Positions 1 to 64,000 of a stretch of DNA of 64,000 nucleotides are shown piece by piece. A model generated the notes under the pieces. It saw nothing but the letters and a program-made list of their open reading frames with translations. It made no database searches and was not told the origin of the DNA. How positions within the stretch are numbered: position 1 is the first letter of the stretch; every line of letters starts with the position of its first letter. Both the position numbers and the translations under genes were made by a program. This stretch comes from Alphaproteobacteria bacterium (GTDB lineage Bacteria; Pseudomonadota; Alphaproteobacteria; Bin95): NCBI GenBank assembly GCA_041687435.1, contig JAWLBX010000007.1, forward strand, positions 33,108 to 97,107. The letters run 5' to 3'.

Positions 1-2422
1 CATAGCCATCGTCGGCGACGGTGAGGATCAATTCTTCCGCCGCGTGCAGTTCCGCAAAACGCTCCTCGTTCAAGGGCTGGTCATCAGCCAAATCGCTGGT
101 TTCATCCCGGCGGCGGGCCGCTGCCATGCGCAGATACGCATCGCGGGTTTCCGTATCGATCTCCGCACCATGCAGAATGGTCATGGAAATGACCTTATCG
201 CCATCGGCCAGTGCAATTCCTCGGATGCCGGTGGACGCTCGGCCTACGAAAACCCGCACATCGTCGACCGGGAACCGAATTGCTTTGCCATGATGGGTGG
301 CGAGCAGAAAGTGAGAGGTCGGCTCCGCCAGGGCGACCCCGATCAGGCTGTCGCCGTCTTCCAGTTTCATCGCAATCTTACCGTTTGCCATCACATTGGT
401 AAAATCGGACAACTTGTTGCGGCGGACATTGCCGCTGGCCGTGGCAAACACGATGTCCATGTCTTCCAGGCCGGGCGTATCTTCGTCCGGCAACGGCAGA
501 ACGGTGGAGATCGTCTCGCCCTGGGACAAGGGCAACAGATTGACCATGGCCTTGCCGCGCGCCTGCGGCGTGCCGATGGGGAGACGATAGGTTTTCAGCT
601 TGTAAACCATGCCCCGGGACGAGAAGAACAGCACCGGCGCATGTGTGTTGGCGACGAATACGTCGGCGACGAAATCCTCATCGCGGGTGGACATGCCCGA
701 ACGGCCTTTGCCGCCCCGGCGCTGCTCCCGATAGCTAGTGAGCGGCACACGCTTGATATAGCCTTGGCGGCTCACGGTAATGACCATATCCTCGCGCTGG
801 ATCAGGTCTTCGTCGTCCTGGTCTGCGTCGGCATCCAGGATTTCCGTCCGGCGGTCATTGCCGAACTTGTCCCGAACCGCCTCCAGTTCCTCGCGCATGA
901 TGGTGATGACGCGCTCCTGGCTCCCCAGAATATCGAGGTAGTCCTCGATCAGGCTTACCGTCTCGCGCAGGTCGGTGTCGATCTTCTCCCGCTCCAGGCC
1001 GGTCAGGCGGTGCAGACGCAGGTCAAGAATGGATTGGGCCTGAATCTGGCTGAACTGATAGTTGCCATCATCGCGGGCGGTGGCTCTGTCATCCACCAGG
1101 GCGATCAGGGGCGCCACGTCGCCGGCCGGCCAGAGCCGCTCCATCAGCCGCTCACGCGCGGTGGCCGGATCGGGCGCTTCCCTTATCAGGCGAATGACGG
1201 CATCCAGATTGGCGACGGCGACGGCCAGCGCCAACAGGGTGTTAGCCCGCTCGCGTGCCTTGCCCAGTTCATAGGCGGTGCGCCGGGTAATGACATCTTG
1301 GCGGAAGCGAATGAAGGCGTGCAGCACGGCCTTGAGCGGCATCACTTCCGGCCGGCCGCCGTTCAGTGCCAGCATGTTGTAGGCAAAGTGGCTTTGCACC
1401 GGCGTGAAACGAAAAAGCTGGTTCAAGACCACATCGGCCACCGCGTCCCGCTTCAGCTCGACGACGACGCGAATGCCGTGCCGGTCGCTCTCGTCGCGGA
1501 GATCGCTGATGCCTTCGATCAGCTTGAGGTTCACGACCTCCGCAATGCGCTCCACCATTTTGGCTTTGTTGGTCTGGTAGGGAACATCGGTGAGGATAAT
1601 GGCTTCGCGGCCGCCGGAACGTTCTTCGATCTCGTGCCGGGCGCGCATGATGACCGAGCCGCGGCCGGTCGTGAAGGCTTGGCGGATGCCACCGCGCCCC
1701 ATAACCAGCGCGCCGGTCGGGAAATCCGGGCCGGGCATGATTTCCATCAGCTCATCCAGGCTGATTTCGGGATCATCGAGATAGGCAAGCGTCGCCGCCA
1801 CCACCTCCCGCAGGTTGTGCGGCGGAATGTTGGTGGCCATGCCGACGGCAATACCCCCTGCCCCATTCACAAGCAGGTTCGGGAATTGCGCTGGCAGAAC
1901 GGTGGGCTCACGCTCGCTTTCATCATAATTGAGCTGAAAATCGACCGTGTCCTTGTCGATATCCGCCAGAAGCGGCTCGGCTGCCTGGGCCAGACGCGCC
2001 TCTGTATAGCGCATGGCCGCCGCCGGGTCCGCATCCATCGAGCCGAAATTGCCTTGGCCGGAGATCAACGGCAGCCGCATGCTGAATGGCTGCGCCATGC
2101 GCACCAGCGCGTCATAAATCGCGCTGTCACCATGCGGGTGGAATTGCCCCATGACGTCACCGACGATGCGCGCAGACTTGCGATAGGGCCGCGCCCAGTC
2201 ATAGCCACCGACCCGCATGGCATAGAGGATGCGCCGGTGCACCGGCTTCAGCCCGTCGCGCACATCCGGTATCGCCCGCGAAACGATCACGCTCATCGCG
2301 TAATCGAGATACGAGCGCTGCATTTCCTCTTCGATGGAAACGGGCGCGATATCGCGGTGCCCGTCCCGGGTTTCGTCGACCAAGAGTACTGTCCCTTTGC
2401 CCAGACCGTATGATCTCAACAT
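1..2422 (-). CDS. gyrA: DNA gyrase subunit A (N-terminal ~807 codons; C-terminus lies beyond the window start)
   Basis: The minus-strand frame is open from the window edge to ATG at 2422. My translation begins [69 protein letters not shown], which is the GyrA N-terminal signature rather than the ParC one. It is missing from the ORF track because there is no stop codon inside the window. The 789-aa plus-strand ORF 44..2413 is its antisense shadow. Confidence 0.95.
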
Positions 2423-2589
2423 CTTGGGGCTCAGCGGCGGGTCGGCCCGCTAAAGATAGTGGAACCTGCGCATCTGTCACCCTGCTGTAACCTAGCAGGC
2501 TAGGGGGCGAATGGCCAGAGGTTAGGCACTTGAACCGGGGCGGCTCCGGGGGATGGTCCGCCGCGGTGTGATTGGGCTCTGAGACACCC

Positions 2590-3126
2590 TCAGCGTGCAG
2601 CGTTTGCCATCGCGCGCAGGTCTTTCGCCTCCATCCCGCGCTGCCAGTAAAGAATGTCGAGCGGTGGCGGCTCCGCGCCTGTGACGATCGACAGGATGGC
2701 ATGGGCCTGCCCGCGGTGGTGGGCGTGGTGGTTGAAGAAATGCGCCAGGACAGAGCACAGTTCCTGCGTATGGCCGGCGCCGCTGGTCGTGGCATAAGTC
2801 ACGTCGCCGGCGAACCGTTCGGGCGCCAGACCGGCAATGTACGCCTGGATTCGCTCATCCTCCGCCGCCCTCGCGTCCGCCAGAGTCGCCAGATCATCAT
2901 AGAGGATGGCATCCAGGCGGTTCGGCGAGTCGCCTGTGCCGGTCAGACGCTTCATCCAAATTCGATCTGCAACCAGAATGTGGTTCAGCGTTCCGTGCAG
3001 ACTGCGGAAGAACGCGCCAGCATCGCGGCGGTAATCTGCGTCGTTGAGGGCAAAAGCGGCTTCATATAACCGGGCATTCGCCCAGGCATTGTAATCGGCC
3101 GCTCGGGTAAAGTGCTCTTTCAGCAT
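2590..3126 (-). CDS. DinB/YfiT-like metal-dependent four-helix-bundle protein
   Basis: 178-aa ORF with DinB-family histidine context (LHGTLNHILVADRIW, HFFNHHAHHRGQ). ATG at 3126. Confidence 0.85.
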   Translation of the reverse strand: MLKEHFTRAADYNAWANARLYEAAFALNDADYRRDAGAFFRSLHGTLNHILVADRIWMKRLTGTGDSPNRLDAILYDDLATLADARAAEDERIQAYIAGLAPERFAGDVTYATTSGAGHTQELCSVLAHFFNHHAHHRGQAHAILSIVTGAEPPPLDILYWQRGMEAKDLRAMANAAR

Positions 3127-3268
3127 CGTGCCGAGCCTCGCTTGGTCCTGTTTGCAGGTGCGATCATCCTACGGTTTTTGGCTGCGGCGATGGCGTGAGA
3201 AATTCTCGACAGAGGATATCAGAAGTGTTGGATTATCCGCAGTCCAACATGAGAATAATTTGCCGACT

Positions 3269-4213
3269 ATGATCGGAAAACCGTTACCGCTGCCTACCCT
3301 GCCTACCCTGCCTTCCATGCGGGCGCTGCGCGCGTTCACACTGGTCGCGGAGCAAGGCAGCTTTGTTGGGGCGGCGGCGCGCCTGGGCGTGAGCCGATCG
3401 GCAGTTTCGCATCTTGTGGCCGATCTGGAACGCCAACTGGGCGCGCCCCTGTTCTGGCGTGGACCCGACGGCATCCGCCTCACAGATGAAGGTGCGGCAC
3501 TGCTGCAGGGCCTGCGCGAGCCGATCGACCGGATCGAAAGCGCCCTCGCCGGTTTTCGTCGCGACCAGCGGGAGGTGCGTCTCAGCACCATTTCAACTTT
3601 CGCCTCATTCTGGCTGATACCCCGCCTGCCCGCCTTTCACGCCGCCCGGCCGGAAGTGCGGGTTGCAGTCTCGACCTCGGTGCAAGTGGCGGATTTTGAA
3701 CGATCCGGCCTCGATTGCGCCATCCGACATGGCCGCGGCGGTTGGGATGGCCTCGATTCAACCCTGCTATTTCATGAATCGCTGGTCGCGGTCGGCCTGC
3801 CGTCGATCATCGCTGCAGCCAGGCCGGGTGAGCTGGGCGGCCTGCTGCATGAAACGCGGGTGATTGGCGTTTCGACTCGCCCGGACGATCTGCGCACCTG
3901 GTGGCAGGGGGCTGGGCTTGATGGCCCACTGCCGCAACCTGCCCTGACCGTGGAAACCCGTGCGCAGGCGATAGCCGGTGCGCTTGCCGGGGCCGGTATT
4001 GCGTTGGCGGATCCGCGGCTGATTCAGTCAAACACCCAGGCGCGAACGCTGGCCATCCTGCCCTTGCCGTCTGTGCCGCTGGCGACAGGCTATCACTTCG
4101 TGACCCCGCCGCGCTCACGCAGCCGCAAGAATGTGCAACTGCTGAAGCAGTGGGTGCTGGCCGAGGCTGCTAGGGAAGCGGTGGACCTACCGGCGTTGGA
4201 GGCGGGCTGTTAA
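3269..4213 (+). CDS. LysR-family transcriptional regulator
   Basis: The N-terminal wHTH is MRALRAFTLVAEQGSFVGAAARLGVSRSAVSHLVADLERQLG, followed by a LysR substrate-binding region. I moved the start to ATG 3269, because the GTG 3128 start in the ORF track adds 47 residues with no family resemblance. The gene is divergent from the DinB gene. Confidence 0.9.
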   Translation: MIGKPLPLPTLPTLPSMRALRAFTLVAEQGSFVGAAARLGVSRSAVSHLVADLERQLGAPLFWRGPDGIRLTDEGAALLQGLREPIDRIESALAGFRRDQREVRLSTISTFASFWLIPRLPAFHAARPEVRVAVSTSVQVADFERSGLDCAIRHGRGGWDGLDSTLLFHESLVAVGLPSIIAAARPGELGGLLHETRVIGVSTRPDDLRTWWQGAGLDGPLPQPALTVETRAQAIAGALAGAGIALADPRLIQSNTQARTLAILPLPSVPLATGYHFVTPPRSRSRKNVQLLKQWVLAEAAREAVDLPALEAGC

Positions 4214-4232
4214 CATGGCCAGCGCGTTATTT

Positions 4233-5468
4233 TCAGGGTAAGCGCGGCGCCCTTGCACGACCAAGGGCGATCAGACCAACGATACACAAAACGCCCAGCA
4301 CCGCGAATCCAGCGGTCGCCGGAATCACCAGATCATAGCCACCAGCCTGCCAAATCAGCGACCCGATATGCGGAGCAAACGCAAACCCGACCAAATACGG
4401 CAAGGCCAGCCAGCCGGCTATGGCTCCATACCCGGTTCGGCCCAGGAATTCTGCGGTAATTGCCGGCTTGATGATGCTGGTCAGCCCGTAAGCAGCACCC
4501 TGGAAGATCGCAAAGCCGAATGCCAGGGACGGCGAAGCCCCTGCCATCAAGAGCAGAAACGACGCGACCACAACGCCGGTAAACGCGAACCCAGCCACCC
4601 CCAGCGTGCTGACATGCCGTTCCACCATTGCGAGTACGACCCGCCCGGCAACCTGCATCGGCCCGATCGTGGAAGCGACAACCACGGCTGTTGCCTCCGG
4701 AATGTTTCGCTCCGTCAGCAATGGCATGATGTGGTTCAACAGAATTCCGTGATTGAGCGCCATCAACGGAAACGCCAGTGCGATGATCCAGAATTGCGGC
4801 TTGCGCAGGGCAGCCATCAGCGCCGCCCGGTTCTCTGCCTTTGGCGTGGGCCTAGCCAGTTCACCGGCCGCCTCTTCGAGCAAGGCCGCACCGGCATACA
4901 GCATCGGCGCGGCCAGGCCGACAGCAGCCGCGGCGAACACAAGCGCCGTGGTGCGCCAGTCCGTGGCCTCTACCAGAGACGCGGCCGAGAGAAAGCTGAC
5001 GGTGGAGGCAAAGCCGGCCATCAGAGTGATTCGCGTAATCGCCGGGCGGGCATGAGCGCCCTTGGCCCGGGTGACGACCGAGAAGCAGGGTTCGTAGAGG
5101 CAGAAGGCCTGCGCGGCACCCATCACCACCCAGGCAGCGAGATAAGTGGCGACCGTCTCCGCCTGCGAAAGTCCGGCCAGGCCCAGCCCGCCGACCAACG
5201 CGCCCAGGCCCAGCACCCGCCGCCCGTGCCCGGCATCGATCAGCCGCCCGGCCACGGGCGAAGCCAGCGCCGCCACCAGGATCGCCAAGGTCAGGCCCAG
5301 GGTGAGATCTGCCTTCTCCCAACCCAGGTCACGCTCCCAGGGCAACAGCAGGGCCGCAAACACATAGAAAATGCAAGCCCAGATAATCGTTTCGCCCAGC
5401 CCCAGAAGCCAGACGCCGATGGCTGCCGCCCGGTCAGGCCGGGCAGACGCGAAAGCGCTGAAAGTCAT
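4233..5468 (-). CDS. MFS transporter
   Basis: 411 aa with multiple hydrophobic spans. An MFS-type loop motif (GRLIDAGHGRR) follows the second span. Confidence 0.85.
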   Translation of the reverse strand: MTFSAFASARPDRAAAIGVWLLGLGETIIWACIFYVFAALLLPWERDLGWEKADLTLGLTLAILVAALASPVAGRLIDAGHGRRVLGLGALVGGLGLAGLSQAETVATYLAAWVVMGAAQAFCLYEPCFSVVTRAKGAHARPAITRITLMAGFASTVSFLSAASLVEATDWRTTALVFAAAAVGLAAPMLYAGAALLEEAAGELARPTPKAENRAALMAALRKPQFWIIALAFPLMALNHGILLNHIMPLLTERNIPEATAVVVASTIGPMQVAGRVVLAMVERHVSTLGVAGFAFTGVVVASFLLLMAGASPSLAFGFAIFQGAAYGLTSIIKPAITAEFLGRTGYGAIAGWLALPYLVGFAFAPHIGSLIWQAGGYDLVIPATAGFAVLGVLCIVGLIALGRARAPRLP

Positions 5469-5477
5469 GGCGAGTTG

Positions 5478-5879
5478 TTATGCCGGCTTGAACATTGGCA
5501 GAGTCACGTCTTCCGTCACGTCATCGAAGCAGATCTTGACCGGCATACCGATCCGCACGCTTTCCGGATCGCAATCGACGATATTCGTCATCATGCGGGG
5601 GCCCTCCGCGAGCTCCACGATTGCCAGAACAAACGGCGTCTTCGCCGCAAAACCCGGATGACCGGCGCGATAGTTAACGGAGTATGAATAAACAGTGGCG
5701 TTGCCGGACGCCTCTTCCCACTCCAAATTGCTGGAAAGGCAGTGGCTGCACACGCCGCGCGGGTAGAACTGGTGCTGGCCGCAGTCACCGCATTTCTGGA
5801 GAACGAAACGGTGCTCCTTGGCGGCCTGCCAGTAAGGTTCCGTATCCTGATAGGGCTTCGGCAGGGGAATCTGGCTCAT
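5478..5879 (-). CDS. Zn-ribbon/OB-fold protein (DUF35 family, thiolase partner)
   Basis: Contains a CGDCGQHQFYPRGVCSHC zinc ribbon followed by an OB-fold-like C-terminus. ATG at 5879 (MSQIPLPKPY) lies 2 nt after the stop of the upstream thiolase-like gene. Confidence 0.85.
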   Translation of the reverse strand: MSQIPLPKPYQDTEPYWQAAKEHRFVLQKCGDCGQHQFYPRGVCSHCLSSNLEWEEASGNATVYSYSVNYRAGHPGFAAKTPFVLAIVELAEGPRMMTNIVDCDPESVRIGMPVKICFDDVTEDVTLPMFKPA

Positions 5880-5881
5880 GA

Positions 5882-7051
5882 TTATTCCCTCCCGAGAATG
5901 ATGGTGCCTGTGGATGAAAGCACGCCGCCGGTGCCGTTCGCCAGCGCGACCTCTGCGCCCCCGACCTGTCGCGGCCCGCACTCACCGCGCAACTGCCGCA
6001 CCGCCTCGATCACCGTGAAAATGCCGAACATGCCGGGGTGGGTGTAGCTGAGCGCGCCGCCCTGGGTGTTCATCGGAAAATCGCCTCCGGGCGCCGTACG
6101 CTGATTCTCTACGAACGCCCCGCCCTCCCCCTTTTTGCAGAAACCCAGGCTTTCCAATGTCAGCAGCACTGTAATGGTGAAGCTGTCGTAAATCTCTGCC
6201 ACGTCAATATCCGCATGCGAGACCCCTGCCCGCTCGAACGCCAGCCGGCCGCTGATTTTGGCGGCTGTTTCGGTCAGGTCCGGCATCTGGCTGATCATGC
6301 GGTGCGTGTGCGCCTCACCCGTGCCCAGCACGCTGACTGGGCGTTTCTTTAGATCGCGGGCGCGTTCCATGGAAGTCAGAACCACCGCGCCGCCCGCGTC
6401 CGTCACCAGGCAGCAATCCAGCAGGTGCAAGGGTGAGGCGATCATGCGGGAGTTCAGCACGTCCTCAATCGTGATCGGGTCGCGCATGCGGGCGAGCGGG
6501 TTCAGGCTGGCCCACTTGCGCGTCGCCACCGCGATTTCCGCCAACTGCTCGGACGTGGTGCCGTACTCGTGCATGTGCCGCTGCGCCGCCAGGGCATAGC
6601 TGCCGACGGTGGAAACACCGTAGGGCTCCTCGAACTGGGCCGGGCCGAAGACCGTTTCCTTGCCAGACACCGGCCCCGCCTTGCCGCCGCGATCGGAGAT
6701 ATTGGTGGAACCGTGGCAAATCAGGGCGACATTACAGAGACCGGTCGCAATCGCCATCGCCGCATGCTCGACATAGGCCACGAACGAGGAGCCTCCGATG
6801 GAGGTTGAGTCGGTATAACGGGGTTTGATGCCCATATACTCCGCCATCAGCATAGAGGAAAACTCGCCGCCCTCCGTAATGATGGTGGTGAAAACGCCGT
6901 CCACGTCGTCCTTGGTCAACCCAGCCTCATCCAGCGCCTTCTTGCTGGCCTCAGCAGAGAGCTGGAACTTGCTTTTGTGCGGTACGCGGCCAATGTCGCT
7001 CTCTGCAACACCGGCAATCGCCACCTTGCGGTAAAGGTTATTCAGGTCCAA
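5882..7051 (-). CDS. Thiolase-like (SCP-x type) acetyl-CoA C-acyltransferase family protein
   Basis: Thiolase-fold sequence throughout, with C-terminal GGALSYTHPGMFG. I placed the start at TTG 7051 (MDLNNLYRKVAIAG) because GGAGGA sits 7 nt upstream. The longer start in the ORF track adds an Arg-rich extension. Confidence 0.85.
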   Translation of the reverse strand: MDLNNLYRKVAIAGVAESDIGRVPHKSKFQLSAEASKKALDEAGLTKDDVDGVFTTIITEGGEFSSMLMAEYMGIKPRYTDSTSIGGSSFVAYVEHAAMAIATGLCNVALICHGSTNISDRGGKAGPVSGKETVFGPAQFEEPYGVSTVGSYALAAQRHMHEYGTTSEQLAEIAVATRKWASLNPLARMRDPITIEDVLNSRMIASPLHLLDCCLVTDAGGAVVLTSMERARDLKKRPVSVLGTGEAHTHRMISQMPDLTETAAKISGRLAFERAGVSHADIDVAEIYDSFTITVLLTLESLGFCKKGEGGAFVENQRTAPGGDFPMNTQGGALSYTHPGMFGIFTVIEAVRQLRGECGPRQVGGAEVALANGTGGVLSSTGTIILGRE

Positions 7052-7138
7052 AGGGCGGGTCCTCCTTCGTTTTCCGGGCCAGCGCGGCCGAACGTTTGGC
7101 CGCAAGTTTACGCCCGTTGCCGTAAAACGATAGGGGGA

Positions 7139-7459
7139 TCAGCGCCGGCGGAACAGAATGAGCAGGATAAGGCCAATGCCAGCCAACGTGGCCATGGCCG
7201 GCCACAGCAATACGGTCTGAAGGCCAGGGTCCCAAATGACCGGCGACAGATAGCGCTGAACAACCGCCTGCAGCAGGTTAAGACTGTCGCGATGCACCTG
7301 AAACCAGATCTCTCCGCCGCTGGAAAAACGAAAGATGCCGGATTCATGCCACAGCACTGCATCCCGGATTGCAATGATCGCCCCCGCCAGGACGAAAACC
7401 CAACCGATCAAACGCCCGAAAAGCATAGTTTTCCACCCCGCCGAACCGTGAACCGTCAT
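7139..7459 (-). CDS. Small integral membrane protein, unknown function
   Basis: About 106 aa with 2-3 hydrophobic spans (LIGWVFVLAGAIIAI, LLWPAMATLAGIGLILLILF). The start is ambiguous among TTG 7465, ATG 7459 and an internal Met. Confidence 0.5.
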   Translation of the reverse strand: MTVHGSAGWKTMLFGRLIGWVFVLAGAIIAIRDAVLWHESGIFRFSSGGEIWFQVHRDSLNLLQAVVQRYLSPVIWDPGLQTVLLWPAMATLAGIGLILLILFRRR

Positions 7460-7565
7460 TTTCAATGAAACTGCGACACCTTGCCGGGAGATTTCGCAAC
7501 CGGCGATGCGGCACGGCGTTGCGCCCGCGCCGCATCGTGGCTATGTTGCGCCCCTCGTTCCTAAA

Positions 7566-7656
7566 GGGGAGGTGGCCGAGTGGTTGAAGGCGCACGCCTG
7601 GAACGCGTGTATACGGTAACCCCGTATCGTGGGTTCGAATCCCACCCTCTCCGCCA
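7566..7656 (+). tRNA. tRNA-Ser (anticodon GGA), class II with long variable arm, encoded CCA
   Basis: I folded it by hand.
- Acceptor stem: GGGGAGG/CCTCTCC with one G-T pair.
- D stem: GCC/GGC.
- Anticodon stem: CACGC/GCGTG, with loop CTGGAAC (T33, GGA, A37).
- Variable arm: ATACGG-TAACC-CCGTAT.
- T arm: GTGGG-TTCGAAT-CCCAC.
- Discriminator G, then CCA.
Total length is 91 nt. Confidence 0.95.
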
Positions 7657-7894
7657 TTTCTACCTGATTTTATTGTGAAATTTCCGCTTATAGCGTTGCG
7701 TTCCCCCAATGGCTCCCCGATAGAGGGGTTGCTATCCCCAACTTCTCACAAATAAATTAAATAATGTACCCGAGCGCCAAAGGTGCGGGCGCCAAATCGC
7801 CAAATGCGGGTCCGGTTGACTGAATGAGCCTTGCTATGTGATGCTGATTAAGTCGGAAGCGTGCCGACCCGTTATACGAGTCACATATCTGAAT

Positions 7895-8344
7895 ATGATA
7901 TGCCGTTTTTCAGCAATTGCCATCATGTGCATGGTCGTGGCGTTACCGGCTCAGGCTGCTGAGTTGAAGCCGCTGCAAGAGTTGCCCGGCACAGCTGCGC
8001 CTTACATCCCAACCAGATGCGCAGCGTTGACACAAGCATTGATGGAGTGGGTTGGAAAGGATCGGATTGGTAGCAAAGATTGGTCTGTAATGGAGAGTGG
8101 ATTAGTTGCGAATTTGATGATGGCATCAAATCTGTCCAAAAAGAATGGCATGGATGGTTCTGATGAATATATCATGAATATAATTTTGCGTGATGTGCGG
8201 AATATTGCGAATTTGTATATAGATCGGTTCAAAAATAACTACGCAATTCAAGGCGAGGCTTTTGCAAATGATAGAGTTATGATTCTAGATATGTTTTTTT
8301 GTAAAGAGGTCACGGAAAATTCTTATTCTAAATTTGAGAATTGA
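7895..8344 (+). CDS. Orphan secreted protein (signal peptide) in AT-rich islet
   Basis: The ORF runs 7838..8344. An internal ATG at 7895 gives MICRFSAIAIMCMVVALPAQA-AELKP, a Sec signal with an AxA site. Its codon usage is strongly AT-biased, unlike all neighbouring genes. I recognise no family. Confidence 0.55.
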   Translation: MICRFSAIAIMCMVVALPAQAAELKPLQELPGTAAPYIPTRCAALTQALMEWVGKDRIGSKDWSVMESGLVANLMMASNLSKKNGMDGSDEYIMNIILRDVRNIANLYIDRFKNNYAIQGEAFANDRVMILDMFFCKEVTENSYSKFEN

Positions 8345-8742
8345 ATATATTATAGTGATCTTGTGTGATTACGTTAAGATCGGCTCCCGCTTTTTAACGA
8401 TATAGCCTCAGGGATATTTTGTGTCGCTAGCAGGCAAGCGTCGGTGACGTGGTACCGTCTCAAAGGCCCGGCAATTAGGGAATTTCGCGCTAAAGTACTG
8501 ACAAGTCGACGTTATTTTGCTTCTTGAGTGTGCCTTAACCTCTAAAACGGCGCTTTTCCCTGTATTTTCGCTGTTTAACAGGCGGCCGCATCGGAGACGA
8601 GTTCGCAGCAGACTGCCTGCACCGCCATGCCAGCGAACCTTCTGACATCCCCCGTCATTGCCAATTTTGCGCGCGCGCATTGCATTGACACCGATGGCCT
8701 CCGGTTGCCATTCTGACCGTCCAATCAGGAGGAAATCACGAT

Positions 8743-9054
8743 ATGTCTCGCGTTCATGTTATTGCGGTCATCACGACCAAGCCCGGCAAGCGTGAGGAGG
8801 TGTTGAACCTGTTCCGTGCCAACGTGCCGACGGTTCTTGCCGAGGATGGCTGCCTGGAATACGGCGCCACGGTCGATTGTGCGGATGCTGGGTTTGCGAC
8901 GAAATATGGAGAGGATACGTTCGTCGTCATTGAGAAATGGGCGAGCCTGGCCGCACTCGGCGCTCACGCGGCATCGCCTCACATGAAGGAATATGGCGCC
9001 AAGACCAAGGATATGCTGGCCGACCGCGTTATTCATGTGATGTCGGACGCCTAA
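8743..9054 (+). CDS. Antibiotic-biosynthesis-monooxygenase (ABM/YgiN-like) domain protein
   Basis: 103 aa with a ferredoxin-like ABM pattern (VHVIAVITTKPGKREE ... FVVIEKWASLAALGAHAASPHMKEY). AGGAGG lies upstream of the ATG. Confidence 0.85.
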   Translation: MSRVHVIAVITTKPGKREEVLNLFRANVPTVLAEDGCLEYGATVDCADAGFATKYGEDTFVVIEKWASLAALGAHAASPHMKEYGAKTKDMLADRVIHVMSDA

Positions 9055-9090
9055 CGAAGAGTGCCATCCCGTCTGCAGCGCAGGCAAATA

Positions 9091-9130
9091 AAGGGGAGAT
9101 GCCATTGCCCATGGCCCTCCCCTTTATCTT
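9091..9130 (+). terminator. Rho-independent terminator after the ABM gene
   Basis: Composite hairpin AAGGGGAG-at-GCCAT-tgccc-ATGGC-c-CTCCCCTT, followed by TATCTT. Confidence 0.7.
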
Positions 9131-9317
9131 GTCGCGGGCCCGAGAAGCAGACCGCCTTTTTCAGCGGCTGCGCGCTGCGGTCGAGGTTTATCGCTCTCTG
9201 GCGATTGCCCCGGTAGACTTTCGTCGTTAGCGTGGCCCCATGCAAGGCCAACAGGAAACGCTGGCGCAAGAGCATGTTTGTACCGCCCGGCGTTCGATTT
9301 TTTTGAGGGATTCCGTC

Positions 9318-10952
9318 ATGTCAGATCAGCCCAATCCGGCAGCCACGGTCGACGCCGTAATTGTCGGCGCCGGGTTTTCCGGCCTTTACCTGCTGCACCG
9401 CTGCCGCAAGGCCGGCATCTCTACCCGCTGTTTCGAGCGTGGTGATGGGGTTGGCGGCACGTGGTACTGGAACCGCTATCCCGGCGCGCGGTGCGATGTC
9501 GAGAGCATGCAATATTCCTATGGTTTCGATAACGACCTGCAGCAGGAATGGGATTGGCCGGAGAAGTTTTCGGCCCAGCCCGACATCATGGCCTATGCCA
9601 ATCACGTCGCCGACCGGTTCGACCTGAAACGCGATATCGATTTCGAGACGGAGGTCCGCGCCGCCCACTATGACGAAGCCAAGCGGCTTTGGCAGATCGA
9701 AACCGGCACCGGAGAGCGCGTCAACGCCAAGTATTTCATCATGGCAACCGGCTGCATTTCCACCGCACAAATCCCGAAATTCGAGGGGCTGGCGGACTAC
9801 AAGGGCAAGACCTATCACACTGGAGCCTGGCCGCACGAAACGGTGAGCTTCAAAGGGCAGCGGGTGGCGGTGATCGGCACCGGGTCATCCGGCATTCAGG
9901 CTATCCCGGTGATCGCGCAGGAAGCGGATCATCTGACAGTATTCCAGCGTCAGGCAAATTTCTCCATTCCCTCCCGCAATCACCCGATGACAGCGGATTA
10001 TGCGCAGTCCTGGAAACAGGACTATCCAGAAAAACGCCAGGAAATGCGGTACATGCCGAACGGCGTGCTGCGCGAATTGAACGATCAGTCGACGCTGGCG
10101 GTCAGCGAGGAGGAGCGCAATCGGGTCTATGAGGAGCGTTGGAAGATAGGCGGTTCCGGGTTCCTGGGGGCGTTCAACGACATCCTCACCAACAAGGAAG
10201 CCAACGACACGATGGCGGAGTTCGTGCGCAACAAAATTCGTGCCACCGTAAAGGATCCGGTAACGGCGGAAATCCTGTGCCCGAAGACCCACCCGATCGG
10301 CACCAAACGGCTCTGTGTCGATACCGGATATTATGAGACCTACAACCGGGACAATGTCGAACTGGTCGATGTCAGCCAGACACCGATCGAGCGCCTGACC
10401 GAAAAAGGATTGATCGTCAACGGCCGGCAGTTTGAATTCGATGCCATCGTGTTCGCGACCGGCTTCGACGCGATGACAGGCACGCTGTTCAATGTCGATA
10501 TCCGCGGCCGCAACGGCTTGGCGTTGAAAGACAAATGGTATGCCGGGCCACGCACTTATCTGGGCCTGATGACTGAGGGTTTCCCAAACCTGTTCATGGT
10601 CACTGCACCAGGCAGCCCGTCGGTCAAGAGCAACATGATCACCTCCATCGAACAGCATGTCGACCTGGTGGCAGACACCCTGATTCACATGCGCGATCAC
10701 CGGTTGGAGGTGATGGAGCCGGACTTGGAGGCGGAAAACGAGTGGGTCGACCATGTGCAGGAGGTTGCCTACAAGACATTGTTTCCGCAGGCAAACTCCT
10801 GGTACATGGGCGCCAATATTCCCGGCAAGCCGCGCCTGTTCATGCCCTATATCGCTGGCGTCGGCGCCTATCGCAGGATTTGCGAGCAGGTCGTGGCGGA
10901 TGGCTATCGCGGCTTCCGCTTCGAGGCAGCGCAAGCGCTTGCGGCTGAATAA
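9318..10952 (+). CDS. Baeyer-Villiger (type I flavin, NADPH-dependent) monooxygenase
   Basis: Motifs present are GAGFSGLY (FAD), GGTWYWNRYPGARCDVES, the BVMO fingerprint YKGKTYHTGAWP (FxGxxxHxxxW[P/D]) and a second Rossmann motif, GTGSSGIQ. ATG 9318 (MSDQPNP) follows GAGGGA. Confidence 0.9.
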   Translation: MSDQPNPAATVDAVIVGAGFSGLYLLHRCRKAGISTRCFERGDGVGGTWYWNRYPGARCDVESMQYSYGFDNDLQQEWDWPEKFSAQPDIMAYANHVADRFDLKRDIDFETEVRAAHYDEAKRLWQIETGTGERVNAKYFIMATGCISTAQIPKFEGLADYKGKTYHTGAWPHETVSFKGQRVAVIGTGSSGIQAIPVIAQEADHLTVFQRQANFSIPSRNHPMTADYAQSWKQDYPEKRQEMRYMPNGVLRELNDQSTLAVSEEERNRVYEERWKIGGSGFLGAFNDILTNKEANDTMAEFVRNKIRATVKDPVTAEILCPKTHPIGTKRLCVDTGYYETYNRDNVELVDVSQTPIERLTEKGLIVNGRQFEFDAIVFATGFDAMTGTLFNVDIRGRNGLALKDKWYAGPRTYLGLMTEGFPNLFMVTAPGSPSVKSNMITSIEQHVDLVADTLIHMRDHRLEVMEPDLEAENEWVDHVQEVAYKTLFPQANSWYMGANIPGKPRLFMPYIAGVGAYRRICEQVVADGYRGFRFEAAQALAAE

Positions 10953-11026
10953 CTTCCGCCGCCAGTTGAAGCGAACCCGGATTACGTCCGAGTCCGCAAG
11001 GCTTTTCTCAAGGCGCGCATGCCGCC

Positions 11027-12070
11027 TTAGCAGATGCGCGGCAGTTGCTCGCCGTTCGGCAAGCGCAGGCGGCGACTTGAGCCATAGGGGCTTTTAAGCA
11101 CGACGGCACCGGTTTGATCCTCGCTTACCCGGCCGATCGCGCGGGCTCCACCGAAACGGTGCATGATGGCCACCGCTTCCTGCGCTTGGTTGGCTGGCAC
11201 ATAGGCGATGAAACGACCTTCGTTCGCCACATGCATTGGGTCGAGCCCGAAAAGTTCGCAAGCATTCCGCACCGGCTCGCTGACCGGGATCGCGGCGGTT
11301 TCCACTTCGAGCGCCAATTGTATGGCCTCGGCGATCTCCACCAAGCCCGCCGTCAGACCGCCGCGGGTCAGGTCGCGCAGGCAGTGCAAATCGATCCCGT
11401 GTTCGATCAGCGCCGCTACTGTCGGCCATAATGGGGCACAGTCGCTTTCCAACGGCCGGTCGAACGAAAGGCCAGCCCGGGCGGCCATGATGGCGATGCC
11501 ATGCCGGCCGATATCACCCGACAGCAGGATGGCATCGCCGGGCTGCACCGCCTCCGGCAACGGCCGGGCCGGAGTCCGCACCCGACCAATGCCGCTGGTG
11601 GTGACGAACAGGCCATCGCCCTTGCCGCGCTCGACCACCTTGGTGTCGCCGGTAACAACCCTGGCGCCGACCGCCGCCGCGGCCGCTGCCATCGAGGCGA
11701 TTACCGTCCGCAGGTCGTTGATAGGAAAACCTTCTTCCAGGATCAGGGAAACGGCGATTTGCCAAGGTTCCGCGCCGCACATGGCCAAGTCATTGACAGC
11801 GCCATTGATGGCAAGCGTACCGATGTCTCCGCCGGGGAAAAATAGCGGCTGCACGACATGCCCATCTGTCGTGAAGGCCAAGTCACCTTCTCCACCCGGA
11901 AAGATTGCGCCATCGTGATTCTGCTCCAGAAGCGGATTGCGAAAGGCGGGCATGATAATGTCGCGGATCAGATCCTGCATCATGCGGCCGCCACCGCCAT
12001 GGGCCATTTGGATTCGGGGGATGTCCGTGTCCGATAGCGGGCAATTCAGCCCGGCTTGGTCGCCACTCAT
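11027..12070 (-). CDS. hypE: [NiFe] hydrogenase maturation protein HypE (carbamoyl dehydratase)
   Basis: PurM-like fold with the diagnostic C-terminal PRIC. ATG 12070 overlaps the hypD stop (ATGA). Confidence 0.95.
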
Positions 12071-13167
12071 ACTGCGGCACCCTCCCATTTTCGGTAAAGG
12101 TGATAGGCTGCACAAGCTCCCTCCGACGAGACCATGGTGACGCCGAGCGGATGCTGCGGTGTGCATTCCCGTCCAAAGGCCGGGCAATCATCGGGCCTAG
12201 CCTTGCCCTGCAGCACCAGACCGGCGATGCATTGCGAACCAGCGGGCTCATGGCCGTCGACGGGGCCGAAACGGTGTTCGGCATCGAATGCCTTGAATTC
12301 CGGTCGAAGCGCCAGGCCGCTGGCTGGAATTCGGCCAAGCCCGCGCCAGTCGCGGTCAACCTGCGTGAACACCTGTTCGATGAGTTGGCGGGCGGACATG
12401 TTCCCTGCGGCAGCAACGGCCCGCTCGTAGACATTCTCCACTCTGGCCTCGCCGGCTTCCAACTGGCGGACGGCGGCAAGGACACCGGCCAGGATATCCA
12501 CGGGCTCGAACCCGGTCGCAACGATCGGCACATGGCGCGTTGCGGAAATCGGTTCGTAGGCGGAGGTGCCCATGACCGTGCAAACATGCCCCGCTGCCAA
12601 AAACCCATCGATCAGGTGGTCTGGCTCGGCCAGCAGCGCTTCAAGTGCAGGTGGCACCAGAACCTGCGCCACCAGCACGGAGAAGTTGCGCAAACCCTGG
12701 TCGTGCGCCAGCCGGACTGCCAAGGCGTTTGCGGGCGCGGTCGTTTCGAAACCGACGGCAAAGAATACGACTTCGCGATCTGGCTCCTGGCTCGCTATTC
12801 GGACGGCATCGAGCGGCGAATAAACCGGGCGCACATCCGCGCCGCTGGCCTTCATTTCCTCCAACGTGCCCGTCGTGGCAGGTACGGGCAACATGTCAGC
12901 GAAGGTGCAGAACACGACGCCCGGCTCGCCCGCAATTTCCACTGCCTTGTCCAACACCGCCGCAGGCGTGACACAGACCGGGCAGCCGGGGCCGTGCAGC
13001 AGCTTCACCCCCTCGGGCAGCAACTGGTCCAGCCCAAACCGCATGATGGCGTGGGTCTGGCCGCCGCACACCTCCATGATTGACCAGGAACGGGTAACCG
13101 TCTCGCCAATGGCCTTGGCCAGATGAGCGACGGCGTCGGGCGCGCGGAATTCGTCGCTGTACCTCAT
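12067..13167 (-). CDS. hypD: [NiFe] hydrogenase maturation protein HypD
   Basis: Contains MEVCGGQTH and [10 protein letters not shown] motifs. 366 aa. ATGA overlap with hypC. Confidence 0.95.
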
Positions 13168-13394
13168 TCGGTGATCCCGGCGGCGTTCAAGGTTTCAAAC
13201 GTTCGCGCGGCAGCAGCCTCGTCAAGGCGGGCGATTGCGACACCGACATGGACGATAACATAGTCATAAACCACCGCATCCGGCACGAAAGCCAGGTTGA
13301 CTTCACGCACCACACCGCCGAAATCTGCGCGGCCCGTACGCTCCAATCCCTCGCCCCAGATATCGGTCAGGCGTCCGGGCACGGCCAGGCACAT
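13164..13394 (-). CDS. hypC: [NiFe] hydrogenase maturation chaperone HypC
   Basis: N-terminal MCLAVPG motif. 76 aa. Confidence 0.9.
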
Positions 13395-13397
13395 GGT

Positions 13398-15713
13398 TCA
13401 GCCTCCCGACGCCAAGTGGCGGCGCGCAATCACGGCCTGCCCCAGCGCCAACCCGCCATCGCCCGATGGCACGCGCCGGTTGAGATAGACGCGAATTCCG
13501 TCCGCCTGGAGCAGCGCCATGGCGCGTTCGGTCAAAAGCCGGTTCTGGAAACAACCGCCGGAAAGCGCCACGGCCGGCGCGTCGAAATGGCGGGCCGCCG
13601 CGGTGATGATAGCGGCCATGGTTTCATGCAGATTCAACGCGATGACATCGACGGACAGGCCGCCGGCAAGATCGTCGGCCATGCCGCAAAGCAAGGGTTG
13701 CCAGTCGATCTCTGGCAGTGTTGCTGTGTCGCCCTGCGACAGGGTGAAGGCATAGCAACCCGGAACTGCGCCATTTTCTGCTGCAAGTCTGGCGCGGTAT
13801 TCGAGCCGCATCGCAGCCTCGCCTTCGTGCCGGTTGATGCTCGCCAGCCCCAGCAGGGCGGCGGCGGCATCGAACAAACGTCCAACACTAGAGGTACGAG
13901 GGGTGTTCAGGCCCGCCTCAAGCAGCTTCCGGAGCGATGTCTTTTCGTCAGCGCGGAGGCGCCAGGACGGCATCAGATCCGTCCGTCCGGCTTCGTGTAA
14001 CATCCCATAAAGCGCACGGCGCGGCTCCCGGATCGCCTGTTCACCGCCTGGCAGAGGGAACGCCCGCAGACGGACGACCCTTTCCCAGCCATCCGGGGTC
14101 ATCCAAATTCCCTCCCCACCCCAAACGGTACCATCGGTGCCGTAGCCGGAGCCATCCCATGCGAAGCCGAGCACGGGATCCGTCACGCCATTTTCGGCAA
14201 TCACGGAAGCAATGTGAGCCGCATGATGTTGCACCTGCACCAAGGGCAGGCCAAAACTCTCGGCTAGGTGCGTGGTAGGGTAGTCTGGGTGCCGGTCGCA
14301 GGACAGAACCTCCGCGCGGCAACCATGCAACGCTTGCAAATCCTCAAGCGCGCGGCCCAACATTTCCTCGGCAGCGATCGACTCGATGTCGCCAGTGTGC
14401 GGGCCGAGGATCGCCTCACGGCCACGCAATAGGACTGGCGCTGTCTTCATATTGCCGCCAAGGGCCAGAATTGTCGGGCCATCGGGGACCAGGTCGGTAG
14501 AAAGCGTAATGACGTCCGGTGCAAACCCTCGCCCCAGGCGCAAGACCTGCGGCACACCCGCGAACGTGCGCACCACGGAATCTTCGACCGGCCGGCGGAT
14601 GCGCCGGTTGTGCGCCAGAAAGCGGTCGGTGGCGGCCTGCAGTCGGCGCCGGGCGCTGCGGTCGTCGAACATCAGAGGCTCACCAGCACTGTTACCGCTG
14701 GTGACAGCGAGCGGCCGGTCCAGGGCATGCTGAAGCAGATGGTGGACGGGCGTATAAGGCAACATGAGCCCCAGTTCCGCACAATCCGGTGCGATCAATG
14801 CAGAAACCGGCGCGTCAGTCCGGCGTGCGGCCAACACGATTGGCGCAGCCGGGGACTCCAGCGCTTCCACATCGGCAGCGGACAGATGGCAGAGGGCATG
14901 CGCGGCCTCAATGGACGGCACCATCAGGGCCAGCGGCTTGGTTGGGCGCTGTTTGCGCCGGCGGAGCTTGGCGACTGCCGCATCCGCGGTCGCATCGGCA
15001 ACCAAGTGATAGCCGCCCAACCCCTTTACCGCCACGATCTGGCTGGCCTGGATGTCTCGCACGGCGGCATGCACGGCCTTATCGCCCTCGGCCAGGCAAT
15101 CGCCGGCCGCGTTCAGGAAATACACACCGGGGCCGCATTGCGGGCAGGCGATCGGTTCGGCGTGAAAGCGCCGGTCGCTTGGCTCCAGATATTCGCTGCC
15201 ACACTCGGCACACAGCGTAAAGTTCCGCATGGTCGTGCGCCGGCGGTCGTAAGGCAGAGCCTCCAGGATTGAAAACCGAGGACCGCAGGCCGTGCAGTTG
15301 ATCAGCGGATACCGGTACCGGCGGTCTTGTCGGTCCAGCATCTCCGCAACGCAATCGGGACATGTCGCCAAATCCGGCGGCACCCTCAGGCCAGCCAAGG
15401 CTACGGGCTCGCTTTCGAGCACCCAAAACCCCGATTCCCATGCTGGCGGCAGCGGTTCCCGGTGGATCGTGTCGATCCTTGCATTGGCGGGGGCATCGGC
15501 CGGAATGGCCTCAACAAAGGTCTCGATGACCGCCGCGGCCCCCTCCACCTCGATCCGCACACCCTCGCCGGCGTTCAACACATGGCCGGCCAAGCCCAGG
15601 GACCGGGCCAACCGGAAAACGCTTGGCCGAAAGCCAACGCCCTGCACCACACCGCGCACCGTCAAACGGACGCGGACCACTTCCAGAACCCCATTCATCG
15701 AGAGGTCGATCAT
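13398..15713 (-). CDS. hypF: Carbamoyltransferase HypF
   Basis: 771 aa. It has an acylphosphatase N-terminus (VRGVVQGVGFRP), two CxxC-x18-CxxC zinc fingers (CPDC..CTAC, CAEC..CPQC), then YrdC-like and Kae1-like regions. Confidence 0.95.
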   Translation of the reverse strand: MIDLSMNGVLEVVRVRLTVRGVVQGVGFRPSVFRLARSLGLAGHVLNAGEGVRIEVEGAAAVIETFVEAIPADAPANARIDTIHREPLPPAWESGFWVLESEPVALAGLRVPPDLATCPDCVAEMLDRQDRRYRYPLINCTACGPRFSILEALPYDRRRTTMRNFTLCAECGSEYLEPSDRRFHAEPIACPQCGPGVYFLNAAGDCLAEGDKAVHAAVRDIQASQIVAVKGLGGYHLVADATADAAVAKLRRRKQRPTKPLALMVPSIEAAHALCHLSAADVEALESPAAPIVLAARRTDAPVSALIAPDCAELGLMLPYTPVHHLLQHALDRPLAVTSGNSAGEPLMFDDRSARRRLQAATDRFLAHNRRIRRPVEDSVVRTFAGVPQVLRLGRGFAPDVITLSTDLVPDGPTILALGGNMKTAPVLLRGREAILGPHTGDIESIAAEEMLGRALEDLQALHGCRAEVLSCDRHPDYPTTHLAESFGLPLVQVQHHAAHIASVIAENGVTDPVLGFAWDGSGYGTDGTVWGGEGIWMTPDGWERVVRLRAFPLPGGEQAIREPRRALYGMLHEAGRTDLMPSWRLRADEKTSLRKLLEAGLNTPRTSSVGRLFDAAAALLGLASINRHEGEAAMRLEYRARLAAENGAVPGCYAFTLSQGDTATLPEIDWQPLLCGMADDLAGGLSVDVIALNLHETMAAIITAAARHFDAPAVALSGGCFQNRLLTERAMALLQADGIRVYLNRRVPSGDGGLALGQAVIARRHLASGG

Positions 15714-15977
15714 TCAGTCCTCCGTCTCGATGCTGCGCAACAGAATAGCCTCCGCATTGGGATCAGTGATGTCGTCCGAGGTTTCGCACGTCAGGCGCGC
15801 CCCCTCTGCCAGCGTACCGGCGGCGGCTTGGTCGAAATGTTCCTGAAAATGCGCCGGCGACATGTGCGACATCGCACCCAGCCAGACCGAAACGCCGGTA
15901 ATGCGCCGGGCGTCAGCTTCTGCTGCGAGATCCGTGATCTTGTGCATCAGATCGCGCATCAACCCAGCTTCGTGCAT
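15714..15977 (-). CDS. hypA: HypA-like nickel metallochaperone lacking the zinc-finger domain
   Basis: 87 aa. It starts [14 protein letters not shown], where MHE is the Ni-binding N-terminus of HypA/HybF, and it ends ILLRSIETED like the HypA C-terminus. There is only one Cys and no CxxC pairs. The stop abuts the hypF start. Confidence 0.65.
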   Translation of the reverse strand: MHEAGLMRDLMHKITDLAAEADARRITGVSVWLGAMSHMSPAHFQEHFDQAAAGTLAEGARLTCETSDDITDPNAEAILLRSIETED

Positions 15978-16429
15978 GTGGCTTCTCCGATCATGTGCAT
16001 GATTTCTTGGACGAGGGTTTCTGCCGCTGCCTTAACCGGATGGGACAATGGCGCGCCGGCATCGAAGCTCTCGGCCTCGACGCCGTAGACCGTCAACGCC
16101 AGCGGCAGGCAATCGATTGCGCGTGCCAGTTCGATAGCAGCGCCCAGGCCGAATCCGTGGGTCGAAACGGCACCGAACACTTCGGGCAGAGCCGTGGTTG
16201 CGGCATTGAAACGGTGGATCGTGCCGGGTTCCGTGCCACTGGCGCAGGCATCGACAACAATCACCCGTTGCCACCCTTCCCAGGCGGGCAGCAACTCGGC
16301 GGGGTCGCCCTGCAAACAGAGCGTCCCGCCTCCCGGCAGATGTTCTTGCTCCAGGCAGGCGACGACGAACGGGCCGACACCATCATCGCCGCGTTCGGGG
16401 TTGCCGATACCGATGACGAGTGGCGTCAT
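15959..16429 (-). CDS. Hydrogenase maturation endopeptidase (HyaD/HoxW family)
   Basis: Contains [16 protein letters not shown] and VVDA...G motifs. 156 aa. ATGA overlap with the large-subunit stop. Confidence 0.9.
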
Positions 16430-17733
16430 GCAGCCCCCTTTTCATCGCGCTCCAGCGTCAACTGCAAAAAGTGAGTGGCGCACGAGATACAGGGGTCGTA
16501 GTTGCGAATGGTCTGTTCGCAGCGCTGGCGCAGTGCATCATCGGACAATGCCAGATTGGTCGCGATCACACCGCGCAGATCGTCCTCGATACTCGGCTGG
16601 TTCTGCGAGGTCGGCGGCACGATCTTGGCCTCGCGGATCAGCCCGTCGGCGCCTATGTCGTAGCGGTGATAAAGCAGCCCACGCGGCGCCTCGGTCGCCC
16701 AGCAGCCGCTGGCCTCGGATGGCATCACCTCGATCGCAGCAAGTTCCGGCGGCGCGTAGGCCTCGACCAGCCTTAGCGCCTCGCCAAAAGCGTAGAATAC
16801 CTCCACCAACCGCACCAGCAGGCTCTGATATGGGTTGCAGCAGACCGGGCCGAGACCCGCAGCCCTTGCCGCGGCCTGCACGTCCGCAGGCAGGCAATCG
16901 AAATTCAGGGCGTAGCGGGCGAGTGGGCCGACCAGATAGGCGCTGTCATCGGCAATCAGGTGCGAGTGGAGCGCGGTCGATTGCGGCTCATGGGATTCCG
17001 CGAAATGCTTTTCGTATGCATCGCCGGCAATATCGAGCCCGCGGGAAGAGACAATTCGGCCCGCGTTCATCGGGTATTCGTCCGCGGCGCGCAGGCTGAC
17101 GAACTGATAATCGCGCTCGAAATCCGGATAGTCGAGCCCTGCCGCCCATTGCAGCGCCTCCGCCGCGGCATCCCGGCTCCAGGCGATTTCATCGCGCAGC
17201 GCTGCTATCTCATCCCGCCTCGGCGTGCGGTAGAAGCCGCCGACCTTGACGTTGATCGGGTGAACCTCACGCCCGCCCACGGCGGCGATGATGGCGTTCC
17301 CTGCCTTTTTCATGCGCAGAGCCTGCTGCACCAACGGCGCGTTGGTCTTAGCCATCTCCACCACGCTGTCACAGCCGAGAAAATCCGGCGCATGCAGCAT
17401 AAAAACATGCAGCACGTGGCTCTGAATCCACTCGCCGCAATACAGCAGCCGGCGCAGGTCTCGCAGCGGTTGCGGCAGGCTGATGCCGCACGCAGCCTCC
17501 ATCGCATGAACAGCGCTCATTTGATAGGCGACCGGACAGATGCCGCAGATGCGCGCAGTTATATCAGGCGCTTCACGGAAGTCGCGGCCGCGCAGCAACG
17601 CTTCGAAATAGCGGGGCGGCTCGAAAATGTTGAGCTCGACATGCTCCACCTGACCGTTCGCTATGCGGGCGTGCAGCGCGCCTTCGCCTTCCACCCGGGC
17701 CAGATAATCGACCTTGATGGTGCGCTTGGTCAT
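16426..17733 (-). CDS. hyhL: [NiFe] hydrogenase large (alpha) subunit, group-3b-like
   Basis: N-terminal RICGICP and C-terminal DPCISCATH motifs, plus a 14-aa tail that would be the protease substrate. ATG 17733 ([18 protein letters not shown]) overlaps the small-subunit stop. The 534-aa version in the ORF track has a spurious extension. Confidence 0.9.
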
Positions 17734-18539
17734 GATGTCCCCTTCCCGCCCGATGCGTCGAGGCGTTCGCTTTCGGCCCGAAAGGCCGGAGCGTTGGCAT
17801 TGAAGGTACGCAAATAGCGTGCAATTTCCCCTGGCTGCATGCCATGGGCCGCCAACATGTGCGAAAGCGCCGGCATGGCCGCACCAGCGCTCGGACCAAA
17901 GCAGCCGTAACAGCCGCGGTTGTAAGCGGGGCAGATCGCACCGCAGCCCGCATGGGTGACCGGGCCAAGGCAGGGCGTGCCATGGGCGACCGCCACGCAG
18001 ACATTGCCGCGGCGCTTGCACTCCGTACAAACGCTATCGCCACTGAGAACCGGCTGTTTGCCGAAAAGGAACGCGCCCACAACCTCCAGCAACTGGTGCT
18101 TGTCCACCGGGCAGCCGCGCAATTCGAAATCAACCGCGACATGGGCGGCAATCGGGGTGGAGGTAGCCAGCGTCTCGATATAATCCGGCCGGGCATAGAC
18201 CGCGCGCGTGAATTCCTCCACATCGGCAAAATTGCGCAGCGCCTGGATGCCGCCAGCGGTGGCGCACGCGCCAATCGTCATCAGCGCCTTCGACTGCTCA
18301 CGAACATGCAGGATGCGCTCTGCATCGTGCGATGTGGTGATCGAGCCCTCGACCAGCGAGAGGTCGTAGGGGCCTTCAACAACCTTGCTCGATGCCTCCA
18401 TAAAATAGGCGATCTCCACCGCGCCGGCCAGCGAGAGCAATTCGTCCTCCAGGTCGAGGATCGAAAGCTGGCAGCCATCGCAGGAAGCAAACTTCCAGAC
18501 CGCGAGTTTTGGTTTGGTCCGCGGTGCCGTGGCCATCAT
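17730..18539 (-). CDS. hyhS: [NiFe] hydrogenase small (delta) subunit, NuoB-like
   Basis: Has the proximal-cluster motif [16 protein letters not shown], with further Cys clusters in the C-terminus. The start is at the ATG pair 18539/18536. Confidence 0.85.
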
Positions 18540-18543
18540 CGCC

Positions 18544-19389
18544 TCACACCTCCGCCACGCCGAGCAGCGGCGCGATGCGATCATACCGAAACACCGGCCC
18601 CTCGCCGCAAAGGAAATGGGGCCCAAACTGGCAGTGTCCGCAACGGCTGACTGCGCATTTCATATTGCGCTCCAGAGAAAGGTGAATAGCATTGGCTGGC
18701 ATGCCGAGCCCGATCAGCGCCTCCGCCGAGTGGCGCATCATAATCTCCGGCCCGCAAACACACGCCATGGCGTTGTCCGGGTCGAACTCGGCCCGCCGAA
18801 TTTGTTGGAGAATGGTGCCGACATGCCCCGGCCAATCCGGGCTGGCATGGTCGACCGTCACGAGACACTGCACGCCCCGCATCCCTGTCCACCCTTCCAG
18901 TTCATCCCGGAACACCAGATTCTCGGGGCTGCGGGTTCCGCAGATGATCACCAAGCGGCGATAGGCTCCGCGGTTGGCAAGCGCGTGACAGATCGCCGGG
19001 CGAAGCGGCGCCAAACCAAGCCCGCCTGCCAGCAGGATCAGATCGCGGCCCCTCGCGTCCTCCAATGGCCAGGCGCTGCCATAAGGGCCGCGCAGGCCAA
19101 TGGCCGAGCCGGGCTCAAGCCCGGCCAGGATGCGGGTCACAGATCCGACTGCGCGGATGGTGTGAACCATGGTGGCGGGGGATGCAGGGTCGCCGCTGAT
19201 GCTGATCGGCACCTCCCCGACGCCAAACGTGTAAAGCATGTTGAACTGGCCGGGAGCGAAACTTTCGGTGAAACCTTGAGGCGGCGGTGACAAGGCGAAC
19301 GTGACGGTATTCGCTGTTTCCCAGCGCCGCTCCTCCACCCGCCAGACCGCGGGAACATAAGGTTCCGGATATCGCGCGACGGTGTTCAC
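18544..19389 (-). CDS. hyhG: Hydrogenase gamma subunit: FAD/NAD(P)-binding oxidoreductase with C-terminal 2Fe-2S (AsrB/PyrK-like)
   Basis: Ferredoxin-reductase-type fold ([11 protein letters not shown]) with a C-terminal [10 protein letters not shown]...C cluster. The GTG start overlaps the stop of the cNMP gene (GTGA). Confidence 0.85.
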
Positions 19390-19859
19390 GGCCTTGCCGC
19401 CTCCGGCGCATACAGGTCCAGCGCCTGCATGCGGGCATGGGTCAGCCGTTCCACCATGACGGGAACGAAGCGTTTCATCAGCTCATAGCCAAGGTGATGA
19501 TCCTGGTCACACTTTCCGCGCAGACAGACCGCATCGAAGGCAATGGCCCGCGTTACCTCCACCGCGCGCGCATCCGAGGCGCAGCGATAGGGAGGCACCA
19601 ACCAGGAGGCATTCAGGATGTCCCCCTCGCCCACTGTTTGAAATACGATGGCCTGGCCGGCGCCCGGCATCTCCAGCGCCACCTTGCCGTGGCGGATAAC
19701 GTAGAAGGCGTCGGCTGAATCTCCCTGGCGGAAAATCCACCCCCCCGGCTTGAAATGCACATTGCGGCCACACCCCGCGATCAGGGCGCAGATATCTGGC
19801 GAGAGACCTTGGAAAAACGGGTGACTGGCGACGATCCGATCGAGCGGCGTAGTTTCCAT
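19386..19859 (-). CDS. Stand-alone cyclic-nucleotide-binding domain protein (no HTH output)
   Basis: 157 aa with a cNMP beta-barrel pattern: FFQGLSPD..., [20 protein letters not shown], and a phosphate-binding-cassette-like GEGDIL...[11 protein letters not shown]. It sits between the beta and gamma subunit genes. Confidence 0.85.
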
Positions 19860-19862
19860 GGC

Positions 19863-21011
19863 TCAGGCCTCTCCTTCAACCGCATGGCGCAACGCCCTGG
19901 CCTCGTCAGTTATGTCGATTCCAGCCGGGCACCAGGCGATGCAACGGCCACAACCGACACAGCCGAAATCCCCAAATTGATCGACCCAATGCGCCAGCTT
20001 GTGACTCATCCATTGCCGGTAGCGGGCATCGACACTTTGCCGGACCGGGCCGGAATGCAGGTGTGAGAAATCCAGGCTGAAGCACGAATCCCAGCGCTGC
20101 TGCCGCTCGCTCGACTGGCCGTCCAGTGCCACGGCATCCCCTGTCGTATGACAGAAGCAGGTTGGACAGACAGCGGTGCAGTTGGTGCAGGCAAGGCAGC
20201 GCTCGCCGACCGATTGCCAATAAGAATGTTCCTGATTTTCTTGAATCAGCTCTTTCAGACTATCTGTTTCCAGGTGCCGGCCCATGCTTGCCGCGGCAGA
20301 TTCTATACCCTCTGCGGCAGATTCCCGGTCGCAGTCCCTTGCCTTAAGCAATGGCAAACGCGTGGCAACCGCCTCCCCACGTTGGCTGCCGATTTCGACC
20401 AAAAAGACGTGGCGTCCTTCGTCGATCATCTCGGTCAGCGCAAGATCGTATCCGTTAACAGCCGCAGGGCCTGTCTGCATGGAGGTGCAGAAGCAGGTGT
20501 CGCCTGCCTCCGTGCACTGAACAGCGATGACCAAGGCGGCATCTCGCCGGGCGGTATAATCGGGATCGGGCCGTTCGCCATGCATGAACACGCGGTCCTG
20601 CAATTCCATCCCCGCAATTTCGCAAGCGCGCGCGCCAAGGAAGGCGAACCTTGGCACAGGCTCGTCCTGCTGCTGGACGGTAAATGAACCATCCACCGTC
20701 TTTTCCGCCCGCCAGAGCGTGCGGGAAGGCGGAAAAAGATACCGTTTCCAGGACTGGATGCCGGAGACATAACCGAACAGGGCCGCATCCTGCCGCCGTT
20801 CCAGCCGATACTGCCCGGCATCCTGCCGACTGCCCCAGCCGGCGGGCAGATCGTCGATGCTCCGGACCTCGCAATAACTGACCGCCCCATTATCGACTGT
20901 CGGTCCGATCACGGTATAGCCTTCACTTCGCAGCACTGTAATCAGGCGGCCGAAGCCAAGCAGATCAAGCAGGCCCGCAGGCCTGTCGGTGCGCAATGCG
21001 CGAGGACTCAT
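19863..21011 (-). CDS. hyhB: Hydrogenase beta subunit: 4Fe-4S dicluster protein (AsrA/HydB-like)
   Basis: Contains [16 protein letters not shown] and [12 protein letters not shown] ferredoxin motifs. The start is set at ATG 21011 ([11 protein letters not shown]). The longer track ORF (to 21203) is possible but has no support. Confidence 0.8.
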
Positions 21012-21183
21012 AAACAAACACCCGTTGGTTGAAAGGGGCTTCCGTTGGCCAACTTGGCCTTCAATATCCCGGAGAAGCCCGGCAAGCCCATGATCTAAAT
21101 CAAACAACAGTTTCGTGAGCGGGGGTAGCCTTTTCCCACAGCAACCAGCCTCCAATATGCAGGGCGAAAGGGAGTCGGAACGG

Positions 21184-22257
21184 ATGAAGAAAACTGCGTT
21201 CACCGCGGAAATTTCGTTTCACCGATACCTCGATGCCGATGGAGATGCATCGTCCGGCCTGCCGGCGTTTGCCACCAAGGCAGAGGCACTCATACCCCTC
21301 TACGAAGCGATGGTGCTGACCCGAATTGTGGACGAGCGCGCAGTGGCGATGCAGCGAACCGGCCGGCTTGGCACCTATGCCTCGTCGCTGGGCCAGGAGG
21401 CGGTCGGCGTAGGTGTGGCGAGCGCCATGACCGAAGATGACGTGCTCGTGCCGGGATTTCGCGACCAGTCCGCGCAATTGTGGCGGGGGGTCTCCATCGT
21501 CGAACACCTAGCCTATTGGGGCGGCAGCGAGCGCGGCAGCAACTTTGCCGGGCCCCGGCACGACCTGCCGGTCTCCATCCCGGTCGGTACGAATTTCCCG
21601 CATGCCGCCGGTGTCGCCCTCGCTTTCAAACGGCGTGAGGAAAAGCGCGTAGCCGTAGTCATGGCTGGCGATGGCGCGACATCCAAGGGCGATTTCTACG
21701 AGGCCATGAACATCGCCGGTGTCTGGAAACTGCCGGTTGTTTTTGTGATCAACAATAATCAGTGGGCCATCTCCGTCGCCCGTGCGGAGCAGACTGCGGC
21801 CGAGACGCTGGCGCAAAAGGCCATTGCTGCCGGTATTCCGGGCGAACAGTTGGATGGAAATGACGTCATCGCCGTCTGGGACCGGGTAACCACTGCCCTG
21901 GACCGCGCGCGCAATGGGGAAGGCCCGACCCTGATCGAGGCGATCACCTACCGCCTGAGCGATCACACCACGGCGGACGACGCCAGCCGCTACCGCGAGG
22001 ACGACCAGGTGCGCGGCCATTGGAAGGAAGAGCCCGTGGCACGCTTGCGCACCTACCTGGCGGCGCAAAAGGTCTGGGACAAGCAGAAGGAGGAGGCTCT
22101 CCTTTCCGATTGCCGGGACAAGGTCGATGCGGCAATGGAGGAGTATGAGGCGATGCTGCCGGAACCGTTGGAAGCCATTTTCGATTCCACCTATGCCGAA
22201 ATGCCTGCGGATGTTGCAGCTCAGCGCGCTACTGCACTGACCGCGGCCGGAGATTGA
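21184..22257 (+). CDS. 2-oxoacid dehydrogenase E1 alpha subunit (TPP-dependent; probably branched-chain)
   Basis: E1-alpha family sequence with a TPP motif region (GDGATSKGDFYEAMN...NN). The start is ambiguous: ATG 21184, ATG 21157 or GTG 21115. Confidence 0.85.
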   Translation: MKKTAFTAEISFHRYLDADGDASSGLPAFATKAEALIPLYEAMVLTRIVDERAVAMQRTGRLGTYASSLGQEAVGVGVASAMTEDDVLVPGFRDQSAQLWRGVSIVEHLAYWGGSERGSNFAGPRHDLPVSIPVGTNFPHAAGVALAFKRREEKRVAVVMAGDGATSKGDFYEAMNIAGVWKLPVVFVINNNQWAISVARAEQTAAETLAQKAIAAGIPGEQLDGNDVIAVWDRVTTALDRARNGEGPTLIEAITYRLSDHTTADDASRYREDDQVRGHWKEEPVARLRTYLAAQKVWDKQKEEALLSDCRDKVDAAMEEYEAMLPEPLEAIFDSTYAEMPADVAAQRATALTAAGD

Positions 22258-22261
22258 AGCC

Positions 22262-23242
22262 ATGCCGGAGGTTACTCTTGTCGAAGCCGTGCGCATGGCG
22301 CTGTCGCGGGCGATGGAGGATGACGAGCGCGTCGTCATTCTGGGCGAGGATGTCGGCATCGACGGCGGCGTTTTCCGGGCAACCGACGGTCTGATCCAGC
22401 GGTTCGGCTCCAGCCGGGTTTTGGATACGCCGTTGTCGGAAGCGGTGATCGCCGGGGTGGCCGTTGGCGCTGCAACCCAAGATTTGCGACCGGTGGCGGA
22501 AATCCAGTTTATGGGCTTCGTTTATCCGGCCATTGACCAGATCGTGAACCATGCCGGGCGGCTGCGCACCCGTACGCGGGGCCGTCTCACCTGCCCGATG
22601 GTGCTACGCGCGCCCTATGGCGGCGGCATCCACGCGCCGGAGCACCATTCCGAAAGCGTCGAGGCAATGCTAACGCATGTTCCCGGCATCCGGGTGGTGA
22701 TTCCCTCCACACCCGCCAAGGCATACGGCCTGCTGCTGGCAGCCATCCGCAACCCTGACCCCGTCGTGTTTCTGGAGCCAAAGCGGCTCTACCGCACCGG
22801 CAAGGAGCAGGTCGAGGACAATGGCGAGGCACTGCCGCTCGACAAGGCGTTCATTGCGCGGGAGGGAAGCGACCTGACCCTGATCGCCTGGGGCGCCATG
22901 ATGAAGGAGACGCTGGAAGCAGCGGCGCAACTGGCAGAGGAAGGCGTGGACGCAGAAGTGTTAGACCTTGCCACACTCAAGCCATTGGATCAGGCAGCGA
23001 TCCTGGCATCGGTCGAAAAAACCGGCCGGGCGGTGATTGTGCACGAGGCAGCACTGACTGGCGGCTATGGCGGTGAGATCGCGGCCCGGATTGCCGAGCA
23101 CGGCCTGCTGTCTTTGATCGCGCCGGTGCGCCGGGTGACCGGCTATGACACGGTGATCCCATTGCCAAAACTCGAACATCATTATCTGCCATCCGTCGAT
23201 CGTGTTTTGACGGCTGCGCGCGAAGTGATGACCTACGCATGA
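22262..23242 (+). CDS. 2-oxoacid dehydrogenase E1 beta subunit
   Basis: 326 aa of the transketolase-like pyrimidine-binding E1-beta family (VVILGEDVG..GGVFR). Confidence 0.9.
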   Translation: MPEVTLVEAVRMALSRAMEDDERVVILGEDVGIDGGVFRATDGLIQRFGSSRVLDTPLSEAVIAGVAVGAATQDLRPVAEIQFMGFVYPAIDQIVNHAGRLRTRTRGRLTCPMVLRAPYGGGIHAPEHHSESVEAMLTHVPGIRVVIPSTPAKAYGLLLAAIRNPDPVVFLEPKRLYRTGKEQVEDNGEALPLDKAFIAREGSDLTLIAWGAMMKETLEAAAQLAEEGVDAEVLDLATLKPLDQAAILASVEKTGRAVIVHEAALTGGYGGEIAARIAEHGLLSLIAPVRRVTGYDTVIPLPKLEHHYLPSVDRVLTAAREVMTYA

Positions 23243-24345
23243 AGACGTTCAACCTTCCCGATCTGGGTGAGGGCCTGGAAGAGGCCGAAATCGTCCATTG
23301 GCATGTAAGCACGGGCGATCATGTCATGGCCGACCAGCCGCTCGTCTCGGTTGAAACGGACAAGGCGGTGGTGGAGGTGCCGGCACCATGGTCCGGCACC
23401 ATCGCCAAAACCTATGGCGAGCCAGGCGAAACGCTGAAGGTCGGCTCGCCACTTGCCGACTATGACGAGGGCGATCGGGCCGATTCCGGGTCCGTCGTGG
23501 GACAATTGGAATCGGAGCCGCCCAAGGAAGAACAGCCCGAAGAAGCCACCGAACCGCAAACCAAGGCCAAGCCGGCAGAACCGAGAAAACCAACCGGTCG
23601 CGCTGCACCGGCTGTTCGGCAATTGGCGAAGGAATTGAAGGTCGATCTTGACAGCATCCAGGGGTCCGGCCCGCATGGCGCAATCCTGCGTGCCGATGTC
23701 GAAGCCGCCGCCGGCCAGAGCAAGCCGGAGAAGCGGGAGCCATCAGACGCCGATTGGGAGCCGTTGCGCGGCATACGCCGGACGATGGCCCGCAGCATGA
23801 CCGCCGCCCTGGCCATCCCCCGCGCCACCGTGACGGAAGAAGCCAATGTCAGCCATTGGCCGGAAAGCCCGCAAATTACCCTGCTGTTGGTCCAGGCCAT
23901 GCTGGCAGCGCTGGACGCCGAACCGTCGCTCAACGCCTTTTACGATGGCGATCGGGAGGCCCGGCGGCTGAACCCGGATGCAGCAATCGGCATTGCCGTC
24001 GACACTGCGGCCGGGCTGATCGTACCGGTTCTGCGCACCCAGAACTTTCCGGATCCGCACGATCTGCGCGGTGAGTTGCAGCGGCTGATAGAAGGAGCGC
24101 ACCAACGGTCCCTCCCGCCCTCGGACCTCCGCGGCGCTACAATCACCCTGTCGAACTTCGGGGCGATTGGCGGTTTGTTCGCGGAATTGGTGATCGTACC
24201 GCCGCAGGTCGCGATCCTGGGCGCAGGCCGGGCACGCGCCGGCATGTTGCCGCTGTCGCTGACCTTCGATCATCGCGCCGTCAGTGGCGGCGAGGCAGCG
24301 CGCTTCCTTGCTCACATCAAAGCCCAACTCGAACAAACCGCCTGA
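23239..24345 (+). CDS. Dihydrolipoamide acyltransferase E2
   Basis: It has a lipoyl domain (LVSVETDKAVVEVPAP), a Pro/Glu-rich linker, a subunit-binding domain (AAPAVRQLAKELKVDL) and a catalytic domain with DHRAVSGGEAARFL. ATGA overlap with E1 beta. Confidence 0.9.
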   Translation: MKTFNLPDLGEGLEEAEIVHWHVSTGDHVMADQPLVSVETDKAVVEVPAPWSGTIAKTYGEPGETLKVGSPLADYDEGDRADSGSVVGQLESEPPKEEQPEEATEPQTKAKPAEPRKPTGRAAPAVRQLAKELKVDLDSIQGSGPHGAILRADVEAAAGQSKPEKREPSDADWEPLRGIRRTMARSMTAALAIPRATVTEEANVSHWPESPQITLLLVQAMLAALDAEPSLNAFYDGDREARRLNPDAAIGIAVDTAAGLIVPVLRTQNFPDPHDLRGELQRLIEGAHQRSLPPSDLRGATITLSNFGAIGGLFAELVIVPPQVAILGAGRARAGMLPLSLTFDHRAVSGGEAARFLAHIKAQLEQTA

Positions 24346-24358
24346 GGAGCAAAGACCA

Positions 24359-25462
24359 ATGTCCTTCGCCTTCACCGATGAACTAGGCCCGGAAAAGGTG
24401 GTGGAACTCTATGATCCCGGCGTTGGTCTCAAAGCCATCGTCGTGGTGGATAACACCGCGGCCGGCCCGGCCATCGGCGGCACCCGGATGGCACCGGATG
24501 TGACGCTGGAAGAATGCTTCCGGCTGGCGCGCGCCATGACATTCAAGAACGCCGCGGCCGGCCTGCCGCACGGCGGCGCCAAAAGCGTTATCGCCGCCGA
24601 TCCGAACATTCCGCCCGCCGACAAGGAACGCCTGATCCGCGCCTTTGCCAGTGGCTTGCGCGAAATCCGGTCCTACATTCCCGGGCCGGATATGGGCACC
24701 GACGAGACCGCAATGGCCTGGATCCATGACGAGACCGGCCGCTCGGTCGGGCTGCCGCAGGTGCTGGGCGGGATCCCCCTCGACGTAATTGGCGCGACCG
24801 GTTTCGGCCTCGCAGCCGCCGCAGAAATTGCCGAGAAATACAGCGGTGTTGCGCTGAAGGGCGCGCGAGTAGCGGTACAGGGCTTCGGCGCGGTCGGCTA
24901 TCATGGCGCCCGCTTTCTGGCCAAACACGGTTGTGTGCTGGTGGCTGCCGCCGACTCGCGCGGCATGATCCATAATCCCAACGGCCTCGATATCGATGCG
25001 CTGGCGGCCCATGCCCGCATCGGCCAGGGTGTCGCCACCTTCACAGGCGGCACTGCGGGGAAGCGCGATGATATCGTCGGCGTCGATTGCGATATCTGGG
25101 TTCCGGCGGCAAGGCCGAATGTCTTGACGGCGGACAATGCCGATACGGTCAAGGCCCGGTTGATCCTGCAGGGCGCCAACATCCCGGCAACGCCAGAAGC
25201 CGAGACTAGATTGCACGAACGCGGCGTGCTCTCTGTACCCGACTTCATCGTCAATGCTGGCGGTGTGATTTGTGCCTCGGTCGAATACCATGGCGGCACG
25301 GAAACCGGCGCATTTGCAACCATCAAGGAAAAGATCCAGCGCAACACAGACGAGGTGCTGGACCGGGCAAAGCGGGAGAACGTGCTGCCGCGTACCGCCG
25401 CCGTCGCCATGGCACGGGACCGGGTCGAGCAGGCAATGAGTTTCCGCCGCGATCACCATTAG
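24359..25462 (+). CDS. Glu/Leu/Phe/Val dehydrogenase family protein (Leu/Val-dehydrogenase-like)
   Basis: Contains GPAIGGTRM and the catalytic-Lys region LPHGGAKSVI, plus a Rossmann motif VAVQGFGAVG. ATG 24359 (MSFAFTDELGPEK). Confidence 0.85.
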   Translation: MSFAFTDELGPEKVVELYDPGVGLKAIVVVDNTAAGPAIGGTRMAPDVTLEECFRLARAMTFKNAAAGLPHGGAKSVIAADPNIPPADKERLIRAFASGLREIRSYIPGPDMGTDETAMAWIHDETGRSVGLPQVLGGIPLDVIGATGFGLAAAAEIAEKYSGVALKGARVAVQGFGAVGYHGARFLAKHGCVLVAAADSRGMIHNPNGLDIDALAAHARIGQGVATFTGGTAGKRDDIVGVDCDIWVPAARPNVLTADNADTVKARLILQGANIPATPEAETRLHERGVLSVPDFIVNAGGVICASVEYHGGTETGAFATIKEKIQRNTDEVLDRAKRENVLPRTAAVAMARDRVEQAMSFRRDHH

Positions 25463-25484
25463 CTTAGAACCTATCGGGGGCAGC

Positions 25485-26507
25485 ATGAAATCGCGTTTGA
25501 TATGGATCGTTGCCGCCCTGCTGTTGGCCGCCGGTGCCGGCTGGTGGTTCTGGTTTGACGCCAAACCGTCGGTTACCGTTGCCACCATAACCCGCGGCAC
25601 CGCAGCGGAAATCGTCTATGCCACCGGCGTGGTCGAGCCGGCGCATTGGGCCAAGGTGACCACCGTCGTCGCCGGCCGGATCGTCGAAAGCTGCAATTGC
25701 GAAGGGTTGGATGTTCGTAAGGGCGACCTGCTTTTCCGTCTCGACGATACGGAAATGCGGGCACGCGCCGATGAAATTCGCGCACGTCTGGAATTGGCGG
25801 AAAAGGAACTGGCCCGCACCAGCGACCTGTTCGAGCGCGGGGTCCACACGCGCGAACGCTACGATCAGGCATTTACGGAGGTCGCAAAATTGCGCGCTAA
25901 TCTTGCCGCGGTTGAGAGCCAGGCTATCGATCTGGCAATTCGTGCACCGCTCGACGGCCAGGTACTGCGGATCGAGGGTGAAGTCGGCGAAGTCGCAATC
26001 CTGGGCGAGGGTCTCGCCTGGGTGGGGCGGCCCAAGCCGCTTCTGGTGATTGCCGAGGTGAACGAGGAAGATGTGCCGCGTGTGGCCATCGGCCAACAGG
26101 CCCTGCTCAAAGCCGATGCCTTCCCCAGCCAAGCCCTGCCTGCAGTCGTATCTTCCATCACCCCGATGGGCGACCCCGAGTTGAAAACCTATCGCGTCCG
26201 CCTCGCCCTACCAGAGGATACGCCGGTGCTGATCAACATGACGGTCGACGTCAATATCATCATCCGCACGATGGATGATGCCGTTCTGGCCCCGGCGCCC
26301 GCACTAATTAACGGCGCGCTGCAGGTGCTAACCGATAGCGACCGGATCGAGCGGCGCGCGGTCGAAACCGGCATTGCCGGGGCCGCACAGGTGCAAATCG
26401 TCAACGGCGCCAACCCGGGCGAACGAGTCGTCTCCCCTGCCCTCGATAGCCTAGCAGATGGTGACCGGGTGCAGGTGCAACGGGGAGCGGAGCCCGCAAG
26501 CCCGTGA
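25485..26507 (+). CDS. Periplasmic adaptor (HlyD/MFP family) of an ABC exporter
   Basis: An N-terminal TM (IWIVAALLLAAGAGWWFWF) is followed by barrel-sandwich, coiled-coil and beta-barrel pattern. Confidence 0.85.
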   Translation: MKSRLIWIVAALLLAAGAGWWFWFDAKPSVTVATITRGTAAEIVYATGVVEPAHWAKVTTVVAGRIVESCNCEGLDVRKGDLLFRLDDTEMRARADEIRARLELAEKELARTSDLFERGVHTRERYDQAFTEVAKLRANLAAVESQAIDLAIRAPLDGQVLRIEGEVGEVAILGEGLAWVGRPKPLLVIAEVNEEDVPRVAIGQQALLKADAFPSQALPAVVSSITPMGDPELKTYRVRLALPEDTPVLINMTVDVNIIIRTMDDAVLAPAPALINGALQVLTDSDRIERRAVETGIAGAAQVQIVNGANPGERVVSPALDSLADGDRVQVQRGAEPASP

Positions 26508-27742
26508 ACCTGCTGCTGGAGATCGCATTCACCCATATTTTGGGCCGCGGCCGCCAAACCATCGTCTCCATAGCCGGTGTTACCCTTGGCGTCGGATTTG
26601 CGATTGCCATGGCTGCGCTGATGCAAGGCAGTCAGGAGGACTTTGTTGGCAAACTGATTGATGCCATGCCACACGTCCAGATTACCGATGAACGCCGGCA
26701 GTTGCAGGCGCAGCCGGCGGATGAACAGTTCGATGCAGTGGCATGGTATGGATTGCGCCCACGCGATGACGTGCGCGGCATCCTGAACCCGGTTGCCACC
26801 ATTGCCGCCCTGGAAGGCTGGGTTCCCGGCATCATTTCCGCCGGCCTGAATGTGCAGGGCGTTGCCCGGTATGGCGGCACAGAGCGGGGCGTCAGCATCA
26901 TCGGGATCGACCCGGCCGACGAGGTACGCGTTTCGACCATCGCCGAGGATATGACGTGGGGCAGTCTCCAAGACCTAAACGCCACCTCTTTTTCCGCTAT
27001 CATCGGTGAACGCCTTGCCGAACGCTTGTCGGTCGCCCCCGGTGACAGCATCCAACTGATTGCGGCGGGCGGTGTCACCCGGCGGTTGAAGGTGGTCGGC
27101 CTGTTCCGGACAGGTATTGTCGGCACCGACGAAACCCGGATCTATACCCGCCTGCGCACAGCTCAAATTTTGGCCGGGCGTTTCAACGCCATCAACGATA
27201 TCCGGATTCGCCTGAAAGACCCCGATGCCGCCGCCGCGGTCGCGCGGCGGGCAGAGGCGATGTTCGGGTACAAATCGGTATCGTGGCAAGAGGCAAACGA
27301 GAGCCTTCTGGAAGCGTTCGAAATCCGCAATATCATCATGTACACCGTTGTTGCCGCGATCCTTCTGGTTGCCGGTTTCGGAGTGTTCAACATCGTCTCT
27401 ATCATCACGCACGAGAAGGCGCGCGATATCGCAATTTTGAAATCGCTGGGGTTCCGCAAGGGTGATATCCAGCTGATTTTTGTAACCGAGGGTGCGCTGA
27501 TGGGCGGGTTCGGTGGCGTTTGTGGTATGGCTTTGGGCTATGGCCTTACGCGGATGCTGGGCTCTGTCACGTTCGAGATGCGCCAAATGTCAGAGGTCAG
27601 CACCTTGCCGGTGACCTATGATCTCCTGCATTACGCAGTTGCGGTTTCACTGGCATTATTTACGGCTGGAATCGCCGGATATCTGCCCGCCCGCAAGGCC
27701 GCAAAGGGCAACCCGATCGACATTATCCGCGGGGCATCATGA
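26504..27742 (+). CDS. FtsX/MacB-type ABC transporter permease (LolC/E, DevC-like)
   Basis: 412 aa. TM1 is followed by a large periplasmic domain and a C-terminal three-TM FtsX domain. The GTG start overlaps the adaptor stop (GTGA). Confidence 0.85.
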   Translation: MNLLLEIAFTHILGRGRQTIVSIAGVTLGVGFAIAMAALMQGSQEDFVGKLIDAMPHVQITDERRQLQAQPADEQFDAVAWYGLRPRDDVRGILNPVATIAALEGWVPGIISAGLNVQGVARYGGTERGVSIIGIDPADEVRVSTIAEDMTWGSLQDLNATSFSAIIGERLAERLSVAPGDSIQLIAAGGVTRRLKVVGLFRTGIVGTDETRIYTRLRTAQILAGRFNAINDIRIRLKDPDAAAAVARRAEAMFGYKSVSWQEANESLLEAFEIRNIIMYTVVAAILLVAGFGVFNIVSIITHEKARDIAILKSLGFRKGDIQLIFVTEGALMGGFGGVCGMALGYGLTRMLGSVTFEMRQMSEVSTLPVTYDLLHYAVAVSLALFTAGIAGYLPARKAAKGNPIDIIRGAS

Positions 27743-28455
27743 TGAGGGTCGGCCCGTCTGCCTCCCTGGTTTCGGCCCGGTCCGTCACCCGCATCCTTAC
27801 GGAAACGGTACCGGTGACGCTTGTGGAGGATGTGACCCTCGAAATCGGCCGCGGCGAGTTTGTGGCAATCACCGGCCCATCCGGTTCTGGCAAATCCTCC
27901 CTGCTCTATCTCCTGGGCTTGCTGGACGCACCGACCAGTGGCGAAGTTTTGTTTGAGGACCGCGCGACGTCGATCCTGACGGAGGAGGAACGGGCCGAAA
28001 TCCGCTTATCCGGCATCGGTTTCGTCTTTCAGTTTCATTTCCTGTTGCCCGAATTCACCATCCACGAGAACGTGCAGATCCCGATGCGGCGGCTGGCCCG
28101 CTGGTCAAGAGCCGAGGCGCGAGAGCGAGCTGCGCATCTGCTGGACCGGCTTGGGCTGGGCGATCACCTGCACAAACGCCCAGACCAAATTTCCGGCGGA
28201 CAGCGCCAACGCGTGGCGGTGGCCCGTGCGCTCGCCAACGATCCACCACTGATCCTGGCTGACGAGCCGACAGGTTCGCTCGATTCCGTTTCGTCCGATC
28301 AGGTTTTTCAAATCCTGTCTGACATTGTCGCGACTGGTGAAAAAAGCATCATCGCCGTCACCCATGACCTGGATATGGCAGCGCGAATGCACCGCGGCAT
28401 TCATTTGGTGGATGGGCGGATCGTCCGGGATGAGGCTCAGACCGCGCCCGATTAG
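27739..28455 (+). CDS. ABC transporter ATP-binding protein (LolD/MacB/DevA type)
   Basis: Walker [10 protein letters not shown], signature [14 protein letters not shown], Walker [17 protein letters not shown] overlap with the permease. Confidence 0.92.
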
Positions 28456-28665
28456 CGGTATCTTCCATTCGGAGGTGAACCGCAGACCGGCAAAGCATAG
28501 ACTTGCCGTCTGACTCCGACGCTGAACCACAGGCCCATCCCTCCTAGGGCCGCGTTGACCATGCCGATAAACTTAGCCAAGCCGAAATGGACAACTATCG
28601 CCACGGTAAAGGCATTGAGGCAACCATCGACCGTCAGGTGACGCACTTGGCCATAAGACCGCCGG

Positions 28666-28812
28666 TCAGAGGTTCAGATAGCGGAATTCCGCCGTCGGTT
28701 CGAACGACAGTGCCAGAATGCCTAGAAACAGTGCTGCGTACCAAAGCGCGCATAGCGCAATTGCCAGGGGCCGCGGCAGATGTTCGGACAGCAGACCGAA
28801 GATATTGTACAT
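28666..28812 (-). CDS. 48-aa single-TM microprotein with C-terminal F-x-Y motif (DltX-like candidate)
   Basis: The sequence is MYNIFGLLSEHLPRPLAIALCALWYAALFLGILALSFEPTAEFRYLNL. Its ATG shares one nucleotide with the MBOAT stop (minus strand reads TGATG at 28814..28810). It falls below the size cutoff as a separate ORF and is visible only as the tail of track ORF 28666..29055. Confidence 0.55.
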   Translation of the reverse strand: MYNIFGLLSEHLPRPLAIALCALWYAALFLGILALSFEPTAEFRYLNL

Positions 28813-29972
28813 CACAGCCACCAATACACGAAGATCGTGCCGTAAACATCCAGTACATCTGGAAAAGTTGGCTCGCGGACGATAACAAAGCTGAGCCAGA
28901 CAAAATGTACGGTCAGAAGAATACAGAAAGCATCCCGGAATGGCCGTAGCACCGGGTTCCGGATGGCAATGCCGCGCCGGTCCTGGAAATTGTTCACGGC
29001 CGCCCAAATCATGGTCGCAACGCCGTGAACGGCACCCCAGACTAGATAACGCCAACTCAATTCGTGCCAGACGCCAATAAATACCATAGTGCCAAAAATC
29101 GCGGCATACTGGTTTCGGGACATTGCAAAAACCAGCGAGAACACATGCTCACGGGCAAAACTGGTCAGTGAAATATGCCAGTTGCGCCAGAATTCGGAGA
29201 TGTTCTTGGCGAGGTAAGGCCAGTTGAAATTCTCCATAACCCTGTAGCCCAGCAGCAGCGCAAAGCCAATGGCCACGTCGGAAAAGCCTGAAAACTGGAA
29301 ATAAAGATTCAGGCCACGGATGACCACATCCAGATAGGTGGCGAGCGCCGCATTGGTTTCGTGTAATGCCGCCACATGCGACGCCAACACTCCTTCGATC
29401 AGGTAATTGCCCAGGATCACGATCTTGGCGTAGCCATAGAGAATGCGCTGTAATCCGAGTGAAATATTGCTGGCATCCCAGCGCTTGTATTTCAAGTCGT
29501 TAAAGAACGCCGGAAAACGATGGATTGGCCCGACGACAATCGTTGGCAGAAAGAATTGATAAAGAAAGAAATCTTTAAGGCGATGCGTCTCTAGCGTACC
29601 CTTGTACCGGTCAATGATATAACTCAGGAAGCGGATGGCATAATATGCCATTCCCAAAGGCATGACGAAATCACGAACAACCCCGGGCTCCATATCCATG
29701 CTGGGCAACATTGCTTTGAAGCCGAGCAGTATTGCAATGACCAGTCCGCCCGCCGCCATGGCCCGCCATCCGGCCAACGGATTGGCATTGCACAAGAAAT
29801 AGACGGCTACGGTCAATCCGGTCAGCGACACGGCCGATATGGGCGAGTACAGCGCCAGAAAGCCCAGCGTGATGACGCCCAGAAACACGTCCCGCCACGC
29901 CTTGGGCAGGATCCAGTAGACCGAAACCACGCCAAACAACCAGCCCAGCCATTCCACGGACAGAAAATGCAC
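28812..29972 (-). CDS. MBOAT-family membrane O-acyltransferase (DltB/AlgI-like)
   Basis: 386 aa and polytopic. Contains FWRNWHISLTSFAREHVF and GVWHELSWRYLVWGAVHG, the MBOAT conserved-His regions. GTG start 29972 is preceded by GGAGGG. Confidence 0.9.
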   Translation of the reverse strand: MHFLSVEWLGWLFGVVSVYWILPKAWRDVFLGVITLGFLALYSPISAVSLTGLTVAVYFLCNANPLAGWRAMAAGGLVIAILLGFKAMLPSMDMEPGVVRDFVMPLGMAYYAIRFLSYIIDRYKGTLETHRLKDFFLYQFFLPTIVVGPIHRFPAFFNDLKYKRWDASNISLGLQRILYGYAKIVILGNYLIEGVLASHVAALHETNAALATYLDVVIRGLNLYFQFSGFSDVAIGFALLLGYRVMENFNWPYLAKNISEFWRNWHISLTSFAREHVFSLVFAMSRNQYAAIFGTMVFIGVWHELSWRYLVWGAVHGVATMIWAAVNNFQDRRGIAIRNPVLRPFRDAFCILLTVHFVWLSFVIVREPTFPDVLDVYGTIFVYWWL

Positions 29973-30038
29973 GCTATCCCTCCGTCCGCCATTCGCGTGG
30001 CAGGCTTGTTATCAAATGCCAGCGGCAGCTGACCGCCA

Positions 30039-30167
30039 TTAGATCGCCAAGCCCGGCAGGCTGATCCCCGCTAGCCACAGGCCGACGACCGCCACCCCAA
30101 CACCGCCTATCAGAAAGACGGTGAGGAACCATACGATCAGCGGTGGCGCCTGCGGTGGTTTCTTCAT
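30039..30167 (-). CDS. 42-aa single-TM microprotein between the adenylase-carrier and MBOAT genes
   Basis: I translated this by hand: MKKPPQAPPLIVWFLTVFLIGGVGVAVVGLWLAGISLPGLAI, ending in TAA. It is not in the ORF track because it is under 60 aa. The Shine-Dalgarno sequence is weak (GGA). Confidence 0.4.
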   Translation of the reverse strand: MKKPPQAPPLIVWFLTVFLIGGVGVAVVGLWLAGISLPGLAI

Positions 30168-30204
30168 CGCTGGTATTCCATCAATTTCGCCCATACAGAC
30201 AACA

Positions 30205-32064
30205 TCAGCCAGCCGGCTTCATCTTCCGCTCGACCAGATCGACAACATCACTGATTTTGCTGACATTCATGATCTCGCGTGGCCGCAGCTTGATGGAGAA
30301 ACGTTCTTCGACGGCGGTCAGAAACTCGATATGCGCCAGCGACGTCCAGCCCGATAAAGTATCGGGATTGGATTGCAGCGTGACAGTCTCCGCCGGACAT
30401 TTGAAAAACTCGGCGGCCACCTGCGCGACACCGCTCAGAATATCCGAATTGTCGTTTGCCTGCGCGGAACTGGCATGAGCGTTCCGGAGTTCTTCCCGCA
30501 CCGCCTCGATCAAAACCTTGCCGGCCGGGCCGCGTGGCAGTTCGGTCATAAAATGGACGGTTCCGGGAATTTTCTCCCGCGCCAACCGCTCTGCACAGTG
30601 CGCGGCCACGTCGGCGACCGTGAGTGAGGGACCGTCAGGCACCTCTAGGCAACACGCAAGGCGCTCGCCCCAGATTGGGTCTGGCATGCCAAAGGTCACG
30701 GCATCCTGCACGCCGGGGATGGTGCGCAGGACGGACGTTACATCTTCCGGATAGACGTTGATGCCGCCGACAATGATGACATTCTTCTTGCGCCCGACGA
30801 TCCGGTAGAAGCCGTCTTCGTCTAACGACGCCAGATCGCCGGTGTGGAACCAACCGTTTTTCAGCACCTCCGCCGTTTCCACCGGGGCGCGGAAATAGCC
30901 GCGCATGACATGGGCGCCGCGCAGAACCAACTCGCCAACACTGCCTTGCGCAATGTCGTTGCCCTCATCATCGACAATGCGGGCCTCGCAGTCGATTGGC
31001 TTGCCGACGGTGCCGATCTTCCGGGTTTCCGGCGTTGGCCCACAATACAGCGCCTCGCAAACCGTTTCCGTCAGGCCATAAACGTTGACGACCTGCACGC
31101 CGTAGCCGTTTTCGATCCGCTCCCAAATGGCGGGGTCGAGGAAGGCTGCGGTCGAGATGATGAATTTGAAATCACCCGTGCGCAGGCAACCCCCGCACTC
31201 ATCGACCAGATTCCCCATCAGGCCGAGAATGGTCGGCACCGTGATAAAATGGGTAATTTCCAGCGTGTAGATGCTGCGAAGGACCGGCTCCAGCGTATCG
31301 ACACGCAACGGCTGCGGTCTGTGCAATGTAGCACCGGCACAGAATGCCAGCACCGCGCCGTGGGTCAGACCGTCCGTGTGGTGCATCGGCAACAGGTTGA
31401 GCAAGTTTACCTTCTCATCGAAACCGTAGTGCCGCACGAAGGTCTGTTCCTGAGCGAACAAATTCTTGTGCGTGATCTCGACACCTTTCGGCCGCGATGT
31501 CGTGCCGGAGGTGAACAGGATATATGCCAGCGCATCGTCGGTCAGGTCGCCAGGCAACTGCCCCTCTTCCAAACCGGAAAGGCATGCGGGGTAGGTCTCC
31601 GCCGCCGGGGCGCTTTGACGGCGGAAAAGACGTCCGATCCCCGCCTTGCTTTGCGTTTCCGTAGTGCCGCCATCGATGCGAACCGCCACATTCGGTGCAC
31701 CATCCGACTGATCCAGCGCATGCCGGGACAGGTAGGATGCATCCGCGAACAGCCCCTGTGCATCGGACGCACGCATCAGCGATTCGGCTTCCGATAACGG
31801 CGCGTGCGGGTCCAATACGATGGTGGTTAAGCCGAGGCGCAGGAACGACAGAAAGAGCATGATCAGCGAGCGATCATCCTCCGTGATCACAATCACTCTG
31901 TCGCCAGCCTTCAGGCCCAAATTGGAACACAGGGTCGCCGTTTTCCGCACGCCGGCGAAAAGCTCAGCATAGGCCAGTGGCCGCGGGCCCGCCAGCAGGG
32001 GCTTGCGGCGTGGCGTGGCCTGCTCAAGCCGCTCGAACGCGGCAATCCAAGGAGAAAGAGCCAT
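30205..32064 (-). CDS. Adenylate-forming ligase fused to a C-terminal acyl/aminoacyl carrier domain (DltA-DltC-like fusion)
   Basis: Adenylation core motifs: LFTSGTTSRPKG (A3), YGLTE (A5), GELVLRG (A6), WFHTGDLA (A7), GRKKNVIIVGGINVYPEDV (A8) and PRGPAGKV (A10). The C-terminal ~80 aa form a carrier domain with LSGWTSLAHIEFLTAVEERF, where Ser is at the phosphopantetheine position. Confidence 0.9.
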   Translation of the reverse strand: MALSPWIAAFERLEQATPRRKPLLAGPRPLAYAELFAGVRKTATLCSNLGLKAGDRVIVITEDDRSLIMLFLSFLRLGLTTIVLDPHAPLSEAESLMRASDAQGLFADASYLSRHALDQSDGAPNVAVRIDGGTTETQSKAGIGRLFRRQSAPAAETYPACLSGLEEGQLPGDLTDDALAYILFTSGTTSRPKGVEITHKNLFAQEQTFVRHYGFDEKVNLLNLLPMHHTDGLTHGAVLAFCAGATLHRPQPLRVDTLEPVLRSIYTLEITHFITVPTILGLMGNLVDECGGCLRTGDFKFIISTAAFLDPAIWERIENGYGVQVVNVYGLTETVCEALYCGPTPETRKIGTVGKPIDCEARIVDDEGNDIAQGSVGELVLRGAHVMRGYFRAPVETAEVLKNGWFHTGDLASLDEDGFYRIVGRKKNVIIVGGINVYPEDVTSVLRTIPGVQDAVTFGMPDPIWGERLACCLEVPDGPSLTVADVAAHCAERLAREKIPGTVHFMTELPRGPAGKVLIEAVREELRNAHASSAQANDNSDILSGVAQVAAEFFKCPAETVTLQSNPDTLSGWTSLAHIEFLTAVEERFSIKLRPREIMNVSKISDVVDLVERKMKPAG

Positions 32065-32088
32065 GGTGATTGCGTCGCCTTTATTGGA

Positions 32089-33180
32089 TTAGCCACAAGC
32101 GGCGCCGAACTTCGACCCGTTGCTCTCGATCACATCGGCAAGCCGGTCGCCGATGGCGGCGCCATAGGCAGCAGCGCCTTCAGGGGCAAAATGGTTGGAG
32201 TCGGCGAAGTAGGATGGTTTCGGCAGGATCAACTCCCACCACCGGATGACCGGAGTTTGATAGGTCTGACCGAACTCGGTCAACGCGGCATCGAAGCGCT
32301 GACGGGTATCGATGAGTCCTTCATACGACATGTAGGGCATGAAAAAGACATCGGTTTTTGCAGCCTCTTCAAACAAACGCGGGTCCAGTCCATCCCGCAG
32401 CCAGCCGGGGATGGACATGACGACCGGCAGGGCGCCCGCACCGATCACAACATCCCGCATCGCAGTCAGTTCGGCCGTATAGTCAGCGGTCAGGTCATAG
32501 CGACTGGCATCCAGCTTTCCGGCATTCGAATGGGCAGCGCGTTGCCGGCGAATGACCTCTGCATTCATTTCCAACTTGGCCCAAAAGCGGGAAACTTCCG
32601 CCAGCATTGACGGGGAATAGTGCGGGTCTCGGTGCAAGTTTGCGGCAATCGCCAAGTCGTCCAGCCGCGCGTTGAACCCGCCCGCCCATACAACGACAAG
32701 ATCGGGTTCAGTCTTCGCGACGTTGTGCTCGAAATAGGTGGTGGTTTGCGGCAGGCTGAACCCGGGAACGCCGGCGTTTAAAAAATCGAAACGGCAGTTC
32801 GGCAGGCGGTCCCTGGCGGCCGACATGGCCTGCGCCACCCAGGTCTCGCTATCGTCGGTTACGTAAGGATCCAGCGTGCTGGAGGTGCCAATAAACGCCA
32901 CCCGGATGCGCCCGGGCGGCTTGGGCATGTCCAATTCCTCACCCCGGAATCCTAAGCTGTTGAATTGCAACTTCCCAAAAGCCGCATTTGGCCGGGGAAT
33001 GCGCAAGTCGGTTTCCGGATCGATGAAAAAGGTCTCGGACTTTTCCACATCGGCCTGACCGCCGAATTGTCGCCATTGCTGCAGGAACAGTGCGACCTCA
33101 CCGGCAAGAACCCAGCCAAAAGCCAGAGCGGCAATGACCAGACCAGTCAGAATTTCCTTTTGCCGCAGGGTTAAAATCAA
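32089..33180 (-). CDS. Membrane-anchored SGNH/GDSL-type hydrolase/acyltransferase (DltD/AlgJ/PatB-like role)
   Basis: N-terminal TM (LTGLVIAALAFGWVLAGEVALFL). SGNH block I is VAFIGTSST, block III-like is LNAGVPG, and block V is FADSNHF (DxxH). TTG start at 33180. Confidence 0.75.
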   Translation of the reverse strand: MILTLRQKEILTGLVIAALAFGWVLAGEVALFLQQWRQFGGQADVEKSETFFIDPETDLRIPRPNAAFGKLQFNSLGFRGEELDMPKPPGRIRVAFIGTSSTLDPYVTDDSETWVAQAMSAARDRLPNCRFDFLNAGVPGFSLPQTTTYFEHNVAKTEPDLVVVWAGGFNARLDDLAIAANLHRDPHYSPSMLAEVSRFWAKLEMNAEVIRRQRAAHSNAGKLDASRYDLTADYTAELTAMRDVVIGAGALPVVMSIPGWLRDGLDPRLFEEAAKTDVFFMPYMSYEGLIDTRQRFDAALTEFGQTYQTPVIRWWELILPKPSYFADSNHFAPEGAAAYGAAIGDRLADVIESNGSKFGAACG

Positions 33181-33479
33181 CGCTCTTTCCCCAATTTCGA
33201 ACGAATTTTCGTTAAGGGACTATTCATAATCGAACGCCTGTTTGCGAGCCCGGCTTCATCGGGACGTGCCAGACGCCGACACTGGCGGTGACCGGATACA
33301 ATCCTGAACTAACCTAAAAACTTTACATTTTCCGACCAAAACGCGCAAGCTGCTGAACTTGCTACCGGAAGCCGCGATCTCTCGGAATGGGCACGGCAAG
33401 CCGGAGCGCGTCCGATCGGGCGCTGAAGCGCGGACCCGCTTCGGGTATTTGCCGAGCGAGGCAGCGATTTGATAGAGGA

Positions 33480-33650
33480 ATCGAGGTGCAAAAAATAATT
33501 AAGGCAAATTATTGCTTTTTCCAATTTATACTTTGAATATTTATATTACTATTACAGATTATGAACAAAAAAAACTCTATTACTACAAATAAAATTCCGT
33601 TTTATCCTAAAATTCCCGTTGATATTTGCGACGCCGCAGTGATCGATCGT
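33480..33650. promoter_or_regulatory. Extremely AT-rich divergent control region between the Dlt-like operon and the NRPS-like operon
   Basis: This is the most AT-rich stretch in the window. It contains direct repeats TAAAATTCC (33590-33598 and 33608-33616) and TATTACTA (33544-33551 and 33578-33585). Confidence 0.5.
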
Positions 33651-33717
33651 CTTGCGCCCCCGCTCAAAAGGATGCACTAAAAGCCATGAACAAGCTTTCT
33701 GCCGGGAGACTGACAAA

Positions 33718-35526
33718 ATGTTGAATTCGGCTTCGACATTTTGCGCATGGATGGAACGCCACGCGACCGAACACCCGGATAGGGTAGCAATCGCGTCACT
33801 CGATCAACCGCCGCTTACTTATCGTGAGCTTTTCGCTGCTGCACAAGATTTACGCAAAGAGTTGCTGGCTGCGGGCGTGGGTGCGGATCAGCGTGTTGCG
33901 CTGGTCGTTCCTGATGGCGTGCAAATGCTGTATGGCATGATCGCAGTTGGCGCCACGACCCAGACTATTCTGACACCTGCCACCATGGCAGAAAATGAAT
34001 TTGCGGAGTTGTTACGGCGCGCATCCTGCGACTTGGCCATTATTCACGAAGCCTCACCAGAGAATTTCCGCCGTGCGGCGGCCAATTGCGGAACCCCGAT
34101 CTGGACCGTGCGTCACGCGCCGGATGCGCCGGCGGGACTTTGGCGCATTGTGGATGCCGAAAAGGCCCGTTCTGGCGCGCCGCCGCGAATCCCGGATGTC
34201 GATGACGTCGCCATCATCCTGAGTTCGTCCGGCACCACCGGGCAGGCGAAGATCGTGCCCCGTACCCATCGCAATGTCTGTCACTTTAGCGACGCAATCA
34301 TCAAGGACCTCAACCTAACGCCGGACGATATTACCATCATTGCCACCCCCAACCATCTGAGCATGGGAAGCCAGGCTACAGGGCTGTTGAGCCTGCGTAT
34401 GGGCGGGCTGGTGGTCTGCAACGATGGACCTTACGAACCAGCGAACTATCTGGCCCTATTTGAACGCTACAAACCCACCTTCATAACGGCCAGCCCCGTC
34501 TATTTCCGCAGCATCCTGGCAACCATCGACGCCAAGACGCCGCCCGTCGACGTTTCCTCAGTGCGGGCAATCCGAGCCAGTTCCGACCTGATGCCCGACG
34601 ACATCCGGCATGCGCTCGAGCAGAAATTCGGTGTCTCGGTCGACTCCAGCTATTCCTCCAGCGAGGCTTTGAGCATCGCAGTGCGCACCAGCGCCGATAA
34701 CGACCGCCCGCCAACCTATCTGGGCCGCATCACATCGGGTTCTGTCCGCATTCTGGACGATAATGGAAACCAGGTGCCCCAGGGCGAGGTGGGCGAAATT
34801 GCCGTTTCAGACCCCGCGGTGTCACCCTACTATATCGATGATGAGGAACTGACCGCTCGCGCCTTCAAGGATGGCTGCTATCGCATGGGCGATCTGGGCT
34901 TTATCGATGCCGAGGGCGGATTGCACTTCGTCAGCCGCAAGGCCGACATCATCAACCGCGGAGGCTACAAGATCGCGCCGAGCGAGGTGGAGCGCGCGCT
35001 GAGCGATCACCCAGCGATCGCGCAGTGCAGCGTTTTCGGAGTACCGCACCGCCGCCTGGGCGAGGATATCGCCGTGGCGGTCGTGCCGAAGCTGGGCCAG
35101 ACGCTAGACGAGGCGATGATGCGGCAACATCTGGCAAGCCGGCTTGGTCCCGGCAAGTGGCCGCGGCGCCTGTTTTTGGTCGACGACCTACCTCGCAATA
35201 CCGTCGGCAAGGTTTTGCGGCGCGAATTGACGGCAAGGTTTTGCGGCGAGGCTGCCCAAGAGGCTGCCAGCACTGGCCCGGCCGCCTGGACCTCGCCCGA
35301 AGTCTCCTTGGTTATTGGCCTGTGGTCCTACATTTTGGAGGTTCCCACAGTCGGCGCAGATACCAGTTTCATCGAGGCCGGCGGCGATTCACTCCAGGCC
35401 GGCATTCTTCAGGCAGAAACATCGGCATGGTTCGATTTGAAGCTGGAGCCGGACTTCATTCTTTCGCCAGACTGCACACCGCGCGCGATTGCCGAGCGGC
35501 TGCAGGCGAGCAACGCATCTGCTTGA
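33718..35526 (+). CDS. NRPS-like adenylation-thiolation (A-T) didomain protein
   Basis: Adenylation motifs: ILSSSGTTGQAKIV (A3), YRMGDLG (A7), SRKADIINRGGYKIAPSEVE (A8) and PRNTVGKVLR (A10). The C-terminal PCP has FIEAGGDSLQAG. ATG 33718 (MLNSASTF) follows GGGAGA. Confidence 0.9.
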   Translation: MLNSASTFCAWMERHATEHPDRVAIASLDQPPLTYRELFAAAQDLRKELLAAGVGADQRVALVVPDGVQMLYGMIAVGATTQTILTPATMAENEFAELLRRASCDLAIIHEASPENFRRAAANCGTPIWTVRHAPDAPAGLWRIVDAEKARSGAPPRIPDVDDVAIILSSSGTTGQAKIVPRTHRNVCHFSDAIIKDLNLTPDDITIIATPNHLSMGSQATGLLSLRMGGLVVCNDGPYEPANYLALFERYKPTFITASPVYFRSILATIDAKTPPVDVSSVRAIRASSDLMPDDIRHALEQKFGVSVDSSYSSSEALSIAVRTSADNDRPPTYLGRITSGSVRILDDNGNQVPQGEVGEIAVSDPAVSPYYIDDEELTARAFKDGCYRMGDLGFIDAEGGLHFVSRKADIINRGGYKIAPSEVERALSDHPAIAQCSVFGVPHRRLGEDIAVAVVPKLGQTLDEAMMRQHLASRLGPGKWPRRLFLVDDLPRNTVGKVLRRELTARFCGEAAQEAASTGPAAWTSPEVSLVIGLWSYILEVPTVGADTSFIEAGGDSLQAGILQAETSAWFDLKLEPDFILSPDCTPRAIAERLQASNASA

Positions 35527-35663
35527 GTTTGATCAACAAGGCCCCCGTTCTGGTATAGTAGACTACCGTTGGATTTCCGTGCTGGCGTTTGATTGCGCCG
35601 GCTAATCTCGACGATAGCGCGATCCCAAGCGCCCGCTTTGCAACCGAAAATACAGGTACGAAG

Positions 35664-37199
35664 ATGGCCGCCTCAACCAATGATAATATCCGCTGGCCCG
35701 ACCCGATTACCGCGGCCGTTGTCCACCTGTTCGCCTTCCTGCTGGAAAAGCCTGTGCCCAAGCCCGATGAAAGTTTTTCGGCGCTGGGCGGCGATGCGGC
35801 CTTGGCCGAGCGGCTGCGGCAGGCAATTGCCGGCTCGTTCAGGGTAAGCTTGCAGGAGCACGCGCTGGCTGACCTGACATTCACCCCCGCAACAATCGCC
35901 GGCGAAATCATGGCGGCGAAAGCGGTAGAAACGGAACAGTCCGGCCCCACGGTCGCCCGCACTCGGGACTGGCTGCCCGCCCTGCCCTCGCAAGCCGGCC
36001 TTTATTCCGTCGATCGCGTGACCCGCGGCGAGGCTCGGCCGACCGTTACCGGCGCCCTGATCGTAGAAGGCAACTTCGACCGCGTCCGGCTGGACGCTGC
36101 GGTTCAGCAGGCGATGATGCGTCACGACGGCCTGCGCCTGCGCTTTGAAACCCAGGACCGGCAAGTCATGATCCGGCCAGAAAAAGACGCGCCCGGTATC
36201 GAGGATTTCAGCGCATCCGCAAACTCGGAAGCCGACCTGATCCGTGCAGCCGCTAGCCATGCGGCCGAAACGCTGGACCTGGATCAGGGGCGCGGCGTCC
36301 GCTGGCTGCTGTGCGAGCAGGGCAGCGGACAACAAGCCCTTATCGTCGTGGCTCACCACGCCGTCGCCGACGCCATGTCGAAATCGTTTCTGTTACGCGA
36401 GGTTGGCGAGACTTATGCAGCGGGCGGCTCACTCAACAGCATGCCGCTTGCCCCATCCTTCATGGCCATCGCGGCGGAACGGGCTGCCATGCTGGCCAGC
36501 CCCAAGGCGGCACAGGACGAGGCCTATTGGCGGCAATACCTGAACCCGCTGCCAGGCGATCTGGCCGTTCCAGGTATGATCGAGGAAAGCGAGGGCGCGG
36601 AGTTTGAGCGCCGGGTGATTGCCTTTGATTTGGACACAGCGGCCGTCGAACGGTTGGTTGCAAATGCGGCAGCGCAATCAGCCACGCCCTTTATTGCCTT
36701 CGCCCGCGTCATGGCCCGCTGCTTTGCGGCAGAGCGGGATGGCGTTGTCTCCGTCCCGATCAGCAACCGCGACCAGCCAGGCCGGCAGAATGCCATTGGC
36801 TGCCTGATGCAGACCGTGCCCCTGCGCCTGTCCGGCCGGGACGGCGCACCCTACCCGCGGCTGCGGGAGGAGGTGTCGCAAATGCTTTCCCACTCCGCGC
36901 TGTCCGTGGAGGAATTGCTAACCCGTGGCGTCCTCGCCCGCAAAGGCCTGTTCGAGGCGCCGATTGGTGTGCAGTTCCAGCTGCGCCGCGCGGAATCTGA
37001 AGTGATTGTCGACCGGGCGGACCTGCGCCTGCGGCGGGTCGATCCGGTTCTGGGGATCAATAACCTGCTGCCATTGTCCATCGATATCAAACGCGGCGAA
37101 ACCACCACAATGTTCTGCGATTACGACCCCGGGCTGGTTGACCCGTCCGGGCTCGACTCCATGATTGCAGCTGTCAACGCAGAGCTTTCCAAGGCTTAG
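35664..37199 (+). CDS. Condensation-domain protein with N-terminal degenerate carrier-like domain
   Basis: The N-terminus is PCP-like (FSALGGDAALAERLRQAI...TPATIAGEIM) but has Ala (codon 35796-35798) where the phosphopantetheinyl Ser belongs. A C domain with HHAVADAMS (HHxxxD) follows. Confidence 0.85.
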   Translation: MAASTNDNIRWPDPITAAVVHLFAFLLEKPVPKPDESFSALGGDAALAERLRQAIAGSFRVSLQEHALADLTFTPATIAGEIMAAKAVETEQSGPTVARTRDWLPALPSQAGLYSVDRVTRGEARPTVTGALIVEGNFDRVRLDAAVQQAMMRHDGLRLRFETQDRQVMIRPEKDAPGIEDFSASANSEADLIRAAASHAAETLDLDQGRGVRWLLCEQGSGQQALIVVAHHAVADAMSKSFLLREVGETYAAGGSLNSMPLAPSFMAIAAERAAMLASPKAAQDEAYWRQYLNPLPGDLAVPGMIEESEGAEFERRVIAFDLDTAAVERLVANAAAQSATPFIAFARVMARCFAAERDGVVSVPISNRDQPGRQNAIGCLMQTVPLRLSGRDGAPYPRLREEVSQMLSHSALSVEELLTRGVLARKGLFEAPIGVQFQLRRAESEVIVDRADLRLRRVDPVLGINNLLPLSIDIKRGETTTMFCDYDPGLVDPSGLDSMIAAVNAELSKA

Positions 37200-37338
37200 A
37201 ACCCTACCGCAACAGTTGCACAAACGCCGGTGCGCCTCTCACAGCAAGACGAGGCATTCTGTCTGCCTTTCGGGAAAATACTGGACAGACCGGGTACAGA
37301 CGCGGTCGAATAGAGGACCTCCTGCTTCCGGGGCCCCT

Positions 37339-38601
37339 ATGAAACCGCAAATTCTATCGACATTGCCGCACTATACGCGTGCAACGTTCCTGTCTGACCT
37401 GATTGCCGGCCTGACGGTTGCCATGGTCGCGCTGCCGCTCAGTCTCGCCATCGCCATCGCCTCCGGCGCCGATCCGGCCAAGGGTTTGGTCACGGCCATT
37501 GTTGCCGGCTTTCTCATATCCCTGCTTGGCGGCAGCCGGGTGCAGATCGGCGGACCAACCGGCGCCTTTATCGTCGTCGTTTTCGGAGTCATCGCCCAGC
37601 ACGGGTATGACGGGCTGGTCATGGCGACTTTCATGGCTGGTATCATCTTGGTGATCGCCGGTTACATCCGTGCCGGTGCCTTGATCCAATTCGTGCCCGA
37701 AGCGGTGATCAATGGCTTCACGATCGGTATCGCCGTCATAATCGCCACCAGCCAGCTGAAGGATTTCTTTGGCTTGAGCATGGCTTCAGTACCGGCGGAT
37801 TTCCTGGAGAAGGTGCCTGCGCTTTGGTCCGCCGGCGCGACGCTGAGCCTGCCAGCGCTCGGCATAGGCCTCACGACAATGGTGGCGATCGTGGCGCTGC
37901 GGCGGATGTTTCCGCGCTTTCCGGGCCTGATCGTTGCAGTCGCCGCCACCTCCGGAGCAGCGGTCCTGCTAAGCTTGCCGGTGGATACGATCTTTTCGCG
38001 CTTTGGCGCGCTGCCGGATACGCTGCCGATGCCCGCACTGCCGGATATCAGCGTCGAACGGTTCGTCGAGCTGCTGCCATCCGCCTTCATCATCGCATTC
38101 CTGGCAGGTGTCGAATCCCTGCTTTCCGCCATGGTCGCGGACCGGATGATCGAACATACCCACCGCCCGAACGCGGAGGTGCTGGCTCAAGGCTATGCCA
38201 ACATCGCTTCCGCCCTGTTCGGCGGCTTGCCGGCAACCGGTGCCATTGCGCGCACAGCCACGAACGTGCGGGCGGGCGGAAAAACGCCGGTTGCGGGACT
38301 GATCCATGCCCTGGTCGTGCTGGTGGTGATGCTGGTAGCCGCCGACCTGGCTGGCTATCTTGCCCTTCCTGCATTGGCCGGGCTGCTGATGCTGACTGCC
38401 TGGAACATGAGCGAACCGCACAAATGGCGCAGTTATATGCGGGCTCGCCCCTCTGACCGGATGCTGCTGATCCTGACCCTGGTGCTGACAGTTGTCGCCG
38501 ATCTGACGGTCGCCATCGGCGTCGGGGTTGCCGTCGGCCTCGCGATACGCCTGCGCCGCCGCCATGTGCCGCCAGCCGACTGGAGGACCCCGGACCGATA
38601 G
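37339..38601 (+). CDS. SulP-family anion transporter, short form without a STAS domain
   Basis: SulP core is present (FLSDLIAGLTVAMVALPLSLAIAIASG..., GGSRVQIGGPTGAF). The protein is ~420 aa from ATG 37339 and ends directly after the last TM (RLRRRHVPPADWRTPDR). Confidence 0.85.
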   Translation: MKPQILSTLPHYTRATFLSDLIAGLTVAMVALPLSLAIAIASGADPAKGLVTAIVAGFLISLLGGSRVQIGGPTGAFIVVVFGVIAQHGYDGLVMATFMAGIILVIAGYIRAGALIQFVPEAVINGFTIGIAVIIATSQLKDFFGLSMASVPADFLEKVPALWSAGATLSLPALGIGLTTMVAIVALRRMFPRFPGLIVAVAATSGAAVLLSLPVDTIFSRFGALPDTLPMPALPDISVERFVELLPSAFIIAFLAGVESLLSAMVADRMIEHTHRPNAEVLAQGYANIASALFGGLPATGAIARTATNVRAGGKTPVAGLIHALVVLVVMLVAADLAGYLALPALAGLLMLTAWNMSEPHKWRSYMRARPSDRMLLILTLVLTVVADLTVAIGVGVAVGLAIRLRRRHVPPADWRTPDR

Positions 38602-38603
38602 GC

Positions 38604-39077
38604 TCAGTCCAGCTTGCGGAACACCGTATCACGCTCGATCTGTTCGACGTTTTCCGGTCGGGAGAATGGCTGAGGCGCTGGTTCCCCAGCGTGGCGCGGA
38701 CGGCCGATGGCTTGAAAGAAGGGAGACAGGCCGCCTGGCAGCAGCGTCCAGAAAAACCGCATCGGCGCATCGCCGGTGTTGCGGAATGTGTGGCGGCTGT
38801 CCTTGGCCAGATAAAGCACCGTGCCGGGCTGCATGCGGTGTGCCTCGCCATCGACGACGGCTTCCCCCTCCCCTGCAAATACCATGATGAGTTCCTCGTT
38901 TTCGCCGTGAGCATGCTCGCGCACGTAGCAGCCGGGCGCGACTTCCTGCACACCACAGTCGAAATCCGCCATGCCCTCGCGGCCGCCCTCGACCTTGACC
39001 TCCACATGGCCGTTGGCGGGGACGGGTTGCCAGAAGCTGGCGCCCTCGTCCGGCTGGACGACGCGGGATTTTGGCAT
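38604..39077 (-). CDS. Cupin-domain protein
   Basis: Cupin motifs REHAHGENEELIMVFAGEG and GTVLYLAKDSRHTFRN. Confidence 0.8.
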   Translation of the reverse strand: MPKSRVVQPDEGASFWQPVPANGHVEVKVEGGREGMADFDCGVQEVAPGCYVREHAHGENEELIMVFAGEGEAVVDGEAHRMQPGTVLYLAKDSRHTFRNTGDAPMRFFWTLLPGGLSPFFQAIGRPRHAGEPAPQPFSRPENVEQIERDTVFRKLD

Positions 39078-39095
39078 GGCAGCCTCCTTTTCTGT

Positions 39096-40049
39096 TCAGA
39101 CCTGGGGCGGCACCGGCGTCAGCACCGGTTTGCCGCTGAAATGGGCCTTCAGGTTATCATAGACCAGATCGCCCATGGCCCGCCGCGTCTCGTGCGTGGA
39201 ACTGGCGATGTGCGGGGTCAGCACGACATTCTCCATCGCCATCAGGGCCGCCGGCACCTCCGGCTCGCCATCGAACACGTCCAGCGCTGCGCCGGCAATC
39301 CGGCCGTCCTGCAATGCCCTGACCATGGCCGGCTGGTCGATGATCGGTCCGCGGGCGGTGTTAACCAGGAAACCGTCCGGCCCGAGCGCATCCAGGACCT
39401 CCGCATTGACCAGGCCGCGGTTGGCCTCCCCGCCCTCGCAGGTTACCAGCAGGATATCGCTCGCCTTGGCCAAGTCTAGCAATGTCGGGTAGGAGCGGTA
39501 GGTCAGGTCGCCCAAAGGTTTGATGTCGTGATACTGGATGTGCAGTCCGAACACCTCGGCCCGGCGCGCTACCGCCATGCCGATCCGCCCCAGGCCCAGA
39601 ATACCGAGGCGCTTCCCGCGCACGGTAGTAGCCAGGTCCATGCGGCCTTGCAGCCATTTGCCATTGCGCAGAAAACGCTCGGATTCGCCAATGCGTCGGG
39701 TCACCATCAGGATAAAGGTCATGGCAAGGTCCGCGACGTCACCCGTCAGCACCTCTGGCGTGTGGGTGACGATGACGCCCCGCGACTGCGCTGCCACCAC
39801 ATCCGTCGCATCGAAGCCGACACTGAACGATGCGATGATTTCCAGATTCTCCAGGCGGTGGATCAGATTGGCGTTTGGTCCCTTGGTACCGCCCGCGACG
39901 ATACCGCGAATGTGGGGGCCGATCTGGTCCAGCAGGCTATCCGGGTCGGATGGATTGACGAAATCGTGCAGGGTGAATTCCTTCTGCAAACGCTCCGTCA
40001 GAAATGGGGGAATCTGGGCGACTTGCAGAAGGTCGGGCTTGGCGGCCAT
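39096..40049 (-). CDS. D-isomer-specific 2-hydroxyacid dehydrogenase (glyoxylate/hydroxypyruvate reductase-like)
   Basis: NAD-binding motif LGILGLGRIGMAVARR, with the catalytic R...E...H region (NTARGPIIDQ..., TPHIASST). Confidence 0.9.
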   Translation of the reverse strand: MAAKPDLLQVAQIPPFLTERLQKEFTLHDFVNPSDPDSLLDQIGPHIRGIVAGGTKGPNANLIHRLENLEIIASFSVGFDATDVVAAQSRGVIVTHTPEVLTGDVADLAMTFILMVTRRIGESERFLRNGKWLQGRMDLATTVRGKRLGILGLGRIGMAVARRAEVFGLHIQYHDIKPLGDLTYRSYPTLLDLAKASDILLVTCEGGEANRGLVNAEVLDALGPDGFLVNTARGPIIDQPAMVRALQDGRIAGAALDVFDGEPEVPAALMAMENVVLTPHIASSTHETRRAMGDLVYDNLKAHFSGKPVLTPVPPQV

Positions 40050-40307
40050 AGGGCGGTCCTCTCTGGTTCAGGCTTCGGCATGAGAGAGCACGATATTGCC
40101 GTGTGCGTCCAGAGGACGCCAACCATTCCCCTGGCGGTCAGGGGAACCCTTCGGCCCCCACCTTGCCAGTGCAAAGGGCCGGATGTTGGATGACGGCCGC
40201 CCCTAATTGGTGAGAATCATGGGCGACGGCACTTTTGGCCCTCTTTCCCGGATCCATCGCCTGTTCTAGGAAGAGCCGCATATCGCCTTTGCCCGGAGCC
40301 TTCTCCC

Positions 40308-40982
40308 ATGCCCCTTTTCGACGCCGATGCCCAAAAACGCGATGCCGCAGAAGCCGCAGTCCGACTGGTTGAGCATGGAATGACACTTGGCCTTGGCACC
40401 GGCTCGACCGCGGCATGGTTTGTGCAACTGCTGGGCGATCGGGTGCGGCAGGGGCTTCGCGTGCGTGGCGTGCCTACCAGCGAGGAGACGGCGAAGCTGG
40501 CAGGCGAACTGGGCATCACGGTGATCGGCCTCGACGAGGTCGGCTTCGCGGAAGGGCGCCGCATCAACCTATGTGTCGATGGCGTGGACGAGGTCGATGG
40601 CGAAAAACGCGCGATCAAGGGCGGCGGCGGCGCCCTGCTGCGCGAGAAGATCGTCGCTGCCGCGTCAGACCGCGTGGTCTATATCGCCGACGCCTCAAAG
40701 CGGGTGGAAACCCTGGGCAGATTCCCACTGCCGGTAGAGGTAATCCCCTTTGCCGCCACATTCGTCGCCAGCCGCATCGCAGCGCTTGGGTGTGAGCCTG
40801 TGATGCGGCGTTCGGCGGACAGCGCGGTGTTCCGCACCGACGAGAACAACATAATCCTGGACTGCCCTTTCGAGGTGATCGAAGACCCGGAGAGCCTGGC
40901 GGCGGAACTTGCCCTCATTCCCGGAGTAGTCGAGCATGGGCTGTTTCTTGGAATGATTGACGAGATGGTGATAGCCGGGTGA
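40308..40982 (+). CDS. rpiA: Ribose-5-phosphate isomerase A
   Basis: Contains GLGTGSTAAWFV, DGVDEVD and KGGGGALLREK motifs. 224 aa. Confidence 0.92.
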   Translation: MPLFDADAQKRDAAEAAVRLVEHGMTLGLGTGSTAAWFVQLLGDRVRQGLRVRGVPTSEETAKLAGELGITVIGLDEVGFAEGRRINLCVDGVDEVDGEKRAIKGGGGALLREKIVAAASDRVVYIADASKRVETLGRFPLPVEVIPFAATFVASRIAALGCEPVMRRSADSAVFRTDENNIILDCPFEVIEDPESLAAELALIPGVVEHGLFLGMIDEMVIAG

Positions 40983-41015
40983 TGTGATAGCGCAGCCGGC
41001 GCACGGCCTTTGAAC

Positions 41016-41198
41016 TCAATCCGGCTCTGCAATTCCGATCACAAACCAACCGGTCGTATTCACCAGGACGTCGGCAATATTCAAGCCAATCAAGTCGCCA
41101 TTGCGAACCTCGCAAATGGCGAATTCCTGCTGCCAGGCTTTCCAAATTTCCTTGGCATGGGCTTCATCTCTTGCTTTTTGAACCCGGATTTTCTCCAT
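41016..41198 (-). CDS. 60-aa hypothetical protein, last gene of an orphan three-gene operon
   Basis: AAAGGGA lies 8-14 nt upstream of the ATG. The start is 24 nt after the stop of the upstream lipoprotein gene. No family recognised. Confidence 0.4.
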   Translation of the reverse strand: MEKIRVQKARDEAHAKEIWKAWQQEFAICEVRNGDLIGLNIADVLVNTTGWFVIGIAEPD

Positions 41199-41221
41199 CG
41201 GATCAAATCCCTTTCATCCAT

Positions 41222-42070
41222 TCATGATATAGCCGCGGCGATATGAGCCAGCTCCCATTTGGAGATTTCCGAACGCACGGCTTCTGTGTTCCCTGACTGA
41301 ATCCGCAGCTTCATCAACTGCACGACTTGCGCGGATGCTCCGCCAGGGTTCGCGTTGCTTTGAGCGGCTTTATCCGCCATGGCATTGCATGCAGCCTGAT
41401 TTACAGAGCCGCCCGGGGCGCATTTCGCCATGAATTGCGCAACAAGCCCAGCCTGTTCCTTTTCAAACCGCATCAACTCCTGATTCGAAATCCCAAGCCG
41501 CTCCTGCTGGGCTTGCTTCAGTCCTTCGAATAATTCCTCGTCCGTCGGCTGGACGCTGACCAGCCTCGACCCAGCTTCCGCCAGCTTCCGGGCAGCCATA
41601 CCGGTTGCGAAGTATTGCGCAATTCCGGCCGCGCCCCGGGCCTCGCCACCACTGGCGTCGGCCCCTGCACCACCTGCAAAGTCCGCACCGAATGAGGCCA
41701 GAACCGAATACGTGTCCTCATCATGGCTGCCGTTTTTGCCAACGAACTTCGAACAGGAATCGCCCGCGCCACCAGTTTCGGCATTCACAATCCGAGTGCC
41801 ATCAGAAAGTGTCGTGGTCGTAATCCCGCCCTCGCAAGGTATGAGGGTACCCTGCTGATCCGCCACATTCGGCATCAATGGCATCCAAACCCCTTCCTGC
41901 CGCGCATAGCCCAACGTGAGCGATGGGGTCTGCGTGATCTGGTCCGAGGACACGTCGAACGCCACCTTGGTGTTTGTGCCAAAAATCAGCGTGTTGCTGT
42001 GACGGGGAGTTTCGCAAGCCGCAAGCGCCAGGGCCGACAATGCTGCCGCTAGGGTGATACCGCTACGCAT
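41222..42070 (-). CDS. Hypothetical lipoprotein
   Basis: Signal peptide plus lipobox MRSGITLAAALSALALAAC. It has a Gly/Ala-rich middle and a helical C-terminal half. No family recognised. Confidence 0.6.
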   Translation of the reverse strand: MRSGITLAAALSALALAACETPRHSNTLIFGTNTKVAFDVSSDQITQTPSLTLGYARQEGVWMPLMPNVADQQGTLIPCEGGITTTTLSDGTRIVNAETGGAGDSCSKFVGKNGSHDEDTYSVLASFGADFAGGAGADASGGEARGAAGIAQYFATGMAARKLAEAGSRLVSVQPTDEELFEGLKQAQQERLGISNQELMRFEKEQAGLVAQFMAKCAPGGSVNQAACNAMADKAAQSNANPGGASAQVVQLMKLRIQSGNTEAVRSEISKWELAHIAAAIS

Positions 42071-42453
42071 AGATTCCCCTGCAAATGTTGGAGTTGCTCA
42101 ATGGCGTGGTCCAGTTGGGTTTTATTCTCCACGACAATAACCAAGTTGCAAGCTTCGTGCCCGATTTCGTCAGGAAGCTCAGCATCGTTTCCCAGTGGCA
42201 AATATAGATAGCCATTGCGCTTGTAACCGATGGTCAAGCCATGATCCGCAACGATTCCGGTGGTTTCAATCGCCTGGAGCCGAATATTTGGATTCCGCGA
42301 ATCGAACGGCGGCAGGATATGACGAACATAACCGATATGATGGGTTACAGCGCTGCCATCCTCGTTGATGGTAGTCCCCAATGTGCAACCGGCGCCTGAC
42401 AGGCCAAGTGCCAGGGCCACCAGAAGCCTGTACCGGTGGGGGTGGAGTACCAT
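42049..42453 (-). CDS. Hypothetical small lipoprotein
   Basis: ATG 42453 gives MVLHPHRYRLLVALALGLSGAGC (lipobox). It overlaps the next gene by 22 nt. Confidence 0.5.
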   Translation of the reverse strand: MVLHPHRYRLLVALALGLSGAGCTLGTTINEDGSAVTHHIGYVRHILPPFDSRNPNIRLQAIETTGIVADHGLTIGYKRNGYLYLPLGNDAELPDEIGHEACNLVIVVENKTQLDHAIEQLQHLQGNLCVAVSP

Positions 42454-42618
42454 GCAGGCTATAAGGTCCCACCTGTTTTCATCGACATGGCCGGGCATAG
42501 CCCAGATCGCTTTCGCCTGCGAACAACTGCCGGAAACACTCGCCATTGGCGCGAAGTTGGTTGGTGGGCATGGCTTGGCTGCTCGACTGTTCAAAGACAG
42601 GGAACGGCCAGGATAGCG

Positions 42619-43092
42619 CTACGCGCGGACGCGGTCATCCCTCGTCATGACAACGCCTTCAATCTTCCAATCCCCGCTGGCTTGAAGGCCCAGCAAGTAG
42701 ACGACGGTCAATGGCGGGCCGCCTTGCCATTCGATACGGACCGGCTGCATCACGCGGCCATCGGCCTGCGTTGCGGCCGTATCGAAACTGTAGTGCGTCG
42801 GCCGGTATACGGCCGGATAGCCATAGCGAACGACATGGAGGAACAAGGCCGGATTCCGGAACTTTGCCTTGATCGATGGCGCAGCGTGAGCATAAGCCGC
42901 CGGGGCGTCGTCGCGGCGGAAAGCCTCTATCTGCTCGACGATGACCGTTCGAGCGGCGATCACATCGCGGTTCTCGTTCGCATGTCCAGGCAGAATTGCC
43001 ACGAACAGAGCCAGCACCGCCCATATCACAATCAGCACACACAGGCGTGTGCCGAACGGCGCCATCCGAGTGTTTAAGCGCGTGGGATACAT
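42619..43092 (-). CDS. DUF4864-like periplasmic/membrane-anchored protein
   Basis: An N-terminal hydrophobic anchor is followed by an NTF2-like pattern ([42 protein letters not shown]). I recall this pattern as DUF4864. Confidence 0.6.
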
Positions 43093-43318
43093 GCCAATTC
43101 CTCCACTTGCTGCTGTCTTTGACCTTTTGACCTATTTACGCCAGGGGCATAGACGTGGATCACAGGGACTTGCCTCGTTGGAGGCTCGCCCCTTGACAAT
43201 CCAACACCAAAATGGACGGTGCGGGTCTCACAATTACGCGAGGGGGATATCGATGCCGGCAGGTAGCCGGCGATATGGACGCCCTCGCGCCTCAGCCAGT
43301 TCAAACCGGGCCACACCC

Positions 43319-44710
43319 ATGACCAAGATCTATCTGCAGAATACGCTCACCCGCAAGAAGGAGCGCTTCATCCCGCAAGAGCCGGATCGGGTGACCTATT
43401 ATGTGTGTGGCCCCACGGTCTACAACTATCCTCACATCGGCAACGCGCGGCCGGCGGTTGTGTTCGATGTGCTGTACCGGTTGCTGAAACGAGAATTCCG
43501 TGAGGTAAAGTTCGTCCGCAACTTTACCGACGTGGATGACAAGATCAACGCCGCGGCCGCCGAAAAGGGCGTGCCGATTGGTGAGATCACCGAAAATTTC
43601 ATCAAAATTTATCAGGAAGAGACCGACGCACTCAACATTCTGCGGCCGACGGTCGAGCCGCGCGTAACGCAACACATCCCGCAAATCATCGCGCAGATTC
43701 AGACGCTGATCGATGCCGGCAATGCGTATGTGGCGGAAGGCCATGTGTTGTTCAACGTGCCATCCTACAAAGACTATGGCGCCCTTTCGCGCCGCGGCCG
43801 GGACGATATGATTGCCGGTGCCCGTGTCGACGTCGCCCCGTACAAGCGCGACCCGGCGGATTTTGTGCTCTGGAAGCCATCCGACGAAAACCAGCCCGGT
43901 TGGGACTCGCCCTGGGGCCGTGGCCGGCCTGGCTGGCACATCGAATGCTCGGCGATGGCGGAGACGCATTTGGGCGAAACGATCGACATTCACGGCGGCG
44001 GCAATGACTTGGTGTTTCCGCACCACGAGAACGAGATCGCCCAGGGCACCTGCGCGCACCACGGCAAGCAATACGCCCGCTATTGGGTGCACAATGGCAT
44101 GGTGCAGGTCGAAGGCCGCAAGATGGCCAAATCGGTCGGAAACGTTCTGCTGATCAAGGACTTGCTGGAACAGCACCATCCGGAAGTGCTGCGCTTTGTC
44201 CTGCTGTCTGCCCATTACCGCCAACCGCTTGACTGGACCGCCGACGGCGTCGCCCAGGCGAAAGCCACGCTCGACCGGCTCTATGGGCTGCTCCGCGACG
44301 TGGCGGATGTCGAGGCTTTGCCTGTCAGGGATGGAGACCCCGATTTTGAGCGGTTCGAAGCGGCGCTTGCCGACGACCTCAACACACCGAAAGCGTTTGC
44401 GGAACTGCACGCAATTGCACGGGCCTTAAGCTCCGCCGCCGGCAACGAGGCAGAACAGGCCCGGCTCAAAGGCGTTCTGCTGGAAGCCGGGGGAATGCTG
44501 GGGCTGTTGCAGCGCGATCCGGCCGAATGGTTCGGCAACACCTTCGACGCCAGCGAGGCGGAGCGTATCGAGGGGCTGATTGCTGCCCGGCAGGCGGCCC
44601 GCAAGGCCAAGGATTTTGCCGAGGCCGACCGCATTCGCGATACCCTGGCCGCCGAAGGCATTCTCCTGGAGGACGGCCCAAGCGGCACCACCTGGAAGCG
44701 GGCGGGGTAA
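43319..44710 (+). CDS. cysS: Cysteine--tRNA ligase
   Basis: Contains [16 protein letters not shown] (HIGH) and KMAKSVGN (KMSKS). 463 aa from ATG 43319. The ORF-track start at 42941 is a spurious extension. Confidence 0.95.
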
Positions 44711-44868
44711 CCTCAGTCCGGCGGCAACCCGTCGCCGGCGTAACCGGGCGGCTAGACCCTTTATCATCGTGCGGGCCTCTGCTTTGCTAGGTGCAGTCGG
44801 AAAGCCGTTCCGCCGCGGAGCTCTATATGCCTGCGGAACGGTGCCTAACGTGATCCAAAGGACCAATC

Positions 44869-45675
44869 ATGACAGCAACCCCCGGCCGATTTGCAGGCAA
44901 GACCGCCCTTGTCACCGGTGCCGCGTCGGGCATCGGCCACGCCATCACGGAACGCCTGATAGCCGAGGGCGCACGCGTCGTCGGCGGCGACGTGAACGAG
45001 CACGGCCTGAACGCCCTGGCCCACCAGCTGGGTGATGCCTTCGCGTTCCGGCTCACCGATGTCACCAAGGAAGCGGACGGCGAAGCCTTGGTGACTCTGG
45101 CGGTGGAGCGCTTCGGTGGACTGGATGTGGCGTTCAACGTCGCCGGCGGCAACAGGTCCGGCTATTTGCTCGACCAGCCGGAAGAGGATTGGCAGTGGAC
45201 CATCGACCTCTGCCTGAAGGGCGTTTTCCTTGGGGTGAAGCATCAGGCACGGCAGATGGTGCGCGGGCGCAACGGCGGCGCCATCGTCAATATCGCCAGC
45301 CTCAACGCGCATGTGCCAATGTATGCCGGTGCGGCTTACGCCACCGCCAAGGCAGGGGTGGAGATGCTGACCAAGAACGCCGCACTTGAGTTCGCGGACC
45401 ACAACATCCGCGTCAACGCCATACTTCCGGGCTTGGTGCAAACGCCCCTCACCCGCCGCCATTTTGATAATGAGGACGCGCTGTCCGCTTTCATAGAGCG
45501 CATCCCGCAACGCCGCCCGGCCCAACCGGAGGAAATCGCCGCGCCCTCGCTGTATCTGGCCAGTGACGATGCCAGCTATGTCAACGGCGCGAGCCTGCTT
45601 GTGGATGGTGCCTGGGCAGTCAGCGGTTATCCAGACATGCGGCCCTTCCGTGGCCCCGTGCAGTTCAACGACTGA
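44869..45675 (+). CDS. SDR-family oxidoreductase
   Basis: TGAASGIGHA cofactor motif and a YxxxK site (YATAKAGVEMLTK). Confidence 0.9.
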   Translation: MTATPGRFAGKTALVTGAASGIGHAITERLIAEGARVVGGDVNEHGLNALAHQLGDAFAFRLTDVTKEADGEALVTLAVERFGGLDVAFNVAGGNRSGYLLDQPEEDWQWTIDLCLKGVFLGVKHQARQMVRGRNGGAIVNIASLNAHVPMYAGAAYATAKAGVEMLTKNAALEFADHNIRVNAILPGLVQTPLTRRHFDNEDALSAFIERIPQRRPAQPEEIAAPSLYLASDDASYVNGASLLVDGAWAVSGYPDMRPFRGPVQFND

Positions 45676-45727
45676 GCATGGTCATTAACATGAGTCAGAT
45701 CTGACTGGACAAATATAGGATGCGGAA

Positions 45728-45943
45728 ATGACATATTACGTCTATGAGAACTGGACGCTTGACCGAGCGCTTCTTCATCGTGCCGCATGCGGCTATTGCA
45801 ATGACGGGAGAGGAACTCAGCCTTCAGACTCGGGCCGCAATGGTCGATGGCATGGGCCGTTTGAGGATCGAGACATGGCTGAGATTATCATGAAACGACT
45901 TAAACGTGCTGACAGTAAGGCATGCGGAAATTGTAGACCCTAA
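45728..45943 (+). CDS. 71-aa Cys4 (CxxC...CxxC) hypothetical protein
   Basis: The sequence is MTYYVYENWTLDRALLHRAACGYCNDGRG...KACGNCRP. The gene is more AT-rich than its flanks and is followed by a strong terminator. Confidence 0.5.
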   Translation: MTYYVYENWTLDRALLHRAACGYCNDGRGTQPSDSGRNGRWHGPFEDRDMAEIIMKRLKRADSKACGNCRP

Positions 45944-45977
45944 GAAGCGAATTCTCGGAAAATCCGACATCCCCAAA

Positions 45978-46004
45978 AGAGCCCGGACCAATCATCCGGG
46001 CTCT
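45978..46004. terminator. Bidirectional rho-independent terminator between convergent genes
   Basis: 10-bp stem AGAGCCCGGA/TCCGGGCTCT with a 7-nt loop. It is flanked by AAAA upstream and TTT downstream. Confidence 0.75.
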
Positions 46005-46026
46005 TTCGCGTTGTCACGTTCGCCGC

Positions 46027-47877
46027 TCAGCGCCCCCGTGGCGGACCCGGCCGGGTGCGTTCGTCGTCAAACAGGTCGGTGAGCTGCGCCATCATCGCCC
46101 CGCCCAACTGATCCGCATCGAAAATGGTCACAGCGCGGCGGTAGTACCGGGTCACATCGTGACCGATACCGATTGCAATCAACTCCACCGGCGACCGGCG
46201 CTCAATATACTCAATCACGTCACGCAGGTGCTTTTCCAGGTAGTTGCCCGGATTCACCGAAAGTGTCGAGTCATCGACCGGCGCGCCGTCGGAAATGACC
46301 ATGAGGATACGGCGGTCTTCCGGACGGTTAACGATGCGGCTGTGCGCCCACAGCAGCGCCTCACCGTCAATATTCTCCTTCAGGATACCTTCGCGCAGCA
46401 TCAGCCCCAGGTTCCGGCGCGCCCGGCGCCAGGGTGCATCGGCTTCCTTGTAGATGATGTGGCGCAGGTCGTTGAGCCGGCCAGGGTTGGAGGGCTTGCC
46501 CTCCGCCAGCCATTTCTCCCGGCTCTGGCCGCCTTTCCACGCCCGTGTGGTAAAGCCCAGAATTTCCACCCGCACACCGCAACGCTCCAACGTGCGCGCC
46601 ATAATGTCAGCGCACATGGCGGCCACGGTGATTGGCCGGCCGCGCATGGAGCCGGAATTGTCGATCAACAGGGTCACGACCGTATCCCGGAACTCTGTCT
46701 CCCGCTCCATCTTATAGCTGAGCGAGTGCGTCGGCTGGGCAACAATGCGGGCCAACCGCGCGGTATCCAGGATGCCTTCTTCCAGGTCGAAATCCCAGGA
46801 TCGGGTCTGCTGGGCCATCAGCTTGCGTTGCAGACGGTTGGCAAGCCGGGTGACGACGCCCTGCAATGCCGCCAACTGTTGATCCAAATGATGGCGGAGA
46901 CGGCCAAGCTCGTCGTCGTCGCAGAGAGCCTCCGCAGTGACAATTTCATCGTACTGCGCAGTGAAGGGACGGTAGATTGCGGCGCCGCTGTTGGACCGGT
47001 CCATCGGCCGCTGCTGCGGCGTCGTGGAGCCATCCATCTCATCCTCGCCGAGGGCTGCGTCCTCGTCCATCTCCATCTCGCCCTCTTCCATGGACGAGTC
47101 GTCGCTATCGGAGGAATCCATCTCCCCCTGGGCGGACATGGAGGATGTGTCGTCGCTTTCGCCGGAATCGTCGGACTCCGATTCCTGCTGGTCTTCTGAC
47201 TGTTCGCCTTCTTCCTGATCGTCGGTGTCGTCGCTGAATTCCGCTTCGAGATCCAGCTCCTGGAGCAGTTCGTGCACCATGTTGGCGAACGCTGTCTGGT
47301 CGTGCGCCGAATCGTTCAGGTGCCGCATCGAGTCCATCGCGGAGTCCGACACTTTCTCCCGCAATTGATCGACCAGGGTACTGGCATCGGCCGGGACTTC
47401 CTGGCCGGTCATCGCCTCCCGGGCCAGCATGGCCAACAGGTCGGGCAACTGACCGGCTTCCACCTCGGTCATGCGGGCATATCCCTTGCGCCGGCACTGT
47501 TCTTCCAGCGCCGCCTGAAGGTTCTCGGCCACGCCCGAACGGTGGCGGGTGCCAAGTGCCTCGCACCGCACCTGTTCGACCGCATCGAACACCGCGCGGG
47601 CGGTCTTCGATTTCGGACTGAGTTTGCGGTGCATTTTCGGATCGTGGTGCCGTTTCTTCAGCGCCATCGAGTCCGACTCGCCCCGGATCTGAGCGACCTC
47701 GTTCGCGGGCAGGTTGCGCGCTGGCATTTGCAGACGCGCCGTATTGCCATCCATGCGAGCAGGATCGGGGCCGAACACGACCTCGATCTCGTCATTCGTC
47801 TTTGCAAGCGCACGCATGGTGGAGGCGGTCGCTCGCTTGAAGTCCTCAAGCGCTGATCGCTTCTCGGGCGTAGCCAT
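46027..47877 (-). CDS. cobT: Cobaltochelatase subunit CobT-like (vWA domain, acidic linker)
   Basis: CobT-type N-terminus, a long Asp/Glu/Ser-rich tract, and a C-terminal vWA/MIDAS region ([11 protein letters not shown]). Confidence 0.9.
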
Positions 47878-47900
47878 AAGCCCTCCTCCCTATCGCGGCC

Positions 47901-48896
47901 CTACTCGGCCGCGCGCGCGACCACGGATTCCGGCAGTTCCTGGCCAAAGCAACGCTGATAATATTCAGCCACCAGAGAGCGCTCTGACTCGTCGCACTTG
48001 TTCAGGAAGGTGAACCGGAAAGCCATGCCGATATCACCAAAGATCTCGTTATTTTCGGCCCAGGTGAGCACCGTGCGCGGCGACATGACGGTGGAAATAT
48101 CACCCTTGATAAAGGCATGACGGGTCATATCCGCCAGCGCAACCATTTGCGCCACCAGCTTCTGGCCCTCTGGCGTTTGCAGTGCCGGCACCTTGGAAGA
48201 GACGATCTTTACCTCCTCCTCGGCTTCCAGATAGTTCAAAGTCACGACGATATTCCAGCGGTCCATCTGGCCCTGGTTGATCTGCTGCGTGCCATGATAG
48301 AGGCCGGTGGTGTCGCCAAGGCCGACGGTGTTGGCCGTCGAGAACAGGCGGAAACCCTTGTGCGGGCGGATCACGCGGCTTTGGTCCAGCAGGGTCAGTT
48401 TGCCCTCGACTTCGAGAACGCGCTGGATGACGAACATCACATCCGGGCGGCCGGCATCGTACTCATCAAACACCAACGCGGTCGGGTGTTGCAGCGCCCA
48501 TGGCAGCAGGCCCTCGCGAAACTCGGTCACCTGCTGACCGTCACGCAAAACGATGGCATCCTTGCCGACCAGGTCGATACGGCTGACATGGCTATCGAGG
48601 TTGACGCGGATACACGGCCAGTTCAGCCGCGACGCCACTTGCTCGATATGAGTCGACTTACCGGTACCATGATAACCCTGTATCATCACGCGCCGATTGT
48701 GGGCGAAGCCCGCCAGGATCGCGAGCGTGGTCTGCGGGTCGAAATGGTAGGTATCGTCGAGATCCGGCACATGTTCGCTGCCTTCGGAGAAGGCCGGCAC
48801 GATCATATCGGTGTCGATGCCAAAGGTCTCGCGAACCGAAACCTGGGTATCCGGCATCCCGGTTGGCATGCCAGTGGAATCTTTTTCAACGCTCAT
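47901..48896 (-). CDS. cobS: Cobaltochelatase subunit CobS-like (MoxR-type AAA+ ATPase)
   Basis: Walker [10 protein letters not shown] and Walker B LVFDEYD. 331 aa. Confidence 0.92.
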
Positions 48897-48922
48897 ACGG
48901 AAGTTTCCAACGCACTTTGGGC

Positions 48923-49477
48923 TTAGGTCGATAACGGTCGTAGCAGTGTCATATACGCTTCCCGCAATTCTTTGAAGCGCTCTTCTGCATGCGGATCGTC
49001 AGGGTTCAGGTCCGGGTGCGCCGCTTTTACCCTGCTGCGGTAGCAGGCCTTCAGCGACGCTTTAGTGTACGGGGTCGCTAACCCCAGAGTCGATGCTGCA
49101 CGGCATTCTGCCGCAGTTGCTGGGCGACGGCCGGTTTTGGGGCGCCGGTTTGTCGCCGTTTTCCCATGCTTTCCGGCGCTTGCACCGGGGCCATTGCCGC
49201 GGCTGAAGGGCCAGGTTGGCCGCTGCCAGATGGTATCCCTGCGCCGTTCCTGTTCGATCTCATCGGCAGACATGCCGGCGAAATAGTTCCAGGCGCGGTT
49301 GTATTCGCGCGCATGTTCCTTGCAGAACCAATACCGGTCAGTCAGCCGGGTGCGGCTCCGCGGCGCAGGGTGAGGGCCATCGGCCTCGCAGCCTTCCCAA
49401 TCGCATTGCCGAATATCCTCGGCAGTCTGCCCGTCGGGATTCTCCGTTTCGACAGCGGCAAATGCGAATTGTTTCAT
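48923..49477 (-). CDS. J-domain protein
   Basis: C-terminal J domain with HPD ([20 protein letters not shown]). The N-terminal region has [14 protein letters not shown] 49477 (MKQFAF). Confidence 0.8.
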
Positions 49478-49538
49478 CGGGTCGGTCACGCGGCCAGGGC
49501 CTCGTTTCAGGGCACCGTTCGGGTTCAGGAGGGCAGGT

Positions 49539-50846
49539 CTAGGCGGTTTGCTCGCGCACCAGTTGGTCGATGGCATCTGCAAAAGCGTCAAGGGTCTGCC
49601 GGACATCGGCTTCTGTGTGCGCCCAACTGATGTAGTGCTTGCCCTCGCTTTTCAAAATGCCACGCTCTCGCATCAACTGATTCCAGCGGGTGGTGAGCAC
49701 CGGCTCACTCTTCGACGAGCGGTAGTCGACCACATCCTTATCGGTGAAAATCACGTCGAACATCGGCGCATCGCCAACCACCCGGGCCTTGAGGCCGGCC
49801 TTGGCGAGCTTTTCTGTATAGCCATCCATCAGCGCCCGGCCGACCGAGAAAATGTGATCATAGGCACCGGGTCGCTTCAGGATTTCCAGGGTCTTGAGAC
49901 CGGCCGCTGCCGCTACCGGGTTTCCGGAAAGCGTGCCGACCTGGGTCATGAATTTGTCCTCGGCCACGGCTTTCTTGTCGAAATGGGCCATGATTTCGGC
50001 ACTCGCTGCGATAGCCGCCAGCGGGAAGCCGCCGCCAATGGCCTTGCCCAGCGTACAGATGTCGGGGATGACGCCGTAATAGGCCTGTGCGCCGCCATAG
50101 GCGAAGCGGAAACCAGTCACCACCTCGTCGAAAATCAGCAGCAGGCCATGCTCCTTGGTGATACGGCGCAGGCCTTCCAGAAAACCCGGCTTCGGGGGAA
50201 TCAGGCGTTGGAACGGCTCGGCCATGATCGCCGCGATTTCATGCTTGTGCTCCTTCACCAGCGCCTCGACCGTTTCCAGGTCGTTGTAGGGTGCCACCAG
50301 CATTTCCGCCTGGACGCTAGCGGGGATACCCGCGCTATCCGGCACGCCTTGTGGAAAGTTGCTGAATTTGGTGGGCGCCAGGCTGATCAGACCGTAGTCG
50401 CTCATGCCGTGATAGCCGCCCTCGAACTTCAGGATCTTGTCCTTGCCCGTATGGGCGCGGGCGAGCCGCATGGCGTAAGCGTCGGCCTCCGACCCGCTGG
50501 AGACAAAGCGAACCTGTTCGGCACAAGCAACGGCATCGACGATTTCCGCAGCCAGCAGAATGCCATCGGCATTGTTAGTGAAATAGGTCGAACCCTTCGC
50601 AACCCGATCCTGCACGACTTCGGTCACTTCCGGGTTGGCATGACCGACGATCATCGGACCGGAACCGATCAGGTAGTCGATATATTCGTTGCCCTCCACA
50701 TCCCAGACATGTCCTGCCAAACCGCGTTCTATGATGATGTCATAGCCGACATTGCCAAACCCACCGGCTGGCATCGCCTTGCGGGCGATTGCAACCAGTT
50801 CGGCCTGAGAAAGACCGGAGGCGCTCGACATTTGGGTATCCGGCAT
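49539..50846 (-). CDS. Class III PLP aminotransferase (glutamate-1-semialdehyde aminomutase-like)
   Basis: Contains SGSEADAYAMRLAR, FDEVVTGFR and the PLP-Lys region TLGKAIGGG. Confidence 0.9.
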   Translation of the reverse strand: MPDTQMSSASGLSQAELVAIARKAMPAGGFGNVGYDIIIERGLAGHVWDVEGNEYIDYLIGSGPMIVGHANPEVTEVVQDRVAKGSTYFTNNADGILLAAEIVDAVACAEQVRFVSSGSEADAYAMRLARAHTGKDKILKFEGGYHGMSDYGLISLAPTKFSNFPQGVPDSAGIPASVQAEMLVAPYNDLETVEALVKEHKHEIAAIMAEPFQRLIPPKPGFLEGLRRITKEHGLLLIFDEVVTGFRFAYGGAQAYYGVIPDICTLGKAIGGGFPLAAIAASAEIMAHFDKKAVAEDKFMTQVGTLSGNPVAAAAGLKTLEILKRPGAYDHIFSVGRALMDGYTEKLAKAGLKARVVGDAPMFDVIFTDKDVVDYRSSKSEPVLTTRWNQLMRERGILKSEGKHYISWAHTEADVRQTLDAFADAIDQLVREQTA

Positions 50847-51319
50847 GAGGGGGTATCCTTGATTGACGGTTAAACTGCGGATGCTCTATCCGCCGCGTCC
50901 GAGCGGCGGGCACCAGCCTGACAATTGGCAGTATCTGCGGCAGCGATCGAAAACAGGTTGAGGCCGAAAACCTCCACTTCCTCCATCATCGCTTCCTCAC
51001 CCGGTGAAATCGGGATGGTGATATAATCCGTTATCAAAGGGCCTTTCTGCAAGCGTTTCCGCACGGAACACGCGCACGCAGAGCGCGACAATGACTACGC
51101 GCAGATTCGCAATAGCCACGTTCGATCGGTCTAAGAATCAGAGTCGACGGTTGCCACAAGTGTCAGCAAAGACCAGATATGAAGGGGAGTTCTGAGATAG
51201 CGATGCCAGAATTTCATCGCGCAGCTTGCGGCGGGCAAGTGGGTCGGCAGCATGATTCTGGCGTTGGCAGGACGGCACCTGCTAACGTTTCCCCCAGCCC
51301 CTTTGCGAATGGAGCATGC

Positions 51320-51742
51320 ATGAAATATTTGGGCGATGCTCCAGCCGGAAAGACATGGTTCCGGTTGGAAACCGAGGCCGAGGCGGAATTGGAATCCGCC
51401 GCCATGGGCCACGCCGTGGCCAAACACTTCCTGCGCGCCATGGCAGAGGCTCGGCGCAGCTATGTGCCAACGTCCTCAGTCTCGTTCGAGGCGAACATTG
51501 GGTTGAACGCCCATTTGCAGCGGACCATGCCTTTATTCGTCACGCTGCGGGATACGGATGGCGAGACCCACGTCACCGCCATGCTGCCGCCAAACGGACA
51601 AGATGACCCGCGCTTTCGGCCGGTTATCGTCGGCCGTAATAACAGCGATCCCTACCCCGACCATGGCGAAGCAATCGAGGCGCTGGCGGCTATCTACGGT
51701 CTCCGCCTGGACCGGGCGCGATGTTATCCTTACGGTCGGTAG
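51320..51742 (+). CDS. Hypothetical protein
   Basis: 140 aa from ATG 51320, preceded by GGAG. No family recognised. Confidence 0.45.
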   Translation: MKYLGDAPAGKTWFRLETEAEAELESAAMGHAVAKHFLRAMAEARRSYVPTSSVSFEANIGLNAHLQRTMPLFVTLRDTDGETHVTAMLPPNGQDDPRFRPVIVGRNNSDPYPDHGEAIEALAAIYGLRLDRARCYPYGR

Positions 51743-51748
51743 GCCGGT

Positions 51749-52558
51749 TCAGCGGCCCTGGAAAGCAGGCTTACGCTTTTCCATGAAGGCAGTATAGCCT
51801 TCCGTATAGTCACGGCTGGCAAAGCAGGCTTCGACCATTTCTGCTACGGCGGCGAGGTTGCGGGCGCTTTCGTCTTGAATTGCAGCGTTGACCGCAGCCT
51901 TGGCGGCGCGGATGGTCATCGGCGCGTTGTGCTTGATGATGGTGCAATATTCAAGGACCGCTATCTCCAACTGATCCGTCGGCACGACCCGGTTGACCAG
52001 GCCCATGATGCGAGCGTCCTCCGCCGTGAAAGGCTTGCCAAGGAAAAAGATTTCCTTGGCGAAAGTCGGCCCTACCAGGTCGACCAACTGGCGAATGCCG
52101 TCATAGCCATAGCCTACGCCCAGCTTCGCCGCCGGCACGCCGAAATGGCTGTCGTCCGAACAGATGCGGATGTCGGCGTCGAGGGAGATGGCTGCACCGC
52201 CGCCCATGCACCAGCCCCTGATCTGGGCGATCAACGGCTTTTCCAGCGCGCTCATGGCGGCATGCGCACGGTCGCCGGAAAGATCGTATTCCCGGGTCTG
52301 TTCCGGAGAGGAACGCATGCTCTCGAACTCAGAGATATCGGCGCCGGAAACGAACGCCTTGTCCCCTGCCCCTTTCATGACGACCACGCGCACGTCCGGG
52401 TCGTTCTGGAACCGATCCATGATCGGCGGGATCGCCTCCCACATGGCATAGGTCATGGCATTGCGCTTTTCCGGCTGGTTAAAAATCATCCAGCCGATAC
52501 CGTCGCGCTTCTCGGCGATCATGCGGCCGCCGGCGTATTCGGTCGTGGTCATTGTCAT
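51749..52558 (-). CDS. Enoyl-CoA hydratase/isomerase (crotonase) family protein
   Basis: Crotonase pattern: NAMTYAMW..., VVVMKGAGDKAFVSGADI, and G..MGGG. Confidence 0.9.
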   Translation of the reverse strand: MTMTTTEYAGGRMIAEKRDGIGWMIFNQPEKRNAMTYAMWEAIPPIMDRFQNDPDVRVVVMKGAGDKAFVSGADISEFESMRSSPEQTREYDLSGDRAHAAMSALEKPLIAQIRGWCMGGGAAISLDADIRICSDDSHFGVPAAKLGVGYGYDGIRQLVDLVGPTFAKEIFFLGKPFTAEDARIMGLVNRVVPTDQLEIAVLEYCTIIKHNAPMTIRAAKAAVNAAIQDESARNLAAVAEMVEACFASRDYTEGYTAFMEKRKPAFQGR

Positions 52559-52568
52559 TTTCCAAACT

Positions 52569-52661
52569 CGTCATTGCGAGCCCCGGCCATAGGTCGGGCT
52601 GCCGCAATCAATTGGCGGTTGTCTTGGATTGCTTCGTCGGCGCCGCCTCCTCGCAATGACG
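52569..52661. repeat. Perfect 12-bp inverted repeat (CGTCATTGCGAG / CTCGCAATGACG) separated by 69 nt, intercistronic
   Basis: Read directly from the sequence. The left arm is 52569-52580 and the right arm is 52650-52661. An inner sub-palindrome CCGCAATCAATTGGCGG is also present. Confidence 0.8.
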
Positions 52662-52687
52662 GCGAGGAAGAACCGCACGCTTCGGAC

Positions 52688-53878
52688 CTACACCACACCC
52701 TTGTCGTGCATGCCCTTGATCGAGGCTGCGTCATAGCCGAGCTCCGCCAGGATCGCATCCGTATGCTCGCCCTGCTCCGGCGTAGCTGTGCGGATCTGAT
52801 GCGGAGTGCGCGAGAGGCGGATAGCTTGGTTGACCACACCGAACTCGCCAAGGCGCGGATGCTGTACCGGCGTCGCCATTTCCAAATGCTTCACCTGCGG
52901 ATCGGCGAACATTTCCGCCATATTGTAGATCGGGCCGCAGGGCACGCCCTTTTCCTCGAACAGTTCCACCCAATACTGGCTGGGCTTGTGCTGCGTTACC
53001 TCGGCTATGACGGCGTTCATCTCCTTGCGGTTTTTCGAGCGCTTTGGCGCGGTGTCGAAACGCTCGTCCGTCAGCCATTCCTCATGGCCCATGGCCTTGC
53101 AAAAGCGCTCGTAGATCGGACCGCCGGCCACGGCAATGTTGATGTGGCCGTCGGAGGTGGGGAATACGCCAGTGGGAATGCTGGTTGGGTGGTCATTGCC
53201 GGCGGTCTCGGGAATCTCCCCTTCCTTCAAATAGCGGGCGGCTTGGAAGTCCAGCATCTGGATCTGGGCCTGGAGCAGGCTGGTCTTGACCCACTGACCC
53301 TTGCCGGATTGCTCGCGTTCCAGCAGCGCCAGCAGAATGCCCTGCGCGCAGAACATGCCGGCGCAGAGGTCCGCGACCGGAATGCCGACGCGCATCGGCC
53401 CGCGGCCCGGCTCCCCGGTAATTGACATGAGGCCACCCATGCCCTGCGCGATCTGGTCGAATCCCGGCCGGTCGCGATATGGCCCGTCCTCACCAAAGCC
53501 GGAGATCGAACCCAAGATGATACGCGGGTTCACCTTGGCGAGGCTTTCGTAGTCGATGCCGAGCCGGAATTTCACGTCGGCGCGGTAGTTCTCGACCACC
53601 ACGTCGGCATCCTTCACCAGCTTCATGAACACTTCGAGCCCCGCCGGCTCTTTCAGATTCAGAGTGAGCGAGCGCTTGTTGCGATGCAGGTTTTGGAAGT
53701 CGGAACCGTCGCGCGCCCCCCCCAACCCCTCCTTGCCATCCGGCGGGGTCTCGACCTTGATCACATCCGCGCCCCAGTCGGCCAGTTGGCGCACGCAGGT
53801 AGGCCCGGCGCGAACACGGGTCAGGTCGAGCACTTTGAAGCGCGAGAGCGGCAGGCCGGTGGTGGCGGTCGCGGGCAT
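52688..53878 (-). CDS. Family III CoA-transferase (CaiB/BaiF)
   Basis: Contains RFKVLDLTRVRAGPTCVRQLADWGADVIKVE. ATG 53878. Confidence 0.9.
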   Translation of the reverse strand: MPATATTGLPLSRFKVLDLTRVRAGPTCVRQLADWGADVIKVETPPDGKEGLGGARDGSDFQNLHRNKRSLTLNLKEPAGLEVFMKLVKDADVVVENYRADVKFRLGIDYESLAKVNPRIILGSISGFGEDGPYRDRPGFDQIAQGMGGLMSITGEPGRGPMRVGIPVADLCAGMFCAQGILLALLEREQSGKGQWVKTSLLQAQIQMLDFQAARYLKEGEIPETAGNDHPTSIPTGVFPTSDGHINIAVAGGPIYERFCKAMGHEEWLTDERFDTAPKRSKNRKEMNAVIAEVTQHKPSQYWVELFEEKGVPCGPIYNMAEMFADPQVKHLEMATPVQHPRLGEFGVVNQAIRLSRTPHQIRTATPEQGEHTDAILAELGYDAASIKGMHDKGVV

Positions 53879-53993
53879 GGAGGGGGGTTCCTCGTCAGGG
53901 GGCAATAAAAATGTCACCTGATGTGATAGCGCACCCAGCCGCACCCTGCCAAGCGGCTGGAGCCTCTACCGACCGACCGAACTGGTCTTGCTT

Positions 53994-55067
53994 TTACACG
54001 TTGGACCCTTTGATCGCTTCGATCACCGCATCCGTCACTTCCCGCGTCGTCGCCTTGCCGCCCACGTCTGCCGTCATGATGCCGGCACCGCAGACCTGAT
54101 CGACGGCCCGCATCAGCCGCTCGGCGGCGGCGGCTTCACCCAGATGCTCCAACATTTGCGCGCCAGTCCAGAAGGTGGCGACCGGGTTGGCGATGCCCTT
54201 GCCGGTAATGTCGAAGGCGGAGCCATGAATAGGCTCGAACATGGAGGGGAAATGACCTTCCGGGTTGATGTTAGCCGTCGGCGCAACTCCGATGCTGCCA
54301 GCCAGCGCACCGGCCAAGTCCGACAGAATGTCGGCGTGCAGGTTGGTGGCGACGATGGTGTCAAGGCTTTTGGGGTTGAGCGTCATGCGCACGGTCATGG
54401 CGTCGACGAGCATCTTATCCCAGGTGACATCCGGGAATTCCTGCGCAACCTCGGCCGCGATCTCGTCCCACATCACCATGCCGAAGCGCTGCGCATTCGA
54501 TTTGGTCACGACCGTCAGAAACTTACGCGGGCGCGACTGCGCAATCCGGAAGGCGTAGCGCATGATCCGGGTCACGCCGGTGCGGGTGAAGATGGCGACC
54601 TCTGTGCCGACTTCTTCCGGCTGTCCGCGATGCGTTCGCCCACCATTGCCGGAATACTCGCCCTCTGAGTTCTCGCGCACAATCACCCAGTCCAGGTCGC
54701 CAACCTCAACATTGCGAAGCGGTGAGGTGATCCCGGGCAGGATTCTGGTAGGCCGCACATTCGCGTACTGGTCGAAATTTTGGCAGATATTGAGGCGCAG
54801 GCCCCAAAGCGTAATGTGATCCGGCACGTCCGGCGCACCGACGGCGCCAAAATAAATGGCGTCAAATGGCTTTAACTGATCCAGGCCATCCGCCGGCATC
54901 ATCACGCCATTTTTGCGATAATAGTCCGTACCCCAGTCAAAAGTACGAAACGAGAATTTCACGTCGCCGATGCGTTCGGCCAACGCCTCCAGCACGGCGA
55001 TACCGGACTCAATAACCTCGGGGCCGATTCCATCGGCGGGAATAGCGGCGATCTTGTGTTCACGCAT
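53994..55067 (-). CDS. Tartrate dehydrogenase/decarboxylase (isocitrate/isopropylmalate dehydrogenase family)
   Basis: Contains MREHKIAAIPADGIGPEV, NLHADILSDL and GSAFDITGKGIANP. 357 aa from ATG 55067. The 531-aa version in the track is over-extended. Confidence 0.88.
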   Translation of the reverse strand: MREHKIAAIPADGIGPEVIESGIAVLEALAERIGDVKFSFRTFDWGTDYYRKNGVMMPADGLDQLKPFDAIYFGAVGAPDVPDHITLWGLRLNICQNFDQYANVRPTRILPGITSPLRNVEVGDLDWVIVRENSEGEYSGNGGRTHRGQPEEVGTEVAIFTRTGVTRIMRYAFRIAQSRPRKFLTVVTKSNAQRFGMVMWDEIAAEVAQEFPDVTWDKMLVDAMTVRMTLNPKSLDTIVATNLHADILSDLAGALAGSIGVAPTANINPEGHFPSMFEPIHGSAFDITGKGIANPVATFWTGAQMLEHLGEAAAAERLMRAVDQVCGAGIMTADVGGKATTREVTDAVIEAIKGSNV

Positions 55068-55184
55068 GGGGTTCCATTCCTGCTGGGAATTGTATGACGC
55101 GGCCTGTGTGCCCCGGCGGGCGCCGCAAGTCACGATGGCATTTGGTCGGGCCGAACCGGCGGGATTGCCGGCCCGGCACCGGCC

Positions 55185-56573
55185 ATGTATTCCGGAGCCA
55201 ACCGCCACGAACCCGCGCGAGGTCCACCGTTGAGCCTGTTCCTGAAATTGCAACACCGCGCCGAAGTTGGCAAACCGCTGCGCGTCGGCCTGATCGGCGC
55301 CGGCAAATTTGGCTCCATGTTCCTGGCACAGGCGCAGCGGGCGCCGGGTATTCATATCGTCGGCATCGCCGATATTCGGCCTGACGCCGCGCGGTCCAAC
55401 CTGGAATATGTCGGCTGGACGGCTGAGCAATATGCAGCAGCCAATCTGGACGACGCGGCCAGGACCGGCGCAACCTGTGTGACCGACGATGCCCAGGCGC
55501 TGATCCAGCATCCGGCCGTGGACATCGTGATCGAGGCGACCGGCCACCCGCCCGCCGCGGTCGAGCATTGCCTCTCCGCGTTCACCCACGGCAAAAACGT
55601 GGTCAATGTCACGGTAGAGGCGGATGCGTTCTGCGGTTACGGTTTGGCATTACAAGCCGCGAAGGCGGGCGTGCTCTATAGCATGGCCTATGGCGATCAG
55701 CCGGCGTTGACTTGCGACCTGGTGGACTGGGCGCGCACCTGCGGCTTCATCGTGACCGCCGCCGGACGCGGCCACAAATGGCTGCCGGAATACCGGCAAT
55801 CCACACCCGAAACCGTATGGGACTATTGGGGTTTAACCGCCGAGCAGGCGGAACGCGGCCGGCTGAACCCAAAAATGTTCAACGCTTTTCTGGATGGTTC
55901 GAAACCGGCCATCGAGTCCGCCGCCATCGCCAACGCCACAGGCCTGGCGGTGCCGCAAAGCGGCCTCCTGCTGCCGCCGGGCTCGGTCGACGACATTCCC
56001 ACACTGATGCGCCCGAAGGCTGAAGGGGGCGTGCTGGAGCATGAAGGCATGGTCGAGGTCGTCTCCAGCCTGACGCGCGACGGCACGCCGATCGCCAACG
56101 ATATCCGCAAGGGTGTCTGGGTCTGCTTCCGCGGCGATACGGATTACATCAAGAACTGTTTCGAGGAATATCAGGTCACCACCGACCCGAGCGGTCGTTA
56201 TATGGCGCTCTACAAGAAATGGCACCTGATCGGGCTGGAACTGGCTTATTCCGTTGCCTCCATCGGCCTGCGCGGCGAGGCGACCGGCGTAGCGCGCCAC
56301 TTCAACGGCGATGTGGTGGCGCTAGCCAAGCGCGACCTCGTCGCGGGGGAAATTCTGGACGGTGAAGGCGGTTACACCGTCTCTGGTGGGTTGCGGCCCG
56401 CGGCAGCGTCGGTGGAGGCCGGCATGATACCGCTTGGCCTCGCGCACAATGTGAAGCTACTGCGCCCGGTCAAGGATGGCCAGCCAATCACCTGGGCCGA
56501 TGTGCAGGCCGATGAGACCAGCGCCGCCTACAAGCTGCGGCGTGGAATGGAGCAGACGGCGTTCGGGCGCTGA
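55185..56573 (+). CDS. NAD(P)-binding oxidoreductase with C-terminal SAF domain (homoserine-dehydrogenase-like)
   Basis: Rossmann motif RVGLIGAGKFGSMF, with a C-terminal SAF-like segment (GEILDGEGGYTVSG). The start is uncertain. Confidence 0.7.
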   Translation: MYSGANRHEPARGPPLSLFLKLQHRAEVGKPLRVGLIGAGKFGSMFLAQAQRAPGIHIVGIADIRPDAARSNLEYVGWTAEQYAAANLDDAARTGATCVTDDAQALIQHPAVDIVIEATGHPPAAVEHCLSAFTHGKNVVNVTVEADAFCGYGLALQAAKAGVLYSMAYGDQPALTCDLVDWARTCGFIVTAAGRGHKWLPEYRQSTPETVWDYWGLTAEQAERGRLNPKMFNAFLDGSKPAIESAAIANATGLAVPQSGLLLPPGSVDDIPTLMRPKAEGGVLEHEGMVEVVSSLTRDGTPIANDIRKGVWVCFRGDTDYIKNCFEEYQVTTDPSGRYMALYKKWHLIGLELAYSVASIGLRGEATGVARHFNGDVVALAKRDLVAGEILDGEGGYTVSGGLRPAAASVEAGMIPLGLAHNVKLLRPVKDGQPITWADVQADETSAAYKLRRGMEQTAFGR

Positions 56574-56600
56574 TACTGGCGGCGGCTCCCGGGAACACCG

Positions 56601-57839
56601 CTATTCGTAGGTGCGGGTATCCTCTATGACCTTGCCATCGTTCGGCAGAGAGCCGATCGCCACCAATTCTACGTCCGCCCGGATGCGGATTTCGGCGTCT
56701 ATCGCCTGGGCGATCGCATCGACCAAGCCCTGCCGTTGACCTTCGGCCTCCGCCCTGAACAGCATGGTGTCACGGCCATCTTGACTGCCGATTACCACCC
56801 GCGCCTTCGCCACCTCTGGATGACGTTTCAGCACATTGGCAACCTGGTTCGGCCGCACGAACATGCCGCGCACCTTGGTTGACTGATCTGCCCGGCCCAT
56901 CCAACCGCGAATGCGCGGTGCCGTGCGACCGCACGGTGAGAGGCCCGGCAGCATCGCCGACAGGTCTCCGGTGGCAAACCGGATCAGCGGATAGTTCTTG
57001 TTCCATACCTGGGTGACGACCACCTCCCCCACCTCTCCGTCTGGCACCGGCTCGCCGGTGCCAGGGCGGACGATCTCAACGATCAGGCCTTCTGAGAGGA
57101 TCATCCCTGCCATCGCCTGGCTCTCGTAGGCGACAATGCCCAAATCCGCAGTGCCGTAGTTCTGCACGCACGAGACGCCGCGCGCGATGATTTCCTGCCG
57201 CAGTGATCTCGGCAACGCGCCTGCGCCGACCAGCGCCTTTGTCATACACGAAATATCGGCGCCCAGTTTATCCGCCTTCTCGATAACGGTCTTCAGGAAA
57301 TCCGGCGTGCCCATGAAGCCGTTGATACCGTACCAGTGGATTGCCTCCACCTGCCGCGCCGTCTGGCCGACGCCGCCCGGAAACACGGCGCATCCCAACG
57401 CGCGTGCCGCACTGTCGGTCAACAGGCCCGCCGGCGTGAAGTGATAACTGAAGGTGTTGATCAGAATATCGCCCTTGCGGAACCCCGCCGCAAACAGCGA
57501 GCGCGCGCCGCGCCACCAGTCATGCCCTCGCCCTTCCGGCTCGGCGATCGGTCCTGGCGAAAGAAACAGGTGCAGCATGTCGCCGGGCGCCGCCGCGCTC
57601 ATACCGCCAAAGGGCCGGTTGGCCGCCTGCGCCTCGATCAGGTCGGCCTTGTAGGTAACGGGCAGTTGTGCCAGCGCCGCGCGGCTGGTGATGTCGGCCG
57701 GGTTCACATCGGCCAGTAACTTGCCGAAAAATGCCGTCCTTTGCTTTGCGTGCGCGATTTGCCGCGGCAATTCCGCAAACAATGCCGCCTCCCGCACCTC
57801 CGGCGGTTGAATCTCGTAGGTGTCGAAGAATTCGGTCAT
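56601..57839 (-). CDS. Phenylacetate-CoA ligase (PaaK)/F390-synthetase family adenylating enzyme
   Basis: 412 aa from ATG 57839 (MTEFFDTYEI) with PaaK-like organisation (LPVTYKADL..., SYHFTPAG, GTADLG). Confidence 0.85.
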   Translation of the reverse strand: MTEFFDTYEIQPPEVREAALFAELPRQIAHAKQRTAFFGKLLADVNPADITSRAALAQLPVTYKADLIEAQAANRPFGGMSAAAPGDMLHLFLSPGPIAEPEGRGHDWWRGARSLFAAGFRKGDILINTFSYHFTPAGLLTDSAARALGCAVFPGGVGQTARQVEAIHWYGINGFMGTPDFLKTVIEKADKLGADISCMTKALVGAGALPRSLRQEIIARGVSCVQNYGTADLGIVAYESQAMAGMILSEGLIVEIVRPGTGEPVPDGEVGEVVVTQVWNKNYPLIRFATGDLSAMLPGLSPCGRTAPRIRGWMGRADQSTKVRGMFVRPNQVANVLKRHPEVAKARVVIGSQDGRDTMLFRAEAEGQRQGLVDAIAQAIDAEIRIRADVELVAIGSLPNDGKVIEDTRTYE

Positions 57840-57916
57840 CAGCGGCGTCCTCCCGGCAACGAATCGCGTTGGCGGAAAGTGTAGCGGCATCGCCGAAAGG
57901 CCACCAGGAGCCAAGG

Positions 57917-59665
57917 TCAGGAGACAAAGCGCAAACCGCCGATTTCGTGCGGCTCGGCCGCCGCCGGCCCGCTGGAGCCGAGCGGCAGCACCGGCGAGCC
58001 TTTCAGACGCACCAGTTCCGGCTTGGCAAAGTAGTAGCCCTGGAGAAACGTGACCCCGGCCGCCGCCAGCAACATCGCATCCTGGGCCGTCTCCGCGCAT
58101 TCCGCGACGGTATCGAACCCGCAACCATTGGCCAGCGTTAACAGTGCCTTGAAGAACAGTAGGTTGTCAGGATTTTCTGCCAAGCCGCCCGTAAACAGCC
58201 CGTCGATTTTGACGATATCCACGCTCAGGTTTTTCAGATGCTTGAATGAGGAGTAGCCAGCCCCGAAATCATCCAGCGCGACGCGGGCGCCGGTGGCTTG
58301 CACCGTTTCGATAAAATGTTGGGCAGTTTCCAGGTTGCGCATCGCCGCCGTTTCCGTGATCTCGACGATCAGCCGGCGCATGATGCCCGGTGTCGCCCGG
58401 CTCAACGCATTCAGGCGCCGCAGCCACGCCGCATCGCCAGTCGTATGGGCCGAGACATTGATGGCCAGCGTCGTGTGCAGGTCCAGTGCCAGTTCGGCAA
58501 CGGCTTTTTCCAGCACCACATGGTCGATCTGGCGCATCAGCCCAAGATCCTCGACCACTGGCACGAACTGCCCCGCCGGTATCACCGTGTTGTTCGGCGT
58601 GCGTAAGCGCAGCAGACATTCATGGAAGACCGGCTGATGGCTGCGTGCGCTGACAACCGGCTGATAGGCAAACATCAGCCGGTTTTCTGCGAGCGCATCC
58701 TGCACGCGCCGGGCGATCGTCAGATTGCGCCGGTGTCCGGCGCGCCGGTCGTCCGCCAGCGCATACAATTGGTAATAGTTGCGCCCAGCCGCTTTCGCGC
58801 CGGCCACCGCCAGATCAGCGCGGGCCATTGCCTCCTCCGCGCTGCATGCGGCGATGGGGAACACGACCGCGCCGATGGAAACCGTCACCACGATATCTTC
58901 GCCACCGATAAGAGGGGCCTCCGCGATGGCACGCACCAGACGATCCGCCAGAGCCAGCGTGCCCTCCTCGGTCAGCCCCTCGATGATGATGCCGAAACTG
59001 TCGCCGCTGTCCCGGCCGAGCAAAACACCGGATCCCAGCAACCGGCGCAGCCGCTCAGCCAAGGCGACCAGAACCATGTCTCCCGTCCGGCAGCCATAGG
59101 CGTGGTTCAGCAGGCTGAAATTATCGATATCGACGACCAGATAGCTGCCGCCGCCGCCTACAGACAGCGCCTCTGCCACAACTCGCTGCAGTCCCTGGAA
59201 CAGTCTTTCGCGCGTAAAAACACCGGTGAGCGGATCATACGCACCGCCACCGTCCAGGTCGGCCAATTGCGCCTCCCCTTCGGAGAGTGGCCAAAGTTCT
59301 CCTTCCAACACGCTGGGCAATCCGGAAGCCGCCAGGCGCTCCCGTACCCAAAGCCAGCCCGAAGCTGTTTTCAGGCGAAACCGAACAAAAACCGGGGTAT
59401 CCGAGTTGCCGGCTTTTGCCAGCACCCACCCGCGTTCCGCATGGTCTGCTGGTACCAGCAAGTCCGCCAGATCGCGGCCGCAGCCCGGCAGAGGGGCCGG
59501 GAGCGCGGCCGCCCAATCGACCGGCAGGGTTTCCCATTCCAGGCGGTCGGTACCACGGTCCCAGCGGTACCGCGCTGGCATAGCGGAGCCGGAGCCGTTG
59601 GCTGTCTGCTGGGCGCACATGAAGGCCATCCCTACAAGCTGTGTCGTGGTCATTCCCATCCACAA
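57917..59665 (-). CDS. GGDEF-EAL domain signalling protein with variant signature motifs
   Basis: The GGDEF-domain fold is present but the signature reads SGDSF (LLGRDSGDSFG). The EAL domain has ECL (VFHECLLRL) plus a conserved DDFGAGYSS and KIDG. Confidence 0.9.
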   Translation of the reverse strand: MWMGMTTTQLVGMAFMCAQQTANGSGSAMPARYRWDRGTDRLEWETLPVDWAAALPAPLPGCGRDLADLLVPADHAERGWVLAKAGNSDTPVFVRFRLKTASGWLWVRERLAASGLPSVLEGELWPLSEGEAQLADLDGGGAYDPLTGVFTRERLFQGLQRVVAEALSVGGGGSYLVVDIDNFSLLNHAYGCRTGDMVLVALAERLRRLLGSGVLLGRDSGDSFGIIIEGLTEEGTLALADRLVRAIAEAPLIGGEDIVVTVSIGAVVFPIAACSAEEAMARADLAVAGAKAAGRNYYQLYALADDRRAGHRRNLTIARRVQDALAENRLMFAYQPVVSARSHQPVFHECLLRLRTPNNTVIPAGQFVPVVEDLGLMRQIDHVVLEKAVAELALDLHTTLAINVSAHTTGDAAWLRRLNALSRATPGIMRRLIVEITETAAMRNLETAQHFIETVQATGARVALDDFGAGYSSFKHLKNLSVDIVKIDGLFTGGLAENPDNLLFFKALLTLANGCGFDTVAECAETAQDAMLLAAAGVTFLQGYYFAKPELVRLKGSPVLPLGSSGPAAAEPHEIGGLRFVS

Positions 59666-59818
59666 ACAGGCCGTGGACGGGTGCCCTGCAGAAAATCCGA
59701 TTTTTCAGGATATTACTGCAAAAGCCTCGATGGATTCGTCAGCATTGGAATGCATCCGTTTCCGTCATTCACAGTTGTAAGGATTCGTCCCTTAAGGGGC
59801 CGTTACCGAAATGCTGAA

Positions 59819-59844
59819 GCAGCGGCCCCATTCAGGGCCGCTGC
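59819..59844 (-). terminator. Hairpin terminator downstream of the omega-aminotransferase gene
   Basis: 10-bp GC-rich stem GCAGCGGCCC/GGGCCGCTGC with a 6-nt loop, 8 nt after the stop. The U-tract is weak. Confidence 0.6.
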
Positions 59845-59851
59845 CTGGGGG

Positions 59852-61201
59852 TCAATCGAGCGTGCGCAGAACCTTGCGCAGTGTCTCCACCATGGTTTCA
59901 ATATGACTCGCCTCGGCAATCAGAGGCGGCGAGAAGGCCAGCACATCGCCCGCCAGACGGATGTACACGCCGGCCTCATAGGCTTTGAGAAACGCATCGT
60001 AACCGCGTTTACCCGGCGCGCCTGGCACCGCCGCAAGCTCCACCGCAGCCATCAGGCCGATGTTGCGAATATCGATCACGTGCGGCTCGCCTTTCAGGCT
60101 GTGCACGGCATCTTCCAGCACCGGCGCCAGCGCAGCGCCGCGATTGAACAGGTCATCCTCCTTATACACGTCCAGGGTGGCGAGCCCAGCCGCCACGGCC
60201 AGCGGGTGCGCGGAGTAGGTATAGCCATGCGCAAACTCGACCATCCACTCCGGCCCCTGCATCAGGCTTTCATAGATTTCCGGCTTCAGCACCACGCCGG
60301 AGGCCGGCACCGTCGCATTCGTCAGGCCCTTGGCGATGGTCATCATGTCTGGCGTGATGCCGAAATACTCGCTCGCAAAAGCCTTGCCCAGGCGACCGAA
60401 GCCGGTGATGACCTCGTCGAAGATCAGCAGAATGCCGTGTTTTTCGGTGATCTCCCGCAAACGCTCCAGATAACCTTTCGGCGGCACCAGAACGCCGGTT
60501 GAACCTGCTACCGGCTCCACAATCACGGCGGCAATGGTCGATGGGTCATGTAGTGCGCAGATGCGCTCCAGGTCGTCCGCCAGATGCGCGCCCCATTCCG
60601 GCTGGCCGCGGCTGAATGCCATTTCCCTTAGATTGTGGGTGTGCGGTAGGTGATCGACATAGGGCAGCATGCTGCCAAACATCTTGCGGTTGGCGCTGAT
60701 GCCGCCGACGGAAATACCGCCGAAGCCGACACCGTGATAACCGCGCTCCCGGCCGACAAAGCGAACCCGCTGCGCCTCGCCACGGGACCGATGGTAGGCC
60801 AGAGCGATTTTCAATGCTGTATCAACAGCTTCCGAGCCGCTGTTCGCAAAGAACACCGTGTCCAGCCCTTCCGGGGCCAGAGCTGCGACTCGCGAGGCGA
60901 GTTCGAACGCGGCTGGGTGGCCCATCTGGAAGGTCGGGGCAAAATCCATGGTCGCAACCTGCGCCTGCACCGCCTCGACAATGCGCTTGCGGCCGTGGCC
61001 TGCGTTCACGCACCAAAGGCCGGCCGAAGCGTCCAAAATTTGGCGGCCATCCTTGGACGTGTAGTGCATGCCCTCCGCACTGACGAGCAGCCGCGGCGCC
61101 TGCTTGAAGGAGCGGTTTGCCGTGAACGGCATGAACCATGGATCGAGATCGTTGGCATTGGCGTGCGCGATTGACGCAGCTGTGATGGTCTCAGACGCCA
61201 T
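59852..61201 (-). CDS. Omega-amino acid--pyruvate aminotransferase-like class III PLP enzyme
   Basis: Contains LWCVNAGHGR, SGSEAVDTALK and FDEVITGFGR. ATG 61201 follows GAGGAGA. Confidence 0.9.
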   Translation of the reverse strand: MASETITAASIAHANANDLDPWFMPFTANRSFKQAPRLLVSAEGMHYTSKDGRQILDASAGLWCVNAGHGRKRIVEAVQAQVATMDFAPTFQMGHPAAFELASRVAALAPEGLDTVFFANSGSEAVDTALKIALAYHRSRGEAQRVRFVGRERGYHGVGFGGISVGGISANRKMFGSMLPYVDHLPHTHNLREMAFSRGQPEWGAHLADDLERICALHDPSTIAAVIVEPVAGSTGVLVPPKGYLERLREITEKHGILLIFDEVITGFGRLGKAFASEYFGITPDMMTIAKGLTNATVPASGVVLKPEIYESLMQGPEWMVEFAHGYTYSAHPLAVAAGLATLDVYKEDDLFNRGAALAPVLEDAVHSLKGEPHVIDIRNIGLMAAVELAAVPGAPGKRGYDAFLKAYEAGVYIRLAGDVLAFSPPLIAEASHIETMVETLRKVLRTLD

Positions 61202-61464
61202 GGTTATCTCCTCTGGCCGAATCGGTTTAAGTGTTGCGGAGGCTATCACAGCCGTGATTTTGCTGGAATGATAACGTGCTGCGACAATCTCTAGGCTAGC
61301 ATCATGCTGAAAAATCGCTGAAATGCGGCACAATATCTAGATTTCCACAGATATATGACCACCATTGCTAGGGAAATGCTGGCCTCACCGCCCAGCATCT
61401 CGTAGGTTTGCGTCGTGAGGTCGCTAGATATAGCGGCCGCCCGGAAACCCTGGAGGTCACCGCC

Positions 61465-61845
61465 ATGAGCTGGACAGATACCCAAATCGCTGAATTGCGC
61501 AAGCTCTGGTCCGAGCCGCATACCGCCGCGCAGATCGGCCGAAAGCTGGGGGTCTCGAAGAACGCGGTCATTGGCAAGGCTTACCGCCTTGGTTTGCCGC
61601 CGAAACGCGGCGAACGGCAAAAGGGCGTGCGCTTGGTCGCCACAAGCCCGGCGCTATCCACCCCGCGCAGTTGTGCCTGGCCGGTCGGCGATCCCACCAA
61701 ACCGGATTTCCACTTCTGCGGTTCTGCCGTGGTCCCGGGCCGGCCGTATTGTGCAGAACATTGCGCCGTGGCCTACACCCACTACCGTAATGAGGCAGAA
61801 GCCACCGCTGCGACGGAAAAGGCTGTAAAGGAAGCGGTCGCCTAG
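61465..61845 (+). CDS. gcrA: Cell-cycle regulator GcrA
   Basis: Begins MSWTDTQIAELRKLWSEPHTAAQIGRKLGVSKNAVIGKAYRLGLP and has a C-terminal CAWPVGDP...FCG...GRPYCAEH. GGAGG lies upstream. Confidence 0.9.
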   Translation: MSWTDTQIAELRKLWSEPHTAAQIGRKLGVSKNAVIGKAYRLGLPPKRGERQKGVRLVATSPALSTPRSCAWPVGDPTKPDFHFCGSAVVPGRPYCAEHCAVAYTHYRNEAEATAATEKAVKEAVA

Positions 61846-61859
61846 CGACCGTTTTTTTT
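61835..61859 (+). terminator. Rho-independent terminator of gcrA
   Basis: Stem CGGTCGC/GCGACCG has the TAG stop in its loop and is followed by T8. Confidence 0.85.
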
Positions 61860-61984
61860 CAAAACAGGCATTGCCGAGGGCTGCCGTCAGGGGCGGATGC
61901 GAACTGTCGCAACGCCTTGGTATAAGCATCGCTGGCCGCTATCTCTGAACAGTCGATACGATTGACGCAACAGAGGAAATTGCA

Positions 61985-62380
61985 ATGCGCACGATTATGG
62001 CAGCCGCCATCACCGGCTTGCTACTGGCGGCAGGTGCCGCCCATGCCGGAGACCCGCAGCAGGGCGCAAAAGTATTCAATAAATGCAAGGCCTGCCACAT
62101 GGTGGGCGAGAATGCCAAAAACCGTGTCGGCCCGCCAGTGAACGGTGTCGTTGGCCGCGCATTCGGTGCGGTCGAGGGGTTCAGATACTCGCCCTCCCTG
62201 ATGGAACTCGCCGATGCCGGCCGGATCTGGGACGAGGAAACACTGGACGCCTACCTGCAAAACCCGAAGAAAATTGTGCCGAAAGGCCGAATGGCGTTTC
62301 CTGGCCTGAAGAAAGCCGAGGATCGCGCCGATGTCATCGCCTATCTGAAGCAGTTCAATGCCGATGGCAGCTTGAAGTAG
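61985..62380 (+). CDS. Class I c-type cytochrome (c2/c550-like)
   Basis: Signal peptide, CKACH haem-binding site, and a distal Met region (KGRMAFPG). Confidence 0.9.
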   Translation: MRTIMAAAITGLLLAAGAAHAGDPQQGAKVFNKCKACHMVGENAKNRVGPPVNGVVGRAFGAVEGFRYSPSLMELADAGRIWDEETLDAYLQNPKKIVPKGRMAFPGLKKAEDRADVIAYLKQFNADGSLK

Positions 62381-62420
62381 CGACCAACCGCCACAGCCCC
62401 CGGTAAGGGACGGTCGCCAG

Positions 62421-63020
62421 TTAGCGTTCGTCCTTTTTCGCGAGCGATTCGACCGCTTCCTGAAGCGCAGCAATGCGCTGGCGCAGGTCCGTAATTTCCT
62501 CATCCGATTTCGGCGCGGGTGGGGGCGCTTCCGGCGCTTTCGTACCGGCTGCGATACCCGGATTGAACATCTTCACCGCCTGATCGAACAGCGCCAATTG
62601 CTGGCGCTGCATTTCTTCCAGTGCAGACGGCATCATGCCGCCGAACGATGAGCTGACCTGACGCTGCACCTCCTGCTGATGCCGGGCGTACCAGCCCATG
62701 GCCGTTTCCAGATATTGCGGCAGGGTCCAGCGCATATTGTCTTCGTACATGGCAATGATCTGGCGCAGAAAGCTGATCGGCAGCAAGTTCTGCCCCTTGC
62801 TTTCCTCCTCCACGATAATCTGCGTCAGGACCGAGCGGGTCAGATCCTCGGTCGACTTGGCGTCGATCACGCGGAACTCCGTTCCCTCCTGCACCATCTT
62901 GCGCAGATCGTCGAGCGTCACGTAACTGCTGGTCGAGGTATTGTAGAGTCGCCTGTTGGCGTATTTCTTGATGATCACGTCACCCGCTTCCGAACCGCTT
63001 TTTGCGCGTTTCTGGGACAT
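62421..63020 (-). CDS. phaR: Polyhydroxyalkanoate synthesis repressor PhaR
   Basis: Contains IKKYANRRLYNTSTSSYVTLDDL. ATG 63020 is preceded by AGGAGG. Confidence 0.88.
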   Translation of the reverse strand: MSQKRAKSGSEAGDVIIKKYANRRLYNTSTSSYVTLDDLRKMVQEGTEFRVIDAKSTEDLTRSVLTQIIVEEESKGQNLLPISFLRQIIAMYEDNMRWTLPQYLETAMGWYARHQQEVQRQVSSSFGGMMPSALEEMQRQQLALFDQAVKMFNPGIAAGTKAPEAPPPAPKSDEEITDLRQRIAALQEAVESLAKKDER

Positions 63021-63171
63021 GGACACGGCCTCCTGGGTGCGGCTCACTGGCGAAGGTGCGTTGAGCATGCGCACAATGACTCAATAACGGTGTTAGCCTC
63101 ACGTCTCAAGGGTGCCGGCGCCGTGTTTGTGCGATTGCGCTCGCAACCGCGAACAGGCAACAGTCTCGATC

Positions 63172-64000
63172 ATGGCTTCTGAACCGGCAAAAATCTCCCC
63201 GTATCCCCGAACTGGCCCACGTCCGTTGTGGCTGCATCTCGGAACAGCGGCAATGACCTGGAGCAGTGCGGCTTTCCCCGCAGCCATGTGGTCCAGCATC
63301 TTGCGCGGCACCGATCCGCGCAGCGAATTTCTGACGATGGTGCAGATCGCGTCGGACCGTTTCGCCCGGCTGATGCGAGGCATCGACGCATATCAGCAGC
63401 ACCCCTATCGCCGCACCCTGCCGGAACCATCGGTATATTGGCAGTGCGAGGGCATGCAGGTCCTGGATTACGGCCTGCAGTCCAAGCCGGATGCGCCGCC
63501 TCTGCTGATTGTGCCCTCCCTGATCAACCGTCACTACATCCTCGACCTGCGCGAGAACCACAGCTTCGTCCGCTTCCTGGCAGCGCAGGGGTTTCGCCCT
63601 TTGGTGGTCGCCTGGGACGGATTCGGACACGTGGCAGAGCCGGTCACCATCGAAGCCTGCATCACCCGAATGCTGGAGCCGGCGTTGATCCAGATATTAA
63701 GGCAAACCGGCCAGCGGCCCGCCCTGATTGGATATTGCCTGGGCGGGTTGCTGACGCTCGCCCTGGCAACACGCCGCCCGGATGGCGTCGCCGCTCAGGT
63801 GTTCATGGCAACCCCTTGGGATTTTCACGCCGGCAACTGCCGCCTTGCCGAAACCGCAGCCAACGCGCTTGCGATGATTGAGCCGACCTTGCAGGCCCTT
63901 GGCTCCATGCCAGTGGATGCCGTGCAAGTGCTGTTCTACGCCATCGATCCGTTCCATGTGATTGAGAAGTTCTTGACCTTCGCCGACATCGACCCGGCCT
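63172..64000 (+). CDS. PhaC-like alpha/beta-hydrolase (PHA synthase-type Cys lipase box), 3'-truncated by the window end
   Basis: I translated this by hand from ATG 63172: MASEPAKISPYPRTGPRPLWLHLG...PLLIVPSLINRHYILDL...ALIGYCLGGLLTL. It has G-x-C-x-G in the nucleophile elbow. There is no stop before 64000, so it is absent from the ORF track. Track ORF 63228..63881 is in the wrong frame. Confidence 0.8.
   Translation, partial: MASEPAKISPYPRTGPRPLWLHLGTAAMTWSSAAFPAAMWSSILRGTDPRSEFLTMVQIASDRFARLMRGIDAYQQHPYRRTLPEPSVYWQCEGMQVLDYGLQSKPDAPPLLIVPSLINRHYILDLRENHSFVRFLAAQGFRPLVVAWDGFGHVAEPVTIEACITRMLEPALIQILRQTGQRPALIGYCLGGLLTLALATRRPDGVAAQVFMATPWDFHAGNCRLAETAANALAMIEPTLQALGSMPVDAVQVLFYAIDPFHVIEKFLTFADIDPA

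Follow-up and report, generated by a model that had tools for sequence, protein, structure and literature searches.

A probable carrier-protein-dependent, Dlt-type acyl relay encoded by a five-gene cassette of diderm bacteria

Acyl decoration of envelope polymers governs resistance to antimicrobial peptides, phage adsorption, biofilm properties and host recognition. In diderm bacteria, carrier-dependent aminoacylation of the envelope is represented by AlmEFG, which is responsible for the lipid A glycine of Vibrio cholerae, and by the dlt-related dra locus of Bordetella. AlmG is an LpxL-type acyltransferase and stands outside the MBOAT/SGNH relay, and the dra locus encodes DltA- and DltC-type proteins. 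For the shuttle motifs of such relays, Schultz et al. 2023 is reportedly the key bioinformatic reference, as summarised in PMC12148441. MBOAT–SGNH pathways are currently divided in two, with the Gram-positive Dlt system, which relies on a carrier and DltX, on one side and all others, which rely on acyl-CoA and a fused motif, on the other (PMC12148441). The acyl-CoA-dependent pathways possess neither a carrier protein nor a DltX-like microprotein; the acyl-shuttle motif of DltX is FxYxxF, and experiments have shown it to bear the acyl-Tyr intermediate in both Dlt and PatA (PMC12148441). DltX of L. plantarum is 49 aa long and carries the motif FIYNEF (PMC13653941).

The window analysed here is a 64,000-nucleotide stretch of DNA from an Alphaproteobacteria bacterium. 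Its minus strand carries, between positions 28666 and 33180, five close-set ORFs separated by gaps of 66 nt or less, with one gene pair overlapping. The cassette and the genes that diverge from it are as follows (basis of assignment in brackets):

28666..28812, minus strand: 48-aa DltX-like membrane peptide, 'mic2', with the C-terminus FRY(45)LNL (ORF, family conservation)
28812..29972, minus strand: DltB-like MBOAT, 386 aa (Pfam MBOAT, 1.3e-18)
30039..30167, minus strand: 'mic1', 42 aa, single-pass membrane peptide with APPLIVW ahead of its TM helix (ORF; gene in L081)
30205..32064, minus strand: A-PCP, ANL-superfamily adenylation domain plus phosphopantetheine carrier, 619 aa (Pfam domains)
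32089..33180, minus strand: TM-anchored SGNH-fold protein of the 'c6 type', 363 aa (ORF, AF2 fold, invariant triad)
33181..33651, no strand: AT-rich divergent intergenic region (GC 0.50–0.53)
33652..35526, plus strand: A-PCP2, second adenylation-carrier didomain with a GGDSL carrier motif (Pfam AMP-binding, AMP-binding_C, PP-binding)
35589..37199, plus strand: NRPS condensation-domain protein (Pfam Condensation, 4e-35)
37165..38601, plus strand: anion transporter of the SulP family, encoded downstream of the C-domain protein (Pfam Sulfate_transp, 8e-79)

An earlier note on this DNA had described five co-directional minus-strand genes; all five ORFs were recovered at the same coordinates, and every sequence motif that it quoted is present in the predicted proteins. 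The five-gene operon is real, and so are the 42-aa and 48-aa micro-ORFs, both of which are annotated as genes in L081, a 91%-identical relative. The MBOAT gene starts with GTG, 5 nt after GGAGGG, and its stop codon is overlapped by the ATG of mic2 (GTGATG). For mic1, an alternative upstream ATG at 30194 gives a peptide of 51 aa, and A-PCP2 probably starts ~22 codons inside its ORF. The region had also been judged more AT-rich than its flanks (GC 0.60–0.65), which holds for the MBOAT and peptide genes (0.53–0.56) and the intergenic region but not for the A-PCP and SGNH genes (~0.60). The intergenic region is presumed to contain the promoters of both divergent operons. Three of the five sigma-70-like sites in a 5.5-kb scan fall within it, although the promoter and terminator counts, including the sigma-70-like total, did not exceed those expected from shuffled sequence. 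An Rfam scan of the operon and leader regions detected no riboswitch or other regulator, its sole match being far below threshold and inside a coding region.

Relatives of the cassette were found in 80 species-level genomes belonging to Alpha-, Gamma- and Deltaproteobacteria, Bacteroidota, Nitrospina, Chlamydiota and Planctomycetota; the cassette is kept across at least seven phyla, in diderm lineages. A close A-PCP homologue is encoded in 59 of the 80 loci, mostly on the same strand as the MBOAT gene and upstream of it. ANL genes of any kind are present in 71/80 loci, two of them in 39/80, and an SGNH-like protein, of either the c5 or the c6 type, in 72/80, with 43 loci other than that of the window using the alternative c5 type. 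Neighbourhood mining, suggested earlier as a way of assessing co-occurrence, has shown the core genes to be linked in most of the 80 loci. The operon had been described from one alphaproteobacterium, but it belongs to a multi-phylum family. The literature was searched for earlier descriptions of the cassette in Gram-negative bacteria and yielded nothing relevant, nor was a publication found in which the same five-gene architecture had been characterised; the family is widespread in Gram-negative bacteria and apparently unstudied. An exact-sequence look-up of the window MBOAT returned no record, and a plasmid collection contained only distant MBOATs (<37% identity). Several database sources name homologues of the MBOAT 'alginate O-acetyltransferase AlgI'.

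The MBOAT provides the closest tie to the Dlt system. A PDB profile search seeded with 24 family members matched only DltB chains (8jem and 6bug, E about 1e-44), the matches covering positions 29–363 of the 383 in the MBOAT profile, and the AF2 model of the protein (pLDDT 88) had DltB as its best Foldseek match (TM 0.78/0.73). On the NCBIfam model LTA_dltB (TIGR04091) the protein scored 139.5 bits, which is below the equivalog cut-off of 375. Judged by profile and predicted fold, the MBOAT is specifically DltB-like. Two motifs, W302-H303-E304 and W265-H266, are invariant in 24 sequences, and H303 is presumed to be the catalytic histidine. Across the family, no conserved Tyr motif was found at the MBOAT's own C-terminus. 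The sequence FVYWWL at this end of the window protein was considered as a fused shuttle motif and rejected as a chance resemblance, because it is not conserved in the MBOAT family.

The 48-aa peptide would supply the missing motif in trans. According to ORF and HMM analysis across the 80 loci, mic2 homologues are encoded in 76 of them, directly 3' of the MBOAT gene in 72/75 cases. A Tyr occupies position −4 in 75/76 of these peptides and a Phe position −6 in 68/76, and the last residue is hydrophobic in ~72/76. Between the window and L081, the mic2 gene displays 16 synonymous and 6 non-synonymous codon changes, with 22 of the 29 base differences at third codon positions; it is under purifying selection. 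From the K/R counts flanking the TM helix (N side, 2.84; C side, 1.01), an N-in, C-out topology is predicted. By analogy with DltX, mic2 is presumed to be an acyl-shuttle peptide with Tyr45 as the carrier residue. Profile searches with mic2 and mic1 produced no match in Pfam (E up to 10) or NCBIfam (E up to 0.01), DltX models included, and a homology search with mic2 returned only two near-identical metagenomic sequences.

The 363-aa protein has a hydrophobic TM core at approximately residues 14–32, within a modelled N-terminal helix that spans residues 5–39. Its block I (FIGTS(100)ST) and block V (D327-S-N-H330) are those of SGNH proteins, and all of 55 homologues retain G98, S100, N135, D327 and H330. 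In Pfam the protein reached 24.5 bits on Lipase_GDSL_2, short of the 32.9 cut-off, and no DltD family was matched even at E up to 10. Its AlphaFold (AF2) model (pLDDT 93) was matched by Foldseek to many SGNH/GDSL esterases with a probability of 1.0, and this modelling confirms the SGNH fold despite the sub-threshold Pfam score. The best structural neighbours were generic esterases and CgnD; TesA was also among the neighbours, and neither DltD nor PatB was among the 50 Foldseek matches listed. One N-terminal TM helix and analogy weakly suggest a periplasmic location for the SGNH domain, which is likewise weakly favoured by a crude positive-inside count (K/R flanking the helix, 3.65 vs 2.86, 30/51 sequences). 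The protein is presumed, again by analogy, to be a periplasmic acyltransferase; given its structural neighbours, it may instead be a hydrolase.

SGNH proteins of the c6 and c5 types are homologous (hhalign 96%, E 4.9e-9), and their distribution bears on the 42-aa peptide. Small ORFs occupy the gap between the A-PCP and MBOAT genes in 21 loci, of which 20 are c6-type and none c5-type, and mic1 is also conserved in L082, a 79%-identical relative. The c5 HMM matches mic1 peptides at HMM positions 5–35; conversely, the only long ORFs matched by the mic1 HMM are the N-termini of c5 proteins. On these reciprocal profile matches, mic1 is homologous to the N-terminal anchor that c5-type SGNH proteins carry, but stands free; within the complex its probable role is that of an MBOAT-docking helix.

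The 619-aa protein is an adenylation-carrier didomain, with Pfam matches to AMP-binding (1.5e-62), AMP-binding_C (4e-11) and, at residues 546–611, PP-binding (1.5e-5; 25.6 bits against a cut-off of 20.8). It displays a P-loop at T185–G194, the A10 lysine K516 and the carrier serine S575 (GWTS). In the 59 family members and the window protein, S575 is invariant, motifs A3, A5, A7, A8 and A10 together with S575 are at least 95% conserved, and D231-G232 is invariant at an acyl-pocket position. The top NCBIfam and PDB matches of the A domain are fatty-acyl-, malonyl- and oxalyl-CoA synthetases and MenE, its closest solved structures being oxalyl-CoA and malonyl-CoA synthetases, MenE and FadD13. 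DltA models, for which the NCBIfam cut-off is 559.85 bits, were absent from the best 25 NCBIfam matches to A-PCP (the 25th at 187 bits). The A4 region reads PMHHTDG, which is CoA-ligase-like and not FDxS, at the position where the NRPS-type ligases of related loci have FDYG. Since the A domain is acyl-CoA-synthetase-like and not DltA-like, D-alanine appears unlikely as the cargo. The pocket of the oxalyl-CoA synthetase AtAAE3 includes the pocket-forming His216, Ser289 and His319 (PMC8905533), which align with the invariant Asp231, Ala306 and Glu337 of A-PCP, respectively. In the comparison of pocket residues proposed earlier, we claim Asp231 only as the aligned counterpart of AtAAE3 His216. 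Its equivalence to the α-amino-binding Asp of NRPS enzymes (Asp235 of PheA) was rejected, as the alignment with FDYG-type ligases puts Asp231 one residue later.

The genes that diverge from the cassette vary between loci, while the A-PCP/MBOAT/peptide/SGNH core is constant. A-PCP2 lies beside the cassette in L081 as well, there too with a C-domain gene, and A-T plus C genes, or a fused A-T-C gene, are found in L004, L007 and L077; A-PCP2 and the C-domain protein are probable partners of the cassette. The N-terminus of the C-domain protein is degenerate and carrier-like, with GGDA in place of the serine-containing motif (Ser to Ala) and a PP-binding score of just 14.6 bits (E 0.039). L082 has a different divergent module, made up of ligase, PLP decarboxylase, ACP and sulfotransferase genes; its ligase reaches 340 bits on TIGR03098 (cut-off 592) and its decarboxylase 361 on TIGR03099 (cut-off 478). 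Membership of the SulP transporter in the system is uncertain: it scored 372 bits on the NCBIfam DauA-like model, below the 614 cut-off, and its gene occurs in L081 but in 0/80 genome loci. The adjoining MacB-type ABC exporter was considered as a further component and rejected, being conserved only in L081, the closest relative. The window cassette lies outside any polysaccharide gene cluster, whereas that of L085 is situated within one, among genes for GT2, Wzx and sulfotransferase.

Taken together, sequence and homology make it likely that the product of the operon is a Dlt-type acyl relay across the membrane, dependent on a carrier protein and adapted to diderms. The ANL-type adenylation domain would activate a carboxylic acid and load it as a thioester onto the phosphopantetheine at Ser575 of its own carrier, which would then dock on the cytoplasmic face of the MBOAT, with the detached anchor peptide mic1 as the likely MBOAT-docking helix of the complex. 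With His303 of the MBOAT as the predicted catalyst, the acyl group would pass through this protein and onto Tyr45 of mic2, in the FRYLNL tail on the periplasmic side. The acyl-Tyr tail could swing into the SGNH active site and acylate Ser100, His330 and Asp327 completing the triad, whereupon the SGNH protein would acylate a hydroxyl or amine of a periplasmic or envelope acceptor. For the divergent A-T and C genes, a probable role is either further processing of the cargo or synthesis of the acceptor. An evenly balanced proposition is that the family installs, via a carrier, a DltB-like MBOAT and an acyl-Tyr microprotein, an undescribed substituent other than acetyl or D-alanyl on a periplasmic or outer-envelope molecule. 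This substituent may be composite, bearing an amine, an N-acyl group or a sulfate, and made with the variable partner enzymes, be it a second ANL, a C domain, a PLP decarboxylase or a sulfotransferase.

The view of the earlier note that this is a Dlt-like, carrier-dependent MBOAT/SGNH acylation operon is upheld by the DltB-like MBOAT, the invariant carrier serine and the Tyr-bearing peptide. Its statement that the locus holds the complete DltXABCD parts list stands for the MBOAT, for the carrier, whose domain was found above the Pfam cut-off, for the X-like microprotein, with its near-invariant Tyr in a C-terminal F-x-Y-x-x-hydrophobic motif, and for the SGNH fold, with S100, D327 and H330 present and invariant. 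It fails for the other parts, in that the ligase resembles acyl-CoA synthetases instead of DltA, the gene called DltD-like encodes a protein outside the DltD family according to Pfam and to the 50 Foldseek matches listed, and the 42-aa peptide is without a Dlt counterpart and matches the c5-type anchor. None of the Pfam and NCBIfam models of DltX, DltD, DltA and DltC recognises the corresponding part of the cassette, and for the A domain and the SGNH protein the resemblance to Dlt is one of mechanism and architecture, not of orthology.

Other readings of the locus can be set against a Dlt-type relay. An acyl or N-acyl product might be built on the carrier by the C domain together with both ANL enzymes; the MBOAT would transfer this product to a membrane lipid or release it at the membrane, with the SGNH protein as a TesA-like hydrolase or thioesterase and not a transferase. 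Such small-molecule or lipid biosynthesis agrees with the NRPS-like A-T and C genes adjoining the cassette here and in L081, L004, L007 and L077, with the frequent presence of two ANL genes, with TesA and the natural-product enzyme CgnD as structural neighbours of the SGNH protein, and with the position of the window cassette outside a polysaccharide cluster and next to a MacB-type exporter. We nevertheless regard it as improbable. A Tyr peptide and an anchored SGNH protein are hallmarks of an extracytoplasmic relay and needless for cytoplasmic release, the partner modules change around a constant core, the L085 cassette is embedded in a polysaccharide cluster, and conservation of the exporter does not extend beyond L081.

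Orthologous D-alanylation of an envelope component, of the dlt/dra type reported for some Gram-negative bacteria, would account for a part set equal to that of DltXABCD and for DltB as the only solved homologue of the MBOAT, but it is very unlikely in view of the acyl-CoA-synthetase-like A domain, the rank of DltA outside its best 25 NCBIfam matches, the CoA-ligase-like A4 region set against FDYG in NRPS-type ligases of related loci, the DltB equivalog score far from its cut-off and the lack of a DltD family match. We give equally little credence to an ordinary AlgI/PatA-like pair for O-acetylation from acetyl-CoA that happens to lie beside unrelated genes and meaningless micro-ORFs. The AlgI label given to homologues in databases is in its favour, whereas the adjacency of A-PCP across phyla (a close homologue in 59 loci and an ANL gene in 71), the absence from the MBOAT of the fused C-terminal Tyr motif of acyl-CoA-dependent MBOATs, and the conservation of the micro-ORFs under purifying selection all argue against it.

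A carrier- and microprotein-dependent relay in at least seven diderm phyla, with a ligase that is not of the D-alanine type, would break the two-way division of MBOAT–SGNH pathways and therefore points to an undescribed envelope modification. If this is true, the Dlt mechanism is not confined to Gram-positive bacteria but belongs, as a branch, to a wider type of carrier-dependent relay in which SGNH modules can be exchanged and an anchor peptide has split off. The family also shows evolution by module swapping, the c5 and c6 SGNH types replacing one another and the c5 anchor persisting as a free 42-aa peptide beside c6.

In common with DltXABCD of Firmicutes, the cassette has a carrier-protein thioester as the predicted acyl donor, a short DltB-like MBOAT that lacks fused shuttle helices, a single-pass peptide of ~48 aa that is encoded separately and ends in F-x-Y-x-x-hydrophobic, and, as the putative final transferase, an SGNH-fold protein with a TM anchor and a Ser/Asp/His triad. 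It differs in that its ligase is acyl-CoA-synthetase-like and fused to the carrier, DltC being a discrete protein, and in that its SGNH protein falls outside the DltD family and is accompanied by an extra 42-aa TM peptide. Furthermore, the gene order is changed, the hosts are diderm and without teichoic acid, and a second ANL or NRPS-like module is usually present. From AlmEFG and dra the cassette is set apart by a ligase that is ANL/CoA-synthetase-like and fused to its carrier. The partner module of L082 is reminiscent of the exosortase-A-associated trio of ligase, ACP and PLP decarboxylase (TIGR03098, TIGR03099), but its scores are below the curated cut-offs, the window has A-T and C genes instead, and no exosortase was seen. 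PatA/PatB, AlgI/AlgJ/AlgX and WssH/WssI resemble the cassette in operating in diderms with an MBOAT, an SGNH protein, periplasmic in those systems and presumably so here, and an acyl-Tyr motif (PMC12148441). However, in these systems the donor is acetyl-CoA and the Tyr motif is borne by two extra C-terminal helices of the MBOAT, whereas the cassette family possesses both a carrier and a DltX-like microprotein.

The cassette consists of five genes on the minus strand, all of which an ORF check recovered where the earlier note had placed them:

32089-33180, minus strand: gene for the SGNH protein, a membrane-anchored, presumed periplasmic acyltransferase (ORF of 363 aa)
30205-32064, minus strand: gene for the A-PCP, a didomain protein of an adenylation (ANL) and a phosphopantetheine carrier domain (ORF of 619 aa)
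30039-30167, minus strand: gene for the 42-aa peptide (ORF)
28812-29972, minus strand: gene for the MBOAT, a DltB-like protein (ORF of 386 aa, GTG start)
28666-28812, minus strand: gene for the 48-aa peptide (ORF, its ATG overlapping the MBOAT stop)

The gene spacing is that of an operon: the SGNH and A-PCP genes are 24 nt apart, the A-PCP and 42-aa peptide genes ∼37 nt, and a gap of 66 nt lies upstream of the MBOAT GTG, which is preceded by a GGAGGG Shine-Dalgarno sequence. The region had been described as more AT-rich than its flanks, which holds for the MBOAT and peptide genes (GC 0.53–0.56) but not for the A-PCP and SGNH genes (∼0.60), which are close to the flanks (0.60–0.65). The composition scan gave a GC content of only 0.50 for the divergent intergenic region beside the cassette.

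The cassette belongs to a family conserved across multiple phyla. At E ≤ 1e-10, relatives of the MBOAT number more than 1,000; those among the 120 matches listed are mostly 380–387 aa long (range 361–396) and, save for a few closer ones, 40–60% identical. A scan of species-representative genomes yielded a set of 80 loci (denoted here by L-numbers; L081, L082 and L085 lie outside this set). These are found in Alphaproteobacteria (Azospirillum soli, Alsobacter, Oceaniradius, Roseitalea, Limibaculum, Donghicola, Novosphingobium and others), Gamma- and Betaproteobacteria (Sedimenticola, Woeseiaceae, Porticoccus, Paraglaciecola and Nitrosomonas), Desulfobulbaceae, Bdellovibrionales, Nitrospina, Bacteroidota (Chryseolinea, Cytophaga aurantiaca and Saprospiraceae), a Waddliaceae chlamydia and Planctomycetota. 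Cultured carriers include Azospirillum soli, Alsobacter ponti, Oceaniradius stylonematis, Sedimenticola selenatireducens, Chryseolinea serpens, Cytophaga aurantiaca and Magnetospira sp. QH-2. Of the 80 loci, 59 encode a didomain protein closely homologous to the A-PCP (phmmer E < 1e-90), mostly 5' of the MBOAT gene and co-directional with it; some of the remaining loci have ANL-carrier fusions that are less closely related, or else separate ligases. The same five genes are present in the closest relatives, L081 (91% MBOAT identity) and the alphaproteobacterial MAG locus L082 (79% SGNH identity).

When the MBOAT family profile was compared with all PDB sequences, DltB was the sole match, at an E-value of about 1e-44 and over nearly the full length. 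Similarly, the structure nearest to the AlphaFold model (pLDDT 88) was that of DltB (TM 0.78), with PORCN and HHAT behind. Residues W302-H303-E304 and H266 are invariant. The score against the DltB equivalog model (139.5 bits) is below the cut-off of 375; the MBOAT is a relative of DltB rather than its orthologue.

Our own ORF and HMM analysis identified homologues of the 48-aa peptide (∼45 aa) at 76 of the 80 loci, and in 72 of 75 cases the peptide gene ends 121–190 nt past the stop codon of the MBOAT. Their C-terminal hexapeptide, FRYLNL in the window, has Tyr at position -4 in 75 of the 76 sequences, the sole exception being a truncated copy from a degraded locus, Phe (68/76) or Leu or Ile (7 more) at position -6, and a hydrophobic final residue in about 72. 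The hexapeptide corresponds to the FxYxxF motif, the Tyr of which holds the acyl intermediate in Dlt and PatA (PMC12148441), and the 49-aa DltX of L. plantarum terminates in FIYNEF (PMC13653941). Flanking Lys and Arg residues average 2.84 on the N side of the membrane helix versus 1.01 on the C side, the former being richer in 67 of 76 peptides, and these charges indicate a predicted N-in, C-out topology. Compared with its L081 counterpart, the window gene shows 16 synonymous versus 6 non-synonymous codon changes, 22 of the 29 differences lying at third positions; it is therefore translated and under purifying selection. Collectively, these features identify the 48-aa peptide as a putative DltX-like acyl shuttle. 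The C-terminus of the window MBOAT itself, FVYWWL (28812-28832, minus strand), also fits F-x-Y-x-x-hydrophobic. However, none of the 80 family members examined at position -4 revealed a conserved Tyr there, and the likeness is therefore probably coincidental. At L049 (680-4185) the cassette looks degraded, with a fragmented MBOAT gene (gap of ∼900 nt), an SGNH gene spread over two frames and a shuttle peptide missing its final residues; either the copy is pseudogenised or the long-read sequence contains errors.

A membrane-anchored SGNH-like protein is encoded at 72 of the 80 loci and comes in two types, which never occur together: c6, the type found in the window (∼366 aa, 29 loci), and c5 (∼311 aa, 43 loci), the gene for which is usually located between those for the A-PCP and the MBOAT. 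Profile-profile comparison, in which the GxS and DxxH blocks line up, shows that the two are homologous (hhalign probability 96%, E 4.9e-9). Although the window protein scored below the Pfam cut-off, residues G98, S100, N135, D327 and H330 are invariant in an alignment of 55 sequences, and its AlphaFold model (pLDDT 93) matched dozens of SGNH/GDSL esterases with Foldseek probability 1.0. Tandem pairs of c5-type paralogues are found between the A-PCP and MBOAT genes at L058 (6212-7974) and L080 (5422-7219), and L058 additionally carries another MBOAT gene, more distantly related, at 15712-17073.

At the N-terminus of the c5 proteins, an APPLxVW motif precedes a transmembrane helix. The same motif is borne by the 42-aa peptide of the window, KKPPQAPPLIVWFLTVFLIGG..., and positions 5-35 of the c5 HMM align to peptides of this type; reciprocally, among long ORFs the peptide HMM matches c5 N-termini only. 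Small ORFs of this type occur in the gap between the A-PCP and MBOAT genes at 21 loci, of which 20 are c6-type and none c5-type. Given the shared motif, the reciprocal matches and the restriction to c6-type loci, the 42-aa peptide is best read as a c5 anchor helix that would have been kept as a free subunit after takeover by a c6-type SGNH protein. Such retention implies that this helix serves some purpose in its own right within the membrane complex, where it would probably dock to the MBOAT.

A carrier domain had been proposed in the 619-aa protein, and Pfam searches bore this out, matching AMP-binding, AMP-binding_C and PP-binding there and MBOAT in the 386-aa protein. The carrier Ser (S575, within GWTS) is invariant in the A-PCP family. 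The best NCBIfam and PDB matches of the A-PCP are fatty-acyl, malonyl and oxalyl-CoA synthetases, MenE and FadD13. Its A4 region, LPMHHTDGL, aligns to LPLFHVHGL of the oxalyl-CoA synthetase AtAAE3, in which His214 gates the pantetheine tunnel, the oxalate pocket is lined by Val215-His216, Cys288-Ser289, Ala313-Met314 and His319, and oxalate is bound by Ser289 and His319 (PMC8905533). His229 of the A-PCP coincides with the gate residue, and His216, Ser289 and His319 correspond to Asp231, Ala306 and Glu337, respectively; Asp231-Gly232 is at least 95% conserved across the family. Since an acidic residue replaces the pocket-forming His and both oxalate-binding residues are lost, the alignment argues against a dicarboxylate substrate and hints at a neutral or amine-bearing acid as the putative cargo. 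Asp231 was also considered as the α-amino-binding Asp of NRPS, which was rejected, as it sits one position later.

The core of the cassette is constant and its accessory chemistry varied. The window and L081 share a divergent operon with genes for a second A-PCP, a condensation-domain protein and a SulP transporter. The N-terminus of the condensation-domain protein (35664-36020, plus strand) contains a carrier-like segment, FSALGGDAALAERL, with GGDA, where Ala replaces the phosphopantetheine-attachment Ser (PP-binding match of 14.6 bits, E 0.039); the segment resembles a degenerate carrier domain that is probably inactive and is fused ahead of the C domain. Separate A-T plus C or fused A-T-C proteins adjoin the cassette at L004, L007 and L077. 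A second ANL gene is present at 39 of the 80 loci, usually directly upstream. At L012, L038, L043, L052, L061, L063, L072, L073 and L080 the second ANL, encoded 5' of the A-PCP, is 930–990 aa long; its N-terminal extension (∼430–480 aa), which had no Pfam match in the two representatives scanned (L012 and L052), is an uncharacterised domain accompanying the cassette.

A separate NRPS-type ligase is encoded at L010, L014, L016 and L082 (5161-6684). It replaces the fused A-PCP at L016 and apparently at L010 and L014, and coexists with it at L082, where an 81-aa stand-alone ACP lies beside it; the two ligases inspected (L016 and L082) have a TIGR03098-like FDYG A4 motif. The partner module of L082 comprises this ACP, a PLP decarboxylase, a sulfotransferase and the ligase, of which the ligase and the decarboxylase are similar to the exosortase-A-associated trio but score under the cut-offs of the latter. 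Sulfotransferases (PF13469/PF00685) recur at 17 of the 80 loci as well as at L082 and L085, sometimes within the operon:

between the A-PCP and MBOAT genes: L005, L013, L017, L020, L035
after the MBOAT gene: L006, L008, L009, L028, L029, L044, L047, L050, L053
outside the 80-locus set: L082, 6681-7628; L085, 10359-11270

The window has no sulfotransferase but does have the SulP-family transporter. Given the recurrence of these enzymes in the family, the cargo or the acceptor may be sulfated. At L085 (ENA contig, 55% MBOAT identity) the cassette resides in a polysaccharide cluster with GT2, a Wzx-like flippase, a methyltransferase and sulfotransferases; an IS21 element splits the A-PCP gene, and two phage-type integrases and more IS copies flank the cassette, which is evidence for mobility and a glycan link. 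Taken together, the constant core and varied accessory genes suggest that cargo or acceptor is elaborated differently across lineages. Genes for an HlyD-like adaptor, a MacB-type FtsX permease and an ABC ATPase (25485-28455, plus strand) converge on the cassette end in the window; this arrangement is shared with L081 and absent from L082 and the 80 genome loci. The structural matches of the SGNH protein include the solved complex YbbAP-TesA, in which a MacB-like pump is paired with an SGNH esterase.

Homology and conservation at each step make it probable that the cassette encodes a four-step Dlt-type relay to an envelope acceptor. The A domain would load its own carrier domain, His303 of the MBOAT would shift the acyl group onto periplasmic Tyr45 of the 48-aa peptide, the tail of this peptide would hand it to Ser100 of the SGNH protein, and the latter would acylate the acceptor. 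The main rival, a lipid or small-molecule pathway with the SGNH protein as a hydrolase, appears rather unlikely. A true D-alanylation system is highly improbable: the A-PCP ligase was rejected as a DltA, its closest matches being CoA-synthetase families, and the DltD model matched neither c5 nor c6 in profile searches. We give equally little credence to an AlgI-like acetyl-CoA system with bystander genes.

We found no description of the cassette in the searchable literature, although Schultz et al. 2023 may have catalogued the family. According to the most recent mechanistic paper, non-Dlt MBOAT pathways operate without a carrier protein and without a DltX-like microprotein (PMC12148441). We class it as a variant of the Dlt-type relay and thus as a known type of mechanism, from which it differs in ligase class, SGNH modules, the extra anchor peptide and its diderm hosts; the split ligase and carrier of the L010, L014, L016 and L082 type are closer to the Dlt arrangement than is the fused A-PCP.

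Follow-up and report, generated by a model that had tools for sequence, protein, structure and literature searches.

The window, by which we mean the whole 64,000-nucleotide stretch of alphaproteobacterial DNA analysed here, encodes on its minus strand a microprotein of 48 residues that begins at the stop codon of a short DltB-like MBOAT gene and represents a large protein family of Gram-negative bacteria marked by a nearly invariant tyrosine close to the C-terminus. We think it likely that this microprotein is a single-pass inner-membrane acyl shuttle, acting in trans as part of a five- or six-component envelope-acylation module. The features on which this reading draws, in window coordinates, are the following.

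28666..28812, minus strand: coding sequence of the Tyr-motif microprotein, 48 aa (MYNIF...EFRYLNL), stop codon included
28669..28686, minus strand: C-terminal hexapeptide F43-R-Y45-L-N-L48, the proposed acyl-shuttle motif
28810..28814, minus strand: TGATG, the MBOAT stop overlapping the microprotein ATG (the A at 28812 is common to both)
28818..28822, minus strand: GGTGG, a Shine-Dalgarno-like element 5 nt 5' of the microprotein ATG, within the MBOAT terminal Trp codons
28812..29972, minus strand: short DltB-like MBOAT, 386 aa (Pfam MBOAT, 1.3e-18)
30039..30167, minus strand: second conserved microprotein, 42 aa from an internal ATG (open frame up to 30194)
30205..32064, minus strand: adenylase fused to a carrier (AMP-binding, AMP-binding_C and PP-binding), 619 aa
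32089..33180, minus strand: membrane-anchored SGNH/GDSL-type protein, 363 aa (Pfam Lipase_GDSL_2, 4.5e-5, below cutoff)

Translation of the minus-strand ORF 28812..28666 gives MYNIFGLLSEHLPRPLAIALCALWYAALFLGILALSFEPTAEFRYLNL, in which Tyr45 is specified by TAT (28680-28678, minus strand). The MBOAT gene reads ...TGG TGG CTG TGA at its 3' end, and the TGATG overlap that joins it to the microprotein has the hallmarks of translational coupling; both this junction, located by the preliminary description at 28814-28810, and the 48-residue frame ending F-R-Y-L-N-L are borne out by the sequence. By inspection, and with no statistics attached, purine runs resembling Shine-Dalgarno elements also precede the orthologous microprotein starts at four loci (L006, L008, L010 and L011), and promoter and terminator scans returned sites no more numerous than those in shuffled sequence. 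An AlphaFold2 model based on the family alignment (mean pLDDT 77) consists of a short helix at residues 4-11, a confidently predicted TM helix at 14-36 and an unstructured or flexible tail at 37-48, a layout that agrees with the single TM helix and 12-residue tail noted previously. The peptide has no match to Pfam or NCBIfam at E<=1. Its characterization as unannotated stands for the exact sequence, of which a collection of 5.8 billion proteins holds no record, but not for its orthologs, which are called as genes under the designation 'hypothetical protein'.

Taken alone, the ORF is unremarkable for its size in DNA of 61% GC: the window contains 732 stop-delimited ORFs of at least 30 aa, and 98 ORFs at least 40 aa long overlap the 10-kb stretch surrounding the gene. 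A longer ORF in the same frame (28666..29055) overlaps the MBOAT gene, and the combination of a TM segment with a C-terminal [F/L]-x-Y-x-x-hydrophobic motif, found in only two of the 732 window ORFs, is shared by the microprotein and the MBOAT itself, whose own end reads IFVYWWL (F-V-Y-W-W-L). The 48 codons could on these grounds be dismissed as a chance frame, or as the frameshifted remnant of a longer MBOAT C-terminus, giving rise to no separate protein. To this explanation we assign a negligible probability, the comparative data having effectively refuted it. Scanning GTDB representative genomes with the window MBOAT identified 11 orthologous loci (L001-L011; 40-47% identity) in Alphaproteobacteria (Oceaniradius, Roseitalea, Maricaulis, an Azospirillaceae MAG and a Rhodobacterales MAG), Gammaproteobacteria (Paraglaciecola, Pseudomonadales) and Nitrosomonas, and at each of the 11 an ORF of 45-46 aa lies directly 3' of the MBOAT gene, starting with Met-Tyr in ten cases and ending hydrophobic-x-Y-x-x-X in all. 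Two of these loci belong to cultured bacteria, L006 to Oceaniradius stylonematis StC1 and L007 to Roseitalea sp. MMSF_3546. The Met-Tyr start, the length and the stop are conserved across alpha-, beta- and gammaproteobacteria. An equivalent ORF follows the MBOAT gene in four close metagenomic relatives as well (L082-L085), in each of which the TGATG junction is identical. Marine metagenome relatives L083-L086 are fully syntenic with the window at approximately 80-84% nucleotide identity; the 48-aa gene is called at L083-L085, with the junction as in the window, and L086 ends before the MBOAT gene. Frame, length, position after the MBOAT gene and terminal Tyr are kept in related genomes, whereas the stop/start overlap is a property of the close relatives (L082-L085), giving way in the 11 distant orthologs to a spacing of 1-15 untranslated nucleotides.

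By the Nei-Gojobori method, omega for the microprotein relative to L083 is 0.08 at a dS of 0.98, and for the adjacent MBOAT 0.05 at a dS of 0.96; other ortholog pairs give microprotein values of 0.10 (L001/L002) and 0.36 (L006/L007). Occurrence of the ORF at all 11 orthologous loci, the omega of 0.08 at a dS near 1, and a Tyr at position -4 in 253 of 258 family members (below) together set it apart from a chance frame, as do the variable intergenic spacers and the SD-like elements of its own among orthologs, and the independent gene calls represented by the clusters of its family. The tyrosine near the MBOAT C-terminus, in contrast, is not conserved, being replaced in orthologs by T, L, V, G or F (the MBOAT of L082 ends LLSWWL), and because of this we rejected F-V-Y-W-W-L as a cis motif and regard its resemblance to the microprotein terminus as coincidence. 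These comparisons indicate that the microprotein is a genuine gene under strong purifying selection.

A profile search of the 5.8 billion proteins retrieved 117 members of the microprotein family, and 1.84 billion cluster representatives, searched exhaustively with HMMER, yielded at least 291 clusters (50% identity; E<=0.001); among the matches listed, comprising 150 clusters, all are standalone proteins of 33-63 aa. Every named member is termed 'hypothetical protein' and none contains a Pfam domain. About 87% of 258 retrieved members are exactly 45 aa long and nearly all others measure 44-49 aa. The terminus conforms exactly to [F/L]-x-Y-x-x-hydrophobic, with Tyr at -4, in the 253 members already mentioned. 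Position -6 is occupied by Phe (221) or Leu (32; approximately 13%), and position -1 most often by Leu (140), followed by Ile (35), Tyr (33), Phe (11), Trp (11) and others, Phe being rare at this site; the motif is embedded in a wider conserved block, F-E-P-Q-A-[E/D]-[F/L]-[R/K]-Y-x-x-hydrophobic. In two of the five exceptions Tyr stands at -3, in one it stands at -5, and another has a read-through extension after FRYLML, so that F-x-Y itself is kept in four of the five, shifted by one residue or followed by the extension. The fifth, P0002, an 81% identical close relative encoded on L081, stops at ...EPTAE, short of the motif; L081 is a 1,075-nt contig of metagenome sample ERZ27309148 whose sequence diverges abruptly at the point of truncation and is unrelated downstream, and the truncation could reflect a pseudogene, a rearrangement or an assembly chimera. 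Members carry on average 2.1 Lys plus Arg residues in the N-terminal segment, and the C-terminal tail is net acidic, a charge distribution from which an N-in/C-out topology is predicted, as for DltX. Hosts of the module are mostly marine alpha-, beta- and gammaproteobacteria.

As judged by domain matches, synteny and invariant residues, the genes adjacent to the microprotein are functional counterparts of DltA, DltC, DltB and DltD. The window MBOAT scores 139.5 bits with the NCBIfam model LTA_dltB, under the 375-bit cutoff, and its best relatives of known structure are the DltB entries 6BUG and 8JEM (E ~1e-24); His266 (WRNWHISL) and His303 (GVWHE) align with the conserved His of DltB in 6BUG. 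Acyl-CoA-dependent bacterial MBOATs have additional C-terminal helices and a conserved cis motif, both missing from the window MBOAT. For the adenylase-carrier protein we propose the role of acyl activation and cytoplasmic donor. The best 25 NCBIfam matches of the adenylase are fatty-acid, aryl-acid, malonyl or related acyl-CoA ligase families, and the DltA model is absent among these 25; judged by family matches it is FadD/acyl-CoA-ligase-like, not DltA-like, and because of this family relationship the acyl group is probably not D-alanine. The fusion of adenylase to carrier is syntenic in L003, L005-L007, L009, L010 and L082-L085, and in L001 and L002 separate stretches, approximately 700-750 nt apart, match the adenylase and the carrier.

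The SGNH protein, presumably periplasmic and our candidate for the final transferase, possesses an N-terminal TM anchor, and its ortholog alignments reveal an invariant Ser100 (block I), Asp327 and His330 (block V), together with two invariant Cys residues, 129 and 362. Its profile matches the GDSL protein 6HFZ in the PDB (1.3e-5) and, weakly, the SGNH domains of OatA and PatB; the Pfam search gave no DltD match (PF04914). Adenylase, carrier, MBOAT, microprotein and SGNH genes are syntenic in those ortholog loci long enough to show them. As read from these sequences, the module embodies the logic of Dlt (A, C, B, X, D), assembled from different adenylase and SGNH families, and is not Dlt itself: it occurs in diderm Pseudomonadota, its adenylase is FadD-like and fused to the carrier, its SGNH protein is not a DltD, and it places its microprotein gene after the MBOAT gene, whereas that of DltX precedes the adenylase gene (dltA). 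Condensation-domain, A-T didomain, SulP and MacAB genes, which adjoin the module in the window, were considered as core parts and rejected, being kept in close relatives and absent from the distant orthologous loci. A sulfotransferase gene is treated as accessory, since the window lacks one and only three of 13 loci have it near the module.

A second microprotein, MKKPPQAPPLIVWFLTVFLIGGVGVAVVGLWLAGISLPGLAI, beginning MKKPPQAPPLIVWFLTV and so far unnamed or 'hypothetical protein' in its 22 database homologs, is encoded between carrier and MBOAT in 11 of 13 loci. In it a single TM helix comes after an [A/T]-P-x-x-[V/T]-W motif, and no Tyr motif is present; its omega values are 0.11 and 0.35, and equivalents of 42-43 aa are called as genes in close relatives. 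Dlt has no counterpart of this protein.

We surveyed 80 MBOAT loci, in 76 of which the MBOAT ORF could be delimited. Forty-nine of these MBOATs, mostly 450-510 aa in length, end hydrophobic-x-Y-x-x-hydrophobic, and a small TM ORF bearing the motif on the same strand accompanies none of them; the other 27, mostly 377-430 aa, lack the motif, and 24 are accompanied by such an ORF (0/49 versus 24/27; Fisher p = 8e-17). The three exceptions are L012, which is cut 234 nt after the MBOAT gene, L062, whose MBOAT has a variant cis motif (GIYGQF), and L014, which is unexplained. MBOATs orthologous to that of the window have no conserved cis motif, and all are paired with a microprotein. Such split microproteins occur in Pseudomonadota, Bacteroidota, Bacillota, Planctomycetota, Binatia and Limisphaerales, all of them outside the Pfam DltX family; those from beyond the proteobacteria end FIYQNF, FVYQGF, FFYANF or FIYTEF, and none passes the Pfam DltX model, the best score being 13.5 bits relative to a 25-bit cutoff. 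Among the neighbors sampled at split loci are DltD-like SGNH proteins (L016, L018 and L022), stand-alone carriers (L020 and L052), an adenylase (L018) and a class-II aaRS-like ligase (L052). This complementarity suggests that a short MBOAT with a microprotein in trans, and a long MBOAT with the motif in cis, are alternative solutions in the sampled loci.

The shuttle of the Dlt pathway provides the closest functional precedent. A published account (PMC12148441) defines the DltX motif as FXYXXF, with an invariant Tyr that carries D-Ala from DltB to DltD, and B. thuringiensis DltX (MERLKEIWSRPLTQWVAKTVYYLAILFALLWLYGFHDTNTSTFIYNEF; 48 aa) ends STFIYNEF with Tyr45 (PMC5541007); the DltX motif given in the preliminary description is correct by both sources. 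DltX and the present family have in common a length of approximately 45-48 aa, a single TM helix with predicted N-in/C-out topology and a terminal hexapeptide in which position -6 is aromatic or hydrophobic, position -4 is Tyr and the final position is hydrophobic, as well as their partners, namely a motif-less short MBOAT, an adenylase-loaded carrier as donor and a membrane-anchored SGNH protein. They differ in the tail (...FIYNEF in DltX, F-E-P-Q-A-E-F-R-Y-L-x-L as the family consensus), in the last residue, which is Phe in DltX and usually Leu, Ile or Tyr in the family, and in the spacer between TM helix and Tyr, approximately 12 residues in DltX versus approximately eight.

In sequence the family is distinct from DltX. 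The Pfam model PF12459, on which B. thuringiensis DltX scores 75.7 bits as a positive control, matches none of 114 family members at E<=10; hhalign comparison of the family with a literature-derived DltX sequence returned a probability of 0.7%, and the family profile found only generic TM-helix matches in the PDB. We accordingly rejected membership of the DltX family, there being no significant match in Pfam, NCBIfam, hhalign or PDB profile searches. Alignment of the family with the set of other split microproteins, DltX included, gave a score of 20.4 (40% probability), and with the last 55 residues of the 49 fused MBOATs a score of 18.9 (29%), in both cases with F-x-Y in register. In neither case did any of 200 column-shuffled templates (maxima 14.8 and 12.9) or the reversed ones (approximately 10-11) score as high, and since the column-shuffle null is lenient for proteins composed of a TM helix plus tail, we take the similarity to reflect either remote homology or convergence. 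By way of comparison, alignment of the other split microproteins with the fused MBOAT C-termini reaches 95.7% probability. What the data allow for the family and DltX is a relationship that would be analogous or very remotely homologous; of the earlier suggestion of a homologous or analogous Tyr shuttle, functioning in the manner of DltX is supported, but homology to DltX is not established.

These results bear on a second explanation, by which the microprotein would be a true, highly diverged DltX homolog and the module a diverged Dlt system D-alanylating a Gram-negative envelope component, as has been proposed for the dlt genes of Dickeya and Pectobacterium. The window peptide equals B. thuringiensis DltX in length and in the position of its Tyr, the best matches of its MBOAT are DltB proteins, its family shows the weak in-register profile similarity to a set that includes DltX, and DltX of Gram-negative species is itself described as retaining the topology with no sequence similarity (PMC5541007). 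We nevertheless hold this explanation to be very unlikely, in view of the failure of the Pfam DltX model to match any of 114 family members, the absence of DltA from the best 25 matches of the adenylase, a gene position 3' of the MBOAT rather than before dltA, and an SGNH protein with no DltD match in Pfam, even though DltD-like matches do appear at other split loci. The soft-rot enterobacterial systems offer a useful parallel, being likewise carrier-dependent MBOAT pathways in a Gram-negative envelope; theirs, however, is a recognizable dlt with DltA, DltB and DltD, and the present module draws on other adenylase and SGNH families in another gene order.

The course of events that we favor, for a trans shuttle distinct from DltX, would begin with activation of a carboxylic acid other than D-alanine by the FadD-like adenylase, which would load it onto the fused phosphopantetheinyl carrier domain. 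The MBOAT, by way of His303, would then pass the acyl group through its funnel to the Tyr45 hydroxyl in the tail of the microprotein, whose N-terminus would be cytoplasmic and whose C-terminus periplasmic. By swinging, the flexible tail would present the acyl-Tyr ester to the periplasmic, membrane-anchored SGNH protein at its Ser100, and the latter would transfer the acyl group to a periplasmic or outer-envelope acceptor. Formation of acyl-Tyr, formation of a complex and the direction of transfer are points that we infer from the biochemistry of DltX and PatA, for both of which PMC12148441 reports acyl-Tyr intermediates on the FXYXXF motif.

The same conservation could be accommodated if the microprotein served the MBOAT-SGNH complex in structure or assembly, as a membrane tether or funnel plug for instance, with its Tyr never acylated and the MBOAT delivering the acyl group straight to the SGNH protein or the acceptor. 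Conservation and synteny show that the protein and its tail matter, rather than what chemistry they perform; sequence homology to DltX is lacking, and the second conserved microprotein, with no Tyr motif, implies that small structural subunits exist in the module. That the tyrosine should be the one near-invariant residue of the family, at a fixed distance from a free C-terminus, argues against a purely structural role, as does the occurrence of motif-bearing microproteins where the MBOAT lacks a cis motif and not where one is present. Tyr is moreover the acyl carrier in DltX and PatA, both of the systems tested biochemically (PMC12148441). On balance we judge a structural role unlikely and prefer the shuttle.

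Acyl-CoA-dependent MBOATs (PatA and, by inference, AlgI, WssH and PatA1/2) also present hydrophobic-x-Y-x-x-hydrophobic as their very last residues, after a peripheral helix and a TM helix, and hand the acyl group to an SGNH partner. In those enzymes acetyl-CoA serves as donor, and two additional TM helices of the MBOAT itself bear the motif, whereas in the present module the motif resides on a separate gene product and the donor would be a carrier protein.

As presented in PMC12148441, only Dlt has a separate microprotein, other bacterial MBOAT/SGNH pathways carrying the Tyr motif on the MBOAT. Our literature search found no description of a DltX-like microprotein in other MBOAT/SGNH pathways, the nearest being the remark on Gram-negative DltX in PMC5541007. 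A large, sequence-distinct family of motif-bearing microproteins in Gram-negative bacteria, tied to a carrier-dependent pathway other than Dlt, corrects this generalization, and offers a practical rule, to look beside short MBOATs for missed microprotein genes. More tentatively, and with somewhat less than even confidence, we suggest that Tyr-shuttle microproteins in trans, far from being peculiar to Gram-positive Dlt, accompany as a rule every short (DltB-type) MBOAT in whatever bacterial phylum, and that the proteobacterial family, with its 291 or more clusters, is the shuttle of an undescribed, non-D-Ala modification of the Gram-negative envelope for which the second microprotein ([A/T]-P-x-x-V-W plus TM helix) would be needed. 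The findings nominate that second small membrane protein as a possible additional subunit, and point to an undescribed envelope acylation in marine proteobacteria, the module being present in cultured Oceaniradius and Roseitalea.

A second conserved microprotein, for which the Dlt pathway offers no equivalent, is encoded in the gap separating the adenylase-carrier gene from that of the MBOAT. It is listed here with the other features of the window considered below.

30039-30194, minus strand: upstream microprotein, probable start at 30167
28815-28832, minus strand: C-terminal end of the MBOAT, I-F-V-Y-W-W-L, fitting the hexapeptide pattern ([F/L]-x-Y-x-x-hydrophobic)
25485-28455, plus strand: HlyD-type periplasmic adaptor, MacB-type permease and ABC ATPase (tripartite efflux pump)
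33652-37199, plus strand: NRPS-like pair, divergent from the module and followed by SulP
37165-38601: SulP sulfate permease

The upstream microprotein (MKKPPQAPPLIVWFLTV...) has a single TM helix preceded by the motif [A/T]-P-x-x-[V/T]-W, and lacks the Tyr tail. It occurs in 11 of 13 related loci, gave omega values of 0.11 and 0.35, and has 22 database homologs, each either unnamed or called "hypothetical protein".

The terminus of the window MBOAT itself matches the hexapeptide pattern, but this match looks coincidental, because its Tyr is not conserved in orthologous MBOATs. The ribosome-binding element of the Tyr-motif microprotein, GGTGG, lies within the terminal Trp codons of the MBOAT (TGG TGG). 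An 81%-identical relative of the Tyr-motif microprotein (P0002; L081, 820-948) ends ...EPTAE, immediately ahead of the Tyr motif, and its downstream DNA is unrelated to both the window and the close relative L083. This truncated form comes from one metagenome contig of 1,075 nt, and could represent a pseudogene, or else result from rearrangement or from a chimeric assembly.

In the wider survey, a small TM ORF lies beside each of the short, motif-less MBOATs at L013, L015-L020, L022-L025, L032, L048 and L052, in hosts spanning Bacteroidota, Bacillota, Planctomycetota, Binatia, Limisphaerales and other Pseudomonadota; on long MBOATs the motif is instead carried in cis. The small ORFs at the short-MBOAT loci end in FIYQNF, FVYQGF, FFYANF or FIYTEF, and none of the eight scanned with the Pfam DltX model fell inside that family. 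Among the sampled loci, a DltD-like SGNH gene is one neighbour in L016, L018 and L022; L018 additionally has an adenylase, and a stand-alone carrier protein occurs in L020 and in L052, the latter also having an aaRS-like ligase.

The efflux-pump genes are convergent with the Tyr-motif microprotein gene, facing its 3' end, an arrangement retained in L083-L085 and not conserved in distant orthologs; such a pump is in keeping with a diderm host, and the modified product could be what it exports. In the NRPS-like pair, a second adenylase-carrier didomain of 624 aa is accompanied by a 536-aa stand-alone condensation-domain protein; the pair is retained in close relatives L083-L086 and was not found in distant orthologous loci, and building or tailoring of the acyl donor is its possible role in the window lineage. 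At three of 13 loci a sulfotransferase-family gene with a PRSGTT P-loop, absent from the window, is inserted in or adjoins the module:

L003, 2987-3910: sulfotransferase-family gene
L005, 5088-5990: sulfotransferase-family gene
L082, 4926-5837: sulfotransferase-family gene (Pfam Sulfotransfer_3)

In L003 and L005 it occupies the slot held elsewhere by the upstream microprotein. The window, though without this gene, encodes the SulP permease. The acceptor or acyl group may sometimes be sulfated.

Follow-up and report, generated by a model that had tools for sequence, protein, structure and literature searches.

Two adjacent genes in an alphaproteobacterial genome encode an adenylation-carrier protein (AT) and a condensation protein (TC), and they face, across a low-GC spacer, an operon that resembles the Dlt pathway. 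What could so small a set of nonribosomal peptide synthetase (NRPS)-like domains build, and does its product pass into the facing operon? The features that bear on this question are listed in Table 1; "the window" denotes the whole 64,000-nucleotide stretch of DNA that was analyzed. Both genes lie where the original prediction placed them, as a 602-aa A-T protein with a GGDSL carrier and a 511-aa condensation protein. The prediction also called the set minimal, and the domain search agrees. No thioesterase (TE), reductase (R), or second A domain was found in the plus-strand AT-TC run, the next gene being a SulP-family transporter, and no NRPS assembly-line release domain (TE or R) was found within the cluster.

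Table 1. Features of the AT-TC locus in the window
Feature	Position (nt)	Strand	Description
Microprotein	28666..28812	-	48 aa; one hydrophobic helix; C-terminal FRYLNL
DltB-like MBOAT	28812..29972	-	386 aa; short, DltB-sized; conserved His in VWHELSW
LigT, ligase-carrier fusion	30205..32064	-	619 aa; DltA+DltC analogue
SGNH/GDSL-like protein	32089..33180	-	363 aa; DltD/PatB position
Divergent intergenic spacer	33181..33717		537 bp, 47% GC (genome about 62% GC)
Spacer core	33490-33630		22% GC
AT	33718..35526	+	602 aa; stand-alone loading protein, ANL adenylating domain + carrier domain
AT ANL adenylating domain	about 33754-35211	+	domain searches
AT carrier domain	about 35311-35502	+	domain searches
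GGDSL of AT carrier	35380-35394	+	residues 555-559
TC	35664..37199	+	511 aa; N-terminal carrier-like domain + condensation domain
TC carrier-like domain	about 35694-35927	+	LGGDAA at Ppant-serine site
TC condensation domain	about 35970-37196	+	Pfam Condensation
C3 motif of TC, HHAVADA	36354-36374	+	residues 231-237
SulP-family transporter	37339..38601	+	420 aa, no STAS domain; directly downstream of TC

AT matches Pfam AMP-binding (1.3e-47), AMP-binding_C (1.4e-15), and PP-binding (2e-07). Its core motifs SSSGTTGQAK, YRMGDLG, and GK (the A10 lysine) are present, the lysine also by alignment with the A domains of L024, and its carrier has the phosphopantetheine serine (GGxS). The best-matching families are acyl-CoA ligases, and the nearest solved structures are an oxalate-CoA ligase (5ie0, 7.7e-54) and malonyl-CoA synthetase (4fuq). 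The aspartate that binds the alpha-amino group in amino acid-activating NRPS domains (A4 "FD," Asp235 in GrsA numbering) is absent: the A4 position reads NHLSMG, and alignment with the true A domains of L024 (TFD, SFD) puts a serine in the Asp column of AT and of AT2, a second A-T protein found in relatives of this locus. These features clearly identify AT, as far as sequence can, as an acyl-CoA-ligase-type ANL ligase fused to a loadable carrier domain. In an ordinary NRPS (L023/L024), the loading module is a relative of AT with 34% identity. The mechanical open reading frame of AT opens upstream at a TTG (33652); since all homologues are about 602 aa long, translation probably begins at the ATG at 33718.

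The condensation domain of TC matches Pfam Condensation (PF00668, 3.5e-35) over residues 103 to 436. Its C2 (RHDGLRLRF) and C5 (IGCLMQTVPLRL) motifs align with those of canonical C domains, and its C3 motif retains both histidines and the aspartate of HHxxxDG, the glycine being replaced by alanine. The original prediction depended on core motifs other than C3 being kept as well, and C2, C3, and C5 are all invariant across the TC family, under purifying selection. Relative to L001 (dS about 0.9), dN/dS is 0.159 for TC overall, 0.12 for its C domain, and 0.36 for its carrier-like domain, and it is 0.086 for AT, which is also under purifying selection. The C domain of TC is therefore predicted with confidence to be catalytically intact. 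TC is the fastest-evolving gene of the neighborhood, and AT2, present in one group of related loci, is missing from the window and from L001, as would be expected if the pair were a decaying, functionless remnant of a larger NRPS-like cluster that had lost its second A-T module. We consider this very improbable: neither reading frame is disrupted, every catalytic motif is retained, and the dN/dS values of AT and TC given above, which are well below 1, come from lineages without AT2.

TC also has an N-terminal carrier-like domain with GGDA or GGDD in four of four homologues at the position of the phosphopantetheine serine. Because the serine is missing, the domain should not be open to phosphopantetheinylation, and of the three carrier-like domains at the locus only two can be loaded. 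An AF2 model of residues 11 to 88 (pLDDT 70 to 89) begins a helix directly after GGD, and the domain is up to 35% identical to the T domain of AT. Residues 17 to 419 of TC align to positions 589 to 1006 of the NRPS/PKS model PRK05691 (NCBIfam), a region that we take to be the T1-C1 junction of PvdL. PvdL structures are among the solved relatives of TC, and the PCP-C didomain of TycC (2jgp) aligns from residue 27. As a rough proxy for C-domain subtype, TC was compared by BLAST with 878 C-type domains from 148 megasynthetases, sorted by the preceding domain; median scores were 68 bits for domains after A-T, 62 for N-terminal domains, and 48 for domains after E, with identities of 24 to 32% to the sampled in-line C domains. 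TC thus looks like a piece of a carrier-to-carrier NRPS junction. Read in order, AT and TC give ligase, T, (T), C, as in NRPS initiation by an acyl ligase (e.g., the start of PvdL) and in minimal NRPS systems. They differ from these in that the module is split into two proteins with an extra serine-less carrier before the C domain, that the window lacks a downstream amino acid module and a TE or R domain, and that no sampled in-line C domain is more than about 32% identical to TC.

The facing operon appears even more Dlt-like than claimed, in that a candidate DltX-like microprotein is encoded as well. LigT matches AMP-binding (1.5e-62) and PP-binding (1.5e-05) and has its carrier serine within GWTSLAH; it is only 25% identical to AT. 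Its A4 position reads LPMHHTDG, with a threonine aligned at the amino-binding Asp, and its best structural match is the oxalate-CoA ligase 5ie0 (9.2e-57), malonyl-CoA ligases also being among the best. DltA is not found among its top 60 structures or top 25 NCBIfam families. We rejected a DltA-type D-alanine ligase as an identity for LigT on the basis of the oxalate/malonyl-CoA ligase matches and the threonine. The original prediction of an N-acyl-aminoacyl or dipeptidyl product is unsupported because both adenylating enzymes are of the acyl-CoA ligase type and lack the amino-binding Asp.

The MBOAT protein matches Pfam MBOAT (1.3e-18), and its sole NCBIfam match is DltB (TIGR04091, 1.6e-40). 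The start codon of the microprotein gene overlaps the MBOAT stop codon. The microprotein is conserved in L001, L005, L008 (FNYLNF), L011 (FKYLML), and L018, and microprotein open reading frames of 45 to 49 aa overlap or closely trail the MBOAT gene in five diverged cassettes, with FRYLNL, FNYLNF, or FKYLML as the C terminus. The C-terminal motif of DltX is FXYXXF (PMC12148441), and the microprotein is a candidate DltX-like acyl shuttle, with no Pfam or NCBIfam profile match, DltX profiles included. The SGNH protein has an N-terminal hydrophobic helix and, by inspection, block I (FIGTSST) and block V (DSNHF); its match to Lipase_GDSL_2 (4.5e-05) is under the curated cutoff. We found 72 homologues of it, and its gene is linked to those for the MBOAT and the microprotein in L001, L005, L008, L011, and the P0017 contig. 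In the codirectional gene order described below, its place on L009 is upstream of the ligase-carrier gene, and L009 abuts L020, the contig that bears the MBOAT gene.

Judged by its genes, the facing operon appears to specify all parts of a Dlt-like relay: SGNH protein, LigT, DltB-like MBOAT, and DltX-like microprotein. It seems to have five functional parts in common with the Dlt pathway of Gram-positive teichoic acid D-alanylation (DltA, DltC, DltB, DltX, and DltD), namely, an adenylating enzyme, a serine carrier, a short MBOAT, a microprotein (about 48 aa, ending FxYxx[L/F]), and a putatively membrane-anchored SGNH protein. As in Dlt, the donor would be carrier bound rather than an acyl-CoA; other known MBOAT/SGNH pathways have neither a carrier nor a DltX-like microprotein (PMC12148441). 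Unlike Dlt, the ligase is fused to its carrier and is not a DltA orthologue but oxalate/malonate-CoA-ligase-like, without the amino-binding Asp; the MBOAT scores 139.5 bits against a DltB cutoff of 375; the microprotein matches no DltX profile; and the relay is hosted by Alphaproteobacteria and other Gram-negative lineages, in which no teichoic acid is expected. To our knowledge, no Dlt operon includes a condensation domain. The carrier-based addition of glycine to lipid A by AlmEFG of Vibrio cholerae is similar in that a Dlt-style ligase and carrier acylate an envelope molecule in a Gram-negative bacterium. It differs in using an LpxL-type acyltransferase instead of an MBOAT/SGNH relay, in its amino acid-type ligase, and in having no C domain. 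Glycosyltransferase, Polysacc_synt, and sulfotransferase genes adjoin related cassettes.

TC is very rare: homologues form five clusters at 90% identity. Co-occurrence of pair and cassette had been proposed as a check, and it held in one direction. On every sufficiently long contig with a homologue at least 64% identical to TC, the cassette is adjacent to the pair, in two gene orders. In type A (the window and L001 to L004), pair and cassette are divergent; in type B, they form one codirectional array (SGNH-LigT-MBOAT-microprotein-AT-AT2-TC-SulP) in which gaps measure 146, 37, 57, and 143 bp, and the DNA beyond the cassette differs. In the other direction, four lineages (L005, L007/L008, L011, and the P0017 contig) have the cassette but neither AT nor TC. 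The L005 cassette is 79 to 87% identical to that of the window and closer to it than the type-B cassette is. The relay can therefore do without the pair, whose presence probably leaves the specificity of the relay unaltered. At the divergent position of the pair, L005 has an operon of ACP, decarboxylase, sulfotransferase, and ligase, which suggests that carrier-based accessory branches are interchangeable beside the cassette. This operon corresponds to the exosortase-A-associated triad of ACP, acyl-CoA ligase, and PLP-decarboxylase (TIGR03098, TIGR03099) plus a sulfotransferase, all scores being under curated cutoffs. Like AT-TC, the triad is a carrier-based set beside polymer modification; it differs in that its ligase is 25% identical to AT and that the window has neither decarboxylase nor sulfotransferase. 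All pair-bearing loci come from one narrow clade in which nearby genes (hyp genes and SulP) are shared too, so the adjacency of pair and cassette is only modest evidence for a functional link. The sole distant relative of TC (P0181, 37% identity) lies among sugar-type oxidoreductases on a 4.3-kb contig with no cassette visible. In type-B relatives, AT2 is the obvious acceptor module. The AT2 gene, the serine-less domain of TC, and the 48-aa microprotein gene had been missed in the earlier reading of the locus.

This distribution bears on whether the pair works with the relay at all. Stand-alone C enzymes with acceptors that are not carrier bound are well established (VibH, PapA5, and the stand-alone condensation domain of zeamine biosynthesis). 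TC resembles these and SgcC5 in being separately encoded, with a separate loaded carrier and no release domain. The pair might be an independent small-molecule synthetase of this kind, in which AT would load an acid and TC would transfer it to a soluble or lipid nucleophile, yielding an acyl-amide or acyl-ester metabolite or lipid. Its position beside the cassette would then reflect shared regulation, substrate supply, or synteny. The occurrence of the cassette without the pair and the noncassette setting of P0181 fit such a role, which would need no TE and would explain the lack of AT2 in the window. TC was found only beside the cassette, however, wherever the contig was long enough to judge, and the type-B pair is set with short gaps inside the same codirectional array. 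TC matches the PapA5 family (2.4e-07) and SgcC5 (4znm, 5e-07) weakly, but it is nearer to in-line T-C elongation junctions than to either, has an N-terminal carrier-like domain that the stand-alone enzymes lack, and had no match to VibH among structures at an E value of ≤1e-5. We regard an independent synthetase as doubtful, with a real chance of being correct.

The number of loading proteins raises a further possibility. Two A-T proteins of the same broad ligase class in the window, or three in type B, accompany a single MBOAT, and AT could be a parallel second acyl donor to the same relay, leading to two acyl decorations. TC would then add no bond to the product but would pass acyl groups from one carrier to another, act in proofreading, or dock, through its serine-less domain, on either the MBOAT or LigT. 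The conservation of that domain, its confident fold in the model, its constraint (dN/dS of 0.36), and its resemblance to the T domain of AT are consistent with this view. The strict conservation of HHxxxD and the other C core motifs, with a dN/dS of 0.12, instead argues for real condensation chemistry, and no C domain is known to us to work as a transacylase between carriers in a Dlt-type pathway. We consider a parallel donor improbable.

We tentatively propose that AT and TC form an accessory branch that builds acyl groups within a Dlt-like gene cluster for polymer acylation. The best reading, which we hold to be somewhat less likely than not, has the pair making or tailoring an acyl group on a carrier for export by the MBOAT relay. 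The intact domains and motifs, the purifying selection, the lack of TE and R domains, the likeness of TC to a T-C junction, and the adjacency to the cassette in two arrangements count in its favor, as does the Dlt-type relay logic established for DltB, DltX, and DltD (PMC12148441). Cassettes without the pair, the narrow clade, the context of P0181, and the absence of AT2 from the window count against it. In the accessory branch, AT would adenylate a small carboxylic acid that has no alpha-amino group and attach it as a thioester to its own carrier arm. The C domain of TC would transfer the acyl group to a second acid, also carrier bound, at a hydroxyl or amino group of the latter; we infer this second acid to be the LigT cargo in this genome, and in relatives it could be the AT2 cargo. 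The composite acyl thioester would exit by the only release route encoded nearby, from the MBOAT to the tyrosine of the microprotein, then to the serine of the SGNH protein, and finally to a hydroxyl of a periplasmic or surface glycan. Taken as a whole, the idea that condensation chemistry coupled to a Dlt-type relay joins two carrier-bound nonamino acids, probably small hydroxy- or dicarboxylic acids, and places the composite acyl group on a Gram-negative surface glycan is unlikely.

Two kinds of MBOAT-SGNH polymer acylation have been described, one driven by acetyl-CoA and the other the D-alanine Dlt pathway of Gram-positive bacteria, and the carrier protein and the DltX microprotein are regarded as Dlt specific (PMC12148441). 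In Gram-negative marine bacteria, the locus described here appears to encode every part of a carrier-plus-microprotein relay, and its ligase is not predicted to activate an amino acid. In one clade, a condensation enzyme is tied to this relay together with one or two additional loading proteins. Should the coupling be real, composite acyl groups built on carriers before export can be borne by surface polymers; a wider surface chemistry would be expected, and the known uses of condensation domains would be extended. It would be a previously undescribed route to complex acyl decorations of envelope polymers, and the Dlt cassette would be a general platform for interchangeable branches, with a C domain here and a decarboxylase and sulfotransferase in L005. 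Otherwise, the pair would be no more than a rare minimal acyl-transfer system. With just five to seven small genes to consider, a direct test is within reach.

The SulP gene follows TC in both gene orders (L001 and L018). Its product matches Pfam Sulfate_transp (5.4e-79), its top NCBIfam match is the C4-dicarboxylate transporter DauA (2.4e-111, under the cutoff), and it may take up the acid substrate. An Rfam search of the spacer between the two operons gave no match. In comparison with L001, the edges of the spacer are conserved and its A+T-rich center is not. Promoter-like hexamer pairs occur in the spacer at 33469-33496 and 33518-33547 on the plus strand and at 33537-33508 on the minus strand.

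The two genes that face the Dlt-like operon lie at the positions, and encode the domains, that were originally predicted (see the table). AT, the adenylation-carrier protein, keeps all of its motifs (SSSGTTGQAK, YRMGDLG, the A10 lysine, and the carrier motif GGDSL). In TC, the condensation protein, a check for core motifs beyond the one first recognized found C2 (RHDGLRLRF) and C5 (IGCLMQTVPLRL) in addition to C3 (HHAVADA), all aligning with canonical C domains. The description of a minimal set was also borne out, as the operon contains neither a thioesterase nor a reductase, nor a further A domain, 3' of TC; the next gene encodes a SulP-family transporter. At 420 aa versus ∼570 positions in the DauA model, this transporter is missing the STAS domain at its C terminus. 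Its gene follows TC in both of the gene orders found among relatives, and the 57 residues of the protein that can be seen in the related contig L018 show 93% identity.

Coordinates of features in the window and in the loci compared
Feature	Locus	Coordinates	Strand	Description
AT	Window	33718-35526	+	602 aa; AMP-binding, AMP-binding_C, and PP-binding domains
TC	Window	35664-37199	+	511 aa; Condensation domain (3.5e-35)
SulP-family transporter	Window	37339-38601	+	Directly 3' of TC; best match, C4-dicarboxylate transporter DauA
LigT	Window	30205-32064	-	Ligase-carrier fusion across the spacer from AT
SGNH-like protein	Window	32089-33180		Blocks I (GTS) and V (DSNH) present
Microprotein ORF	Window	28666-28812	-	48 aa; overlaps the MBOAT stop codon
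Spacer core	Window	33490-33630		140 bp; 22% GC
hypE, hypD, hypF, and NiFe-hydrogenase large-subunit-like gene	Window	11027-18030	-	
Long ORF	Window	44-2413	+	High third-position GC; no Pfam family at E<=1e-5
Long ORF	Window	4368-5687	+	As above
Long ORF	Window	41222-42070	-	As above
Long ORF	Window	49548-50873	+	As above
AT2	L018	4764-6569		601 aa; between AT and TC in type B
AT2	L020	3570-5375		As above
Ligase-carrier gene	L007	11234-13936		Split by an IS1595-family transposase
Ligase-carrier gene	L008	11234-13126		Intact
Carrier-based operon	L005	5161-9131		Divergent, next to the cassette
Gene set 3' of the cassette	L005	15457-21104		Large coiled-coil protein, OmpA-like, EH_Signature protein, SNF2 helicase
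P0181 neighbors	L019	2-4290		NAD-dependent epimerase/dehydratase, Gfo/Idh/MocA oxidoreductase (interrupted by Ns), D-2-hydroxyacid dehydrogenase
Multi-module NRPS	L023/L024	6859-16050		Preceded directly by PEP-mutase and Wzt-type ABC transporter genes

The first ∼95 residues of TC form a carrier-like domain that was overlooked in the first reading. Positions 589 to 1006 of NCBIfam PRK05691, which correspond to a T-C junction of the PvdL kind, match TC residues 17 to 419, and the alignment with the TycC PCP-C didomain structure begins at residue 27. The domain reaches 35% identity to the T domain of AT. Five aligned sequences underlay the AlphaFold2 model of TC, which had a low mean pLDDT (43.5) and was poor outside the carrier-like domain (pLDDT of 70 to 89); the model places a helix immediately after GGD, at the carrier-serine position. 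That position is occupied by Ala in three homologs and Asp in the fourth, and no conserved Ser lies near GGD in the TC homologs, so this domain cannot bear a phosphopantetheine arm.

Between the window and L001, a related contig (dS of ∼0.9), dN/dS was 0.086 for AT and 0.159 for TC (0.12 in the C domain and 0.36 in the carrier-like domain), compared with 0.03 to 0.11 for the facing cassette and housekeeping genes. These values contradict the view that the pair is a decaying remnant, which we regard as very improbable, and the pair is functional even where AT2, a second A-T protein of relatives, is missing. As a rough proxy for C-domain type, we compared TC with 878 C-type domains, drawn from 148 megasynthetases and grouped by preceding domain; median scores were highest after an A-T module (68 bits), lower for N-terminal domains (62), and lowest after an epimerase (48), at identities of 24 to 32%. 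By this proxy, TC would branch deeply and most resemble carrier-to-carrier elongation domains. It shows weak similarity to PapA5 and SgcC5, and its matches did not include VibH.

The closest solved structures of AT and of LigT, the ligase-carrier fusion, are oxalate-CoA ligase (5ie0), oxalyl-CoA synthetase (6qjz), and malonyl-CoA synthetase (4fuq), and DltA was not among the top 60 structure matches. The best NCBIfam families for both are acyl-CoA ligases. When they were aligned with true A domains from one NRPS locus, AT had Ser, and LigT Thr (LPMHHTDG), in the column of the A4 "FD" Asp. AT and LigT are not amino-acid A domains, and carboxylic acids without an alpha-amino group are their most likely substrates. 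The N-acyl-aminoacyl or dipeptidyl product envisaged in the original prediction is thus unsupported. The likeness to oxalate and malonate ligases, together with the DauA-like transporter, hints at small di- or hydroxycarboxylates. AT and LigT are only 25% identical, which rules out AT as a recent LigT duplicate.

The facing operon is more Dlt-like than had been claimed, in that it has a DltX-like microprotein. The carrier serine of LigT sits in GWTSLAH, and DltB is the sole curated family match of the 386-aa MBOAT (1.6e-40, under the cut-off). The microprotein, whose ORF is shorter than the usual length thresholds, contains a single hydrophobic helix and has the C terminus FRYLNL. It is found 3' of the MBOAT gene in every related cassette examined (44 to 88% identity), with C termini FRYLNL, FNYLNF, and FKYLML; the DltX acyl-shuttle motif is FXYXXF (PMC12148441). 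A profile search matched it to no curated family, DltX included, even at E<=10, so its likeness to DltX is one of size, position, topology, and motif. According to a 2025 paper, MBOAT/SGNH pathways outside Dlt have neither a carrier protein nor a DltX-like microprotein (PMC12148441). The four genes appear to constitute a complete Dlt-like relay. Two further motif candidates were taken as chance: FVYWWL at the MBOAT C terminus, whose Tyr is not kept in L018, and FFRYLN in an 81-aa ORF 5' of the SGNH gene in L009, which does not resemble the microprotein gene at the DNA level.

Pair and cassette occur together in two gene orders. In type A (the window and L001 to L004; TC 78% identical), they are divergent. 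In type B (L018 and L020 to L022; TC 64%), LigT, MBOAT, microprotein, AT, AT2, TC, and SulP genes lie on one strand with intergenic gaps of 146, 37, 57, and 143 bp, and look like one operon. L009 and L020, contigs from one sample, abut when placed on L018 coordinates, which puts the SGNH gene 5' of LigT in type B, with hypE and hypF beyond it. AT2 is 48 to 51% identical to AT and absent from the window and L001, a distribution implying that an old duplication was followed by loss in particular lineages. Between the two types, the orientation of the cassette relative to the pair is inverted and the DNA beyond the cassette differs, but the adjacency is kept. In type B, hypE and hypF flank the cassette directly, in neighborhoods related to that of the window but rearranged; the window carries its own hyp genes at 11 to 16 kb.

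The predicted link between pair and MBOAT draws support from adjacency kept in both types, but four lineages (L005, L007/L008, L011, and the P0017 contig) have the cassette and not the pair, which speaks against obligate coupling. The L005 cassette proteins are 79 to 87% identical to those of the window, nearer than the type-B cassette. Furthermore, the loci that bear the pair all fall within a single narrow clade that is broadly syntenic, so the kept adjacency is moderate rather than strong evidence. Coupling is plausible but unproven, and the main rival is that the pair is an independent acyl-amide or ester synthetase with a soluble acceptor, which we consider somewhat less probable than coupling. 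The L007/L008 cassette adjoins sulfotransferase, glycosyltransferase, and Polysacc_synt genes, and both assemblies carry an identical SGNH protein sequence.

In L005, an alphaproteobacterial MAG (GCA_020638555.1), a different carrier-based operon occupies the divergent position. It encodes an 81-aa ACP, a TIGR03099-like PLP decarboxylase resembling the type in exosortase-A-associated systems, a NoeE-like sulfotransferase, and a TIGR03098-like amino-acid-type ligase, which at 25% identity is ruled out as an AT ortholog. The gene set 3' of this cassette resembles a Zorya-type anti-phage system.

Domain identities, motifs, selection, and linkage pattern are observed directly; we infer the substrates, acceptor, and release route of the pair's product as follows. 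AT would load a non-amino acid onto its own carrier, TC would join this cargo to the nucleophile of a second carrier-bound acid, that of LigT or AT2, and the product would exit via the MBOAT, then the Tyr of the microprotein and the SGNH protein, onto an extracytoplasmic glycan. This three-step model is the best supported, and we hold it tentatively, at somewhat less than an even chance; that the pair serves as a parallel donor or in docking is improbable. The model retains the Dlt likeness of the original interpretation but not its aminoacyl or dipeptidyl chemistry. The parts are of known kinds, and the searchable literature yielded no description of their combination, whether as MBOAT with a condensation domain, as a Dlt-like system, or as a stand-alone C domain/polysaccharide system of this kind.

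The TC family is small. A word-based search of 5.8 billion proteins returned four TC clusters (64 to 100% identity), and one more relative, P0181 (427 aa, 37% identical, motif HHAILDG), which lacks the carrier-like domain, came from exhaustive profile searching of 1.84 billion representatives. The best 150 profile matches are nearly all megasynthetases with scores summed over several C domains, so that single-domain relatives below ∼317 bits fall outside them; only P0004 and P0181 emerged. Among the matches listed from 185,579 representative genomes and JGI metagenomes, only generic C domains (23 to 29% identity) were found, an absence that is not strict because these scans used two peptide patterns. 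The surroundings of P0181 look like a sugar-modification context. In the AT family, identity falls from 51% straight to 34%, and beyond this gap are A-T, A-T-TE, A-T-acetyltransferase, A-T-sulfotransferase, and A-T-SGNH proteins. The A-T-SGNH fusion P0264 lies in a context that lacks an MBOAT and was uninformative. One 34% relative serves as loading module to an ordinary NRPS that lies next to a PEP mutase gene (L023/L024), a setting that, with the Wzt-type ABC transporter, suggests that the product is a phosphonate-containing lipopeptide or is linked to a glycan.

An Rfam scan of the spacer between cassette and pair matched no family, and a terminator scan found no more sites than in shuffled sequence. 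The GC content of the window is ∼62%. The AT-rich spacer core is not conserved in L001, whereas the spacer edges are, and it carries promoter-like hexamers on both strands.
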